A DNA stretch of 64,000 nucleotides from Rebecca billardiae RCC1528 (GCA_965240325.2 OZ251228.1:1240001-1304000); one strand, 5' to 3'; shown: positions 1 through 64,000, counted from the first letter of the stretch. Translations and numbers: made by a program. Notes: a model not told the origin generated them from the letters alone.

Positions 1-29
1 GCGTCACCCCGCGCGCGCCCGCGTTGCAG

Positions 30-266
30 GACGACGAGTGGGAGCCGCTCTACCAGAAGACGGCCAAGTACCTGGAGATCGAGAAGCGCGTCAACGTGCT
101 CAACCACCGGCTGGACATCATCAAGGACCTCTTCGACATGCTCGCCTCCGAGATGCACGCCAAGCACGCGACCAACCTCGAGGTGATCGTCATCGTGCTC
201 ATCCTCATCGAGGTCATCTTCCAGGTGCTCGAGCTGATGCAAAATCGCGTGTTCGCCGATTCGTGA
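30..266 (+). CDS. 3' terminal exon of an RMD1/RMND1 (DUF155) family protein; gene begins upstream of the window
   Basis: Acceptor ttgcag at 24-29, then LYQKTAKYLEIEKRVNVLNHRLDIIKDLFDML...LEVIVIVLILIEVIF. This matches the DUF155 C-terminus (YL(E/D)I..R..VLN.RL followed by the LE(W/V)IVI.LI..E TM helix). Confidence 0.8.
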   Translation, partial: DDEWEPLYQKTAKYLEIEKRVNVLNHRLDIIKDLFDMLASEMHAKHATNLEVIVIVLILIEVIFQVLELMQNRVFADS

Positions 267-1505
267 GGCGCGCGGCGCCACCGATGATTAAGCGATTCGC
301 GCCGCGCCGGCGGCGGTGTCGGTGACGGCAGAGCTGCTGGCTCAGACGAATCGGATAGCGCGTCATGTAATCAGACAGCATCTAATAAACATATGTATTA
401 ACGACGACGTGGTATGCAACGGGCATAAGGCGTCAGAGTCAGCAAGCTGTAGCAGCAGATCGAGCCGCAGCTGGATCGACAAACACCATATCAGGATCAG
501 CGCTCCTCGGCCTCGCCTGGTCCGCGGTCCCCCCGCCAGCCCCTCGTCTAGTAGTCGCGCCCATATTCGGATAACACGCGCATTTTGATGACGACGATGC
601 GCGCCGCGCGCTATTGATGATCGTCGTCATGACGACCCGGAGTACTTCTACAGTTACTCACAGATCAGGAGATCGACCTGCGCCGTCATTACTTACGGGC
701 CTGTGTCTCGTAACTATCATCCGATCCCGGATATCGGCAGCAGAAATAACTGTGACGAATCGCGCAGCAATGCATCATTATTATAAGCGACTATTTGTGA
801 GTCTCGATTAGTTGATTAGTGCCCTGCCACTATAAACAGCGTAGCGGTAGACCGTCAGTGTTTGCTGAGTTGTGAGTATCATCCTTATAGTTATACTATA
901 GGACGACTTACCAGGGCACATCAGGCTGATGCTGACTCTGAGTGGCATAAAACCGTAAGCTAGACGCCAGTGCTGAGTCCATCGAACGCCGGTGCCATGC
1001 CGACATGCCCTGCGGGCGCGGCGCCGATAGACCGGATAGATACCGGGTATGGCCAGTGGCCAGATGACTAGTTATGAGTATGATGCGTCTAATGAGTAAT
1101 GACGAGTGACGGTGACGTCGTCGTCGTCTGAGGCAATAACCACTTTATTGTTCGGCGGAGGCTGATCAACAGTCCGGGCAGTAGTGCGGTGCCCCGCCGC
1201 CGCCGCCCGAATGCTGAATCGATGACAATAATCGTTATTATTGTCTGACCGCGGTCGCACGAAAATCACTCCGGCTACCCGGGCGTGCCTTACCCCCATA
1301 CATGAATACTACGAACCCGATATGCAAGTCTGACAGAAAGAATAAGATCATTATTCTGTCGTCGCGTAATTTAGTTGATGTATCATATCGTCACAACTGT
1401 AGTACAGCTAGTATCTGCACACAGCTCCGAGGCAGGCGAGATTGACGCCCGCCAACTGTCACCGCCCATGAATCAATGCATGAAGCCGTCGCCGATGGTA
1501 GCGCC

Positions 1506-1819
1506 TGTTAGAGCAGGACAGATACGATTGCACTCGATACAGCACGTGTGGGCTGCAGTCCGCCTGGATCGACCCCGCTGAGACGGCGGCGCTCCATCCG
1601 TGAGCGCCGGCGGCCGATCACATGTCAATGCGTCGCAACCAACGGGCGCGCGCTGAAACCGATCACTCCGGGGCCAACCTTCCGAGACTCCACTGAGCTT
1701 CGGACTCTGGTTGTCCGGACCGTTCTGCAGCGCGCCCTCAATGGCTGTAAGCTTGTCCGTGCGGGTAGATGAGCGTGTACAATCAGCTCGTAGTGCATCA
1801 GTGCCAGAATACTCTGACA
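1506..1819 (-). repeat. 3' LTR
   Basis: TGTTAGAG...CTCTGACA; identical by eye to 2692-3005. Confidence 0.93.
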
Positions 1820-2691
1820 CTCCTCCTCACTGAGCACAGCGAGATGCAGTTAGTGTGCGTACGCGTGTGCGCGGTGTTGTTGCGCGCGATGATGCCGGCG
1901 TACATGTCTGTGACCATGTCGACTGTTGTCCCAACCAGTTTGGTCCGTCGAGGTGTTGACGGCGGTATCTCCGACTCGGGTGTATCAACCCGTCTCCGTC
2001 GGCCACACCGTCAGGACTCCCTCGGAGCCCGAGCACAACTGGGCTGTTGCCTCCACGAGGCATGCACCCGACAGTTCATGTGGCAGTGCACGTTGGCCTT
2101 ACCGTGCCACCTGTCTGCTCCTCCTCGATGTCGAACGTCACGAAGGCGTCGACTCCCTGCACTCGTTGCAGGTATACGGATCGAACCGATAGCGATCACT
2201 GCGCGTGTAGACGATTGTCGTGGTACAGCATGAGCATCTGCATCTATGCGGCGTTACTTGTCACCTGGAATGCACAGCGTGAACGCGGAGATGGACGAGC
2301 GGTGCGCGATGTCGATCCTCGTGAACGAGACCACCGTCGCCTAGTGAGGGTGTAGATCACGCCTCATCTCCGCCTTGCAGGTTGTCGTCCGACTCGCCGG
2401 GCGAGAACTGCACAACTGGAGTAACTGACTGGGCTCTCTCAGTCAAGACTCCTCCTGCGTCGAGAACGCTAACTCCTCGGCGCGAGACAACGAAGTGGAT
2501 GTCGGCAAGAAGAAGAAGATCGTCACCTTCTCCTCTATGGCTGCCCTCGTCAGGCCAGTCTCCTTTGCCTTCTCTCCTTGCACGATCGCAGGCGAGCGCG
2601 GGAAACGCTCGCCATCGTGCAGACTTGTGTTAAGGCAAGCTCAGCGAGATCGAGCCAGGGAACGAGCGCGTCGTGACCGCCGCCGATACCA

Positions 2692-3005
2692 TGTTAGAGC
2701 AGGACAGATACGATTGCACTCGATACAGCACGTGTGGGCTGCAGTCCGCCTGGATCGACCCCGCTGAGACGGCGGCGCTCCATCCGTGAGCGCCGGCGGC
2801 CGATCACATGTCAATGCGTCGCAACCAACGGGCGCGCGCTGAAACCGATCACTCCGGGGCCAACCTTCCGAGACTCCACTGAGCTTCGGACTCTGGTTGT
2901 CCGGACCGTTCTGCAGCGCGCCCTCAATGGCTGTAAGCTTGTCCGTGCGGGTAGATGAGCGTGTACAATCAGCTCGTAGTGCATCAGTGCCAGAATACTC
3001 TGACA
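2692..3005 (-). repeat. 5' LTR
   Basis: TGTTAGAG...CTCTGACA; adjacent to the PBS-like sequence. Confidence 0.93.
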
Positions 3006-4062
3006 GCGCCGTCGGAAGGTTCATTCAGCCACCCGCCTGCGAGGCCTGGATGAGGGCTGCGGCGCCGCCAGCGCCCGTCGTCCTCGCGGACCTCGCCCCA
3101 CTGTCCGTCCACAAAACGTCTGTCGTCCCGAAACTCTCCGGCTGATGGGCGCCGATGCGACAGCGCGCCGACAGGATGAGGATGTAGTATGGAATGTGGA
3201 GCCCCACTGTCGGTTGGTAAAGGCGTGTATCAAGACTAAGTAACGGAATTGGCCTGGCCCTCAGGAGTCAGGTTTTATTTTAGTTATCAATATGCCCTAT
3301 GACTATGAGTAATGGGCCCCGGAGTGACGTGTGGCGTGTCGGCCTCAAAGCCGGCGCAACAGTTCCCCGCCCGCGCAACAGGGTTTGGTTGCCAGGAGGG
3401 TCTGCTGGCTCACCAGCTGCGGGGGCCGGGGCGTCCGGCTGTTTGCGCTTACGGAATCATACGGGCTGGCGGGGTCCGGCACTGGTGCCGCCAACCTCGA
3501 ACGGTCGCGGCCAACCGCTGCCGCTCAAGTGCCGTGGCCTGCATCGGTATGGCTGCTGCGCCGGGGGTCGGCCCCTGCGGGCTGCGCTCCCAGGCAGGCC
3601 CGGGTGTGCCCTGTAAGCCGGGTGCGCGCGAAGCGTCGTTATGCTGGCGAGGAACTGCAGCTGTGCCTGCTCTACGCATGCGGCGCTGGCACAGCCTGGT
3701 CAGCAGACTTGCGCAGGGTGAGCGGGGGGGGGGGGGGGGGGGTATCAGAATCCAGGCGGCCCAGTTTGTAATGGCGAACGACATAAGGAGAAAGCCCTCG
3801 AAAGCGATGTTTCAATATGGTGCTTACCGGCGGGTAAAAATGAATATGGATGCATTCGAGGTTTGGTCAATTTTAGAATGGCGTCTGATTGTTCGCGCGC
3901 GCTCCGTGAGTAATTTATTGTGGAATATACCGCTCGTATCAGACGAACCTCATTACCTCGGGCACGAAGCGAAGTGTGATGCGCGGTTGATGAGCCTCTT
4001 CCCGCGTCGGACCTGCCACGAAGGCCGCGCGAAACTTCCAGCCCCGAAACGCCGAGTCGCCG

Positions 4063-5280
4063 ATGCCGCTGCACTACTTGCTCCACACGCACGAGACCCT
4101 CCGGCTCGTCCTCGACGTCCTCGATGAGGACGACGTCCTCTGCGCAGCTCTCTGCTGCTCTGCCATGCGCGACGCGGCACTCGCTCGCTTCCCGCACGGC
4201 ATCCGCACTCGTGCCGACGCCGCGTGCGTGTCGGCTGCACGCGTCGCTTGGGCCATGAGCCTGGGTGCTGCTCATGCGCCCTTGGGCGAGGTCGTTTGCG
4301 TCGCGGCGGCACGTCTGAACCGGCCATCCGCCATCCGCACGCTTCTGCAGATCGGCATCACTCCCGACGACAAAGTGCTGTGCGCGGCGGCGCGACATGG
4401 CGCGCTCTTCTGTGTCGAGTGGCTGATGCACCACTGCAAGCTCGTTCCGGGGCCCCGCGCGGTGACGGCTGCTGCCGAGGGTGGGCATGCACGTGTCCTC
4501 AACCGCTTCCTCGCCATCCGTCGCGTCGAGTGGGACGCCGAGGCGTACGTCGCGGCAGCACGCAGCGGCAGCGTTGAGTGCCTCCGCCTCCTCGTCGAGG
4601 CGGATGATGACATTTCCCTCGGGGAGATGGACGATGCTCTCCAACCTCATCCGGCGCCGTTGCGCAGTGCGCTCTCCGACGGCGCATTGCCGGCGGGCTA
4701 TCGCGCGACGAGCGACGCCGCAGCCGAGCAGGAGGACACGGCGTGCATCCTGCATGCGGCCACCAACGTCGAGCACGACAGACAGTGCGCAAGTCTCCTT
4801 CCGATCTTGGTGACCCGGCTCTGGCCGTTCCGCCAAGCGCGTGAGCGCCGCGGGCTCACGGCCAGGCCGAGTGCGCTGACGGCGGCAACAGACGATTCCA
4901 GTCTCGGAGTGTCATCACAACCGCCGACACCGGCACAGCCAACCTCCGAGCCGCGGACCGCGCCGCTCGAGCGCCGTCGGTATGGGTCGAGATTTGCTTC
5001 GAGCGTGCAGCGGCGCTGGGACGAGCGCGCGTGCGAGGCGGCCGCCCGCGCTGGGCACATCGATGCCCTGCATTTGCTGGTCGTTGGTGGTGCACCATGC
5101 ACGTGGTTGGCTGTGCAAGGAGCGGCGCGACGCAGAGACGTCATGATGGTCAACTGGCTCGCGCAGCACGGCTGTGAGTGGCGGTCGCACGGAGCCCAGA
5201 TTGCTGACGCAGCAGATGGCGACGCTGACATCACAGGTTGGATGCAGCGGCATGGCTGGCAGCCGGCCGGCTCGTCATGA
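4063..5280 (+). CDS. Divergent ankyrin-repeat protein with F-box-like N-terminus
   Basis: 405-aa ATG ORF. Repeats LCAAARHGALFCVEWL, AAAEGGHARVL, WDAEAYVAAARSGSVECLRLL, WDERACEAAARAGHIDALHLL...GCEW; N-terminal LRLVLDVLDEDDVLCAALCCSAMR is F-box-like. Confidence 0.7.
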   Translation: MPLHYLLHTHETLRLVLDVLDEDDVLCAALCCSAMRDAALARFPHGIRTRADAACVSAARVAWAMSLGAAHAPLGEVVCVAAARLNRPSAIRTLLQIGITPDDKVLCAAARHGALFCVEWLMHHCKLVPGPRAVTAAAEGGHARVLNRFLAIRRVEWDAEAYVAAARSGSVECLRLLVEADDDISLGEMDDALQPHPAPLRSALSDGALPAGYRATSDAAAEQEDTACILHAATNVEHDRQCASLLPILVTRLWPFRQARERRGLTARPSALTAATDDSSLGVSSQPPTPAQPTSEPRTAPLERRRYGSRFASSVQRRWDERACEAAARAGHIDALHLLVVGGAPCTWLAVQGAARRRDVMMVNWLAQHGCEWRSHGAQIADAADGDADITGWMQRHGWQPAGSS

Positions 5281-5576
5281 AGGCTTCTGGCCGAAGCCTC
5301 CGATGAGCCTCATCCAATGAGCCGCCCCAGCAGCGTGGTCAGTGTCGTCGTCGCGCAGCAGCTTCATAGATATATTAGATGATAGATCGATCATCTATGA
5401 CTATGATGACGATACTCCGCGCCCATAAGTTCGTCATATATATCAGAGCAGTCGTCACGACGACTGTAGCAGACAGACTAGCAGGCTGTAGGCACGGATC
5501 TATCCGACTATCGCACATAGCAGCAGTACACGGAGGCGACTTGCTCCTAAGGCTGCAGGTCCGACTGGTGGTCCCA

Positions 5577-8500
5577 TCATGCCTGCGGCTGCAGCCAACG
5601 CGCCGGCTGGCGCGGGGCCATCCGCGCGACGGGTGTCAGTGTCGTCACTGTGAGCGACGACGACGCCGTCGAGGTCGCAGATTCCCGCTCGCGTGCGCGG
5701 GCCGACGCGCGGAGCGGGCCGCCGGCGGACGATACGCGGCCGCGAGCCAGGCTGGCGTGGAGCGGGCCGCCCGCAGACGACACTCGACCGCGAGTCAGGC
5801 TGCGGCAGCCCGCTCCGTGTAGCGGCGACGGCGCGCCGATCGAGTCGTGCGCCGGCCACCGTGTATTCGACGGGCCTTGGCGCATCCGCCCCCGGCCCGG
5901 CGATGGCGTGGCACACGCACCGTGGGCCATCCAGTGGCGGCCGTTGACCCGGCGGGTCGGCGATCCCGCCGGAGAGAGGCGGTGGGCCAAGTGGCTCACG
6001 CCGCCTATCGGGTGGCCGTAGATGTCGAGCTCGTGGCTCGCTGCCCTCGAGGACGGAGCCGTGCGGATCCCGGCGCCGTGCAACGAGTAGATCTCGCCGG
6101 AGTGCACGTGCGATCGCACCGCAGACCAGCGCGCCGACGGCGGGTGCGAGCCCCGCACAGGCGACCAGCTACTCGATGGCGAGCCGCCGCCACTCGTCGC
6201 GCGCTTGTAAAACACGTCAGCCGACGACCACGCGCCGGAGTGGGTGTGGTTCGTGCTCGTGCTCTCGCGCTGCGCCTGCCGCACCGGAGCAACGTGCGCT
6301 GCATGCAGCGCAGCCGCCACCGACAAGGTGATCCGCGGGGCGGGCTCAGGGATGGTTTGCGGCGCGACCTTGGCAAGCTTTCCCCGAGACGCCGCCGCCG
6401 ACCAGTCCGAGATCATCCTCGGCCGCGCCAACACGTCCGAAGTCATCCTCGCCCGCACCGGCCGCTCGGGCGCGTCGCCCGCGGCGCGCCCGGTGGCCTC
6501 GCCAACCGCCCGGCCAGCGACGAAGTCGATCGCGTCGGTCATCGCCCGGCGGCGGCGGCGGCCACCGAGGTCCGGCCGGTGCGCGAAGCTGCTTGGCGAT
6601 TCGCTGCGAATCGCAGACAGGCCCTCGGCGGACAGGCTGGCGGAGGAGCGGGCCGAGCCGACGCCGTCGCGGGCGGACTCGGGCGCGGTGGCGGCGGGCA
6701 AGCCCGCGGTCAGAGCGAGCGAGCAGCGGCCATCCCGCGTCCCATCCCCCGTCTCGGAGGCCGAGATCGCGCTCGCCCGGCGGGAGCTGACCTCTCTGAT
6801 GAGGCTGAGCTCGAGCGGCGGGCTCGGCTCCTCCGCGCTCGAGACAGGCTCAGACGTGTCGCGCCGCGAGCGCGCGGAGGCGGGCTCGCCGCCGTGCACG
6901 GTCGCCAGCCGGAGGCGGCGGTTTGCTGAGGGTGTCCTGTCCTCCCACAGGAAGCTGGCGATGGCGCTGCGCAGCATCGCGCGCACGGACGTGTTGAACG
7001 CCTCCATCGCCTCGCTCCCGTCGCCGCACCCCGCCTCGCCCGCCGCGCCGACCGGCGCGAAGTGCGCGCGGATCAGCGCGTTGATCATCTGCTTGTCCGC
7101 CTCGACGGTCGCGTCGGCGGTGCGCGCGTCAAAGGCGGAGAGCGCGCTCTGCACGCGCGCCAGGTCGGTGCGCACAGCGTGCTGCAGCGCCTTGCGCTCG
7201 TCGGGCGCGATGCTGAGGTCGAAGCGCACGCCCTGCAGCCAGCACTGCACCACCTCGTACAGGCACCACACGCGCGTGAGGCACACCGGCTCGTCCCACG
7301 GGTCTGCGCGCGGCCGCAGCCGCGGCCACAGCGGGGCGCGGCGCGCGACCGGGACAGTACAGTCGCGCGCGCGGATGGGTAGGTGGGTGGTGCTATTGGA
7401 GTCAGCACGGCGCCGCGCGCGTCGCGCCGCGCCGCGCGCTCGTTCGTGCGTGCGGCGCGCGCGACGAGACACACCAAGCACCATCACGACCCGGCCGACG
7501 GAGCGCTCGATCGCGCCAATCTGCGCCACCTCCGCCTCCACCTCGTGCTGCCGGATGCCTGCAGTGCAGCGCGCGCCGGCGGGGCGCGGCGTATGCGCGG
7601 GGCGCGACGTGATGGGTCAGGTGGACGGCGAGAACTCCGCGCTCGAGCGCACACGGCGCGACCGCGCGCGGGGCCAAGTGCGCACAGAAGATATCGAGCC
7701 ACAGGTACGTGCCCTGCGCCTCGAGCTTGTGCATCCGGAGGTACGCCACCACGGCCGAGAGCATCTTTGCAAACGAGCAGCACTGCGCGTGCGAGATGAA
7801 CTGCGGCGGCAGGCGGCGGCACGCGCGGCGGCGCGAGCCAGCCGCGTCGGACACTCCGCTCGGGCGGGTGCTGACCGGGGCCAGGCAGCGTGGAGGGCGC
7901 GCGCGCGCGCGCTCACCAGGTTGGCGTTGGCGACGGCTGGCCTGCCGTCCGCCGTCTGCGCGTTGGCGCACAGCTCGGCGATGGACCATCCCGCCGTGCG
8001 CGCCGTGAGCGCGCGCACGGACTCTGCCACCTCGAGCGTCGTCGCCTCCTCCGCAATCTCGCGCGCCGAGATGAACTCGTCAATCATCGCCACGCTCACG
8101 CCGAGCAGCAGGTGCGGCGGCACGGGCCCAGTCTCGAGGAGGGCGTCCCTGTCCCTGACCACGGTGGGCGGGGTCGGCCGGTGGCTGTTCTTGCGCGGCT
8201 TGCTGAAGGGGGACTCCTCATCGACCACCAGAGTGGAGATCTTGAGGCTCGCCCACACGTCGGCGATCGCGAGCAGCGCGCGGCGCAGCGGGCCGCACAG
8301 CACGCGCACGCCGATCGGCCGGAGCAGCGCGCACTGCGCGTGGCTCACCGCGAGCGCGGCGCCCAGGTGGATGGCGAGGAGGACGTACCGCGGCCACGGG
8401 AGGTAGTGCGCGAACGTCAGCCCGGGCACGCCGGTGACGAGCGCCAGCACGCGCATGGCGACGATGTGCCGAATCGTGCCCGTGAGGCGCGCTGCGAGTG

Positions 8501-9647
8501 GGCCGGGCAGCGCGCTCGCCCTGGCGAGCGCGCGCGTGCGCACCCACCAGCGCACACACGGCACGAGCATGCACGCGTCGAGGAGGAGGAAGCTCACGCG
8601 CAGCGCGGAGATGAGCATGCCCGACGCGAAGATTGCGCAGCCGATCGTGAAGAGCACCGCGCCGCCGAGAGCTGCGCGCGCGAGCCACAGCGAGCCGGCC
8701 TCCGCGGCTGAGAGCGGGTAGCAGCTGCCGCCGCGCCTGGGCTCGCCATCCTCGGGCACGACCGAGAGGCGCAGCGAGGCGAGGCCCTGCGACACGCTCA
8801 GCCGCGAGACGTACTGGAGGAACAGCCCGGCGGCGATCAGCGCGGGCCACAGCGCGCACGCGTGCAGCGCGTACGCCGCCTCCGCCGGCAGCCGGCCGCG
8901 CGACAGCTCGGGGTCGAGGCAGAGCAGCGCGGCGCGCGCGGCGTTCGCGACGAGCTCGAGGAGCAGCATCAGCGTAGGGATCGAGCCGAGGCACATGCAG
9001 CGTTCGGCGCGGACGAACGACTCCAGGCGGAGCGCCGCGAGCTCGATCACCACCAACGCGCCGAGCGCGAGCGCGGCCTGCCACATCGCCCACGCGGCTG
9101 AGCCGTGCAAACGCGCCCACGCGGACGGCGCGGGCGGAGCGGCCGTGAGGTGCGCTCGTACGCGCTCGCCGCGTCGCAGCGCGCGAACGAGCATCTGAAC
9201 ATTCGCCTGCTGAATGTCGACCACGGGCAGGAGGCCGACTGCTGCCGTGGCGGCTCCGCCCGCCAGGCGCCGCATCTGCGCCTCATGGCCCGGGACAACC
9301 CAAAGACGATCAAGCCACGGACGGTGCACGAGGAGGGCTGACGCACCGGCGCGCGCAGCCTCGGCCGCGTGCTCCTCGAGGGAGCATCGAGAGGCCTCGG
9401 GCGATTCAATCACCACGAGCGCCCCAGACATCGCGCCCGGCTCGGCCTCGAAGCGCGGCGGGCAGCTCGCGCGCGAGACCACGAGCGGCCCCGACACGTC
9501 GAACGCTTGGCGCGCGAATGCAAAGGGCTCGGCGAGCAGCGAGAGGTTGGCAAAGGGGGGCGGCGCGTCCGTCAACACGAGACCACTCCGTACCGGACGC
9601 GCCGTACCGAGCGCATGTGCGACGAGCACGAGCGCGTAGTGCGGCAT
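5577..9647 (-). CDS. Putative receptor: signal peptide + PA domain + 7 TM helices + cytoplasmic TIR/HET-like domain + disordered tail (4 exons: 9647-7917, 7800-7686, 7558-7475, 7303-5577)
   Basis: Three GT-AG introns join the ORFs in frame, giving ANL|FISHAQ...YLWLDIF|CIRQHE...VVMVL|DPWDEPVCLTRVWCLYE. PA-like segment GALVVI...RCSLEEHAAEAARAGASALLV...LPVVDI; seven hydrophobic stretches between ~9100 and ~8320. Confidence 0.75.
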
Positions 9648-10079
9648 GGGGTCGCACGGATTGGTTTATCGGTCTAATAAACCGTGGGTAACCCAACTGG
9701 CGAACCGCGCGATGAATAGTTTTAAATCATAGAATTAGTAAAGTCCGCTCAGAATGCAATCTCTTGCGCTCAGATGATTGAACCCCCTTGTGACAACAGA
9801 CACTCACTCCGTGGCTGAAACGAGGATTCGATAGTAGTATCTCAACTAGATGGCCTGGGTTCGCCCTTTCATTGATATACCTTTGCTATTGTAGCTATTA
9901 TCATACATGATACAAGTACTGGCGCACACAAACCCGAGCGCGCTTGTCGTCAGCGCTCCCGGACCCCGCGCATCCGGACCACGTCTTCTATTCACGGCTC
10001 CGCGCAAGCCGCGAATTCGTTCACAACGACTTGTCCAGCCGCCGAGGACCCAACCCGGTGCGCCTCCGCGCAGCGAAGC

Positions 10080-11450
10080 ATGTCCGCATCGTACGAGCGC
10101 AAGGCATGCGGCTCGTGCCGCAAGGTGATCTGGAGGCCCCTGGGCGAGCCAGCCGCCGATGCGGTCCTCGTCTGTGGCCTGTGCAAGCAGTCCGGCGGGC
10201 AAGTCAACGGCGAGTGCCTCGTGTGCCGTGAGTCGGGCGTCGTGCTCGAGCCCAAGTCTGTGCGCGATGGCGAATGCCTGGGCCATCGCTTCTGCCATGC
10301 GTGCTGGCAGACGCACATCGAGACGAAAGTGCGTGAGCGCAGCGCGGTCATCCCATGCATGCACCCCGGCTGTGTCAACAAGCTCGAGCCGCGGGACGTG
10401 AAGCGCTTCCGCTCCGACCTGTACAAGCAATTCCTGCAGGTGCGCAGGGCACCGAGCGCGCGTACCGTGCAGGTGCTGGTGCCCACGCCCGCTGGGAGTG
10501 GCGGCCGCTGGCGCACGCGCATCGCCTGCAAGCGGCCCATGCGACGCGCACTCTGCGCGTGCTCACCGCTGCCCACCGCTCGCCGCCCGCGCGACCATTC
10601 GGACGGACGCATTGGGCGGGCATGCAGAACAAGTACCGAGACTACGAGACCCGGCTCCAGGCCATCTTCCTCGAGGGCGACGATCCGTTCGCCCAGTGGG
10701 CTCGCAGTCACACGCAGAGCTGCCCGCAGTGCCACGTCCTCGTCGAGCGCTCCGAAGGGTGCGGCGCGCGCACGCCTTTGCCCGAGCGGTGCACGCGCAT
10801 GCGCTGCGCGTACGGCTGACGCTGTGTGCCCCGCTGCGCGCCCGGCACGGCACAGGTGCAATCACATGCGGTGCCAGTGCGGCTTCGAGTTCTGCTACCG
10901 CTGCGGCCGGCCGACCTCCGACGACTGCAACTGCCCGTACGCGCAGAACGGCCCCGAGCTGATCTCCGGTCGGCCGGACGAGCTGCGCCGCCTGCAGGCC
11001 GTCGCCGAGCAGCGGACGCGCGGCGCGCGCACGCTGCAGGCGGCCTTCTTGGCGTCGGCCCGCGGGCAGGCGGCCTCCTGCCGCCGCGCGGCAGCCTCGA
11101 AGATCGTCGGGGCCGTGCGCCGCGCGTTCAAGCTGTCCTCGCCGGGCTTGGCCGCACCCGTGCCGCACCCAGCCGACGGCGGCGGCGCGGCCGACGCGGC
11201 ACCGGCCGCGCCGCCGCCCGAGCAGGAGCAGCAGCAGCACCCAGCCACAGAGGCTCTGCCTGTTCTGCACGAGTCGGGCGAGGGTTCGTCGGACGAGAGA
11301 AGCGAGCCGGACGAGGGGAGCTACCGGCCTGAGCTCGTGCTCATTCCGCAGCGCCAGCACTCGCTGGTGGGCATGGCACCCCCGTCCCAGCCGGCCCGGG
11401 TGGAGGCAGGGGCTGCGCGCGTCGCGCGTCGCGCGCGCCGCTCGATCTGA
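10080..11450 (+). CDS. RBR-related E3 ubiquitin ligase (RING1 + RING2/Rcat), 3 exons
   Basis: RING1 CLVC...CLGHRFCHACW...IPCMHPGC. Introns after FLQ (10440-10627) and within SEG join to SCPQCHVLVERSEG|CNHMRCQCGFEFCYRCG, the Rcat motif with catalytic Cys. Confidence 0.8.
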   Translation: MSASYERKACGSCRKVIWRPLGEPAADAVLVCGLCKQSGGQVNGECLVCRESGVVLEPKSVRDGECLGHRFCHACWQTHIETKVRERSAVIPCMHPGCVNKLEPRDVKRFRSDLYKQFLQVRRAPSARTVQVLVPTPAGSGGRWRTRIACKRPMRRALCACSPLPTARRPRDHSDGRIGRACRTSTETTRPGSRPSSSRATIRSPSGLAVTRRAARSATSSSSAPKGAARARLCPSGARACAARTADAVCPAARPARHRCNHMRCQCGFEFCYRCGRPTSDDCNCPYAQNGPELISGRPDELRRLQAVAEQRTRGARTLQAAFLASARGQAASCRRAAASKIVGAVRRAFKLSSPGLAAPVPHPADGGGAADAAPAAPPPEQEQQQHPATEALPVLHESGEGSSDERSEPDEGSYRPELVLIPQRQHSLVGMAPPSQPARVEAGAARVARRARRSI

Positions 11451-11714
11451 CGACGCCTGCATGCCGCTTCGATCATCAGTCCCGCCGCGCAACCCGTGCT
11501 CCGGGCATGCTCTCCTTCGCACGCCGTCAGGGCATGGGCTGCGCGCTCCGCGCACTCGTGCCACTGCCTAGATCGTCTGAAGCGTGACGAGACGTACGCC
11601 GACGGTCCGCCGTCGAGAGGGCCGCCGTCGTCGTCGTCGTACGGGTCTGGACTTGTTTTTTTTGGCCAATGAGAAAATGAAGCGCGATTGAAAAGAAAAA
11701 CGAACTCGTCAACG

Positions 11715-13277
11715 ATGGCGCCTCGATGGCGCCCGGCGCATCCGCCCAGCCAAGCCCGCTTCGAGCTCGCGCGCAGGCGCGGCAAGCCGGCGGTGCTGCG
11801 CGGCGGGTGCCGCAGCTGGCCGATCGTGCGCACGTGGACGCGCGCGCGCCTCGCTCGCGCCGAGCGCGAGACCGTCGTTGAGGCGCGCGTCGTGCGAGGC
11901 GGCGAGATCTCCGGCGCGGCAGGGGAGGAGGTGGTCACGAGCGTCCGCTTCGGCGCGGACTTCCTGCGCGCACGCCCGCTCGCGACGGCCGCCGAGTCGC
12001 TCTACCTCGCGCAGCTCGACGCGCGCGCCCTGCCCGCGCTCGATCGCGAGCTTCCGCGCGCGGGCCCTGGCTTCGCAGCGTCTGCGTCGCTCGGCCACGG
12101 CCGGCCACCCAGGCGGCTGCTTTGGATCAGCCGCGGCGCCGTGCGCTCGCGGCTCCACTATGACGCGTATGACAACGTGCTGTGCGTCGTGCGTGGCCGA
12201 AAGCGCGTCCGCCTCCTGCCGCCCTGTGCCGCCGCGCGGCGGATCGTCACGGCAGCGCCGGCCAGCGCGAGCGCGCCAAACCACGCGGCCGCTGCGCCGC
12301 GCTGGGCGGAGCAGCGCACGCGCGCGGCCGCGCGCTTCGTCACGCTGCGCGCGGGCGACGCGCTGTACATCCCGGAGGGCTGGTGGCACGAGGTGCGCAC
12401 CACCGGCCCGCTCGCCATCGCCGTCTCGTACTGGTGGCGCACGCCTCTCGGCAGCGCGCTGCTGTCCCTGCGCCCAGCGCGCTCCGAGCAGCGCGCCGCA
12501 GCGCGCGCGCCAGCACCGCGGCCGAGACGAGGCGACGTGGCGGAGGGCGCGCGCGGGCAGCGCGCGCCTTTGAGGAGCGCGTACGTGCTCCGCCGCGCGG
12601 CGGCGCAGCTGGTGGAGGACGAGCAGCGGCGCGCGCTCGACGCGCTCTCGCGCCGCCACGCGCCCACCCTTGAGCGCTCGAGCCTCCGAGACGCGCTTGG
12701 CGTTGGCCGCCGGCCGCCCACCGCCGCCGCGGGCGCGCGCCGCGCGCGCGCGCTCGCTGCTGCGGCGCTCTGGGTGGCCGCACCCGCCGAGCTGGCGCGC
12801 GCGCTGCAAGGCGAGGGCGGCGAGGCGCTGTCTGCGTGGCTGCGCGCGCTGCCTCCACGCGCGGCGTACGCGCTCGTCACCAAGCTTGAGCGCGAGGCTG
12901 CCTCACCGGAGCGCCTGCCCGAGCCGCCCGGTCCGCCCGCGGGGGGCAGCAGCTCGGCGGGTGCAGCCGGTGGGCGGCCGGCGCCGGTGAGCGACGCTGC
13001 CCTCTGTGCGGTGCCGACCGCGAAGAGGCAGGGCCGTGAGGCCGCCATGCCCACGCCCCCGTCGCTGGCGGTGACACTCTTCGCGGAGCCACCGTCGTGG
13101 TCCGATGCATCGGCGTGCGCCTGTGCGGCGGGTGCGGCTGAGGGCCTGAATCAGGTGGATGGCCGCGACGAGCCCCGGGCCGTGCTGATCGCCCGCGCCG
13201 AGCAGTACGGGCGCAGGGTGATGCGCCGGCTCGTTCCCGCTGCCCTTGGCCTGGTGCCATCGTCGGCGGATGTGTGA
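11715..13277 (+). CDS. JmjC/cupin-8 2-oxoglutarate-Fe(II) oxygenase
   Basis: LYLAQ, LWISRG..SRLHYDAYDNVLCVVRGRKRVRL, LRAGDALYIPEGWWHEV (HxD...H triad); first ATG at 11715. Confidence 0.85.
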   Translation: MAPRWRPAHPPSQARFELARRRGKPAVLRGGCRSWPIVRTWTRARLARAERETVVEARVVRGGEISGAAGEEVVTSVRFGADFLRARPLATAAESLYLAQLDARALPALDRELPRAGPGFAASASLGHGRPPRRLLWISRGAVRSRLHYDAYDNVLCVVRGRKRVRLLPPCAAARRIVTAAPASASAPNHAAAAPRWAEQRTRAAARFVTLRAGDALYIPEGWWHEVRTTGPLAIAVSYWWRTPLGSALLSLRPARSEQRAAARAPAPRPRRGDVAEGARGQRAPLRSAYVLRRAAAQLVEDEQRRALDALSRRHAPTLERSSLRDALGVGRRPPTAAAGARRARALAAAALWVAAPAELARALQGEGGEALSAWLRALPPRAAYALVTKLEREAASPERLPEPPGPPAGGSSSAGAAGGRPAPVSDAALCAVPTAKRQGREAAMPTPPSLAVTLFAEPPSWSDASACACAAGAAEGLNQVDGRDEPRAVLIARAEQYGRRVMRRLVPAALGLVPSSADV

Positions 13278-14277
13278 CTGCGCTGCGCATTGGCGGCGCG
13301 GCATCATTGCTGCTGCTAGCTTATAAATCGGCGGACGGCGCGGCAGCCCGCAGCCGATAACGATTGACTATTGATAATTGAGGCCGCCACTGTGACGCCG
13401 GGGACCGTCGGCAGGCTGCCGAGACTAATAAGACTGTTCGAGTGTTCGATGCCAGCACTCGGTCACTAGAAGCTTTGTCAGCAGTGCATCGTGATCGTCC
13501 GTTGACCGGCTGCGCGATGACACAATCGGCCTAGGTCCTGCATGGCTGCACCTCGAATGTTTCGTTCCGGTCCGCGCGGGGGCACAGCCCATCATCAATC
13601 AGTGCAGCTGACGTCATCGTCCCTCGCCGCACCATCCCTCGCACACATCGTCAGAGACCATGATTATCCTCGTGTACGCGCGCTGCTCACCGAACTGCAC
13701 CCGTGCCGAAGTGCGCCACCGGACGCTGCACGACTTGCTGCTGTACGAATCAAAACCGCGCAGAACGCTGCGTCGGAACAATTCTACCCGCCAACGCGCA
13801 GTGCAACGCGTGTGATCAACGCGTGCGGCAGCTAGAAACGTTCTTCAAGCGCGAGGCCGCCGACGTTCATGCGGCCATCTGGCTCGCACATGCTCTTTCT
13901 TCGCCGCCCTGCACCCACGCACGCACGTCTGCGGACGAGTCGACGACGAGGCTGCACCGGCAGGCTTCCGGCCGAGCGTTCGGATCTTCGATTAATATTC
14001 CTCGGATTTCTCACGAATGGATCCAGAGCATCGATCCTGATAATACAGTGATACTTTCAAACTTGGGGACCGTTTACTTTCATATATTGGGCCTTCTAGG
14101 CCACAACCCACAAAAATGTGTGACTACCTTACTCACCACATACGACAATAGTTCTATATATATATATGATCGTCGCAAATTCGCGATAGAATCTAGGACA
14201 CGTGACCAATATTGCCGTGAAACGGGCAAACGGCTTGGCTGCACGCCCTCTTCCGCAGCAAAGCCGAGCCTGCTGCC

Positions 14278-16002
14278 ATGCGCGCCATCACCTCCCTCGT
14301 CGCGGTCGTCCTCTCGTCTGCCGTGCTGTGCGAGGCCTACGACGCGCGGCTGCCTAACGGCATAGACGCACTGCTTGGGGATCCCTATCCATCCCTCACC
14401 GAGAACTTCTACGAGGCGCGGGACGGTGCCGATCAGGTTGATGTGCGCGGCGGCGACTCCGGGCGCGGCTGGGGAAACCCGTACAGTGGTATGCTCTACG
14501 CTGGTGGAGACGTGGAAAATGTCATCTTCGGCAGTGCCGGCGGCGATTCTCTGACAGGAGGAAATGCTCGTTCAGTGACCAACTCGGAGCCAGCCGGCGA
14601 TGTGGTGAACCGCCTGTACGGTCAGGCCGGCGACGACAGTATCGTGGGCGGGAATGCTGATGCGTGGACGCCCGTCGGCGCGGCGGTGAAGGAATCGGTG
14701 AGGAACTACCTGTATGGTGTGATGCGCGCATGCGCCACCCTGCGCCGCCCATGTGTGCCGCCTGCCGTCTGACTGGCTTTGAGCTCTTGTCGCGCGATGT
14801 TCTCACCCAGCAACTGATCTCCCTGACTCCCTAACGCCTCTTATGCTGCTGGCTGGATGGACCTGTGCCTGGCAGGTGGTGACGGCGACGACACCCTGAC
14901 GGGTGGTGCCAATTTGTCTCCGCTGGAAGTGTCCGCATCCGTCTACAACTTCATCCATGGTGCGTACTGCTGCTATTGCCACTGGACTGCGTGCTATGTG
15001 CGTCCGCTGCACACTCACCGCCTGTCTGTGCCTGCTGCGCATCCTGCTACAGTAGCAGTGGCGCTGCTGAATGAATGTCAAAGCGTGGCAAGTGCATGGC
15101 ACTCATTGACTGGCCTGTGCTGCGCGCGCGCTCGATTGTGACCATGGATGCCGCGCCGCCGCGCAGGTGGTAGCGGCCAAGACTATGTGGACGCTGTCAC
15201 AGATTTACCTTTTTTTTTAAATAAGGAATCGTCATTCGTGTACGTCGCTGGCGACGGTGAAGTGGACGTTGTGCGTGCGGATGACGGCAAGTATGACTAC
15301 ATCCGCGCCGACCTGAACGACGTTGTCTACCACGACATTGGCATTGACAGGCTCGTGCGGGCTACTCCAACTCCAAGTCCAACGCCGGAGCCCTCGCCGA
15401 CGCCCACGCCGACGCCGAAGCCACCTTTGCCCACTCCAAGCCCAACGCCGGAGCCCACACCAGAGCCCACGCCCGAGCCTACTCCAGAGCCCACGCCAGA
15501 GCCCACGCCAGAGCCCACGCCAGAGCCCACGCCAGAGCCGAAGCCTTCGCCCACGCCAGAGCCGAAGCCTTCGCCCACGCCAGAGCCCACGCCGCTGCCC
15601 TCGCCGAGTCCGAAGCCCACGCCTTCGCCCACACCAGAGCCCACGCCAGAGCCCACGCCAGAGCCCACGCCGCTGCCCTCGCCGGGTCCGACGCCCACGC
15701 CTTCGCCCACACCAGAGCCCACGCCTTCGCCCGCGCCAGAGCCCACGCCGACGCCCACGCCGCCTGGCGAGGAGCCCAATGAACCAGAGCCGTCGGCATC
15801 GCCCGCCCCGATCATTTGCCCGCAGAACTGCAGGCCCGCCATCTCGACACGCCGTGAGCTCTCAAGCTCGCGCCAGGACGCTCGCGGGCGCGGCCGGAAG
15901 GCGCTGCTGTTTGGCCATTTCAACACGTTCAAGTGCCCCGAGGGATGCGAGCCGGCGGTGGCAGGCGGATTTCCCCTCACCCGTCACTGGCTGCTGTCTT
16001 AA
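14278..16002 (+). CDS. Secreted protein with RTX/hemolysin-type Ca-binding repeats, (PEPT/PSPT)n stalk and Cys-flanked C-terminal module (exons 14278-14716, 14876-14959, 15167-16002)
   Basis: Signal peptide [20 protein letters not shown]; nonapeptide-like [49 protein letters not shown]; both phase-1 GT-AG introns restore the frame. Confidence 0.8.
15361..15770 (+). repeat. Coding tandem repeat (12-bp CCAGAGCCCACG; PEPT/PSPT)
   Basis: Direct inspection. Confidence 0.9.
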
Positions 16003-16529
16003 GCTCGCGCCGATCGGTCCGACGAATCATCAAGGCCGCCGGGCCGCTGTCCCGCGCCGAGTGCTGACGGCGTTAGGCCGTTACGAGCCCGAGTACTCCC
16101 GCCTGCTCATCGGGCTCGGCTGCCAGTGCACAGTGCCACTCGGCGAGTCGGCGCCACGCGCCGTCACCCGCGTCTGCCGCCTGAGGGCTGCCTGAGGCGC
16201 CCGTGCGGGCGTGCGGCGTGCTGATGCTCGCCGTCGGATCGGTCTGACGAATCACAGACGAGGCCGCCGGGCCGCTACACTGTCGGGGCGTGACGATACT
16301 GATATATAGAGAGTACTGCGGGCACTCCGCACTTCGGTCATTAAGTTAATGGAGGACTGGCCGCGGAACGTGTATTCAGGCTGTAGGCCGTCGCCGTCCG
16401 GCCGTCGCGTAGCCGGTCGTACTGTTCAACTGCCTTGCAGGTCTGTGTTGGCTTCGCGCTGCCCGCGCACGGCTCGTGCACACGAAGGGAGGCCCAGCGG
16501 CACAACCCTCAGCCCGCTCAGCGCGCGTC

Positions 16530-16928
16530 TTACTCCACGCCTGCGTAGAACTTGGTCAAGAAGTCTGACTGGCGGAGCTTGTCGATCTCCTTCACCTCGA
16601 GATATTTGTCAAAGAACGCGTTCACGTGCGTGTCGCCCGTCCACACGTGCAACACCTCCTCCAGATCCATGCGCCCCTTCTTGATAAGCCGGTCGATCTC
16701 GTTGATGTCGTCCAGGTGCGCTCGCTCGCGGAACTGCGCGCCGATCACGGCCGTCATCGCGCGCTCCGAGTATTTGACTTGGTACGCCTGCTTGATCCAG
16801 GGCACGTGCCGGAGCCAGTCGCGGTACAGCTTGATCACGCGCGTGTGCGAGTGGGCGAGATCGGGCGAGGCGATCGCCTTCTCGCTGAGGTTGGTGATCA
16901 TCATCTTGATCGTCGAGGCCCCCGCCAT
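16530..16928 (-). CDS. NDUFA6: NADH:ubiquinone oxidoreductase subunit A6 (B14, LYR family)
   Basis: RVIKLYRDWLRHVP (LYR motif)...IDRLIKKGRMDLEEVLHVW..DTHV...SDFLTKFYAG; 132 aa. Confidence 0.9.
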   Translation of the reverse strand: MAGASTIKMMITNLSEKAIASPDLAHSHTRVIKLYRDWLRHVPWIKQAYQVKYSERAMTAVIGAQFRERAHLDDINEIDRLIKKGRMDLEEVLHVWTGDTHVNAFFDKYLEVKEIDKLRQSDFLTKFYAGVE

Positions 16929-17112
16929 TGCGAGCGAGCCACGAGTGGCGGCGCGAGGCGGCAGCCACCCTGCTTGCAAGCTCGCAGTGCGAGGGCTCCG
17001 AAAGTCCGGGCACCAAGCTCGCTGGTGAGCAAGCACGCCGGACTTCGGCGCGGTCGACGACGGCCCTCGAGCTGCTGCTTTTGGCGGTTGGAAAGCAAAG
17101 GCTGCCGCCACC

Positions 17113-20100
17113 ATGTCAGCGGCGGAGCAGGTCGTGCGAGCCCGGCCTCGACGGCGGCAGGGCGGCGCGGCGGAGGAGGCCGTCGACCCTGCCGAGGCGT
17201 CGACCTTGCTGGTGCGTCGCGCGCGCCGCCGCGAGACCGTCCACGCGCGCGCGTCACGCTGAGCGCGAGCGCGCGGTTGCGTGCGCGCGCGACGGCGCGC
17301 GCGCGTTACGCAGGGCGGCGATGACGAGGGCATCCAGACGGCGCCGGCGCGGGGTGGGCGTGCGGCACGCCGGCTCGCGACGAGCGCGTCGCCCACGCGC
17401 GCGCCCGAGCAGGAGGACGAGCGCGCGCTCACCGCGCCCTCCCGCCAGCAGCAGGAGGCGGACGCGAGCACGGCTCCGGCCGGTGGGCGCGCCGCTCGGC
17501 GTCGCCGGCAGCTTCCGGGCGACGGCGCTGCGGGCGAGGCGGAGGACGCGGCTGCGTCGAGCGACGCGCTGATCCAGCCGGCCGCCGACGACGCCGCCCG
17601 CTCCACCTCGGCGCGCCGACGCCGGCAGCGCCCGCGCGCCCCGCCCGGAGCGACGGACACGCCGGCGGCCGAGGCGCCGGCCGCGGACCCTGAGGGTGAG
17701 GATGGCGCCTCGACGCGGCGGCGGGGCTTCTTCGCGCGCGGGAAGAGCCCTGCGCGGCCCGCGACGGCGGACAGCGCGCCGACCGGCGGCAGAGCCGGCG
17801 CTGGCCTCATGCAGCGCATCCGCGCGGGCTCGTCACGGCTGCGGCGCGCCGAGGGCGCGCCCGCCGCCGCGGCGGCCGAGGAGGGCGGCGCGGAGGGCGG
17901 CGCGGAGGGCGGCGCGCCTGCACCGGACGAGGGCGCGCCTGCCGCCGCGGCGGCGCCCGCCGCGGAGCACGTCGAGACGCGGCGCGAGTGGCTGCTGGAC
18001 TCGGTGGTGCGCGGCGTGGTCACGCAGACCGACATGGACAAGCAGCTCGCCATCGAAGAGCGGCTGTACACCGACCGGCGGCGGCTGCTGGATGAGGCTC
18101 GAACACGCGAGGGGCGGCGCGCAGACGAGCGCGCGATGCTTGTCGCCGGCTCGGCGGGCGCTGTGGACGAGGGGTTCTTCGTGGAGCACCCGCCGCCGAT
18201 GACGGACCTGCAGATCACGCTGCTGCTCGCGCGGCTCTCCGCCGTGCGCGACGCCGACGCCGACGCCGACGGCGCCGACGGCGCCGATGTGCCCGACGCC
18301 GACTCAGACGAGGCGCGGCGCCGCGCGCGCGCCGCGTCGCGCGGCGGGTCCGACGCCGTGCCGCCGCTGCAGCCCGACCCGCTGCGGCCGGGCGCGGGCG
18401 TGCCGTACTTTGTGCACACGGACGGGCACGCGGACGACGCGGCTAACCTCTCGCGCGTGCACGTGCCGCGCCTCGTGCGCACGGCGCCCGGCACGGCGAG
18501 CGGCGGCGGTGCGGGCGGCGGCGGCGGCGGCGCGGGCGGCGGCGCGGGCGGCGCCGGCGGGCGACAATTCGACGCCGCGCTTGCTGGGGTGACGGCCGAG
18601 TGGCGCGGGCCGCTGGAGATGAGCGTGAGCGTGCTCGGCGGGATCGTGCTCGACCACCCGCTCTTCTCGCCCGAGCTGCTCGCCGCGCAGCGCCTCACCG
18701 CCGCGTACACCACGTGGCAGCAGCACGCGGCGCGGCGCGACGCCGCTAAGCTAGGCTCGCGCATCGACGGGCTTCGCGCCGAGTGCGCCGAGGCGCGGCG
18801 GCGGCTGGACGGCGGGGAGCAGGGCGGCGGCGGCGCGGAGGGCGTGGGCCAGAGCGCGCCGGCGCTCTCGCAGCTGCACGCGCTGTACGCCGAGCTGCTC
18901 CAGGCGCTCGCGAGCCGCGACGAGGCCGAGTACGAGGCGCGCGTCCTCGCGCGCCGCGCGCTCGCGTGCTGGCGCGCCTTGCGCGACGCGCGGCGCGCGG
19001 CCGGCTTCACCACGACGTCCGTCACGCTGCGCGTGCGCGCGATCGAGCACGGCGACGAGGGCGCGGCGCGGGAGGAGGCGCTGCGCGCAGAGGTCGAGGC
19101 GATGCGCACCGCGCACGAGCTCCGCGCCCGGCTGCGCGCGCTGCAGCGGCAGGGCGAGCGCTCAGAGACCCCCCGCACGGGCGCAAGCGGCGCAAGCGGC
19201 GGCGGCTCGCGGCGCGGCAGCGGCGGCGGCGGCGGCGGCGGCGCCGACGCGCGCGCCGACGCGCCCTTCGACGAGGCGGCGGCGACGCGCGCGACGCGCG
19301 AGCGGCAGTCGTTCTGCCTGCGCCCGCGCGACGAGCCCGCGCTCTCCCTCCGCCTCGGCGTCGACGAGGCGCAGCTCACGCCCGCCGAGCAGCTGCCTCG
19401 GGAGGAGCGAAGGCGGCAGCGGCAGCTGGGAGGGCTCGCGCTCGGCGGCGTGCTGCGCGTGAACGGTCACGTGGCGGGGCACCTGCCGCCGCGGCCGCTC
19501 TCGCCGACGGACGGGCGGGTGTACTGGGGCGAGGCGCTCGCGGTCGAGCTGTGGGCCATGCCCTCCTCCGTCGTGCTCGAGCTCTTCGAGCGGCGCGTCC
19601 TCTCGCCCGCCACGCCGTCCGTCGGTGCGATCCCGCTGGCCGTGCCGACGTCTGAGGCGGCCCTCGGCTCGAGCTACTCGAGCGGCGCGCACGCGTACTC
19701 GTTCGCGGCGGCGCGCTCGTTCACGCGGCCGGCGGGCGCGGTGCCGCCCGCGCCCGCGCCGCCGAGCCCGAGCGCGACGGGGCGGCGCGGCAGCCTCGGC
19801 GCCTCCGCCGCCGCCGCCGGCGCCGGCGGCGCGGACGGCGGCGCGGCCGCGCGCCCGGCGCTTGTCGCCGCCGGCGCGGAGGTGGGCGCAACGTGCGGCA
19901 CTGTTGACATCTCGGTCGTGTGGGCGTCGACGCACGAGCCGTGGGGCGGCGCGCGCGGCGCGGCGGCCGCGGCGGCGGCGGCGGCGGCGCGCGCCCACGC
20001 CCCGCACGCCCACGCCCACGCCGCCTCCGCGTCGGGCGCGCGCGTGCGCGCCGGAGGCGTGAGCGCGGGCGGCCTGCTGAACCCGAGCCACGTGCACGGC

Positions 20101-23100
20101 TGGCTCGCGTCTGCAGCACTCGACCCGAACGACCCGCGCGACACGCCGCTGCTGCGGCTGCTGCGCGCGGCGGAGTCGAAGCTGAGCGCGTCGCGCGCGT
20201 TCCGCGTGTGCAAGCTCGAGCAGGACGGCCACTGGGCCCGCGCCGACGCGCTGCCCTCGACCCGCGTCGCGCTGCTCAAGCTGCGCGCGGCGCGGCCCGG
20301 ACTTGTAGCGGAGCCCATCCCAGCGCGCGACAGCGCGATTCGCGAGGAGCTCGCGGCGCTGGTGGCGCCGTCGGGCGCGGAGGACGAGCGCGCGGACGGC
20401 GGCGGCGGGTGGGACGAGCCCGCCGACCGCGAGGCCGAGTGGGCCGCGCTCACCTCCGGCCGGCGGAAGGTCGCCGCCTTCCTCGCGCGCGTCGCGCGCG
20501 CGCGCGCCGCGCGCGAGGATTTGAAGGGCGTCGCGCCGCGCACGGTGAGTGACGTGGTTCAAGAGCCGCAGGACGATCTGGCGGCTGTGGCGTGCGAGTG
20601 CAACTGCGCGCCGCTGCTCGAGCTGCTGCGCCCGCGGCGCAAGCTGCGCCCGCGCCGCCGCCCGCGAGCGCCGGACTACGACGCGGCCGAGCGGACGCTG
20701 CTGATCGGCGTGAAGCGCGCGCACGGACTGCCCGCGCGCACGCGAGCGTACGGCGGCGGCGCGGAGGAAGCGCTTTCGCCCTTTGTGCAGTTCGCGCTGG
20801 CGGACGCGTCGGTGCGCACGACGACCAAGTCGGGCCCCGCGCCGCAGTGGAACGAGACGCTGAGCCTGCCGCTCCCGCGCTCCGTGCGCATCGGCCAGGT
20901 CGACGCGCGCGAGTTCGCCGCCACCTCCACCATGCTCTACTGCTCGGTCTTCGACGAGGCCGTTTCCGCGAAAGCGCTCGGCGGCGCCGACGCGGGCGCG
21001 CTCGGCGCGAGCGGGCTTCTCTCGGGCGGCGCGGGGCCGGCGTCGCGCACCACGCTCGGCGCCTCCGCCGCCTCGCTGCGCGGCGCGCCCTCGCGCGGCG
21101 GCGCGGCCACGCCAGACCCGAGCGGCGTGCCGCGGCCGCCCTCGTCCGCGGGCGGGCTTTCGACCTCGCGGCGGCGCGGCGGCGAGGACGCGGCCGCGGC
21201 CGAGGCGGAGGAGATGGCGGCGGACGCGGCGGTGCGGCGCTCGCAGCTGCTCCGCACGGGCGGCACCGGCGTCGGCGGCGCGCAGCTGCACACGCGGCGG
21301 CACTACCTCGGCACGCTCGCCATCCCGCTCGCCACCATCCTCCGCGAGGCGCGCGTCGAGGGCACGTTTGAACTGCGCGTGCCGCCGATGCTGATTGCGC
21401 ATGCGCTCGCGGGCGACGCGGAGGGCGAGGGCGCGCGCGAGCCGCGCGCGCCGCGGCGCACGGCGACGCACGCGCAGGGCGGCGGCGGCGGCGGCGGCGG
21501 CGGCGCGTCGGCCGCGACGCCCTTCGGCGGCGGCGCGGCGCAGGCGGTGCCCGCGCGCCGCGCCGCGGGCGTCCCCGCCGCCGGCCGCGCCGCCCTGTCT
21601 CTGTTCGTTACCGTCGAGCCCCCGCTGCCGCCGCCGCCGCGACCGGAGCTCGAGCTGCCGGCCAACTCCGAGGAGGGCGCGCTGGTCGGCCTCGCGCGCC
21701 GCTTCGGCGAGAGCGTGCGCGCGCTCGGCGCGTTCTCGCGCGCGCGCCGCCCGCTGCAGCTCTTCGCGACCAACTCCGAAGGCGAGCCGACATTCGTCTG
21801 CCGGTGCGCGCGGCGCGGCCGGCGCGGCGCGCGCCGGTGCGCCGGAGCGCGCGGCCGTGCCGCCGCGCGGTGCGCCAGGCGCCCCAAGCGCGCGGCGCCT
21901 CGGCGTGACGCGCCGCGCGCGCCGTCTCGCGCGCTCTCTCACGCGCGCACGCGCGCGCGCACCGCATGCCGCACGCCGCCGCGCCGCGCGTGGCCCCCGC
22001 CGCAGCTACGTGCGCGCGCAGCTGCCGCCCTCCGAGCTGCGGACCAAGCCGGAGCTGCTGCGGTTTGTGCGGCTGATTCCGTTTCTGGAGGACCTGGCCA
22101 CAAACGTCGAGGCGAAGCAGGACGTGTGGACGACCACCGCCGAGTTCCTCGCGATCGGCGCCGGTGCGCGCGGCCGCCGCCGCTGGTGGCGGTGCCGCCC
22201 CCGCGCGCGAGGTGCGAGGCCTCGGCTCAGCTCACGCGCGCGCGCCGCGCCGCCCCCTGCTGCGCGCGCCCGCCCCGCCCGCCTCGCCTGGGCCGCGGCC
22301 GTTGCTGCGGCTGCGCTCGGCTGCGCTCGTGCGTCCCTCCGCAGGTGACTGGGAGGAGCATGCGATCCTGCTGTGCAACTACCTGCTGCAGCGGGGCGAG
22401 GACACGTACGTGGTGCTCGGGCGCACGGCGCTCGACGGCGTCGCGACGTACGTCCTCTCGCGCGAGGGCGGGCGCTCTGAGGGCATGCTCTACGACGCGA
22501 CCACCGGCACCGCCTACTCGACGACCGACGTGCACTGCCCGCTCGGCGCTGTCGGGATGGTATTCAACGGGAGCAACGTGTGGGCGAACGTGCAGCTCGC
22601 CGACACGCCCTCGCAGATGTCGTGGGCGCTCGGCGACCCCGTCGCGTGGAAGCGCCTCTTCACCGAGACCAACTGCACGCCGGAGCAGATCGAGCGATGG
22701 ACAGCGACTGTGCAGGTGCGTGCGCGCGCGCGCGGCGCGACGCGCGGCGTGGCGCGACACACGCGCCGCTGCGCGCGCGCCGAGGTGGCGTGCGCGAGTG
22801 CGGCGCGGCGTGCGGCGCTCCGTGGGCCGGCGGCGAGCGCGTCGGCGGCTCCACGCGCGCCGCCCCCTCGCCCTCTCCTCCCGCCACCCCTCGCCGCCCT
22901 CCGCCTCCGCCGCGCGGCGCAGGTCGACCGCCCCGTGTACACTCGCACGCCCGACGAGGACCGCAACGACCTGGAGTTCGAGGTGGAGCGCGCGCTGCGC
23001 GCGCACATCGAGGACCGGAGGTGGGCGCGCGCGCGGCAGGCGGCGGCGCCGGCACGCGCGTCCGCGCCCACCGCGCCGCACGTGTGGGCTCCGCCGCTCA

Positions 23101-23483
23101 CGGCGTGTGCGCCCGCGCGCGCGCGCGCGCCGCCCGGTGCGCGCAGAGGCGCCCGCCCGACCGACTGGAACAACAACGTGAAGCGGATCCTGAAGGGGAT
23201 TCTCGGCAGGCTCGAGGGTGACGTGCGCGAGGGCGTGCGCCCGAAGCCGGCCGAGCTGCGCGCCGAGCTCTCGCAGACGCTGCAGTCGTACGCCATGGTC
23301 GGCTTCCCGCTCAACGTGACGTGGACGGACATCCAACCAATCATCGACGCGGTCGATGCGACGGACATCCACAACAACTCGGGCAAGGAGCTCAAGTTCG
23401 CGCTGGCCGTGCACGTCGTGCCGTATCCCAACGCCGTGTACTCCATCTGGGTGTACGTCGCCGCGCTCACGAGCACGAGATGA
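17113..23483 (+). CDS. CC2D2A: Coiled-coil and C2 domain protein 2A (MKS6), ciliary transition zone; multi-exon
   Basis: LDHPLFSPE, LDPNDPR, PRRKLRPRR, C2 domain (RAHGLP...SPFVQ...GPAPQWNETL), LRFVRLIPFLED, transglutaminase-like GDWEEHAILLCNY, C-terminal GFPLN...FALAVHVVPYPNAVYSIWVY. Exon limits inferred from GT/AG sites. Confidence 0.9.
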
Positions 23484-23906
23484 AGAACGCTCGTCCGCCG
23501 CCTCCGCCCGACCGTTGATGTACCAACGCAGGCCGCCATCGCGCCGTCCAGTACTCCAGTCAAAATAATCATGTCGTCCAGGACCGATCGATCTCGTCGC
23601 ACGAAGGATTTCGTTTCCGCTCGTCGGACGCCGAAAGCGGGTAGGCTGGTCGGGTAGTTCGCGGCCTTTGCCGCGCTGGGCGCGCAGGCGGCTGACGTCA
23701 GCCGCACGTTGGCCGCAACTCCGGCGCGGATCCGCATCACACACCGGCACAATCCCGTGTCGAGGCCGTGATCATGACTGTTCATCGCGTGTGGCCTTTT
23801 GTCTGCCCGTTGACACGGGCGGGCGGCCGCTTCCTCGCGCGCGGAACGGCACAGCTCAAAGCGCCCCGCCGCCCGCGCCCTTTGGACGGGGAGCGCGCGC
23901 GCCACG

Positions 23907-24683
23907 ATGAACGCCAGCCAACTGGCGGCAGACGCGGTGCGGGCGGACGCGTGGACGATCGTCGAGCGGCTGCTCGAGAGCAACGCCAACTTCGCGCGCG
24001 ACGCCGTCGTCGACGGCAACACCCTGCTCCACGTCGCAGCGTTCTTTGGCGCGGCCAATTCAGCGGCCGTGCTGCTGCTGCACGGCGCCGACCCGTCGCA
24101 GGTGAACGCCGCGGGGCAGACCGCCGTCGACCTCGCCTTCCTGAACGGGCACGATGGCCTCGTCGCAAAGCTCGCCGTCCTCGGCAACGCCCCCGAGGGC
24201 ACCAGCATCGCCGCGCACACAGACGCTTCCGAGATGTTGTCTGGCATAGTCGCCACCGACGTCGTCTCCTTCGGCGCGCTGCCGCACGACGCGTTCGTGC
24301 GCATCCTGAGCCTGCTCGACGTGCACAGCGTGCTCGCATGCGGCCGCGTGTGCCGCAAGCTCGCCAAGGCCCTCGACGACAGTTGGCTCTGGGAGATGCT
24401 GTGCTGGCACCACTGGCGGTGCGACTCGCTGCAGGCGCGGCGAGGCCTGTGCACGTGGAAGGACGTGTACAAGGAGCAGCACATCTGCCACCGCGCGCAG
24501 CAGCGGCACCGCGAGCGACGAGAGGTGCAGAGCCTCGCCGCGCAGCTCTCCGCCGCCGCCGGCGCCTCCGACTCCCCCAAGCGCCAGCTGCGCGCCGGCG
24601 AGGATCTCTTCTCCACACCCAAGATGGTGCCCACAATGGCCACCTCGATCGAGGAGCTGTTCGAGCCGCTCGCGCCGCTGTGA
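23907..24683 (+). CDS. Ankyrin-repeat + F-box protein
   Basis: GNTLLHVAAFFG, GQTAVDLAFLNGH; F-box LPHDAFVRILSLLDVHSVLACGRVCRKL...DSWLW. Confidence 0.85.
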   Translation: MNASQLAADAVRADAWTIVERLLESNANFARDAVVDGNTLLHVAAFFGAANSAAVLLLHGADPSQVNAAGQTAVDLAFLNGHDGLVAKLAVLGNAPEGTSIAAHTDASEMLSGIVATDVVSFGALPHDAFVRILSLLDVHSVLACGRVCRKLAKALDDSWLWEMLCWHHWRCDSLQARRGLCTWKDVYKEQHICHRAQQRHRERREVQSLAAQLSAAAGASDSPKRQLRAGEDLFSTPKMVPTMATSIEELFEPLAPL

Positions 24684-25986
24684 CGCCGCGCCGTCGGCGC
24701 CGCGCCGCCCGCGCCACTATGCGCGGCAGGCACCGCACACACGGCGAGCCCGCAACGCTGCTGCTGCGGGCGTTCTCTCCTCTGTCTGCGCGCCCCCGCG
24801 CGCCAGCAGCTCCGACGTTCCCGCTGCCCGTAGTACTAGTATGTCTTATCCCCTGCCAGCGCCGACCCGGCGACCCAGGACGTCAATCAAGCTGAGGTTT
24901 GCTGAGGGTCAAGGGCGCGACACCGTCGCGTGCCTGTCATCGTGCAATGCGCCCAAGGCGCAGGCATCGACGCACCGCCGACCACGCGGCGGCTTCAGTT
25001 CAATCAGTACTGACCGAGTCGTCGCCACCCCCGGGCGTCGATTCCGAACCCGTGTAAGAAAGTTACTATTATTATTATTATTATTATAGTAATTTATTTA
25101 TATAAAGTAATTCACTGTCACGGTCCGACTAGTCAGTCCGCCGTAATAAATCGTCACCAGGCCTCGGGTCTAGTCAGGTCTACTAGTACGGCTGTCACCG
25201 GCGCTACTGGAACCGTATAGTGGAACTCAGTCTAATTATTCCGCCGATGCCACAGTCACCTGACAGTCACCTGCCGACGTAGTGCCGTCCTGCGCCCGCG
25301 GACGGCGGAGGCCGGAGTCACCGACACCTCACACCGACGTGCCACGTGGCAGTCAGTCCGCTATCCAAAAAATGACGATATAACTGATGGCGGCGTATCG
25401 AATGACCGTGACGACGATGAGATTAAGAATCATCACAGCGCGGCAGCAATTATTATATATATGCGCGGCGCGCGCTCTGGATGATCTGTGAATGCAGAAT
25501 ACAGCTCAGCAGTCAAATAGCTATATTATTGACTCAGAAGCAAATCAGAGTCAGCCCGCAGCCGCCCGATGGCATCGCCGGGCGATGGCGATATAACCAA
25601 TTATTGCGCAACGACCCGCCGCCAGCCGTACTACTCATCACAGCGCGCGCTAATAAATTAATTAGGCTAATTGACTCTCAGTGACGACCTGCGAACTCTC
25701 GGTACTGACAGCGCCGGCACGGCCTCCTGACAGACTGTGCCTGTATGCCGCCGGACAGAACAGCTGAGACAGCCGGACGCCGGTCATCAATCAGCCCGGT
25801 GCCAGGCGGTGGCGGTGCGGCGCGGACAGCAGGCGGTAACACTTACACAGACACTACAGCAGTGAGCAGGCCGTCCGTCCGCACTCGACTCCGGCTGACC
25901 CGACTGACCAGCGAAATAAGGTTGAACGAGTTTCCACCAGCAGCGCCTGGCGCCGCAGTCGACGCGGTCCAGCTCCGAGTCTCACC

Positions 25987-27243
25987 TCAGCCCTGCGGCT
26001 GCAGCGGCGTGACGCAGGACGGCGAGCTGCACGCCACCTGCGCGCCTCGCACCGCCGAAAGCCGGCCATCCTTGCCCAGCCGGAACACCTGCAGGCTGTC
26101 GCCGTCCTGGTTCGCGACGACGCAGAACTCGGCCGGCTGTGCGTTCGGAGCCGCGGCCGGCACGCGCACGAGGTTGAAGTCACGCGGCGTCTCACCCGTG
26201 CGCGCGCTCGCGCGGCGGGTGAGGCCGCCGGTGCGCTCATCGATCTCGAAGAGCACGACACACGACTTGTTGCGCGCACGGAGCGACGCGTAGAGCCAAC
26301 GCCCCGCCGCGTGCAGCTTGAGCGCGCCGCCGTACACGTCAGGCTTGCCGCTTAGCTTGGGGTCGATCGGCACGTCGGGCGCGGCGCGCGCCACGCGCCA
26401 GCCGGTGGGCCCAGTCTCGAGAGCGAGCGGCGTGACTGTCGAGCTCAGCTCGTTCACAACATACGCGAGCCGTCGGGTCGGGTGATGCGCTGCCTGCCGC
26501 GGGCCCGCGCCTGGCAGGCACTCGAATGCGACGGATGGGTGCGCCCACTGGCCACTCGTCAGATCGCGCTGGATCATCCACAGCACATTGGATCCGAGGT
26601 CGCAGACGAGGGCGGCCGACGCGTCGAGCGGGAGCGCGCAGTGTGCGTGCGGGCCGTCCTGCCGCTCGGGCACCGCACCCGGGAAGGTGATGCCTTTGCC
26701 CAGCTGCAGCCGCGCCGACAGCGGCCCAAGGATGCTCGAGGGCACGCCAAGGCCGTACGAGCAGACCAAGCCGTCGGCGTAGTTGCACACCAGGAGCTGC
26801 GGGGTGGCGCCGTAGTGCGGCTCTTTCGTGCCGAAGCAGATGAAGCCCGGTGCCCGCGGGGCGGCCGTCTCGGCTCCGGGGCCGCCCTGCAGGACGGCCG
26901 TGTTGCATGCATCTGTCCCGGGATCCTTCTCCGCACGCAGCAGCCAGCCGCTGGCGCCGTCGGCGGCGAGGCGTAGCGCGCGCGCGGACGAGCGGGCGAC
27001 GTCGTCTACCTCGTTGCACACGAGCAGCACGTTGCCGCCGGCCGAAGGCACGGACGTCGCCGACATGTAGGTCGGGTTCGGGCCGCACACATCTGGTCCA
27101 ATCGTGCAACTGCGCGAAAGCTGACCGTTCGAGCCGAGGCGAAAGAGAGTGATCCCCGCACCGCGGCCCGCGACGAAGGGCATTCGCTCGGTGTACGAGC
27201 CAATCGCAATCAGCGCGCTCGGCGGCGTGGTGAGGGCGGCCAT
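25987..27243 (-). CDS. 6-phosphogluconolactonase-like 7-bladed beta-propeller lactonase (cycloisomerase 2 / Pgl family)
   Basis: IGSYT, GPNPTY, CNY..G, GAVPERQDGPHAH, CDLG, GAGPRQ, AYVVNELSSTV, LYASLR, GETPRDF, VANQDGD; intronless, 418 aa. Confidence 0.88.
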   Translation of the reverse strand: MAALTTPPSALIAIGSYTERMPFVAGRGAGITLFRLGSNGQLSRSCTIGPDVCGPNPTYMSATSVPSAGGNVLLVCNEVDDVARSSARALRLAADGASGWLLRAEKDPGTDACNTAVLQGGPGAETAAPRAPGFICFGTKEPHYGATPQLLVCNYADGLVCSYGLGVPSSILGPLSARLQLGKGITFPGAVPERQDGPHAHCALPLDASAALVCDLGSNVLWMIQRDLTSGQWAHPSVAFECLPGAGPRQAAHHPTRRLAYVVNELSSTVTPLALETGPTGWRVARAAPDVPIDPKLSGKPDVYGGALKLHAAGRWLYASLRARNKSCVVLFEIDERTGGLTRRASARTGETPRDFNLVRVPAAAPNAQPAEFCVVANQDGDSLQVFRLGKDGRLSAVRGAQVACSSPSCVTPLQPQG

Positions 27244-27594
27244 GGCGGCCGCAATTTTGGGTCCGCCTGAAAATAGAAATATCCAATATATGACATCATG
27301 ATTCCGATAGCAGTGTCATCCCAAATTTCAATAGCGGCACCAAGACGGTTGAGTCACGGTTCGAGGTTGGACAGTGGCAGCCCAGTAGTTCTTCCTATCA
27401 CAGGCGCCCGAACCAGTACGGTACAAGCTCGCTCCTTTTGATAGTTGATACGCTGACTGAATAATAGCATCTTGAATTCGTGCTGTAACACCGGCTTGAA
27501 ATGAACCGCACCTCAACGGGCCGCGCACCCACCTGCCTTGCTGTGTGCTCGGCACACAATGCGGCGGAGGTAGGTGGCGGCTCACCGCTTCGCC

Positions 27595-29442
27595 ATGGTG
27601 AGGTGTGGCCACACACACAGGGGCGCGCGTGCCTGCGTCTCCTACCTGCTGATCGCGGCCAGCAGCACGCTCGAGATCAGCGACGAGACGGCCAAGTCGC
27701 GTGTTAGCGCAGCAGGCAGCGGCGGCGACATCCTGTCGCCAGACCGCTGTGTGAGTGGCGAGCACGGTCCCAGCGTTGCTGTCAAACGCAGGCTGACGGG
27801 CCCGGAGCTACCGCTCGACGCGCGGCGGCCGGCGCCATATCCGCTGGTGCCCCCGGCGTCGTCTGAGTTTGGGCCGGACGAGCGCCAGGTCCTGGAGCAG
27901 ACTCGCGCGCGCCAGGCAGCGCTGGCCGACGCAGGGCCGCAGCGCGGCGGCGGCTGGATCGAGGCTGCCGTGCGCACGCAGCTGCGAAACTGGTTTGCGC
28001 GCGGCTCATGGTATGTGGCACGCTGGACGGCGGAGCTCTCGGCACGATACCCTGCGGCGTACGTGCTGCGTATCGAGCGTGGTGTCGTGCACCGGCTGTA
28101 CGATGGCCTGCCCGGCTACAGGCGCCACCGACTCGTTGCATATCTGACTCTGTTTGCTGACGTCGCGCGGCTCGACCCAGAGCTGAATGTCACTTTCGTG
28201 GCCTTCCCGCAGGACGGCTGTCCAGGCAACGCTCGGCCGCAGCCCGAAGCGAGCGGGACGTCGTGTCCGCTCGTGTGCGAGAAGAGCTCGCACAGGGCTC
28301 GCCCTGCTGGCAACGAGTCAACGCTCAGGTCCAGCACGTGCGCGCGCGCGCCTCGTCGGGCCACATGCAAGTGCGGCAAGTACGTGGCGCAGCCGAGCAG
28401 CATGAGCGTCCGGCCGGGCCTCGAACCCACCCGGCTGCCGGTGCCGGTGCTGTGCTTCCAGAAGGACGTGCAAAACCACGAAGCAGCGCTGATTCCGGAG
28501 CTCGAGCTGCTCATGGGTCGCGGGCGTTGGTCCAAGCGGAAGATGATGAGCCGCAGGTCTCGCAGGTCCTCTGCCTCGTCACGCCGGCTGCGAGTGCACC
28601 GACACGTGCCGCCGCGCTCGCTGCACGACGCGCGCGGCGCGCTGCTCTCGCACAGCTACGAGTATCGTTCAAACATCAGCGCGCAGGATGACCTGCCGTG
28701 GGCGGAGAAGCGCGGGGGCGTTGCCTACTTTGCAGGCACTCCCTCTGGGCTACACCACGGTATGCTCAACCAGCGCTTGCGCGTGTGCTTGGCACATCAG
28801 CTGCTGGCCAAGCCGAGCCCGAGCGGTGTGCCATCAGCTGAGGCTGTGGGAGGCGGCACCGCGAATGCGTCGTCGCATGCCTTCATCGAGCCGCTGGCGC
28901 ATCCGTCTGGCCTTCGGTGTCGCCTCGTCCTCCCTGCGTGCCCCAGCAGCCCTGATGTGCAGCTGGGCGAGTGCGCGGATGGCTCCGCGCTGGCCACCTC
29001 TGTGCGCGGCTCATGGGGTGAAGCACTTGAGCATCGGTACGTCCTGTCGATGGATGGCAATGGCGCGACGTGCTCGCGCGTGTACCTTGCCCTGCGAAGC
29101 CGCTCCGTCCTTCTCAAGCTCGAGGCTGCGCCGCCACTCGCGCTGCAATCGACGCTCTACTTCCACACAGCGCTGCGTGCGTGGGAGCACTTTGTGCCGG
29201 TGACGGAGGGCAACATCGCTCAGACGGTGGCTTGGCTTGACGCGCACGAGGACGTGGCGCAGGACATAGCGGAGGCAGGCCGCGCGTTTGCGGAACAGGA
29301 GTACACGTACGACGTTGCCGTGTGGTACGCGCACTTCCTGCTGCACGCACTTGCGCAGCTTCATCGTCGTGAACATCGTCATCATGTTCTCGCGACACTA
29401 CCGGCTGATGTCCGGCGCACCGCATTCTTCACTGCTGATTAA
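27595..29442 (+). CDS. Glycosyltransferase family 90 (CAP10-like); may contain an intron near 28557-28654
   Basis: N-terminal hydrophobic anchor; LPWAEKR..AYFAG, HRYVLSMDGNG..CSR..LAL.S.SVLLK, YFHTALRAWEHFVPV, AQDIAEAGRAFA. Confidence 0.8.
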   Translation: MVRCGHTHRGARACVSYLLIAASSTLEISDETAKSRVSAAGSGGDILSPDRCVSGEHGPSVAVKRRLTGPELPLDARRPAPYPLVPPASSEFGPDERQVLEQTRARQAALADAGPQRGGGWIEAAVRTQLRNWFARGSWYVARWTAELSARYPAAYVLRIERGVVHRLYDGLPGYRRHRLVAYLTLFADVARLDPELNVTFVAFPQDGCPGNARPQPEASGTSCPLVCEKSSHRARPAGNESTLRSSTCARAPRRATCKCGKYVAQPSSMSVRPGLEPTRLPVPVLCFQKDVQNHEAALIPELELLMGRGRWSKRKMMSRRSRRSSASSRRLRVHRHVPPRSLHDARGALLSHSYEYRSNISAQDDLPWAEKRGGVAYFAGTPSGLHHGMLNQRLRVCLAHQLLAKPSPSGVPSAEAVGGGTANASSHAFIEPLAHPSGLRCRLVLPACPSSPDVQLGECADGSALATSVRGSWGEALEHRYVLSMDGNGATCSRVYLALRSRSVLLKLEAAPPLALQSTLYFHTALRAWEHFVPVTEGNIAQTVAWLDAHEDVAQDIAEAGRAFAEQEYTYDVAVWYAHFLLHALAQLHRREHRHHVLATLPADVRRTAFFTAD

Positions 29443-29924
29443 TTCGGTGTCGTCATGGCGGCTCACAGGAGTCACGACCGCACTAGTCTCTGCTTCTCTC
29501 CGCGTCTCCGCCGAGTCTCCAGGGACTCTCGTCTGCTCCGAGCACTGCGCGCTAGACGGCCCCGATGCAGATGCTGCGCCAGCCCATCGGACCCATCACG
29601 CCATCACGGCGCGGTGAACTCGTGACGGTGAGAATAAGCGCTAGCTACAGTTGCTATGCGTTAACTGTGCACACTTGGTTAGTATTGTGATTCATCCGAG
29701 ATTATTATATATATTATATTTGTGGCGCGCGGGACAGACAATTCCGCTGAACTGCTGCTGACATGCACAAATAATCCGATGCTAGCTACTGACGATGCCG
29801 TCAGGATAATGACGATATTCGGATACTACTATATCGTCGCAGGTCAGATTCGTCAATATTATAAGAATTATAAGTTGCGTCGTAGTGCACTGATAAAGTG
29901 ACGACACTGCTAATAACAATAAGA

Positions 29925-30037
<113 letters not shown>

Positions 30038-30374
30038 CTCGGACAGTAGGCGTCGCGGCGCGGACTCCGCGCGCGGACGGATGCGGAATCCGGATGGCGC
30101 AATAATATATATATGATGGGCGCATATATGGCCGATGATATATATATACATGATGCCTATACGTATAACTCATCGATACATCATCAGACTCGTCGCGGAA
30201 TTGATCATGCGCCACTCTGTCACTCATTGCTGATGGCCATTGGCCTGTGAATAGCGGCTAATTTGTGCCGCGACGATCGATGTCGAATGTAAGTGCCGCG
30301 CCCCGGACCCGGCGGTGTGCGTAGACTCTCAAGGCGGTATATGTATCTGCGAATCCTATACGGCGCATTGCTGT

Positions 30375-30410
30375 AGAGAGAGAGAGAGAGAGATCTCGAG
30401 AGAGATTAGA

Positions 30411-30446
<36 letters not shown>

Positions 30447-30468
30447 TCGAGAGAGAGAGAGAGAGAGA
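30375..30468. repeat. Compound (GA)n/(GT)n microsatellite
   Basis: Direct inspection. Confidence 0.9.
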
Positions 30469-30487
30469 GCAGTCAGCATATGCTAGC

Positions 30488-31558
30488 TTATTCGACATCA
30501 CCGTCGTCGATGCCGCCGGTCGACGCCTCAAACTCGTGGCCGTCGACGACGCCGTCCCACATGGGGAACGCCTGCCGTTTGTCCATGAAGACCTGCACAC
30601 TCCTCCGCCCGGCTGAGTCCAGGTCGATGAGCCAGTATGCATCTGCACCGCGCACCCGGCCCCGCAGCAGCCCCACGATGGAGACCCCGGCGGCCTCCAC
30701 CACGAGCGAGAAGGTGCTCGTGGTGACGGTGCACTCCACGTCGCGCGAGCCGACTGAGTCCGGGATGGGAACAGACAGCGTGACGGTGGCCTCAGTCTCC
30801 TCCCAGTCGTACTGCGTGCCGCTGGGCGCGCGTGCTCGGCCGCGGCGCGTCTCGAAGTCCACGGGCTCGTCCGTGCGGCCTGCCCACTCGTCGAAGTCCG
30901 AGAGGTCCACAGTCACCTCGCCCTCCTCGTCCTCGTCGTCCAGATCGTCGAAGGGGTCCGGCTGCTGCGCGTACTCGGCGCCGCCCTCAAAGTCCTCCCA
31001 GCCGAGCAGCTCGATCTCGAAGTCGAGGGTGGTGTTGGACGGGATGGACGGGCGCACGCCGCGCGCGCCGTACGCGTACTCCGGCCGGCAGCGCACGAGC
31101 GCGAGCTCATCGCGCACCATGGTGCCGACGGCCGTCTCCCATCCGCGGATCACCGTGCCAGCGCCCAGCACAAACTCGAAGGGAGCACCACGGTCGCGGC
31201 TTGAGTCGAACTGCTCGCCGGTGGCCGCAAGTCGGCCGACATAATGGACGCGCACGCGAGCCCCCATCGGTGGCGTCCCGGCGATCAGTCCAAACGGATT
31301 CGGTGGCTCCACCTGCCCCTGCTGCAGCACCATCTTCACGACGCCTCCATCGCCAGAGCAATCCACAGCGCCTGATCCGAGCGATGTCGAGGCCGGTGCG
31401 GTCACGCCAGCGCCATCGGAGTTGCCCAGGGGTGTGCCGCAGAGAATGACGCGCGATCGCGCGTGGGTGCGACCGAACGCCCGGTGGGACCCCAGCTGCG
31501 TGGAGGACAGCGTCCACGCCAGCACGGCCACGTACCAGCATGCCGGCAGCACCGCCAT
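30488..31558 (-). CDS. FKBP-type peptidyl-prolyl isomerase fused to a CS/p23-like domain, with putative bipartite (plastid) presequence
   Basis: GDGGVVK, VRVHYVGRL..GEQFDSSRDRGAPFEFVLG..VIRGWE..YAYG..G..PSIP..TLDFEIELL; C-terminal YDWEETEATVTLSVP...V.C.V...L.G.V...DAYW (CS domain). Confidence 0.88.
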   Translation of the reverse strand: MAVLPACWYVAVLAWTLSSTQLGSHRAFGRTHARSRVILCGTPLGNSDGAGVTAPASTSLGSGAVDCSGDGGVVKMVLQQGQVEPPNPFGLIAGTPPMGARVRVHYVGRLAATGEQFDSSRDRGAPFEFVLGAGTVIRGWETAVGTMVRDELALVRCRPEYAYGARGVRPSIPSNTTLDFEIELLGWEDFEGGAEYAQQPDPFDDLDDEDEEGEVTVDLSDFDEWAGRTDEPVDFETRRGRARAPSGTQYDWEETEATVTLSVPIPDSVGSRDVECTVTTSTFSLVVEAAGVSIVGLLRGRVRGADAYWLIDLDSAGRRSVQVFMDKRQAFPMWDGVVDGHEFEASTGGIDDGDVE

Positions 31559-31708
31559 GCTCGCTGGATTCTTTTTCTCGGCCGAACGACGCTTTTTGCC
31601 TGCTGCATATTTTTGGTCGTGCCCAAAAAGACCTGTTGTAACGAACTAATAGGGAAATGACGAAGCTCCGCCGCGTTCCCACCACACACGAGCACGTTGA
31701 TACACACC

Positions 31709-32716
31709 ATGCCGACGGCCGTCATGATGGCGCGGCGCCGCCCGCCGGAGCCCCAACCCAAGCCCCCGCCGCCCACCACGCCCTTCTCGTCGCCGTTTCA
31801 TCGCTACCCTTATGGCTTTCCAGCGCCACCGGGTCGCGAAAGCCCGGGGCCCGTGCAGTACACCCCGGCAAACAGCGGCGTTCGCGCTCGTCAGCCACGC
31901 GTGACGTTTCCGCGTGACGGTCGCAACAAGTACCTCGCGCACTCATTCCCGCACGACTATGTGCGGCCAGGGGGGATGGCCGCGTCGCACGTCGTGCGAG
32001 AACGACGCGCAAGCCCGTCGCCCACGTTCGACCCCCGGCGCACCATCAAAGGCTGCGCGTCAAGCGGCTCCCAGCGCACCCTCTCCCTATCCTCGACGAT
32101 GGAGACACCCGGGCCCGTCTACAGCGGCGATTACACGCGCCTTTCGCACCATCGCCGAGCGCGCCCTGGCTCGGCGTTCACGCGAGAGGATCGGCTCAAT
32201 CGCACGATGGCGCCCAGCGTCGATGGGCCGGGCCCAGGCGTGCAGGCTCCCTCACTTCGGCTCACCTCGCGCCGTCCGCGCTCGGCCATCATTGCCACCT
32301 CGAGCGCGCGCTCCTCGCTGCGCACACCCTCTCAGGCTGACGAGCCGGTGTGGCCGGGGCCTGGCTCCTACTACGCCGAGCCGATCGGCCCGCGCGTCTG
32401 CTCGCCTGTCCTCGGCTCCGCCAGCCGGCAGTACGCCTGCACCGTGCAGGACGTGACCAACCCCGGGGCGCGAGCGCGCGCATCGCCCGGGCCGGCCGCG
32501 TACCAACCCCACTACGAGGCGCGCCTCCGTACGTCGCCCGCGTGGACATGGTCGGCTCGACCCGCCGCTGAGACGCGGGAGGCGTGGGGCGCGCCGGGCG
32601 ACCCATTCGGCACGTCGGTGGACTCTGACAGCTCGCAGGCCTCGCGGCCGCGGACAGCGCAGGTGCGCACAGCCTCACACTCGCACAGCATGGCCGGGTC
32701 CAAATCCACCGACTAA
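31709..32716 (+). CDS. SHIPPO/STPGR (sperm-tail PG-rich repeat, ODF3-like) axonemal protein
   Basis: Repeated ESPGPVQY, ETPGPVY, GPGPG, PGPGSYY, SPGPAAY motifs. Confidence 0.7.
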   Translation: MPTAVMMARRRPPEPQPKPPPPTTPFSSPFHRYPYGFPAPPGRESPGPVQYTPANSGVRARQPRVTFPRDGRNKYLAHSFPHDYVRPGGMAASHVVRERRASPSPTFDPRRTIKGCASSGSQRTLSLSSTMETPGPVYSGDYTRLSHHRRARPGSAFTREDRLNRTMAPSVDGPGPGVQAPSLRLTSRRPRSAIIATSSARSSLRTPSQADEPVWPGPGSYYAEPIGPRVCSPVLGSASRQYACTVQDVTNPGARARASPGPAAYQPHYEARLRTSPAWTWSARPAAETREAWGAPGDPFGTSVDSDSSQASRPRTAQVRTASHSHSMAGSKSTD

Positions 32717-33790
32717 GCTACGAGTACTACTCGGTACTGGGCGCGTGCGATGCGGCTCGGAACCGATGCTTCATTGATGGCGGCCAACGTCGATTGCACG
32801 CACGCGCGTCACTACCCATCCGTCCTACTGGCGCCACGGCGGATCATCGACCGCTGCGCTGCAGGCTAGTGAACGGTCAACGGATCGATGCCGCGTGGAT
32901 GGCCGCACGAGCCTGACCGGTGGCATCGTAGACCTAGTATTATGAGCGAGTCTCAGAATGGGACTGAGCCGGAACGTCCGTGTGTGGCTGACTGCAGTGG
33001 CACTCTCAGCCATGTCTGACCCGCGCGTCAGCCGAGCCGACTCTGCAGCGCCGCCCCGCGAAGCAGAATAAACAAATATAATTATAATAAGAGCAGGATC
33101 ATGACGACAGCCCGTCGCCCGTCGGACTCTCTCTCGACCAGTTTAACCGTCCGTGCGCGCCGAACTGTCGTAACCGTGGCTCCAGTGTCGTATTATTCGT
33201 AACCGTAGTCCGTACTCACTCTCACAGTGTCCGAGCGACAGACAGCAGTCTGAACCGGCTCCCGCCGGAACTCATGACGCCTGTTGGCGTTACTCGCGCG
33301 TTAGTTAGTATATACACTCCCGCCGTTATTACCCAGCAGCTGAGTTAGAAAGATCGTCGACGACTCGCGCGGTGACGACTCGCGGCTGACAGTTGGTAAC
33401 ATACTGTTACATAATTAAGATATTCTAGACTCGTATCTAGTACGACTCAGTTAATATTACTACTATTATATATAAATTTTACAATTGAGCGATACATGAT
33501 CTGCGCTATCTGTCACTCGTATCGGCTGTCGGCCCGTCCGGCGGCAGCGTGACTCAGAGTCAGACAGATCGGTAACAGATGTCACAGAATGACAGATTGA
33601 ATGAGATTGACTCCGAGATGGCGCCGATAATAGTTACATATCGGAAATTCCGATATGTAACTATTAATAAATTGCGAATTCGTCGAATTCTAAGGCGCTG
33701 ATGCATGTATATCGTCGTAAGGTCAGACCTAGCTACGTAAATGGCATATCACAAATAGCAGTCGTTATCCCCGCCGGGCGAAACGAACCA

Positions 33791-34977
33791 TCAGTCGCCG
33801 CCGTGTCTAGCCTGCAGCGACTTCTTTGCGACCAGCACGACGGCCATGGCGCAACACAACACCAGCAGCAGGTAGATGCACAGCATCACCTTCGAATTCT
33901 TCTGGTACTCATTGGCCTTGACGAGCTCGCCCACCGCCCCGGAGATCTTCTCTGACGCCTGCTCGATGTTATAGTCGATGCGGTCGAGCACCGTGCCCTG
34001 GTCGATCACGAGCACGTGGATCTCCTTGAAGATCTCCTGCAGCTCAACCACGCTCGTCATGATCTGCTCGACCGCCGCGTTGCGCTCGGCGATCTGGCGC
34101 TCGTTGTTGTCGAGCACTTGCATCTGCTCGTGGTCGAAGCGCGGATCGAGGATCCTCTCTGCCTCGGCCGTGATGCTCGCCGCGCTCACGTCGCCAATGT
34201 CGATGGCCACGTCGTCCCCGGCCTTCTGCCCCTGTAGCTCTGCGCGCGCGAGCGGTCGGCGAGGCGCGGGGCGCACCACGCGCGCGCGCACGGACTCAGC
34301 GCGCGGCCCACGTCGACGGGGCGCGGGGCGCGCCGCGCGCACTGTTCAGGTAGTTCTTTTGCTTCCTGCGGAACTGGAAGTGCAGCTCCTGCAGCTGCGT
34401 GGCGCTCGTCGCCAGGATGTTCTTCCGAACCATCGCGTCCGAGCTCTCCGGGTCTGCCTGTTTGTTCTCGGCCGAGAGCTGCTTCATGCGCTTCTCGCAT
34501 TGCTTGAAGAGCTGCGTCAGCTCGACCGTCATGCGCTGGATGCGGTCCTCCTTGTCATCCTCGTCGTTGAAGCCGGGCAGCAGGTGCCGGCCATGATCCT
34601 GCGTCAGCTCAGAGACTGGGGAGCACGGAGCGCGCCGGAGTGGCCAAGGTGAGTGGGTGCCAGCACCGGCTCGGATGGGCGCGCGGGCGCAGTCCGCCGA
34701 ACACGTGCGCGCGTGGCTGCCGCGTGCGCGTACGCTTCGTGCGGATACTGCCCATGTCGCGGTTGAGCTCGTCCACGACCGCCACCCACAGCGGCGGGAC
34801 TGTGATGCTGCACGCGTTCTCGCACGACGACGCGTCGTCGTCGCTCATGCCCGGCTGCTTGAGCAGGCTACGATCGACCTTCATGTCCTTCAGCTCGATC
34901 GCCTTGTGAGACCGCCGATTGCCGCGTAGCCTCTCCCGCTGCGCAATGAACTCGCGCGTGCGCGAGCGACTCGCCAT
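33791..34977 (-). CDS. STX16: Syntaxin-16/SYP4/Tlg2-type Qa-SNARE, 3 exons
   Basis: N-peptide MASRSRTREF, PPLWV, HLLPGF, FRRKQKNYL, SNARE domain IFKEIHVLVIDQGTVLDRIDYNIE, C-terminal TM; both introns restore the frame. Confidence 0.9.
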
Positions 34978-35420
34978 GGCGGACGAGTCGATCTGCAGCG
35001 CGGAGATGTTGCGCGGCGGACGCGGCCGGACCGCGCGCCGCCCGGACGGGGACGTGAAAATGCAGGCGCGGAAGAAAATCACGACGACGGAAAAGGAGCA
35101 GCACGGCAGGTCAAAATGTGGCTGCGCTGCGCTCAGCCGCTCACGCTGACACCGTGTCACAACTTTGGGCAGGCGCCGTCGGAAGGCTGCATACTATGTA
35201 GCCTCAGCGCGGTGCCCTCTGATCACTCGCACCGATGGTTAGCCGTACGTAGTGCACGCGACGCGAGGCTGCACGACGAGCCCCTGGCCTTTTACCATGC
35301 GCACACGTAGGTCTCGCAGGATTGTTTGAACACACCCAAAAATCATTGTCAAAGGTATAGCCGCGCAAGGCCGCTGTTTGGGCAGCAGCGCTGCGGCGCA
35401 TTCGTGCACGTGCAGCGTGT

Positions 35421-36725
35421 TCAGTCGGCGCGCGCCAGGTTCGGCCTCCCCGCAGGCACGAACGTGAGCCCAGCCACCATCGCCGCGCCGCCGATCACGT
35501 TGCCCATGGCCGCCGGCAGCAGGTTGCCCAGCAGGAAATCGCCGACGCTCACGGGCGCACCGAGCAGCATCCCATTCGGGATGATGAACATGTTGGCCAC
35601 GCAGTGCTCGAAGCCGGAGCACACGAAGGCCATCGTGGGGAACCACAGCGCGATCGCCTTCCCTGGCACACCGTGCGACGCCGTCGCCGTCCAGACCGCG
35701 AGGCACACCAGCCAGTTCGCACCGATGCCGCGCAGGAGCGTCGGCAGATACGAATGTGCCTGCGCCGGCCGGGGACGCGTCGAGCGCAGGCGCACGCGTG
35801 GAGCGCGCGGCCGGTGAGGAAGGCTGCGAGGGGCGCGGGGGCGTGCGCGGGCGTCGGCGCGCGAACGCATGGCCGCATGGCGCTCAGCAGGCACACACCG
35901 TCTTCTTCGCGGCGATGAGCGTGGCCAGGTGCGCCTGGGCGGGGGAGCTCAGCAGGTCCGTGCCGCGCACGAGCACCAGGGCGAAGAGGACCGAGCCGAG
36001 GAAGTTGCCCAGGAAGGAGCACGCCCAGTTGATGCCGACGTCGCGGGCGCTCACGGTGCCGGCGAGCCAGCCGGCGGTCATCTATCGCACACGCGCGCGG
36101 CAGCGGCGGCGCTGGCGTGAGCATGCGCGTGCATAGCAGGGTCCGTGCGCATGCGCGTGCACAGCGCACGCGCGAAATCCGCCAGCACCTTGGCGGCGTT
36201 GCCCGTGAAGAGCTCGGCCTGCATGAAGACCACGAGCATGAGGCCGAAGGGGAACACGGCTGCAAAGGCAAAGGCCTCAAGGCCCGGATCGCTAGCCGCG
36301 ATCGACGGCATCCCCCCGCCCACGGTGATCGCCAGGAGGCCTCCGAAGGAGAGATACGCGCCGGCCGCAAAGCCCTGCGCGACAATGGTCGCCGGGTGCA
36401 TCTCCGCCGACTTGCGGGCGCTCGTGGCGACGGCGACGTACGTCTCCGCAAGGCTCTTCATGCCCCCCGCTGAGCCCGGCGAGGGGTGCGCCGCGTTCAG
36501 ACGATCGATCGACTCCTTGAGCGCCGCGTGTGCGGCGAGCAGGATGTCGGTGTCCGATGGTCGGCGGCCGCGCGGCTTCTCGAGGTACGCACCGAGATCG
36601 GCGCTCATCGAGTGCACCCTGTGCCGCCCTGATGGCCGATCCGCCTCCGCGGTGTCCTCATTAGGCGGTGCGCCGCCGTCGGCGTGCCCGTCCTCCAACT
36701 TCGCGTACGTGTCGGCAGCCGACAT
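35421..36725 (-). CDS. Formate/nitrite transporter (FNT, NAR1-like), 3 exons
   Basis: AGAYLSFGG, FPFGL..VV...AELFTGN, GNFLGS, GIGANWLVCLAVW, GK....WFP.MAFV.SGFEHCVANMF, GNVIGG. Confidence 0.92.
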
Positions 36726-36931
36726 CCCACGTCCCAGTCGGGGTTGCTCGTCCAGGACAGCCTGTGACCTGATCTAGTGATACTTATCTAATAGGATCGG
36801 ATCTCATCATTGCCTATTGTTCAACGTACAATACCGCTTCGTTTTCGATGAAGTTTGAAGTTGCGAGCGGTCTTGACTCTTGCAGATGACGAAGTTTTGG
36901 TGCGCGGGATTCGGGATTCCCAAAAAGAATA

Positions 36932-37669
36932 ATGGCTGCCGCGCGCGCAGCCGCAGCGATGGCGCCTCCGGGGATCGCCTACTGGGCCGCCGGCTACGCA
37001 CAGCTATACGTGGCCCTCACGAACCGGTGCCAGGCGAGGACGCTGCCGCAGACGCGCGGCCCGTCCTTTGGCATGCCCACCTTCACCCCGCTGCCCACCG
37101 GGTATGAGCCGGATGCGAACGCGGTCGGCGGGGCCATCTCGGCCGCGCTAGCGGCACGTGCGCCGGGCGCGAGCGAGCTGAGTGGCGTGTGCTTCGCTGG
37201 TCTGGGCGAGCCGCTGCTGCGCGCATCGACGCTCGTCGAAGTTGCATCCCGCCTGCGCGCCGCGCACGGGCCCGCGCTCGCCATTCGCGTGAACACCAAC
37301 GGACTGTGCGAGCCGCCGGACACGTGTGTGCGCACCGCGGAACAGCTCAAGGCGGCCGGCGTGACGCACGTGTCCGTTGCGTTCATGGCGGCGGATGCGA
37401 TCGCATACGACGCGCTGATGCGCCCCGACCCGACCGGCATTACGCAGAGCTTTGCCGGTGAGCCCGCCGACGCGGGCGGGCTGTGGGAGGCGACGCCGAG
37501 CAAGACAGCCTTCGAACGCGTATGTGCCTTTGTGGCCGCGGCCGCGGCGGTCGGGCTGGAGGTGGAGGCGACGGCAGTCACGGTGCCCGGCGTCGACCTC
37601 GGCGAGGCCGAGGCGCTGGCCTGGTCGCTCGGCGCCACGAGCTGGCGGGCGCGTTCGTTCCATGCGTAG
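36932..37669 (+). CDS. TatD-associated radical SAM-like protein with degenerate Fe-S motif
   Basis: LYVALTNRC, EP, VCFAGLGEPLLR, IRVNTNG, VSVAF.A.D...Y..LM.P, AF..V..F, TAV..PGVD, LGA..WR.R resemble the bacterial TatD-family-associated radical SAM proteins. Confidence 0.72.
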   Translation: MAAARAAAAMAPPGIAYWAAGYAQLYVALTNRCQARTLPQTRGPSFGMPTFTPLPTGYEPDANAVGGAISAALAARAPGASELSGVCFAGLGEPLLRASTLVEVASRLRAAHGPALAIRVNTNGLCEPPDTCVRTAEQLKAAGVTHVSVAFMAADAIAYDALMRPDPTGITQSFAGEPADAGGLWEATPSKTAFERVCAFVAAAAAVGLEVEATAVTVPGVDLGEAEALAWSLGATSWRARSFHA

Positions 37670-39042
37670 CGCCGCGCCAACAGCCAAGAGCGATGCCTGA
37701 ACGTCCGCCGGGGCCGCATCATCATCCTGATGACAGATGAGCGCGATGATGACGATCCTCGGTATCTGCTCCTCGGAGTCCATGTCCAAACGGTGAAATC
37801 ACAACGGTCGCGGTGACGGCAGGCGGACTCACGGAGCAGTGTCAGCGTCGGAGCCTCATCACTTGTAGACTCTGCAGACATGTCACATGAGAATAACAAT
37901 CTCATCCCGGTCGGGCCGTGCGATGACGGATGAGTAGACTCTTATGACTACGACTGTAGTCGTGATGAATCTGCACCGGGCCCACGGATCGAGTCGCGGG
38001 TCTCGCGGGACACTCGCGGGACACTGTCACTGACACTGACAGACGGCCGAGTCACTCGGGCGGCCGAGTGGCCGAGCGGCGAGTCGCCAGTCGGACCGTC
38101 GGGCGGCCGAGTGGCAGCGCCAGTCGGCCCGGACGACCGGCCCGAGTCACGGCCTCACCCGTCACCCGCCGGCGCCCCGGACCGCCGACTGACTCGTTAC
38201 ATAGTGGTCAGTCAGTCTCACTGTGTCTGTCTCACTCTCCGAGTCCGATGGCACAACACTCTCCAAGACTCAGGGCCAGGCGGGCGTATTCGTTGGCACC
38301 TCTCTCCACATTCAGTGCCTCTCCACTCATCAGAGTCTCCACTCTCCAGGACCAGGGATGGCGGAGACTCCGATCGGACTTCAGAGTGACACTGACAGCT
38401 AACAGTCAGAGTCAGACGGCCCTCGCCGTCACTTGGCGACTCGCCGGCCGCTCGGCCTCGGGCGGCGGAGGCTCGGCGGCCCGTCGCCGTCGGGCCGGCC
38501 CGAACCCGCGGGCCGCAGCAGACGCAGTGAAATGACCGCGTACAGTTTACTAAGAATAAGAGACGCACACAGCTCAGGCAGGCGAGTATGCCAGTTACTA
38601 GTTAGTGTAATCTGAGTGAGTTTTAGTGGGCCGCCAGTTAATAATGACAGTACGTGATGATATTTTTAAATAATATTATATATATGTAATTATTCAGTAC
38701 TGATCAGAGTACATACTACTACGACATGTCGTATACATATGTATATGCGCGCGTGCATCAGCAGCATATGAATGGCGACGATAGTCTAAGTCGGGCACGC
38801 CGCGGCCCGCGCGCTCGTGCACCGCACGTACCGCGTACGCCGGTACGGCCACGGGCGTCTCCACTGCAGCCGACAGGGTCCGCCATCGCCAGGAGGCGGG
38901 ACGCGGGCTGCGTTTCGAGTCAGGTGAGACGGCTGCTGGCTGCGGATCAGCTGCACGAGTGCGCACTCGGTCGGCTGCGCCAAGCGCCGCACAAAGCGCT
39001 CAGCGCGAAGGGTGGGTCGCATGAGACGTTGGCCAGCTAGGC

Positions 39043-41910
39043 CTAGCACAACGATGGGTCGCACAGCGGCTTGTCGAGCACGCCGCCAAACAAGAGCTGC
39101 CGCGCGCTCGCGTGCCTCGACGAGTGCTGCGCGGTTCGCGGTGCGTCCGCACCCCCCAACCGCCGCGTGCTGCGCGTGTCCGGGCAGATGCAATCGAGCG
39201 GCCCGGTCGCGACGCTCTCGATGAGCCTGCGCAGCTTGAAGAGCGAGCCCTTGATCATGGGCTGTGCTGACGCCGCCACCACCGACTCCACCGCCAGCCC
39301 CTCAAAGAGCGCGGGCGGCTCGCCCTCCTCGTACCCGAACATGCGCTTGGTGAACTTCCTCAGCCCGAGGTTGGCGAAGTCGTCGAGGATTTGGAAGAAG
39401 CGCTTGGGCGTGATGTTGTCGCGCAGCACCGCCTTGGCGGCGTCGATCGACTCCTCGTCGGTCGCGGTGCCCGCAATCTGCGCGGACGCGGCGGCGGTGA
39501 CAGAGGGCGGAATGTAGGTGACAATGTCGAACGCGACCGAGCCGTCGGCCGGCCGGACATTCTCGATGGTCACGTACTCCGGGTCGATGTGCAGGTACGC
39601 GGCGATGTTCTCCTTGATGCCCGTGCGCATCTGCACCGTGAACTCCTGCACCGTGCCCAGGCTGATGGTGACAGTGACGACATAGCAAGTGCCGCCGGGC
39701 GGCGATGGCGGCGCCGGCGAGGGTGGCGGCGGCGGAGACGGCGGCGGCGATGGCGGCGGCGGCGAGGGTGGCGGCGAGGGTGGCGGCGAGGGTGGCGGCG
39801 ATGGCGGCGGCGAGGGCGGCGGCGATGGCGGCGGCGATGGCGGTGGCGATGGCGGTGGCGATGGCGGTGGCGGCGATGGCGGCGGTGATGGAGGCGGCGA
39901 TGGCGGTGGCGACGGCGGTGGGCTGGGCGGCGGCGAAGGTGGCGGCGATGGCGGCGGCGATGGAGGCGGACTTGGCGGAGGCGACGGCGGCGGCGATGGC
40001 GGTGGGGAGGGCGGGGGACTGGGTGGCGGCGGCGATGGCGGCGGCGATGGTGGCGGCGATGGCGGCGGCGACGGCGGCGGCGACGGCGGCGGCGACGGCG
40101 GCGGCGACGGCGGCGGCGACGGCGGCGGCGACGGCGGCGGCGACGGCGGCGGCGACGGCGGCGGCGACGGTGGTGGGGACGGCGGCGGCGACGGCGGTGG
40201 GGATGGTGGCGGCGACGGCGGCGGCGTCGGCGGTGGCGATGGCGGCGGGCTGGGCGGCGGCGAAGGTGGCGGCGAAGGTGGTGGCGAAGGTGGTGGGCTT
40301 GGCGGCGGCGATGGCGGCGGCGATGGCGGCGGCGATGGCGGCGGCGATGGCGGCGGACTGGGTGGCGGCGGCGATGGCGGCGGCGATGGCGGCGGCGATG
40401 GCGGCGGCGATGGCGGCGGCGACGGCGGCGGCGTCGGCGGCGGCGATGGCGGCGGCGATGGCGGCGGCGATGGCGGCGGCGTCGGCGGCGGCGATGGCGG
40501 CGGCGATGGCGGCGGCGTCGGCGGCGGCGATGGCGGCGGCGATGGCGGCGGCGATGGCGGCGGCGATGGCGGCGTCGGCGGCGGCGATGGGGGCGGCGAT
40601 GGGGGCGGCGGCGATGGCGGAGGCGAAGGCGGCGGCGAAGGCGGCGGCGAAGGCGGCGGCGAAGGCGGCGGCGAAGGCGGCGGCGGCGATGGCGGCGGCG
40701 ATGGCGGCGGCGACGGCGGCGGCGATGGCGGCGGCGACGGCGGCGGCGACGGCGGCGGCGACGGCGGCGGCGACGGCGGCGGCGACGGCGGGGGCGACGG
40801 CGGCGGCGACGGCGGGGGCGTCGGCGGCGGCGATGGCGGCGGCGAAGGCGGCGGCGGCGATGGCGGCGGCGACGGTGGCGGCGATGGCGGCGGCGACGGC
40901 GGCGGCGACGGCGGCGGCGACGGCGGCGGCGACGGCGGCGGCGACGGCGGCGGCGACGGCGGCGGCGACGGCGGCGGCGACGGAGGCGGCGGCGAAGGCG
41001 GCGGCGAAGGCGGCGGCGAAGGCGGCAGCGAAGGCGGCGGCGAAGGCGGGGGTGAGGGCGGCGGCGGCGAAGGCGGCGGCGAAGGCGGGGGTGAGGGCGG
41101 CGGCGTGGGCGCCTGCAGCCGACGGCCTCGGCGCGGGGCACTCTCCACCTCAGCCAGCGCGGCCGCGTCCTGCTCAGCAGCCGCGTCAGCGAGCCGGCGG
41201 CTTTCGCTCGCCTCGCCACCGCCACTCGAGACTGCTGCGCGCGTGAAGAGCGTCTCGGGGAGGAGCGGGACGTCGCGGTTGGACATGACCCAGTTCTCCA
41301 CGTCCGCGATCTCCATGAGCAGCGCCTCCTTCGTCTCGCCGTTCACGATGCCGGCGTAATAGCCCCTGTCGTTGGCTGTGAGGCAAACTGCCGTCATGCC
41401 GTGCTTCAGGCCCTCCGGCAGGAAGCTGCCGCCGCTCGTCTCGAAGGTGCCGATGAGGCTCACGGCGAAGAGGAACTGGGTGACGACGTCGTTTCCTTGG
41501 TACACGAACAGGCCCGTGAGCCCCTTCAGCCCGTCCTCCTCCACCTCGGGGATGCCGCCAAAGAGCAGCTCGCGCGGCGCAGCCGACGAGCCGGCGCTGC
41601 TGCGCGTGAGCTTCGGCGCTTGGCCGAAGGGCTCGCCGACGGTGGTGAGCATCTGTGATGTGGCGTCGAGGCAGATCACCTCCCCCGCGCCGATGTCGTC
41701 CTCCGCCGTGTACGTCGCCGTCCACGAGATGTAACCGAGCCCGGCGACGCTGATCTCTGTCCCGGCCTCGAGGTTCACGAGGACCCACATGCACACCTGA
41801 TCGGGGTTCGATTCGGCGTTGAAGCCGATGATCGCCACATCGCCAGGGCTGAGTACGGACGCGCCGGCGAGCGCCAGCCCGCACAGCAGCACCGCGAGCG
41901 CGCGCAGCAT
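39043..41910 (-). CDS. Secreted extensin/pherophorin-like (SPPP)n protein with a bacterial-type N-terminal domain and Cys-flanked C-terminal module
   Basis: Signal peptide MLRALAVLLCGLALAGA; ~470-aa SPPP array; C-terminal globular region; single ORF (ATG at 41910). Confidence 0.85.
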   Translation of the reverse strand: MLRALAVLLCGLALAGASVLSPGDVAIIGFNAESNPDQVCMWVLVNLEAGTEISVAGLGYISWTATYTAEDDIGAGEVICLDATSQMLTTVGEPFGQAPKLTRSSAGSSAAPRELLFGGIPEVEEDGLKGLTGLFVYQGNDVVTQFLFAVSLIGTFETSGGSFLPEGLKHGMTAVCLTANDRGYYAGIVNGETKEALLMEIADVENWVMSNRDVPLLPETLFTRAAVSSGGGEASESRRLADAAAEQDAAALAEVESAPRRGRRLQAPTPPPSPPPSPPPSPPPPSPPPSPPPSLPPSPPPSPPPSPPPPSPPPSPPPSPPPSPPPSPPPSPPPSPPPSPPPSPPPSPPPSPPPPSPPPSPPPTPPPSPPPSPPPSPPPSPPPSPPPSPPPSPPPSPPPSPPPSPPPSPPPPSPPPSPPPSPPPSPPPSPPPSPPPPSPPPSPPPTPPSPPPSPPPSPPPSPPPTPPPSPPPSPPPTPPPSPPPSPPPSPPPTPPPSPPPSPPPSPPPSPPPSPPPPSPPPSPPPSPPPSPPPSPPPSPPPSPPPSPPPSPPPSPPPSPPPTPPPSPPPSPPPSPPPSPPPSPPPSPPPSPPPSPPPSPPPSPPPSPPPSPPPSPPPSPPPSPPPSPPPPSPPPSPPPSPPPSPPPSPPPSPPPSPPPSPPPSPPPSPPPSPPPSPPPSPPPPSPPPSPPPSPPPSPPPSPPPSPPPSPPPSPPPSPPPPSPPPSPPPPPSPAPPSPPGGTCYVVTVTISLGTVQEFTVQMRTGIKENIAAYLHIDPEYVTIENVRPADGSVAFDIVTYIPPSVTAAASAQIAGTATDEESIDAAKAVLRDNITPKRFFQILDDFANLGLRKFTKRMFGYEEGEPPALFEGLAVESVVAASAQPMIKGSLFKLRRLIESVATGPLDCICPDTRSTRRLGGADAPRTAQHSSRHASARQLLFGGVLDKPLCDPSLC
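39690..41110 (-). repeat. Coding 12-bp tandem array (TCGCCGCCGCCG; Ser-Pro-Pro-Pro)
   Basis: Direct inspection. Confidence 0.95.
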
Positions 41911-42177
41911 CACCCGCTGCCAACCCCCAGGGAGCGAGGGCTTTCAGTTGCGGCGGAGCTGCTCGACCACCGAGCCCGTCTCTCTGAAACGCGACAAGGG
42001 GGAGAGTAACGTGCGCACTCCGGACTGTCCGGATGGGAGTTGCCGCAGCCCGATGGGCCAATCACCGAGCGAAGCGACGACTCCACGCCAGAAGTAACGA
42101 CAACTCCGAAAAACGGTTCAAACGCCTGCTCATTTTTTATGATACGCCCCTTTTGATTTCTCTTGACCGCGCAGAAA

Positions 42178-43034
42178 ATGACAATGGCGGCCGCCGACGC
42201 CGCGCTGACGCTCTCATCACGCGCTGGCAGGACCCCCGCCGCTGCGGCGCCATCTACGCGTACACCGGCCGCCCGGTCGACTGGTACGCCGGCCTCGGCG
42301 GGCAGCTGATCCATCAGCTGAACAACTTCCTGCTCGCGCTCGCGGAGCGCCGGCCGTTTGCGCGCGACCGCGCGCGCTCGGCGTACTTTGCGCACACGTC
42401 GTGCGCCGGCGCGCAGTGGGAGTGCATCTTCCGCCGCGTCACCAACGACTCGAGCGACGCGGCGGGCGCGCGCGCGCGAGATCCGTGCCGGCATGCGACC
42501 CGGAGGCGTTTCGCCGTGTCGCGGGGCTGCGCGGCGCGTATGGCCGCGACTGGGACGCGGCGCGCGCCCTGCGCGTCCTCGCCCGACCCTCGCGCCTCGT
42601 CGCGAGCCTCGTGCGCGCCGTCGAGGCGGATGTTGGCTTTGGGCGCGCGCCGTGGGTGGCCGCCCGTGCGGCCGCGGCGGCTGTTAGCGGCGCGCCGGCC
42701 AACGTCGCGAAGCATCGGCGAGAGCTTGGGTGCGTGCGCCCCAGCGCGCACGCTCGCAGTGCACGTGACGCGCCAAGGCGACAAGCTCGAGGGCGGGCGA
42801 CGAGTGGGCCATCGTCTACTCGTCGGCGGAGCACATCGCCGCCTACCGGCACACGTGCGCGAACCAGCACGATCGTGCGAGTGCCTTCGATCTGCTTGGA
42901 ACGGACAACGGCACGCTCGCGGCGCTGCGACGGCCCGGCCAGCCGCGCGGACTCAGTCACAGTCGGCCCACGGCCGCGCGACGGACCGAGGGCGAGGGCG
43001 GACTAGTTCACCTCAGTCTGACCGTAGCAGCTAG
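42178..43034 (+). pseudogene. Probable frameshifted alpha-1,6-fucosyltransferase (GT23/FUT8/NodZ-like) relic
   Basis: RWQDPRRC, GLGGQLIHQL, WECIFRRVTN and LAVHV(T)RQGDK resemble GT23 motifs (QNP.DC, G.G..LH, HVRRGDK). The nearest ATGs are out of frame and the C-terminal half is missing. Confidence 0.45.
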
Positions 43035-43788
43035 TAACTATTTATAGCGTCCGTGACGGGCCGAGGTCGAGTACTAACTGACAGTACACTAGACCAGTTG
43101 CACGCGTGAGCGCCGAAAAATTAAGCCGCTGCCGGACACTTTGTTTGGCAGTGGTAGTCACCGTCGCCGCCTCGGGCATGCCGCTGCCGCCGGCGGCGGC
43201 GGCAGCGGGAGCGTGGCATCAGCGGATATCTACCACCTTCTGCGTCACGCGCTGCGTCGTGCGCGCCAGATGGCAGGTGTCCCCGGTCCGCCGCGCGGAA
43301 GGCAGCGGTCGGCGAGCGCAGAGGTGGGAAGGTCAAGGAAGCGCGCAACGTGAGAGCTTCAGCAGCTTGCCCGTGTACGCGCTTCACGTAGGCGGTGTGG
43401 TTGCGTGCGCACGCCTTCTGTACCCGTACACGCGATCGCAGCGTGAGCCACTCCAGCCTGCCTGCGCATCGCGGGCCGCGCCGCCGGCGCCTCGTCTCCT
43501 GAATCCTCGTTCACGAGGACAGCACGTGTATCCGTGTGCGCGCTCGCTGCTGATGCCGATGGCGGCTCCCCGCGTCGAGGGCGTTTGGCTGGAGCCGCAT
43601 CCAAGGGCATATATCGTGGCTCCGGCTCCGGTCCACCCCCCCCAGCTCCGTTACGTCTTGGCCCCGAGCCGAGGTCAACCAAGCGGACCATGCAGCAGAG
43701 TCCCTGAGACTGAGTCCGACCCCCGAATCTTATTGAATATATATTGATGACTTCAACGAGAAATGTCGCATCCGACCACCTCCCAATA

Positions 43789-43955
43789 GGTTCAGACTCT
43801 ATTTTTACTATGTTACAATTACTCGTCCCTTACTCAGATTTCAGCACAACCCGGAAGCGCTCCGGACACCTGTATATATATATATATGCGAAAATGGTAC
43901 TGAGTAACCTGGTATCCGGGCTGGGTATTTAGTTATAGAAAATAGAGTCTGAACC
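43789..43955. mobile_element. Small MITE-like element (17-bp TIR GGTTCAGACTCTATTTT)
   Basis: 43789-43805 is the perfect reverse complement of 43939-43955; AT-rich interior; no clear TSD. Confidence 0.5.
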
Positions 43956-44540
43956 CGTATTAATGGAGGAATGGAGGTGTGGCTGATGATCCATCTGCCA
44001 TCTGGCCGTAATGTCGTCCAAGGGACCGCCTGGGCCCGCCAGCCTGGGGTGGTCTAGGAGCTATCGTAAATCATCAGAGGCCGGCGATCCCGCCGATTGC
44101 AGTGTCAAGATGTAACGCTCCAGTGACCGGACTGGGGGGGATGGACCGAAGCCGGAGCCTGTCAGCGTAGTCGTCACGGTCCCACCCGATGCTGACGCTG
44201 AGGTGGCGCGCTTGCCGAAGTTGGCTGATGTCTTCTGCCTTTGGCCACCTCTGCGCGACCGCGCGTTCACGCTGCCGGCGCGCGGGCGGCGCGGGCGGCG
44301 TCGCTTGGTGAGCACCTGCCCTGGGTTTCGTCGTTCGTTCTCAGCGACGGTTGGGTCGATTGACATGCCGATTGGATTGGGCGCGACTTCGACCGCGCGC
44401 CTCCGGTGCGCAGATCACGGGCCGGGCCCGTCTTGGGGGGCCGGGGGGGGAACGTGTATGATCAGAATAATAGCAGGTGCATCTAATCTCCCGTAAGGCC
44501 GTAACGGTCGAGCACCCCTCGCTAGGCGAGGGGTGCGACG

Positions 44541-45294
44541 GAAAGGACAGTGGCAACCCGGTCAATCTGGCCCCGCGCCCCTCTCGCGGGCTCTGGCGCG
44601 CGAACGCTTTGTCACTACTGGCCGCCGAGCCGTAGATTGGCGCTCCGTGCACCAACAAAGACATCCCCAGCCGCATGCTGCCACTCGACACCTCGTCTCG
44701 CCTCGCGCGGAGCCAACTTGTGGTGTGCGGGAGCCACCCGAAGCACACTGGGCCGTGTAGCGACGCGCGTGGCGGGTCAACGGTGCATCGCGACGGCGTC
44801 GCACGCGCAATCCGTTGAGTACATACTCATGTCTGTCCCATGGCACGTCATGCACCGCCGTGTCGACACCTCGTCTCGCTTCGCGCGGAGCCAACTTGAG
44901 GTGTGCGAGAGCTACCCGAATCACAGGCTGTGCTGCGCGCGGCGCGTCGCGAGTCGGGAGTGCATCGGCGCACACGGCGGCGCATGACGTGCCATGGGAC
45001 AGACATGAGTATGTACTCAACGGATTGCGCGTGCGACGCCTTCGCGATGCACTGTTGACCCGCCACGCGCGTCGCTACACGGCCCAGAGTGCTTCGGGTG
45101 GCTCCCGCACACCACAAGTTGGCTCCGCGCGAGGCGAGACGAGGTGTCGAGTGGCAGCATGCGGCTGGGGATGTCTTTGTTGGTGCACGGAGCGCCAATC
45201 TACGGCTCGGCGGCCAGTAGTGACAAAGCGTTCGCCCGCCAGAGCCCGCGAGAGGGGCGCGGGGCCAGATTGACCGGGTTGCCACTGTCCTTTC
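44541..45294. repeat. Fold-back inverted repeat: 323-bp arms (44541-44863 / 44972-45294), 108-bp spacer
   Basis: Arms are reverse complements with about 5 mismatches by eye; mirror-image ORFs 44550+ and 45285- appear in the ORF track. Confidence 0.93.
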
Positions 45295-45423
45295 TGTTGG
45301 CGGTGTCGCAGAGCGACCCGCCGGCCGTTTACAGGGCGGAATAATAGGCAGAATAGTACCAGTCGTCGACTACTCGACTCGTCGTCGTTCATCACTCGTT
45401 CACAGCCCGTATCATCGGGCAGA

Positions 45424-46743
45424 ATGCGACCAACGATCGATCCAGCATGGGCGCTCGGCGTGGTGATCGGCACGCTGGCCGGTGTGGCGCGGTGCGACGA
45501 CGGACTGCGCGGGTGGGAGGTCGTGTGGATGGCACCCTTCCTCTCGGGCGGCGGCTACTCGTCCGAGGCGATCGCCTTGGCGCTCTCGCTGAGCAAGCAC
45601 GTGCGCGCGCTCAGCATCCGCCAGTTTGGCGAGCCCGCGGCCGAGGGCTTCGCCGAGGGGCTCACGGACGAGCAGTACGCGACGCTCGCGACGCTGTACC
45701 GCCGAAGACCACGCCGTCGCGCGCGTCGGCTCGTCGTCTGCCATTCGACGCCGGACGTGTGGGTGCCGGCTGCGTTCCCCGGCTGGGATGAGATCGAGCC
45801 GTGCCCGCCGCCCGACGCGGCGCTCTCGATCGGGCGGACGATGTACGAGACCGACCGGCTCCCCGCCGACTGGGTGCGCCGGTGCAACCGAATGGACGAG
45901 GTGTGGGTACCGACCGCGTTCCACCGCGACGCCTTTTCGCGCGCGGGCGTCGTCGCGCCGCTCGTTGTCGTGCCCGAGCCCGTCGACGTCCGCTTCTTCG
46001 ACCCGGCGCGGCACGCGCCGCTGCAGCTGCCGGGCGCCGCGAGCGCGCGGTCGGGCTCGGGCGGGTCGCCGCCGTTCGTCTTCCTCTCCGTGTTCAAGTG
46101 GGAGGCGCGCAAGGGGTGGGACGTGCTGCTGCGCGCCTACCTCGCCGAGTTCGGTGCGGCCGAGCGCGTGCAGCTCGTCCTCAAGACGACTCCGTTCTAC
46201 TCGACCGACGACTTCGACGGGCTGATCGCGCAGTTCAGGGCGACGCTGGGGATGGCGGAGGGTGAGCCGGCGCCGGAGGTCCATGTGCTCGACGACGAGC
46301 TGCCGCTCGCGCAGCTGCCCCGCCTCTACCGCGCGGCATCCGCGTTCGTCCTGCCAAGCCGCGGCGAGGGCTGGGGCCGGCCGCACGCCGAGGCGATGTC
46401 GATGGGGCTGCCGACGATCGCGACGAACTGGAGCGGGCCGACGGCGTTCATGACTGCTGAGAACTCGTACCCACTGCGCGTCGCCGCCCTCGTGCCCGTC
46501 GACACCCACGACGAGCGGCTGCGCGATGAGGGCCACCTCTGGGCAGAGCCAGATCTCGACCACCTACGCGCGCTCATGCGGCGCGTGTTCACTGAGCGTC
46601 AGGAGGCGGCGGAGGTCGGCCGGCGCGCGCGCCGCGATATGGTCGAGCACTTCAGCCCGGAAGCTGTCGGCCGCATCGCGCGCGAGCGCCTCGCCGACGC
46701 CGTCGCGGGCCGACGCACGCGTTCGACGAAGGAGGAGCTTTAG
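45424..46743 (+). CDS. GT4-family (GT-B) glycosyltransferase with signal peptide and ER-retention-like KEEL
   Basis: WMAPF.SGGGYSSEA, IGRTMYETDRLP, MDEVWVPT, FLSVFKWE.RKGWDVLL, FVLPSRGEGWGRPHAEAMSMGLP.IATNWSG; ends KEEL. Confidence 0.9.
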   Translation: MRPTIDPAWALGVVIGTLAGVARCDDGLRGWEVVWMAPFLSGGGYSSEAIALALSLSKHVRALSIRQFGEPAAEGFAEGLTDEQYATLATLYRRRPRRRARRLVVCHSTPDVWVPAAFPGWDEIEPCPPPDAALSIGRTMYETDRLPADWVRRCNRMDEVWVPTAFHRDAFSRAGVVAPLVVVPEPVDVRFFDPARHAPLQLPGAASARSGSGGSPPFVFLSVFKWEARKGWDVLLRAYLAEFGAAERVQLVLKTTPFYSTDDFDGLIAQFRATLGMAEGEPAPEVHVLDDELPLAQLPRLYRAASAFVLPSRGEGWGRPHAEAMSMGLPTIATNWSGPTAFMTAENSYPLRVAALVPVDTHDERLRDEGHLWAEPDLDHLRALMRRVFTERQEAAEVGRRARRDMVEHFSPEAVGRIARERLADAVAGRRTRSTKEEL

Positions 46744-47059
46744 CCAGCACCTTTCAGTGGTGCAGCGATAGCTACAACGTAAGCTAGCTATCGCGGCTTT
46801 GACGAGGCGCACCCGCGTCTTGCACAAAGTCATGGAGGCAAAATATGAGATTGTTGATCGCAGCTTACGAATCTGTATGTCGAGTCGGTAAATCATATCG
46901 GTTTGAGCGCACCGAACTACTTAGAGCCTACAGGAAACCTCGCTGATGGACGAATAATATCTCGCGGACAAGCATCTCTCCGACTCAGTTGCCGAGCTCA
47001 GCTACCATAAGCCACGGCGCCTGTCGCGAAGGGACTGCTTCGCGTGGCCATTTTGGGCG

Positions 47060-49696
47060 ATGGGCGACGTGCCGGATTTCGTGGATGAGGACGAGGCCGA
47101 CGTGTGGGAGGGCGGCGGCACCACGTACAAAATAGAAAAGGTCGTGGGGAATGGAGCGTTCGGAATCGTGTGGAAGGCGCGCGCGATCGACACGGGCGAG
47201 ATTGTCGCGATCAAGAAGGTGCTGCTCGACCGGCGCTACCAGAACCGCGAGCTGCAGATGCTCAAGGTGATGGATCACGACTGCGTGGTGCGGCTCAAGC
47301 ACTTCTACGAGAAGACGGTGCGGCGCCTGCTCCCCCGGCCGAGCGTGGCCGCAGCGCGCACGCAGCTCGCGCTCCGGCGCTCGCTCACGCCGGGAGGCAA
47401 CTGACGAGCTCGCGCCACGCGCCGCGCCCTGCGCGCCGCCGCGGTCCGTCGAGTGCAGGGGCGAAAGAAGGAGGAGACGTTCCTGCAGCTTGTGATGGAG
47501 TACCTCCCCGACACGCTGCGCTCGGTCACCCTCCGCTACCAGAAGAAGCGCAAGCGCTTCCCGATCGAGCACATCAAAGTGTATATGCTCCAGATGCTCA
47601 AGGCCATGGAGTACATCCACTCGCGGCGCATCTGCCACCGGGATATCAAGCCGGACAACCTGCTGGTCGACGCGACGTCGTTGCGGCTCAAGCTGTGCGA
47701 CTTCGGCTGCTCCAAGGTGCTCGTCAAGGGGCAGCCCAACATCTCGTACATCTGCTCGCGCTACTACCGCGCGCCCGAGCTCATGTTTGGTGCGACCGAG
47801 TACACGTGCGCGCTCGACATGTGGAGCATCGGCACGATCCTGGCGGAGCTGCTGCTCGGTCACCTGCCGTTCCAGGGGCAGGACTCGACGCAGCAGCACC
47901 TCGTCGAGATCATGAAGCTGCTCGGTGCGTGCACCCCGCGGCCCCGGCCGGACCGCGCCACGCGGTGTGCTGACGCGCACGCGCGCGCACCCAACGCTTG
48001 CGCCGACGCGCGCGCGCAGGGACGCCGGGGAACCACGACCTGCAGGCGATGGGCGCGTCATGCACCGCCGACGACCTGCCGAAGCTCAAGGCGTTCCCGT
48101 GCGTCGCCCCGCGCGCCGCCGCGCGCGCCGCCGCGCGCGCCGCCGCGCGCGCCGCCGCGCTCGCCGCCGCGCTCGCCGCCCGCCACGCGCCGCCTCTGCG
48201 CGCCGCGCGGCCGCGTGCGCAAAGCGGCCTATGCCGGCTCGCATCTGACCGTGACCCTATGCCGCGCGCTCACGTCACGGTGCGTGCGCAGCTGGGACCG
48301 CGTGTTCCCGGCGGGCACGCCCGACGACGCGATCGACCTCGTCTCGCGTCTGCTCGTGTACAACCCCGAGACCCGGCTGAATGCGCAGCAGGCCCTGCTC
48401 CACCCGTTCCTTCACGGCGTGAGCATCGGAGAGCAGAGCGCGGCGCTCGGCGAGTCGCCGACGCGGATGCGCGGCGACATCCAGTCGACGACCTCGGCGT
48501 GGATCGAGGAGTTTGGGAAGAGCCAGAGCTCGCTCGAGCAGTCGCTCTTCCCGTCGCTCGAGCAGTCGCTGCTCGCGGGCATCAAGCAGGCGTGCGGCCG
48601 CGCCGACAAGTCGCCAGGCGCGCAGGTGTCGGACACTGTCTACAACGCGCTCGTGGCGCAGGTCAAAAATGACGTCAAGGCCGCCAACGCGAACGCGGCG
48701 CGGCAGCGCGCGCAGACGATCGAGACGGCGCAGCGGCTGGGGCAGAAGCTCACCGCGATGGCGGCGGAGGCCGCGCCCGCCCCGCCACCCGCCGAGGGCG
48801 CCGACGGTGGCGCCGCCGATCGCGAGCGCCTGCAGGCCTCCGTGACCGCGCTCACGTCTCAGCTGGACGCGAGCAAGGCGGCTCAGACCGCGCAGGCGGA
48901 GCAGTTGAGAGTGCTGCAGGCGCGGCTGCAGGAGATCGAGGCGGAGCGCGCGATGGGCTCGGTCGCTCTCAGCGAGTCGGGCGCGCCGAAGCGCATGGTC
49001 GCCGCGAGTGCGCAGGTGCGCGCCGTCGCCGCAGCGCGCGCTGCCGACCGCCCGCATGGGTCCCCACGCGACGCGCGACGCGCGCCGCGCGACGCACCGG
49101 TCTGCCGCTCACGCACGCGATCGCCCTCGACGCGGCCGCTCCGTGCGCAGACGGACGAGGAGCTGATGCCGATGAACGACAAGGGCGTCGCCGAGGCGGC
49201 CATCGCCGGCCGGCGCGCCGGCGGGCGCTCGTACATGTCGGGCTTCTTCTCGAATAACGGGATTGTGCCGTCACCGCTGCTCAAGCGCCCGTCGGCCGTC
49301 GGCGGCAGCGGCAGCGGCAGCGGCGCGCCGACGGGCCGCAGGAGCGAGGGTACCAGCGGCGAGGCGGCTGACAACGCCAACGCGATCATGGACGGCTCGG
49401 CCAACCTCGGCGTCGTGCGGCCCTCCGGCGCGCTCTCGCCCTCGTCCAGCTCGCCGCGGAGCGGTGCCGCCAAGCCGGGCTTCTCAATTGGCCGGCCGAC
49501 TGGGATGGGGGGCTCGTCGGAGCCGTCGCAGCCCTCCTCCGAGGATGTGGTGCCGCCCAACCGCAGCCGGCGGTGCGCGCTCGCGCGCGCGGCGCGCGGG
49601 CGCGACGCCGCGCCGCGCGCATCGCGCTCACGCGCCCGGCCCCCGTGCCCCGCCACGCCGCCGCCCAACCGCAGCTCACACGTCGAGGACAAGTGA
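47060..49696 (+). CDS. GSK3/shaggy-like protein kinase with long C-terminal extension; multi-exon
   Basis: VVGNGAFGIV, VAIKKVLLDRRYQNRELQ, HRDIKPDNLL, KLCDFG, PNISYICSRYYRAPELMFGATEY; exons joined by GT-AG introns. Confidence 0.9.
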
Positions 49697-50644
49697 ACCC
49701 GCGCCTGAGGTAGTGGGGCAACCGCTCGGTTTGCGCGGCAGCGGCCGCCGCGCGGGCGCGGGCGAGCACGAGTGTCGGTGCGCTCCACTAAAGCGCGGGG
49801 CTCCACCCGGCCCCTGGCGGTGCACCGAGTACACCCATCGACGGACGACATCACTTCAGGAATTGGCTCTGAGCGCATCGGCATTCGGCCCGCGGGTCGA
49901 CGACGAGTTGGCCACCACGTCGGCGCGTGTGTTACTAGCGTCTAGCCCAAGGGTGCAATTGTGGCATGGCAGCCCGACGACGCGAGGCGATGCCCCGGAC
50001 CAGAGTCAAAGATGATCATCATCATGACGGCGGCAGTGCATATGACGAGTGACGATGGCCGCATGCGATTCGCGCATTGTCGACGGTCAACTCGGAGTCT
50101 ATGAGTATTATCATCATTATAATATATATATATTTAATTCGCGGTAATATCTTAGAGTTAATTAATACATATATTTTAATAAATAATAGATATATGATTC
50201 GTCGAGTCAATAAGTCTTCTGACGCGTGGCGCCGGGTGCCGCGCCTGTCCACGCGCAAGTAGTCACAGAATATTATATATAATTATATATAATAATCTTG
50301 AAGTTGAACTGATTGGCAGGCGGCGTCATCATCATCGTCCGGGCATCGGCATCCGCCCGGCGATCCCGTCGGCGTCGCGCGTCGGCGCGATCCGAGCATC
50401 ACGCACGAGACACGACGATGACGATATTGAGAATATAATTAATACGACGTAGTCATATACGATCGGTCATCGGATGGACGATAGATTGATGACGATGCCA
50501 GCATGGGCAAGTGATGCGCCTCATGCGGCCGATGGCGGTAGTCGTACGATTCGTCAGGCTCACTGTTCGTCATCCGTCGCGACTGCAGACGATCGAAGTA
50601 TTAATAATTCGTCCTGCGCTGAATATAATTCGTCGGATCGTCAG

Positions 50645-52556
50645 CTAGAGTTTCAGATGAGTTATTCTCGGAGCCTCTGACACGGATGACTGCTGAGTGC
50701 AGGTGTGCACCAAGGGACCGCCGCGGTCGTTGGTCTTCCAGCCCATCAGCGGCGCGAGCTGGCCGCGGACGGGCGCAGCGCCGGCGGCGGTGGCGTTGCG
50801 CAGCAGTGCCTGCGCGTAGGTGCGCTCATCACGTGCGGTTCGGAAGTCGACCGTGCTCACGTCGGAGCCGCGCCAAGGCGCGCTGTCGTCCGAGACAACT
50901 ACGTCGCGTGGCAGCTGTGCGCAGGGCAAGCCCTGCCGCGTGGCCTCACACAGCGCGCGGTCGATCGCCTTGTGGTGAGCTCTGAGCCCCTTCAGCGTGG
51001 TGCGGGAAGGGGGGCAGTGTCCGTCGACGGACGGGCATGCGCCCATGCGCTCACACGAGCAGCGCAGCTGGCCCACGTACGCAGCGGCGCTCATGCCCTC
51101 GGGCGCGAAGCACGCATCCCCGTCGGTGCTGAGCCGCCGGAGCTCGTCGTCCAGCCGCGCGCTGGCCAGCGAGTACAGGAGCCGGTCGTCAGCGAGCGCA
51201 CGCTCGATGCGCGCCCGCGTCGCTGCCGCGTCAGGCTCGGCCGCCATCTCCGCCTTGTGCCGTGCGAGCACGTCGAGGCGGCTGGGAAGCACCGCTGCGT
51301 TCGCTGCAAGCCGGCGGCGCACGCCGGAAAGGGGCGTTGGCGCGCGCACGCGAGCGCCGCCCGCAGCGCCGGCCGCAGCGCGCTTCACTCGCTGCAGGGC
51401 TGCCACAGCTGAGCGAAGCGCTGCCTCGAATCTCGCCTCGCCACGCTCGCGCACGTCGAGCAGCGTGCGCCGGCCGCCACCAGCCGTGGCTGCGGCGCCC
51501 TTGTACGGATCCGTCCGGGGACTCCACCTGGACTCGAGCGCCCAGCTCGCCATCGCGCCCATGCTCGGAAGACCGAGCAGCGCGCCGTGTGTAGCAAAGG
51601 ACTCGGCAAGCCGCTCCATCAGGAGGAGGTGCAGGTGCGGGCGGTGGACGAGGGGGCGCAGCTGCGCCTCGGCGAGCGGCACGCCTGGCTGCCGCGCGCG
51701 CGCTGCGAACGCCTCCACGGGGAACGCGAGCTCGACCTGCATCGGGCAAGCGCCGCTCGCCTGCGCCGCGTCCGTACCGTTCCGTGGGCGCTCGAGGCAG
51801 GGCAGCCAGCTGTGCAGCCAGGAGGGGTGCCGGCGGCGGCGATGCTTGAAGAAGCTCCACACGCCCAAGTGCCACGCGTACGGCTCGCGCACGACGGTCA
51901 GCACGGCGAAGCGACACGTCGGCGGCGCAGGCCAGACGGCCGACAGGCGCGGCAGCGCCGCCGCCAGCTGCGCGGACTGCGCGGCGCTGCTGCCGGTGTG
52001 GTCCTCTCCGAAGACGAGCGGGTACGCGCGCCCGCCGAGGCTCGCGCGGAGCTCTGGCCCGAGGGCGTGCGCGTACGCGTCGAATGCGGGGCTTGAAGCC
52101 GCCTCCTTCCCCAGCACCATGCGCGCGTGCTGCGCGCCACTCTTGGCGAGGCCGTTTGCGAAGCCCATGCCAGGTGCGAACCCCCACAGGCATCTGTGGC
52201 TGAGGGGAATCCCGAGTTTGTAGCGGATGGCGGACCCAGCCTGCAGGGAGAGGCAAAGGCATCGGTGGGGCAAGCCCCACGCGGGCTACATCATCCCAGC
52301 TGCGAATGTGCTTCTGGCGAGATCCATCTCGCATCAGCAGGCATGATGGGTGATGGGGCGGTCGCACGCGGGTGCGGCGCACCGTCTTTGGGATGTGGCG
52401 GAAGACGAGCACGCCGCATCGGAAGGCGCGCTGAGCGATCAGCTTCGTGCATGCTGCGCTGAGATTTGCATCGGGGCGGCTATCCGCACCCGCCGCAGCC
52501 AGTCGTGCACCGCTGGCGGCGAGCACGATGATGAGCACGCGTTGGCCGCGCGCCAT
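50645..52556 (-). CDS. Golgi-type sulfotransferase-like protein (exons 52556-52383, 52240-50645)
   Basis: Spliced 5'-PSB loop FRHIPKT|AGS; 3'-PB-like LTVVREP...W.F; N-terminal hydrophobic anchor. Confidence 0.7.
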
Positions 52557-53595
52557 CCTCCGCCGAGGAAGCGCTTTTCTATAGTTTTCTTTGCAGTACC
52601 CCCATATATAAAAGTTTCATATCAAGTTGGGCCTCCACACTTGAACTTCCCCAAGCAGAGTGAAGCAGTCCTGCTTGCTTATCTCCTAAACCCCTGGACG
52701 GGTAAATCCAGGTCCCCCCCCCCCCCGGAGTCCGGGAGGCCGCGACCAGTGTCGACGCTGAGTCCGGGCGGCGTCGCCACAGTCCCCAAGCGGCGGCTGG
52801 AGGAGCGACGGGCGCGTGAGCGTGGCGGCTCGCGGGTATCACCGGCCTTGTGGCACGTAGTCGCGCGTGTGCGCGCCGTCGCATTGCGTGTACAACACCA
52901 GACGCTGACTCCCATGCCATTGCCACGCCCTGAAGACTGCCTCGGCACCTTGTGTCTGCGTTCAAATGCTCACGAAGCTGGCTCGCGGCGCTTGTGGCAG
53001 TGCCTAGCGTGCAAGAAGCTGCTACAAGTGGTGCCATAGCACTCAAGACCCGGCCGTCACGCATGGGGCTAGTCGGGTAGGCTAATCTGTGCTATGGGCG
53101 ACCAGAAAAGCAGCTCGATCAGTGATCCGTGACTCTGGTAATGTCGTGCGGCACACACCGTTTGAAACGCGAGAGCGCGGCGCGTGCCTAACGTGACCTC
53201 TTTCAGGCGGCGTGCGGGGTCGGAAGTCCAGCGGGCGTGTACGTATACATTGTGCATACATACCCCCACCTCCCCGAGCCGTCTAATCGCGCCCAGGCTC
53301 CCCACATGTCGAGTCGGCTGGCAGGAAGTGACCGCTCGGCACAAGCTCAAGCCCGCAAGTGGTTGCGCGCGCCAACCGCAAGGGCGACGAGCGAGGAGAG
53401 ACATCAGTGGGCTGCTTTGTCGACGTTCCCCTACGTCTTGGAGCCCGCCCCGCCCAGCGTGCCGCCACGGAACGCCCCGCAATCGACCGCTAGGACGGTC
53501 GGCGAGCACGCACCCACCGCCGCCACGGCAGCCGTCCCCCCGAGCCAGGGGTGTAGGGGACAAGGCAGTGGTTGCCAAATCGGCGTGCAAGGGCG

Positions 53596-55422
53596 ATGGC
53601 TGCACGCACGCTGGTTGTGTTCGCTGCCCTCGTCCGCGGCATCGCGTGCGAGGACACGCCGCCCACGCTTGCACGCCCACGTGTGGCGGTGAGCGAGCTC
53701 TTCCGCAACATACTCGCGCGTGACCGTGGAGATCACTGCGTTGCGGACCGCTCCAAAGCACCGTGGCTCAAGCAGATGGCCTCCCTCGCCGCTGGAGGGG
53801 ACGCTGGGCCACCCACGCTGCTGCCGTCAATGCGCGTGCTCAATGCGACCATTCTCTCCCCCGACTACCTCTTCAACTCGTCTCTCGTGTCGTGCTTGGG
53901 GCCCACCGACTTGTGCGTCCACCACAGCGGGCCCAACAGACCCGCGCTGGGCGTCGCCTATTATGACCAGGCGGCGCACGAGCGGTACGTGCTGTCGAGG
54001 GTGCTGCGCCGCGCGGGCACCGTCATCTGCGGCGACGGCGCGCGCAGCACAGCCGAGCTGGAGAGCAGGGCCCAATCAGCTCACTGGTGCGAGGCAGACG
54101 TGGTCTACGTGCCCTCGCTGCGGCTGCACTGGTTCCTCCTGAACAATGACCATCCACAGCATGACGACAGGATTGCATGCCTGACGCGTCCCTTGGTTCA
54201 TGCCTACTGGAAAGCTGTGGGTCGACTCTTCTTGCAGCCGGAGAAGGGTGAGAGCGCAGTGCACGCGCATACGCGGCTTCTCGCACGCACGGTGGTGGTC
54301 GTCGAGCCGCGCTCGTTTGATCCTATCGACATGGGCTGGAGCATCGAAGCCCTGGGGAAGCAGCCGCCAGGATTCTTGGACCGGCTCATCCTCGGCATGC
54401 AGATGAGCTCACGCCCTACCGAGCACATTGAACAGCTGTGCGGACACAGGAGCGCGTGCAGCTGGCGGGACGGCGCCGAGGAGGAGCTGAGGCGGAGGGA
54501 GCAGCTCATCGCAGAGGCAGAGGCCCGCTGCTCGAGGCTCAAAGGCTTCGGCGGCGGCCCCCTGCTCGTGACGCTGCCACGCACCGTGGGCATGGATCAC
54601 GCCGTCGATTGGACGCGGCGATTCCACGGGCGACAGATCGCTGTGCTGTACCACGCCAATTCGATCAAGCGCGGCAGGTGGCACTTTGCTGGCATGCAGA
54701 CGGTGCGCCCACACGTGGACAGCGCGATGGCGGCCCACACGAAGAGGGGCACCTGCCGCAAGAAGATCATGAAGGCGCTATGTAAACCTGGGCACACACG
54801 CGAATGCAACAGAGATTGCTTTGACAAACCGTACCGAGCGCTTGTCCACGCTGAGGTGGTGATCGAGCCGCCCGGCGACGAGAAGGGCCGCTCGCACGCG
54901 TATGCAGCCATGCTCTCCGGCTGCATCGTCGCATTCATCGAGGATGGCCATCGATCCTTTGTCCAAGGCGAGCCCGCCTGGTGGGCCTGGCGGGCACCGC
55001 GGCCGTTGGCAGGCACCGATGCCACTCCTACCGTGTCCGCAAGCAGCACCGCTGCCACTGCCCCCGGAAGCACCATCACGATCGGCGAGGGTGGCACACT
55101 TGTGCTGCAGTACGAGCACTTCAGCACATTCGTGCCCGCGAGGCAGATCGAGCAGCCGGTGGCTGGCAAGAGGCTGTGGCTGGACGCCCTGTACGAGCTG
55201 AGCCTCAACTCGACTCGGCGAGCACGGATGCGTGCAGAGCTGCAGCGTGTGCTCCCATACTTCGTCTACCAGCGAGACGACTGCGTGGGCGGACATCATG
55301 CTGGCGTCATTATATGTGATGCGGTCTCTGCCTTTGACGCTGTGATTTTGCGCGCGTGGCGGGCAAGCCAACGGCTGCTGCTCGGAGGCGGCCGAATAAA
55401 TTCACAAGGACGGGCAAGGTGA
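53596..55422 (+). CDS. Exostosin-like glycosyltransferase (GT47)
   Basis: Signal/anchor MAARTLVVFAALVRG; EADVVYVP; VIEPPGD...RSHAYAAMLSGCIVAF resembles GT47 C(L)xPxGD...R..(F/Y)DA...GC(I)PV. Confidence 0.68.
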   Translation: MAARTLVVFAALVRGIACEDTPPTLARPRVAVSELFRNILARDRGDHCVADRSKAPWLKQMASLAAGGDAGPPTLLPSMRVLNATILSPDYLFNSSLVSCLGPTDLCVHHSGPNRPALGVAYYDQAAHERYVLSRVLRRAGTVICGDGARSTAELESRAQSAHWCEADVVYVPSLRLHWFLLNNDHPQHDDRIACLTRPLVHAYWKAVGRLFLQPEKGESAVHAHTRLLARTVVVVEPRSFDPIDMGWSIEALGKQPPGFLDRLILGMQMSSRPTEHIEQLCGHRSACSWRDGAEEELRRREQLIAEAEARCSRLKGFGGGPLLVTLPRTVGMDHAVDWTRRFHGRQIAVLYHANSIKRGRWHFAGMQTVRPHVDSAMAAHTKRGTCRKKIMKALCKPGHTRECNRDCFDKPYRALVHAEVVIEPPGDEKGRSHAYAAMLSGCIVAFIEDGHRSFVQGEPAWWAWRAPRPLAGTDATPTVSASSTAATAPGSTITIGEGGTLVLQYEHFSTFVPARQIEQPVAGKRLWLDALYELSLNSTRRARMRAELQRVLPYFVYQRDDCVGGHHAGVIICDAVSAFDAVILRAWRASQRLLLGGGRINSQGRAR

Positions 55423-55816
55423 GTGCACGACGCGCTCGCCACTGCACGTGTCCCGTCACTGTTGCGGATTAGTCAGATCACATCAATGACGAATATTATG
55501 GCGCACGGCCCCCCCGAAAGGTCTGAGCGTGCGGCCGTGAAAGCAGAAAGGCGGGGGGGGGGGACGGCGCACGTGCTTCGCAAAATCAAAATAATAACAC
55601 AGTACTGTACTAGTGTGCTTGGGCAATGCCGAAATGTGGTGAAAAGCTTACCTTACACCTTACCGGACGCTGGCCGACGAAACCCGCCGTAAAGCCCGGC
55701 TCCGTCGCCCTAACCTTAAGCAAGGCTTTGGGGCGTCCGTAAGCCCGGATCGTAAGCCGAGGCCCTTACGTGCCCGCTCGCCCGAACGCGGGCGCGCGTC
55801 CGCGCGCGTGCCTCCG

Positions 55817-57258
55817 ATGATGGATCCCGGGGAGGGCGCGTTTCCGCTGCTGACGCAGCTGCCGGAGGCGCAGCTGCCGGTGGCGGCGGCGAGCGAGCCG
55901 TCAGCCGCGACGACGGTCGACTTGGACCTCACTAGCCAGGCGCCCAGCGGCGGCGCCGCTGCGAAGAAGGCGAAGAAGGCGAAGACGGCGAAGACGCCGG
56001 ACGAGCGGCAGCGCGCGCCGAAGCAGCTCCCGTTGGGGTCGCTGCTGGAGCTGCTGAGGTCTGCGATGGCCGTGAAATACTACCTTCGCGAATTCGCGAA
56101 GAAGTACTACGAAGCTTGGCGCCGCGGTGACGTGAAGCTCCCCGCCGGTGCGCCGTCGCCGCCAAAGCTCGTGTCCGATTACGACAACATGCTTGCGGAG
56201 AACCTGAACGAAGACGACGACTTCTTGAAGGGTGCGGGAGTGACGGAGGCCAAGGCGTCATGGATCGCGGGCAAGCTCAACGGCAGTCTCGAGCTCCGCC
56301 AGGCGCAGTGGAAGAAGAACGGCAACAACAAGCCCCCCGTGGTGCGGCGCGCTCCGTGCGCGGCGCGTGGCTTGCGCGGCACGGCGGCGAGCCAGCCTCA
56401 CCATTGCTTCTCCCGGCGCGCGGCGCACGCGCGCGGCGCACGCACGCGCAGGTCACCGGTGCCGGGGACGAGATCGAGAACCAGCGCGCGCTCGACAACG
56501 AGCTGGACCAGTACATCGAGAAGCAGAAGGAGGCACAGAAGTTGTACGGAGAGGCTGTCGGCGATGCTCCCAAGCCGTCGAAGTCGAAGTCGAAGGGGAA
56601 GTCGGCGGTGGAGAAGCGCGCGCAGGGGGCCATGGAGGATGCCGCGCTGCGCCAGGTGCGCAGCGACAAGGTCGACAACGAGCTCGCGGTGCTCCAGGAG
56701 CAGCTGACGGGCAGGGAGTGGGAGGAGTACCGGCTGAAACTGGGCACCGACCGCAAGCTCGCCGTGATCGCCTCCTTCCAGCACAAGGACGGTGACCTGA
56801 CGCAGGAGCAGCTTGGCAAGAAGGAGCAGATCGAGGACGACTTCGACGCAAGGTACCATCTGAACAGCAGGGTGCGGATGCAGTACCTGGACCACGGTGT
56901 CAGGCTCGATGATCTGACCGCCGTGTGCGCGCAGAACGGCGAGGACTACGTCACCATCTCGGGACAGGCGAAGGTGAAGAGCACGAGTGCCGGAGCCAAC
57001 CAGCAGATTGCCGGCATGCTCAAGGACATGGCCGAGAACGAGAAACTCGCTCGTGAGCAGGCGGAGAAGGACCGTGAGCAGGACGCGGCGCAGGCGGAGA
57101 AGGACCGAGCGTACCAGCGCGAGAAGGACGAGAAGGACCGCGAGCTGAAGGCGAAGGAGCTCGACTTGAGGGCGAGGGAGCTGGCGATGCAGCAGCAGCA
57201 GCAGCAGAACCAGCACGCCATGCTGATGGCGCTGCTGCAGGCGAAGCAGCGCGAGTAG
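55817..57258 (+). CDS. Transposon accessory protein (putative Myb/SANT-like DNA-binding + C-terminal coiled coil); intron 56342-56451
   Basis: Splicing joins NKPPV|VTGAGDE in frame; charged coiled coil ending QQQQQQNQHAMLMALLQ; lies inside the TIRs. Confidence 0.75.
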
Positions 57259-57641
57259 CCGCCGCCGCCAGCGGCCGCCGCCGCTGTACGCGCGCCGCGC
57301 GCGCGCGCGCGCGCCGCTGCCGCGCGCGGCGGCGCGCGCGCGCGTGCGCGGCGCGTGCGCGCGCGCCTGCGCCGCCGCTGCTGCCGCCAGCGACGCCGAC
57401 GCTGACGCCGACGCCGACGCCTGCTGCCGCCGCTGCTGCCGCTGCCTGCTGCTGCCGCCGCCGCGGCGCCTGCTGCTGCCGCCGCCGCGGCGCGCAGGCG
57501 CCGCGGGAGCCGCCGCCGCGCGCGCGCGCGCGCGGCACGTGCGCCGCGCGCCGCCGGAGCGCGCGCGCGGCGCGTGCGCCGCGTGCCGCCGCCGCGCGGC
57601 GCGGTGCGTGCGCGCGCGCCTGCGCCGCCGCTGCTGCCGCC

Positions 57642-57674
<33 letters not shown>

Positions 57675-58145
57675 TGCTGCCGCCGCTGCTGCCGCGGCGC
57701 CTGCTGCTGCCGCCGCCGCGGCGCGCAGGCGCCGCGGGAGCCGCCGCGCCGCGCGCGCGCGCGCGCGGCGCAGGCACCGCGCGCCGCCGCCGCGCGGCGC
57801 GGTGCGTGCGCGCGCGCCTGCGCCGCCGCTGCTGCCGCCAGCGACGCCGACGCCTGCTGCCGCCGCTGCTGCTGCTGCCTGCTGCTGCCGCCGCCGCGGC
57901 GCCTGCTGCTGCCGCCGCCGCGGCGCGCGTGCGCCGCGGGAGCCGCCGCGCCGCGCGCCCGCGCGGCGCGTGCGCCGCGCGCCGCCGCCGCGCGGCGCGG
58001 CGCGTGCGCGCGCGCCTGCGCCGCCGCTGCTGCCGCCAGCGACGCCGACGCCGACGCCGACGCCTGCTGCCGCCGCTGCTGCCGCTGCCTGCTGCTGCCG
58101 CCGCCGCGGCGCCTGCTGCTGCCGCCGCCGCGGCGCGCAGGCGCT
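57259..58145. repeat. GC-rich minisatellite (~200-250-bp units built from GCC/GCT/CGACGC)
   Basis: Unit gcgcgcgcctgcgccgccgctgctgccgccagcgacgccgacg recurs near 57358, 57610, 57810 and 58007. Confidence 0.85.
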
Positions 58146-58295
58146 GCGAGCGAGAATGATTCGCATGTGCTGACGACGCGGCGCGGTGTTGATCGATCAG
58201 TCGGCTGACGATGACGGTATCAATACTATATAGATGGCGGCAACCGCGTGATAGCCATATCGAGTCGTGCGTGCGCAGTATACAGCGCAGCGTCG

Positions 58296-58297
<2 letters not shown>

Positions 58298-58379
<82 letters not shown>

Positions 58380-58391
58380 ATATATATATAA
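58298..58391. repeat. (TA)n/(TATG)n microsatellite directly 3' of the transposase stop
   Basis: Direct inspection. Confidence 0.95.
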
Positions 58392-59794
58392 TCACGGTGC
58401 GGGGAGGACTTGGTTGTGCAAGTACTCGTGGATGCTGGGCATCGTGTGCATCAAGTCGTACTTGACAGCCACGTTATTGCCATACTTGAGCGTCCTCACG
58501 TTGGAGAGCAACGCTGCCGCCCAGTACACCTTGCCGTACGGGACGCCTCTGCCTAGCTTCTGCACCTTCCAGTTGTCAACGTACGGCCAGTCACGGACGA
58601 TCACGCCGTACATGTTCTCCGCGACCTGGCGGTGCGTGTTCATCGCAGTGTTGTACATCCGCTTGACTGCTGACATGGCGCCCTTGTACCCTCGCTTGCA
58701 GTGCCTGCGCGCGTTGCGAGCGTGCGTCCAGAGTGGGGAAGTGTCAGGCGTGCGCTGGTGATGCGAAGCGCGCTGTGCGCGCAGGCGCACCTGCCGTAGG
58801 CGTATGCCGAGTCGCCGTACACGGCGACATTCCAACCCAACACCGCGCTCAGCGCAGCCAGCCTGCCGTCCAAGCCCGACTCGCCGTACATGAACGCGTC
58901 CGAGTTGCGGATAGAGATTGGGCCCCAGAAGTCGATGATCAGGCCGAGAACGCACCCCACACCTTGCTGCGTGCGTCAGGGGCAGGATGCCATGCGATCA
59001 GCATAGCGTGGCGCGCGGCGCGCGCGGGGCGCAAGCACGTGCAGCTCTGCGCGCGCGCGGCGCGCGCGCGGCGTGTGTTTGCACACGCAGGCACGCACGT
59101 ATTTGAGCCCATGAAACTTGTAGTAGTTGTTGTACATCAAGTCCTCCATCCAGAGTGGCTTGCACCATCGCCGCGCGGTGCCATCGACGAAGCCAACGAC
59201 GTCAGCTTCAGGCGCACCGTGTGCGCGGATAAGATCAGCCCAACTGCGCAGGTGATAGGCCCACCGTGTCAGATCCTTGAGGCACCATGAGAAGTGGTCG
59301 TACAAGAGGTGGATCATCCGCCAGAACACTCGGTTGTATGACGGCACCGAGCGTCCACCGAGCTTGTCCACGAGCAGCTCCCACGGGTCGTACGCACGCA
59401 TGCGGTACAGGAGGACCACCGTCGCCTCGAGCAGAGAGAACTTCTCGCGGCGGTCTGTCACGAGGTAGTCTGGAACGCTTGGGTGCGCGCGGAACGCCTC
59501 CACGAGCTCGCATACCTCGTGCACCTTGAACCGAGTCATCGCGTACATCTGGTTGTCGGTGTACGTGTCGATGGTCCACGGCGGCTGAAGCGCGCGGAGG
59601 GGGTTGCCCCAGGGGTTGGACTGGTCGCGATCCGGCGACACGAGCATCGCCCCGACCATAAGGGCGACGCGCAGCCATCGAGCGCGACGTACGGCGTTGT
59701 TCTGCACCTCGCGCTGGCGCATCTTCTTCAGCGCCACCACCATCAGCACTCGCTGCTCCTTGCGATCGGTCGCGGTGTACACGCGAAGCGGCAT
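58392..59794 (-). CDS. DDE_Tnp_4 (HARBI1-like) transposase (exons 59794-59099, 58966-58791, 58704-58392)
   Basis: HTH-like region MTRF...[11 protein letters not shown]; GFVDGT, FHGLKY|[38 protein letters not shown]...PSIHEYL; introns restore the frame and there are no internal stops. Confidence 0.9.
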
Positions 59795-60007
59795 TGCTGC
59801 GGCGGCAGCGGCAGCCGCGTGGCGTGTGCGGCTTTGTTCGAACGGCGCCCGCGCGCCTGACCAACCGTCAACGACAGTGGCCGTAGCAGTAACAGTAAGT
59901 CCTCGGATTGCCCAAGCGCGTTCTACACTCCGCGACACTCCTTACGTTGAGGCCTACCGATATAGCGTAACCCGTAAGCCTCGGCGGGTTTGCCCAAGCA
60001 CACTACT

Positions 60008-60992
60008 GCCCGAGGATCGCTGGGTGCGCGCCCGCCACGAGGCCGGCTGCGGCTGCAACGGCTCCGGCCAGCTCGGGCTGAGGGACACGGAGGAGCGGCG
60101 GTACTTCGCGCTGATCGATCGCCTACGTGCTGCTTGTGTCGTGGGCATCTCGGCCGGCGCGCGCCACAGCCTCGCGCTCACCGCCGCTGGGTGCGCGTAC
60201 AGCTGGGGCGGCAACAACTGCGGCCAGCTCGGCCACGGCGACACCAAGCAGCGGTGGGAGCCGACGCGCATCGAGGCGCTGGACGGCGTGCGCGTGGGCG
60301 GCGTGGCCGCGGGCGGTGATCACACGCTGCTCCTCTCTGCGCACGGCGCCGTCTACTCGTGCGGCCGTGCCCAGTTTGGCCGTCTCGGCCACGGCGACCA
60401 GGAGGTTCAGCACACGCCGAGGCGCATCGAGGCGCTCGCGGGCGTGCGCGCCGTGCACGTGAGCGCGGGCGCTGCGCACAGCCTGGTGGTGGACAGCGAC
60501 GGGGCGGTGCACTCGTTTGGGTATGGTGCGAATGGCTCGCACGGGCACGCAGACACGCGCGAGCAGCTCACGCCGAGGCGGATCGACTCCCTCGCGGGTG
60601 TGCGCATCGTGCGCGCGTGTGCAGGCTCAGAGAGCAGCGCGGTGCTGGGTGCTGACGGCAGCGTGCACACGTTTGGGGACAACAGCTACGGCCAGCTGGG
60701 GCTGGGGGCTGGAGAGAGTGGGCATGGCGCCCCGTCGCGCGTGGCTGCCCTCGGCCCTTCCTGTGTGGTGCGCTGTGCCATGGGCGACTCCCACTCGCTG
60801 TTTGTGAGTGCGGAAGGCAGCGTGCACGCGTGCGGTGAGCGCTCGGCCGCGCTCGGCCTCGGCATGAGCGTGGCCGAGCAAGACGAGCCCACCCAGCGGA
60901 TTGACACGCCCGCGCGCGTCGAGGCGGCGTGCTCGCGTATGCTGACGCAGCACCCTCTGCCGGCGTCCAACTGCTCCGCGTTGCATCAGTGA
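60008..60992 (+). CDS. RCC1-repeat (beta-propeller) coding segment lacking an obvious start; possible pseudogene or 3' exon
   Basis: About six repeats of ISAG.RHSL.L...G.VYSWG.N..GQLGHG. Confidence 0.75.
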
Positions 60993-61101
60993 TGAGTGTT
61001 GCGATGACGGAGCCGTGATGAGTACGGTCAGCCCGAGCGCAGCGTGAGCTGCCAGACGGAGCAGAGGCTGATGCGCGCGCACGACGATGATTCATTGACA
61101 C

Positions 61102-63150
61102 TACAGTGAACAAAAACGGGATTATCGTTACCGTAACCCGTCGTCCGACACGAGCCGATTTTCGGGGAATTTCTCGCGCGGGCCGCACGAGCGCACAGAC
61201 GACGCTACGGTGGTCGCGCAGGCGCCTGGCGAGTGCCCCGGGCATGGGACTGCAACATCCCACCCAGCCTCCCCATCCCTCCGCCCCTCTCTGCCTCGCC
61301 GGGTTGCACGCGGCTGGCCGGTCACGCCTTCGTGGTGAGCCATTCGTGAGCGTGGAGCCCTGCTGCTCAGTGCGGCGATGCAGCGAGGCGAAGCGGCGCG
61401 TAAGATGGCGCATCTTACTCCGAATGCAGTCTGCTACCAGCACAGCCGCCCTCGCCGGAGTGCCTGGTCGTCACCTTCGTCGTGTGCACGTGTCGCGCGC
61501 TGCCCATCAACGAGCGATCGTAAGCCTTCTCCGGAGCCATTCAAACACGCTCGTCCTCGACGAGGCGTGCGCGAGGCACCGCGCGAGCGCGGGAGCGGCC
61601 CTTCCTAGCGTAGACCTGCACGGCCATCCACCTCGCCACAGCCTGCCATGTCACACTCCTCCCCACACACACTGCTCGCGTGCCGCGTGCCGGCCGGTCG
61701 ACTAGCCAGACAGAAGGGTGCACAGATATTTTCGACTGCGAGGAGACGGCGGCGAGCACAGGCGCGCAGCGCCGTCCCGCGCTTCATTGGGATGTTCTAG
61801 ACCAGTCGCGCGCCCGCGGCACCGCGCCCGCCATCTCCGCGTCGCGTGCCAGTCCACGCCGCGCGCGCCCTCTCGGGCGATGCGAGTCTCGCCATCGACG
61901 GCGATCTTGCGGCTGATTCGTACCCGCATGTATTCAACAAATACGACAAATCGCCGAGCTGAACGCACCTCGTCGCGCGATGGCATGGTCGCGCTGTGTG
62001 ACGTCGCTCACCGCAGGAAATTCGGTACGCGACGAGAGCACGGCGCACGCGCACGGCGCGGCGTGGGAGGCGGGGCGGTGGTGTCCTCGAGCCATCCCGC
62101 CCACGCCGCGGTGCGCCAGCCGCCACCTCGCCGCGCCGTGGCCCATGCCGCGCGGCAGGTGTCGACCAGACCGACCTTGCCGCCCAAAAGAGGGCCGCAC
62201 CGGAAATTCTGTATTTGTTGAATACGGACTTACCCATGTGCCCGCGATGCGGCGGCGCCCGTGGCAGCGGCCTGGCGCGGCGGCGGCGGCGCGGGCAGCC
62301 TGACGGGCCAGATAGGGCGCGCCAGGTCGGGGCGATCGTGATGGGATGGTTCCATACGCATCAGTGCGTGCTCCTGTGCATCTCAAGAGCGCGCTGGGCG
62401 CCCTCTCTCGCGCCTATGCCCATCCCACGCGGTCTGAGAAGCCTCCCGGTTTGGCCATTGTCGTGCCGTGCTCGGTCGTGGCTGCCCGGCGGGTCGGAGA
62501 GGTCGAGGCGAGCCGGGTCGTTCACGACGGACGATGCCTATGGGTCATGGCGAGTGCCAGCACGCAGCTCGGGCGCGCGCCCGGCGCCTCCTCGCCGCGC
62601 TACATCCACACCAAGATCTGGCCCCAAAACGACAGGCTTCAAGAGCGAAACTCAGTCTGGGAGCTCCTCAGGCCGCTGTGTGCGGTTTGAAGGCGTACAA
62701 ACTTGTGGAGCGGGTGCCCACATGGGTTGAGCACAATGCGACGTTGCGTTTTTCCGCGAAACACCACTTCATCGCCTCTCCGCGCGCGTGCCGCGCGGCT
62801 CCCGTGAACTCATCTTAACAGGTCACGTGTGGCCGCCCGTGGGGCGAGGGTGGGCGAGGAGGGGCGGGCGAGGGTGACGCCGCCCCGGGGAACCGCCTTG
62901 GCAAGCCGGCCGACGCCTCGCAGCCCCCCTCGCGACAGTCATGCGCGCACGCCCGCCGCTCGGAGCGCGCCATCGATTCGAATCGGCGTGCGCACGACCG
63001 ACCATGCCCAAACGGCTTCCGGCCCGATCTTTCTCCACTGTGGCGGCGCGAAGTGCCGCGAACGGGGCATGAAAAAAATTCCAGCGCATCCCCACTGGGC
63101 GGAAGTGCGGACGGGTTACGGTAACGCCGAAAATCGATTTCTTTACTGTG
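61102..63150. mobile_element. Possible old non-autonomous TIR element (~2 kb)
   Basis: CGTTACCGTAACCCGTC (61127-61143) is the reverse complement of 63110-63126. Each copy lies the same distance from an ACAGT(G/A)AA terminus-like motif. TSD not clean. Confidence 0.45.
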
Positions 63151-63348
63151 AATAATCTAAAGAGGATGCGCGTGCACGATTTTGGGTTTTTTGGTAGGTG
63201 GATTAATTTAGGTGTGAAGAGCGCATTTGAGAGGATATCGCTGCCAATGCTTGCGTTTGTACTGCCCCTTAATTTTTGGATAGTAAGTATGAGAAGAAAT
63301 CGAAATCAAATATAGGACAAAGGCGTCTGATGCACCTTATTTCTGATA

Positions 63349-63868
63349 CAGGCAATCGCGGGCAATAAGAAGTCAGAGATCTCACGGCTAGCCTCGGTTT
63401 CTTAGCCGTTCGGTAGCCCGAGCGCCTACGGAGTCTCAGTTTCTTAGCTAGGTCCGCCCGCCGCGCAGGCGCGGGGGGCGCAGGGGGGCAGAGCCCCCCG
63501 CTGAGTCTTCATAGGCCCGGCCGGCGAGGCCGACAGAAAATTTTGGGCCTTTTTGGAGCAAATCTGGCGCGCATGATGTTGCATGGATGCTGCGGTGCAC
63601 TGGCCAGGAGTCAGTCATCAGGAGAAGTCGGGACTTGGCCTGTAGTACTGTACTCGTAGTCGGGCCGCGCGCCGCGTCCCCGACGGGCCGACTGCGCCTC
63701 GCCCCTCGGCGGACCACTCGTCAGCCGGGACGACGTAGTCCCGGTTTCTTAGTGTGACTATGCGTATGGCGAACCAGCCAATCGCTAGCCTCAGTTTCTA
63801 GGCCAGATCCGCAGATAGCAAGCCCCAGTTTCTTAACGTGACAGCTCCTTATTGCCCGCGATTGCCTG
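63349..63868. mobile_element. Tc1/mariner-type MITE, 520 bp
   Basis: Perfect 21-bp TIR CAGGCAATCGCGGGCAATAAG, TA flanks on both sides (63347-8, 63869-70), five internal C(A/G)GTTTCT(T)A repeats, no ORF. Confidence 0.85.
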
Positions 63869-64000
63869 TATGGTGGGCCGTAGTTCGTGATTCTCCTGCT
63901 AGTGCTGATATACTTTGGTTCACTGATTCGAAGTCAATGCGGGTGGCAATCCAATTCTTGTATTTCAGACGATGAACAACACAGCCTGAAGAATAATATC

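Follow-up and report, generated by a model that had tools for sequence, protein, structure and literature searches.

Several open reading frames on the minus strand of a 64-kb stretch of DNA (the window) from the pavlovophyte haptophyte alga Rebecca billardiae RCC1528 had been read in an earlier note as a single gene for a protein that joins a protease-associated (PA) ectodomain, seven transmembrane (TM) helices and a cytosolic domain of the TIR or HET type. The locus raises the question of whether such a gene exists and, if it does, whether its product may be a receptor carrying its own enzyme. TIR is an immune and cell-death module widespread in bacteria, plants and animals, and HET, its fungal relative, serves heterokaryon-incompatibility proteins and HET-NLRs as cell-death effector. 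The two are remotely related, the functional glutamate included, and HET homologues occur in Haptophyceae (PMC4986451, PMC9153377); no biochemical activity has yet been established for HET domains (PMC10890737). In 2025, an early response to virus infection was described for haptophyte TIR genes that encode TM regions at the N-terminus (PMC12489294).

Gene structure and family

Removal of three GT-AG introns joins four exons (Table 1) into a 3657-nt coding sequence with a sole, terminal stop codon, that is, a single open reading frame (ORF) of 1218 amino acids. The N-terminal methionine lines up with those of homologues, and at none of the three junctions is there a gap in the alignment with homologues whose ORFs are uninterrupted: P0013 (a transcript-sized JGI contig), P0001 (from MMETSP), and P0003 and P0016 (contigs of the sequencing run ERR14847148, in which the window DNA is also found). 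The donor GTGAGCGCG recurs unchanged in a paralogue from Diacronema lutheri, in an intron that is annotated there. In-frame GC3 is 0.78-1.0 throughout, exceeding GC2 save in the last ~120 codons. It could be argued that the ORF encoding the 7TM part and those downstream of it form distinct genes, or a decayed pseudogene, given the ease with which long ORFs arise at 70-74% GC, the opposite strand offering a chance example of 720 aa (6244-8406+), but this reading, to which we give a negligible probability, is largely refuted by the gap-free match of the spliced product to single-ORF paralogues, by the intactness of all conserved residues and by the GC3 periodicity. Judged by its sequence, the locus contains one intact gene in four exons, whose product is a polytopic membrane protein of 1218 aa; this bears out the single spliced gene of the earlier note, and every motif quoted there is present as read.

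Table 1. Features of the locus, in window coordinates; amino acid numbers are those of the 1218-aa product.
Feature	Position	Strand	Description
Exon 1	7917..9647	-	aa 1-577; start codon, signal-like N-terminus, PA, 7TM, helix 8, linker, start of cytosolic domain
Intron 1	7801..7916	-	116 nt, GTGAGC...CCGCAG; junction ANANL/FISHAQ, gap-free against intron-free homologues
Exon 2	7686..7800	-	aa 578-616; FISHAQ (beta-A) to YLWLDIFC (beta-B)
Intron 2	7559..7685	-	127 nt, GTGCGC...CTGCAG, phase 1; junction DIFC/IRQ, compare WLDVMCIRQ and alike in homologues
Exon 3	7475..7558	-	aa 616-644; IRQHEV...GRVVMVL (alpha-B, beta-C)
Intron 3	7304..7474	-	171 nt, GTGTGT...GCGCAG, phase 1; junction VVMVL/DPW, same in P0013 and P0001
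Exon 4	5577..7303	-	aa 644-1218 and stop at 5579-5577; DPW...RVWCLYE, remaining domain, long tail
Signal-peptide-like hydrophobic N-terminus	9600..9647	-	aa 1-16, MPHYALVLVAHALGTA; AF2 helix 2-12 and sequence
PA (protease-associated) fold ectodomain	9138..9584	-	aa 22-170; conserved Cys62 and Cys88
Seven TM helices	8325..9098	-	aa 184-215, 223-244, 255-285, 314-339, 343-376, 382-412, 417-441; hydropathy and AF2
Amphipathic helix 8	8232..8291	-	aa 453-472, after TM7; then low-confidence linker to ~aa 505 (AF2)
Cytosolic TIR/HET-like domain	6942..8126	-	aa 508-764, ~260 aa; split by all three introns
Glu660 codon (RVWCLYE)	7254..7256	-	candidate catalytic Glu, helix after beta-C
Ala/Ser/Arg/Gly/Pro-rich tail	5580..6911	-	aa 775-1218, ~440 aa; no family match

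A scan of JGI metagenomes with a 27-mer from exon 2 returned no RNA evidence for the window gene, and a look-up of the exact product of the unspliced 676-aa ORF gave no match. A Logan contig 99.97% identical to window positions 3421-7100 is collinear with the genome and ends short of the introns. Within the 64-kb window no further copies of the gene were found.

The family of the gene comprises at least 56 clusters; its named members are all from Pavlovales (Diacronema lutheri and CCMP2436) and are annotated as hypothetical, so that on present sequences this is a multigene family known from Pavlovales only. PA, 7TM and cytosolic domain lie within one uninterrupted ORF in P0003, P0016, P0021, P0013, P0039 and P0001, which bears out the claim that all three parts belong to one gene. 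Two Diacronema paralogues carry other names in UniRef, KAG8460825.1 being an 'RGS domain-containing protein' and KAG8464532.1 (P0091) a HET protein; Pfam gave no HET match for the latter, and no RGS domain in the former or in other members, even at E 10. A profile search of a 5.8-billion-protein set (141-448 aa) and a region search (420-1337 aa range) each returned family members only, with no TPR fusion and no HET- or TIR-annotated protein. Every detectable relative of this domain subtype is a PA-7TM protein, and the earlier statement that such domains usually accompany TPR arrays does not hold for it. No viral relatives were found in IMG/VR.

Ectodomain and membrane part

The proposed PA-like ectodomain withstood structural comparison. 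In Foldseek it resembled the PA domains of ZNRF3, RNF43 and VSR1 (E 7e-5 to 1e-3, probability 1.00, TM 0.55-0.69), the VSR1 structures including the cargo-peptide-bound 4tjx, 7f2i and 9l4p. The Pfam PA score of the window protein (PF02225, E 2.6e-4, 21.5-21.7 bits) is slightly below the 23.9 cut-off, and that of the paralogue P0043 (26.5 bits) is above it. In ZNRF3, RNF43 and vacuolar sorting receptors the PA domain is a peptide- or protein-binding module. ZNRF3/RNF43 (PA-TM-RING) and plant VSR1 share with the window protein the ectodomain fold and its location N-terminal to the membrane; however, they are single-pass proteins with RING or EGF modules, whereas the window protein has seven TM helices and a TIR/HET-like output domain. 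Identity among paralogues is 30% in the ectodomain versus 27-30% in other parts. The ectodomain is thus no more variable than the remainder; hypervariability was not seen, and there is no sign of diversifying ligand recognition.

Hydropathy, the AF2 model and charge distribution agree with the earlier claim of seven TM helices, an extracellular N-terminus and a cytosolic C-terminal domain. The predicted inside regions contain 15 Lys and Arg residues versus 3 in the predicted outside regions, and together with the seven helices and the conserved ectodomain cysteines this supports a predicted N-out, C-in topology. TM1 and TM2 contain the near-invariant E202, E231 and R238. In Foldseek, the 7TM part resembled Frizzled and Smoothened (FZD7, 8yy8_R, E 1.1e-3; SMO, 4jkv_A, E 1.4e-3). 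No 7TM family of Pfam was found among 27 family members, and the 7TM profile matched no PDB sequence. The term 'GPCR-like' can accordingly be kept for a predicted fold similarity to Frizzled/Smoothened at E ~1e-3, but not for membership of a GPCR sequence family.

The cytosolic TIR/HET-like domain

The cytosolic domain consists of an N-terminal helical part (LLLGVS..), a core running from beta-A to alpha-E and an extra C-terminal helix. Its fold was obtained from an AF2 model of a homologue 43% identical to the window protein (P0039, residues 478-733; pLDDT 93.2, pTM 0.91), in which the order bA-aA-bB-aB-bC-aC-bD-aD-bE-aE is that of a TIR domain. In a Foldseek search of the PDB with this model, the best 14 matches were all TIR domains (RPPT, RPP1, SNC1, RPV1, L6, MAL), and RUN1, RPS4, SARM1 and ThsB were found lower down; the TIRs of IL-18R-beta and TLR15 were also among the matches. 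The statistics are weak (E 0.05-2, TM-scores 0.27-0.45): the best PDB match had an E of 0.053 and a probability of 0.75, and the best BFVD match, a TIR/WD40 protein, an E of 0.052 and a probability of 0.93. Other weak matches comprised SIS-domain proteins, flavodoxin, nucleoside 2-deoxyribosyltransferase and SLOG proteins.

TIR sequence profiles of Pfam (E<=10 / E<=1), PADLOC and NCBIfam gave no match, and neither of two family profiles matched a TIR among PDB sequences. When exon pieces, P0001 and 20 family members were run against Pfam, HET (PF06985) was the only family that recurred for the cytosolic domain; it matched 5 of the 20 members (best E 0.0025), always below the 22.5-bit gathering cut-off, and the P0001 domain scored 13.5 bits (E 0.095). 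The three conserved HET blocks, which map to beta-A, beta-B and alpha-C (Dyrka et al. 2014), occur in that order: in the model, FISHAQ lies on strand 72-75, YLWLDIFCIRQ on strand 105-106 and RVWCLYE on helix 150-161. Beta-A carries F-[IV]-S-H-A, beta-B W-x-D and alpha-C R-x-W-C-L-Y-E.

The residues of these blocks are well conserved over ~30%-identical paralogues: W611 in 37/37, D613 in 33/36, R654 in 33/34, C657 in 28/32 and E660, the Glu of the WCxxE motif pointed out earlier, in 24 of 26 relatives, with Gln in the other two. The beta-A motif F-I-S-H presumably resembles that of bacterial TIRs. In the P0039 model, the equivalent of Glu660 lies in helix 150-161, following strand 133-137; this position and the resemblance of the WCLxE motif lead us to infer that Glu660 is the counterpart of the TIR glutamate. 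In plant TIRs, a Cys adjoins the catalytic Glu (PMC9153377).

Judged from the predicted fold of a 43%-identical homologue, the domain is probably a member of the TIR/HET structural superfamily: from the original assignment the TIR order of the fold and the TIRs at the top of the structural matches stand, while no TIR profile matches, HET stays sub-threshold and the Foldseek E is ~0.05. Alternatively, the domain might be a flavodoxin-like alpha/beta module of other than TIR/HET descent with convergent motifs, serving for example as a nucleoside 2-deoxyribosyltransferase-like or SLOG-like nucleotide-binding module. Structural E-values that all exceed 0.01, the presence of SIS, flavodoxin, nucleoside 2-deoxyribosyltransferase and SLOG proteins among the weak matches, and the failure of every TIR sequence model would fit such convergence. 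However, TIRs head the match lists of two independent libraries, PDB and BFVD, the three motif blocks occupy, in order, the secondary-structure elements that carry them in HET and TIR, and HET recurs in Pfam, and we regard convergence as highly improbable.

Possible mechanism and known systems

A hypothesis regarding the function, to which we would give about even chances, is that of a one-component, 'GPCR-bigram'-like receptor with a TIR/HET-like output module and ligand-gated nucleotide cleavage. An extracellular or lumenal ligand would dock on the PA ectodomain, with or without participation of the 7TM bundle, and the ensuing rearrangement or clustering of the receptor would bring the cytosolic domains together. 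Associating with one another as the domains of known TIR enzymes do, they would form an active site centred on the conserved Glu, and this site might cleave NAD+ or a related nucleotide, resulting either in a small-molecule signal or in NAD+ depletion and cell death. Defence or non-self recognition would be the most plausible biological setting. For the window protein itself, an NADase, immune or G-protein function is something we can only infer. The bolder proposal of a new receptor class, in which a PA ligand would switch on a TIR/HET-type enzyme that produces an NAD-derived messenger or NAD+ collapse, independently of G proteins and adaptors, in antiviral, antibacterial or self-non-self responses of pavlovophytes, appears doubtful to us, though not far-fetched.

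The TIR/HET-like domain might instead be non-enzymatic, a homotypic adaptor or oligomerisation platform that recruits partners or builds a signalling assembly after ligand binding, like the TIRs of TLR/MyD88/MAL. Many TIRs signal without catalysis (PMC9153377), an adaptor function was put forward for HET by Dyrka et al. (PMC4986451), and the TIRs of MAL, IL-18R-beta and TLR15 are among the Foldseek matches. Nevertheless, the Glu, the adjoining Cys and the SH of beta-A are kept in very divergent paralogues, which suits an active site better, and no stand-alone or otherwise-fused protein of the subtype was found as a possible downstream partner; we consider this reading unlikely.

It is improbable, in our estimate, that the protein is a conventional GPCR or 7TM regulator in which the role of the C-terminal domain is confined to tuning heterotrimeric G-protein signalling or receptor trafficking, as in plant 7TM-RGS1. 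The GPCR-type fold, helix 8 and the UniRef name of KAG8460825.1 would suit such a role; against it stand the Pfam result for RGS in this and other paralogues, the lack of a match to any GPCR sequence family, and a C-terminal domain that equals the 7TM part in conservation and shows the fold of a TIR-type rather than an RGS domain. No better odds are given to an endomembrane cargo or sorting receptor, the PA domain of which would bind lumenal cargo in the manner of the VSR and RMR proteins of plants, with the domain and tail serving trafficking. The resemblance to cargo-bound VSR1 and a long disordered tail that could hold sorting motifs speak for it, but VSR and RMR proteins are single-pass, and the 7TM bundle and the conserved TIR-type domain with its active-site-like motif would be left unexplained.

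With respect to the preferred one-component receptor, no description of a PA-7TM-TIR/HET-like architecture was found in the literature searched, which agrees with the earlier claim, the proteins themselves being already in databases as hypothetical. Fungal HET domains (PF06985; heterokaryon-incompatibility proteins, HET-NLRs) have in common with the window family the blocks [FY]-x-S-[HY], W-[ILV]-D-x-x-C-I-x-Q and R-x-W-x-x-x-E. However, the window family falls below the Pfam cut-off, its block spacing is shorter and more TIR-like, and its domain includes a helical part of its own at the N-terminal side and additional helices at the C-terminal one; moreover, fungal HET lies N-terminal to NACHT/NB-ARC or lectin, whereas the domain of the window protein follows a 7TM receptor. 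With NAD+-cleaving TIR enzymes (RPP1, RUN1, L6, SNC1; SARM1; ThsB), which supply the best structural matches, the family shares the beta-alpha order and [S/R]-x-W-C-L-x-E on alpha-C, including the Cys beside the Glu. It differs from them in the lack of a TIR profile match, in its weak Foldseek statistics and in W-x-D-x-x-C-I-R-Q after beta-B, a feature of HET and not of TIR.

The GPCR-bigrams of oomycetes and protists (-PIPK, -AC, -PDE, -INPP, -TKL; PMC6033456) likewise combine, within a single polypeptide, an N-terminal 7TM part with a cytosolic and presumably catalytic C-terminal domain, form lineage-specific multigene families and raise the same questions of gating. A TIR/HET-like accessory domain is outside the published list (PMC6033456), and the window family differs further in its additional PA ectodomain, in a 7TM part that matches no GPCR sequence family and in its lineage, Pavlovales. 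Membrane TIR proteins of Gephyrocapsa huxleyi, induced early by EhV and put forward as receptor-like signal generators (PMC12489294), resemble the window family in having an extracellular region or several TM helices on the N-terminal side of a cytosolic TIR with a conserved Glu. In contrast to it, they belong to Prymnesiophyceae and were found with TIR Pfam models, and no PA or 7TM/GPCR fold is described for them; our searches detected no relationship between the two.

Should the preferred reading be true, it would be the first 'GPCR-TIR' arrangement and a new type of output for GPCR-enzyme fusions; under the bolder proposal the family would also link fungal HET with TIR in a compact and tractable form, by which HET biochemistry could be clarified. 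One polypeptide, a candidate catalytic Glu and intron-free paralogues would make a simple test system, which could probe ligand-gated TIR activation and algal immunity in the ecologically and biotechnologically used Diacronema/Pavlova and would bear on danger sensing in protists, a little-understood matter.

The C-terminal tail appears to be lineage- or gene-specific, since most homologues stop directly after the domain. It is composed of 16% Ala, 15% Ser, 12% Arg, 9.5% Gly and 8.4% Pro, and its DNA contains a tandem repeat of two 48-nt units at 5707-5802.

Gene structure and single-ORF homologues

All three minus-strand introns claimed in the earlier note were found in the sequence exactly as claimed. 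In this region of the eukaryotic genome the GC content is 68-74%, at which long ORFs arise by chance in several frames, so a bare ORF is little evidence here. In-frame GC3 is 0.78-1.0 over the entire CDS, exceeding GC2 except in the final ~120 codons, and GC falls to 45-53% in both the 5' and the 3' flank. The two antisense ORFs overlapping the gene are a chance expectation at 74% GC and carry no evidence of being genes.

Features of the gene, its protein and its surroundings. Positions are in the window unless marked aa (spliced window protein) or P0039 (domain model of that homologue).
Feature	Position	Strand or source	Details
Exons 1-4	9647-7917, 7800-7686, 7558-7475, 7303-5577	-	joined: 3657-nt CDS, 1218 aa, single terminal stop
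Intron 1	7916-7801	-	116 nt, GTGAGC...CCGCAG
Intron 2	7685-7559	-	127 nt, GTGCGC...CTGCAG
Intron 3	7474-7304	-	171 nt, GTGTGT...GCGCAG
48-nt tandem repeat	5707-5802	-	2 copies, 85% match
Antisense ORF	6244-8406	+	720 aa
Antisense ORF	5847-6929	+	360 aa
Ankyrin-repeat protein	4063-5280	+	405 aa, convergent downstream neighbour; Pfam Ank_2, E 2.2e-8
Cys-rich ORF	10080-11450	+	456 aa, divergent upstream neighbour
Beta-rich domain	aa 22-170	AF2	
Seven long helices	aa 184-215, 223-244, 255-285, 314-339, 343-376, 382-412, 417-441	AF2	
Further helix	aa 453-472	AF2	after the seven TM helices
TIR/HET-like domain	aa ~508-764		conserved along its full length
Tail	aa 775-1218		rich in Ala, Ser, Arg, Gly, Pro
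Small helical part	P0039, ahead of strand 72-75	AF2	N-terminal
Strand	P0039 72-75	AF2	FVSH
Helix	P0039 82-95	AF2	
Strand	P0039 105-106	AF2	xW, then D
Loop and helix	P0039 117-131	AF2	
Strand	P0039 133-137	AF2	VLVLD
Helix	P0039 150-161	AF2	RVWCLYEL
Strand	P0039 166-170	AF2	
Helices	P0039 173-194	AF2	then a short strand
Helix	P0039 207-221	AF2	
Extra helix	P0039 231-255	AF2	

When all 1.84 billion representatives were scanned with exon 1 by HMMER, 56 relatives emerged (top identity 33%), and the C-terminal domain was also present in 34 of them and in the MMETSP protein P0001. The PA, 7TM and C-terminal modules lie in a single uninterrupted ORF in P0013 (764 aa, on a 2333-nt JGI contig), in the MMETSP transcript P0001, in P0003 (782 aa) and P0016 (840 aa), both on contigs of run ERR14847148, which also holds the DNA of the window, and in P0021 from the sister run ERR14847151. 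When the spliced window protein was aligned to these homologues, the junctions ANANL|FISHAQ, DIFC|IRQ and VVMVL|DPW were free of gaps; hence the 7TM part and the domain belong to one gene, and the objection that they might be separate genes fails. The window domain is 48% identical to that of P0013, and a GTGAGCGCG donor is common to the window gene and the annotated intron of a Diacronema lutheri paralogue. The unspliced 676-aa ORF had no record as a called product in the exact-product look-up, and a JGI metagenome scan with a 27-mer of exon 2 gave zero matches. Logan contig ERR14847148_2410 is collinear with the genome and 99.97% identical to window positions 3421-7100, stopping short of the introns.

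The C-terminal tail has no family match, and most homologues end directly after the domain. The GC3 of its frame supports translation of the tail, although it may contain an unrecognised downstream intron. Near its C-terminus the tandem repeat encodes a repeated unit of the RGRVSSAGGPL[HR]AS type.

Ectodomain, transmembrane bundle and topology

Residues 1-500 were modelled by AF2 together with 26 homologues (pLDDT 83.7, pTM 0.83), and the hydropathy profile agrees with the predicted helices. The top PDB Foldseek matches of this model are PA domains, namely those of ZNRF3, RNF43 and VSR1 and the PA inserts of aminopeptidases (E 7e-5 to 1e-3, probability 1.0, TM up to 0.69). The Pfam PA model gives 21.5 bits for the window protein, slightly short of the threshold of 23.9, and is passed by the paralogue P0043 with 26.5 bits; the PA fold expected of the ectodomain was thus recovered. 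The helical bundle matched Frizzled-7 (8yy8_R, E 1.1e-3, 328 columns) and Smoothened (4jkv_A, E 1.4e-3) in the PDB. Since neither the 7TM families of Pfam nor the sequences in the PDB gave a match to it, the description "GPCR-like" given to it earlier holds at the level of fold only. The ectodomain's closest folds, ZNRF3 and RNF43, are PA-domain regulators of Frizzled, and the pairing of such an ectodomain with a Frizzled-like bundle is probably a coincidence.

The predicted cytosolic loops contain 15 Lys and Arg residues vs 3 in the other loops, the ectodomain has two conserved cysteines (C62 and C88), and E202, E231 and R238 within TM1 and TM2 are near-invariant. With seven helices, the PA domain is predicted to lie outside and the C-terminal domain in the cytosol, as had been proposed, and this holds both for a cleaved hydrophobic N-terminus and for one retained as an anchor.

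The cytosolic TIR/HET-like domain

The domain was modelled by AF2 on residues 478-733 of P0039, a homologue 43% identical to the window protein (pLDDT 93.2, pTM 0.91), and the order of elements in the predicted structure is that of TIR domains, from beta-A to alpha-E. The first 14 PDB Foldseek matches are all TIR domains, as are most of the first 30: RPPT, RPP1, SNC1, RPV1, L6, RUN1, RPS4 and MAL stand high, and SARM1, ThsB, Hydra TRR-2, IL-18R-beta and TLR15 lower. These matches are statistically weak, with a best E of 0.053, a probability of 0.75 and TM values of 0.27 by query and 0.39-0.45 by target. BFVD, an independent library, gave a TIR/WD40 protein of Tetraselmis virus 1 at the top (E 0.052, probability 0.93), followed by nucleoside 2-deoxyribosyltransferases and flavodoxins.

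TIR models had zero matches in Pfam, PADLOC, NCBIfam and PDB sequences. The sole recurrent Pfam family was HET (PF06985), found in 5 of 20 members with a best E of 0.0025, under the gathering score, and centred on the WxDxxCIxQ block. UniRef names KAG8464532.1, a D. lutheri paralogue, "Heterokaryon incompatibility domain-containing protein", a label that was not reproduced here by a Pfam HET match. The earlier assignment to TIR/HET gains some support from the fold, but neither family's sequence definition can be shown to cover the domain. According to published work, HET and TIR are remote homologues in three blocks at beta-A, beta-B and alpha-C, the functional Glu included, and HET homologues occur in Haptophyceae (PMC4986451, PMC9153377). 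We would place the domain within the TIR/HET structural superfamily, as a compact form intermediate between TIR and HET.

At ~30% overall identity, conservation is high at W611 (37/37), D613 (33/36), R654 (33/34), H581 (37/43), W656 (29/32) and C657 (28/32). The WCLxE motif, in which a Cys lies beside the Glu, resembles the alpha-C motif of plant TIRs, where the Cys has an influence on 2',3'-cNMP synthetase activity (PMC9153377).

Proposed mechanism, family and neighbourhood

A single polypeptide thus combines a PA domain outside the membrane, a 7TM bundle and, on the cytosolic side, a TIR/HET-like domain whose candidate active site is conserved. A ligand bound by either the PA domain or the bundle might cause the receptors to cluster or rearrange, whereupon the cytosolic domains would self-associate, as to our knowledge all characterised TIR enzymes must. 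With the conserved Glu driving the reaction, NAD+ or some related nucleotide would then be cleaved, leading to a signal or cell death, probably as part of defence or the recognition of non-self. A circumstantial argument in favour is that G. huxleyi has TIR genes with N-terminal extracellular or multi-TM regions whose induction follows virus infection within 0.5 h (PMC12489294). The mechanism of cell killing by HET is not established (PMC10890737, PMC10197012).

E660, the candidate catalytic Glu of RVWCLYE, is conserved in 24 of 26 relatives, the other two having Gln; beside this conservation a non-catalytic adaptor is an unlikely alternative. The Frizzled-like bundle could also belong to a conventional GPCR whose extra domain is regulatory, and the PA ectodomain, with VSR1 among its matches, to a sorting receptor; next to the conserved cytosolic domain with its TIR-type fold we consider both improbable, and to a similar degree. 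The flavodoxins in the BFVD list would suit a convergent flavodoxin-like domain, a reading made slightly less probable still by the TIR order of elements and the TIR matches heading both libraries. That the gene is an artefact of the kind that chance ORFs at high GC would produce is scarcely credible beside the single-ORF homologues.

PA ectodomain, GPCR-type bundle and TIR/HET-type effector are each of a known kind, and fusion of a 7TM region to an enzyme is already known from GPCR-bigrams. The published partners of these are PIPK, INPP, AC, PDE, TKL, DEP and aspartic protease (PMC6033456), a list without TIR or HET, whereas the window gene carries a TIR/HET-like domain. Literature searches covering GPCR-bigrams, haptophyte HET/TIR and seven-transmembrane TIR/PA proteins brought up no account of proteins with a PA-7TM or 7TM-TIR/HET arrangement, in agreement with the earlier note. 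The architecture is real, conserved and wholly uncharacterised, and its function we infer.

All species-named members come from Pavlovales and are annotated as hypothetical: seven from D. lutheri (KAG8458467.1, KAG8458474.1, KAG8460825.1, KAG8459293.1, KAG8458553.1, KAG8463106.1, KAG8464532.1) and one from Pavlovales sp. CCMP2436 (KAJ1628004.1). The protein encoded by the window gene is absent from the collections searched, where the closest relative shows 33% identity across exon 1; its own sequencing run contains at least two paralogues, and the window holds no second copy. The domain was sought in other contexts by two additional searches, which gave family members only, with no stand-alone partners and no TPR fusions, so the relatives found lend no support to the association with TPR arrays suggested earlier. 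A search of IMG/VR gave no viral relatives. Mean pairwise identity is nearly equal in the PA (30%), 7TM (27%) and cytosolic (30%) parts, with no sign of a hypervariable ectodomain.

In KAG8458467.1 (L001, JAGTXO010000051.1 10001-13457) the single annotated intron is placed differently, following ...RMWCL. The last exon recurs 4.5 kb downstream (17966-18994) in a copy with 89.7% identity that is annotated as the 317-aa KAG8458474.1, apparently a partial tandem duplication or a fragment gene. In P0031 (KAG8460825.1) and P0040, a ~290-aa insert (aa ~460-750) separates the 7TM part from the TIR/HET-like domain; the UniRef name of P0031, "RGS domain-containing protein", was rejected, Pfam giving no RGS even at E 10.

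The exact product of the ankyrin-repeat neighbour is present on Logan contig ERR14847148_2410. For the Cys-rich ORF, Pfam gave no match at E<=0.01 and the exact-product look-up no entry. The start codon of this ORF and that of the gene are ~430 bp apart, and the spacer, which holds the AT-richest stretch measured (9648-9900, 45% GC), resembles a bidirectional promoter region common to both. Elsewhere in the window, GC reaches 0.80 at 18001-22000 and 0.78 at 40001-42000, the latter with a strong GC skew of +0.22.
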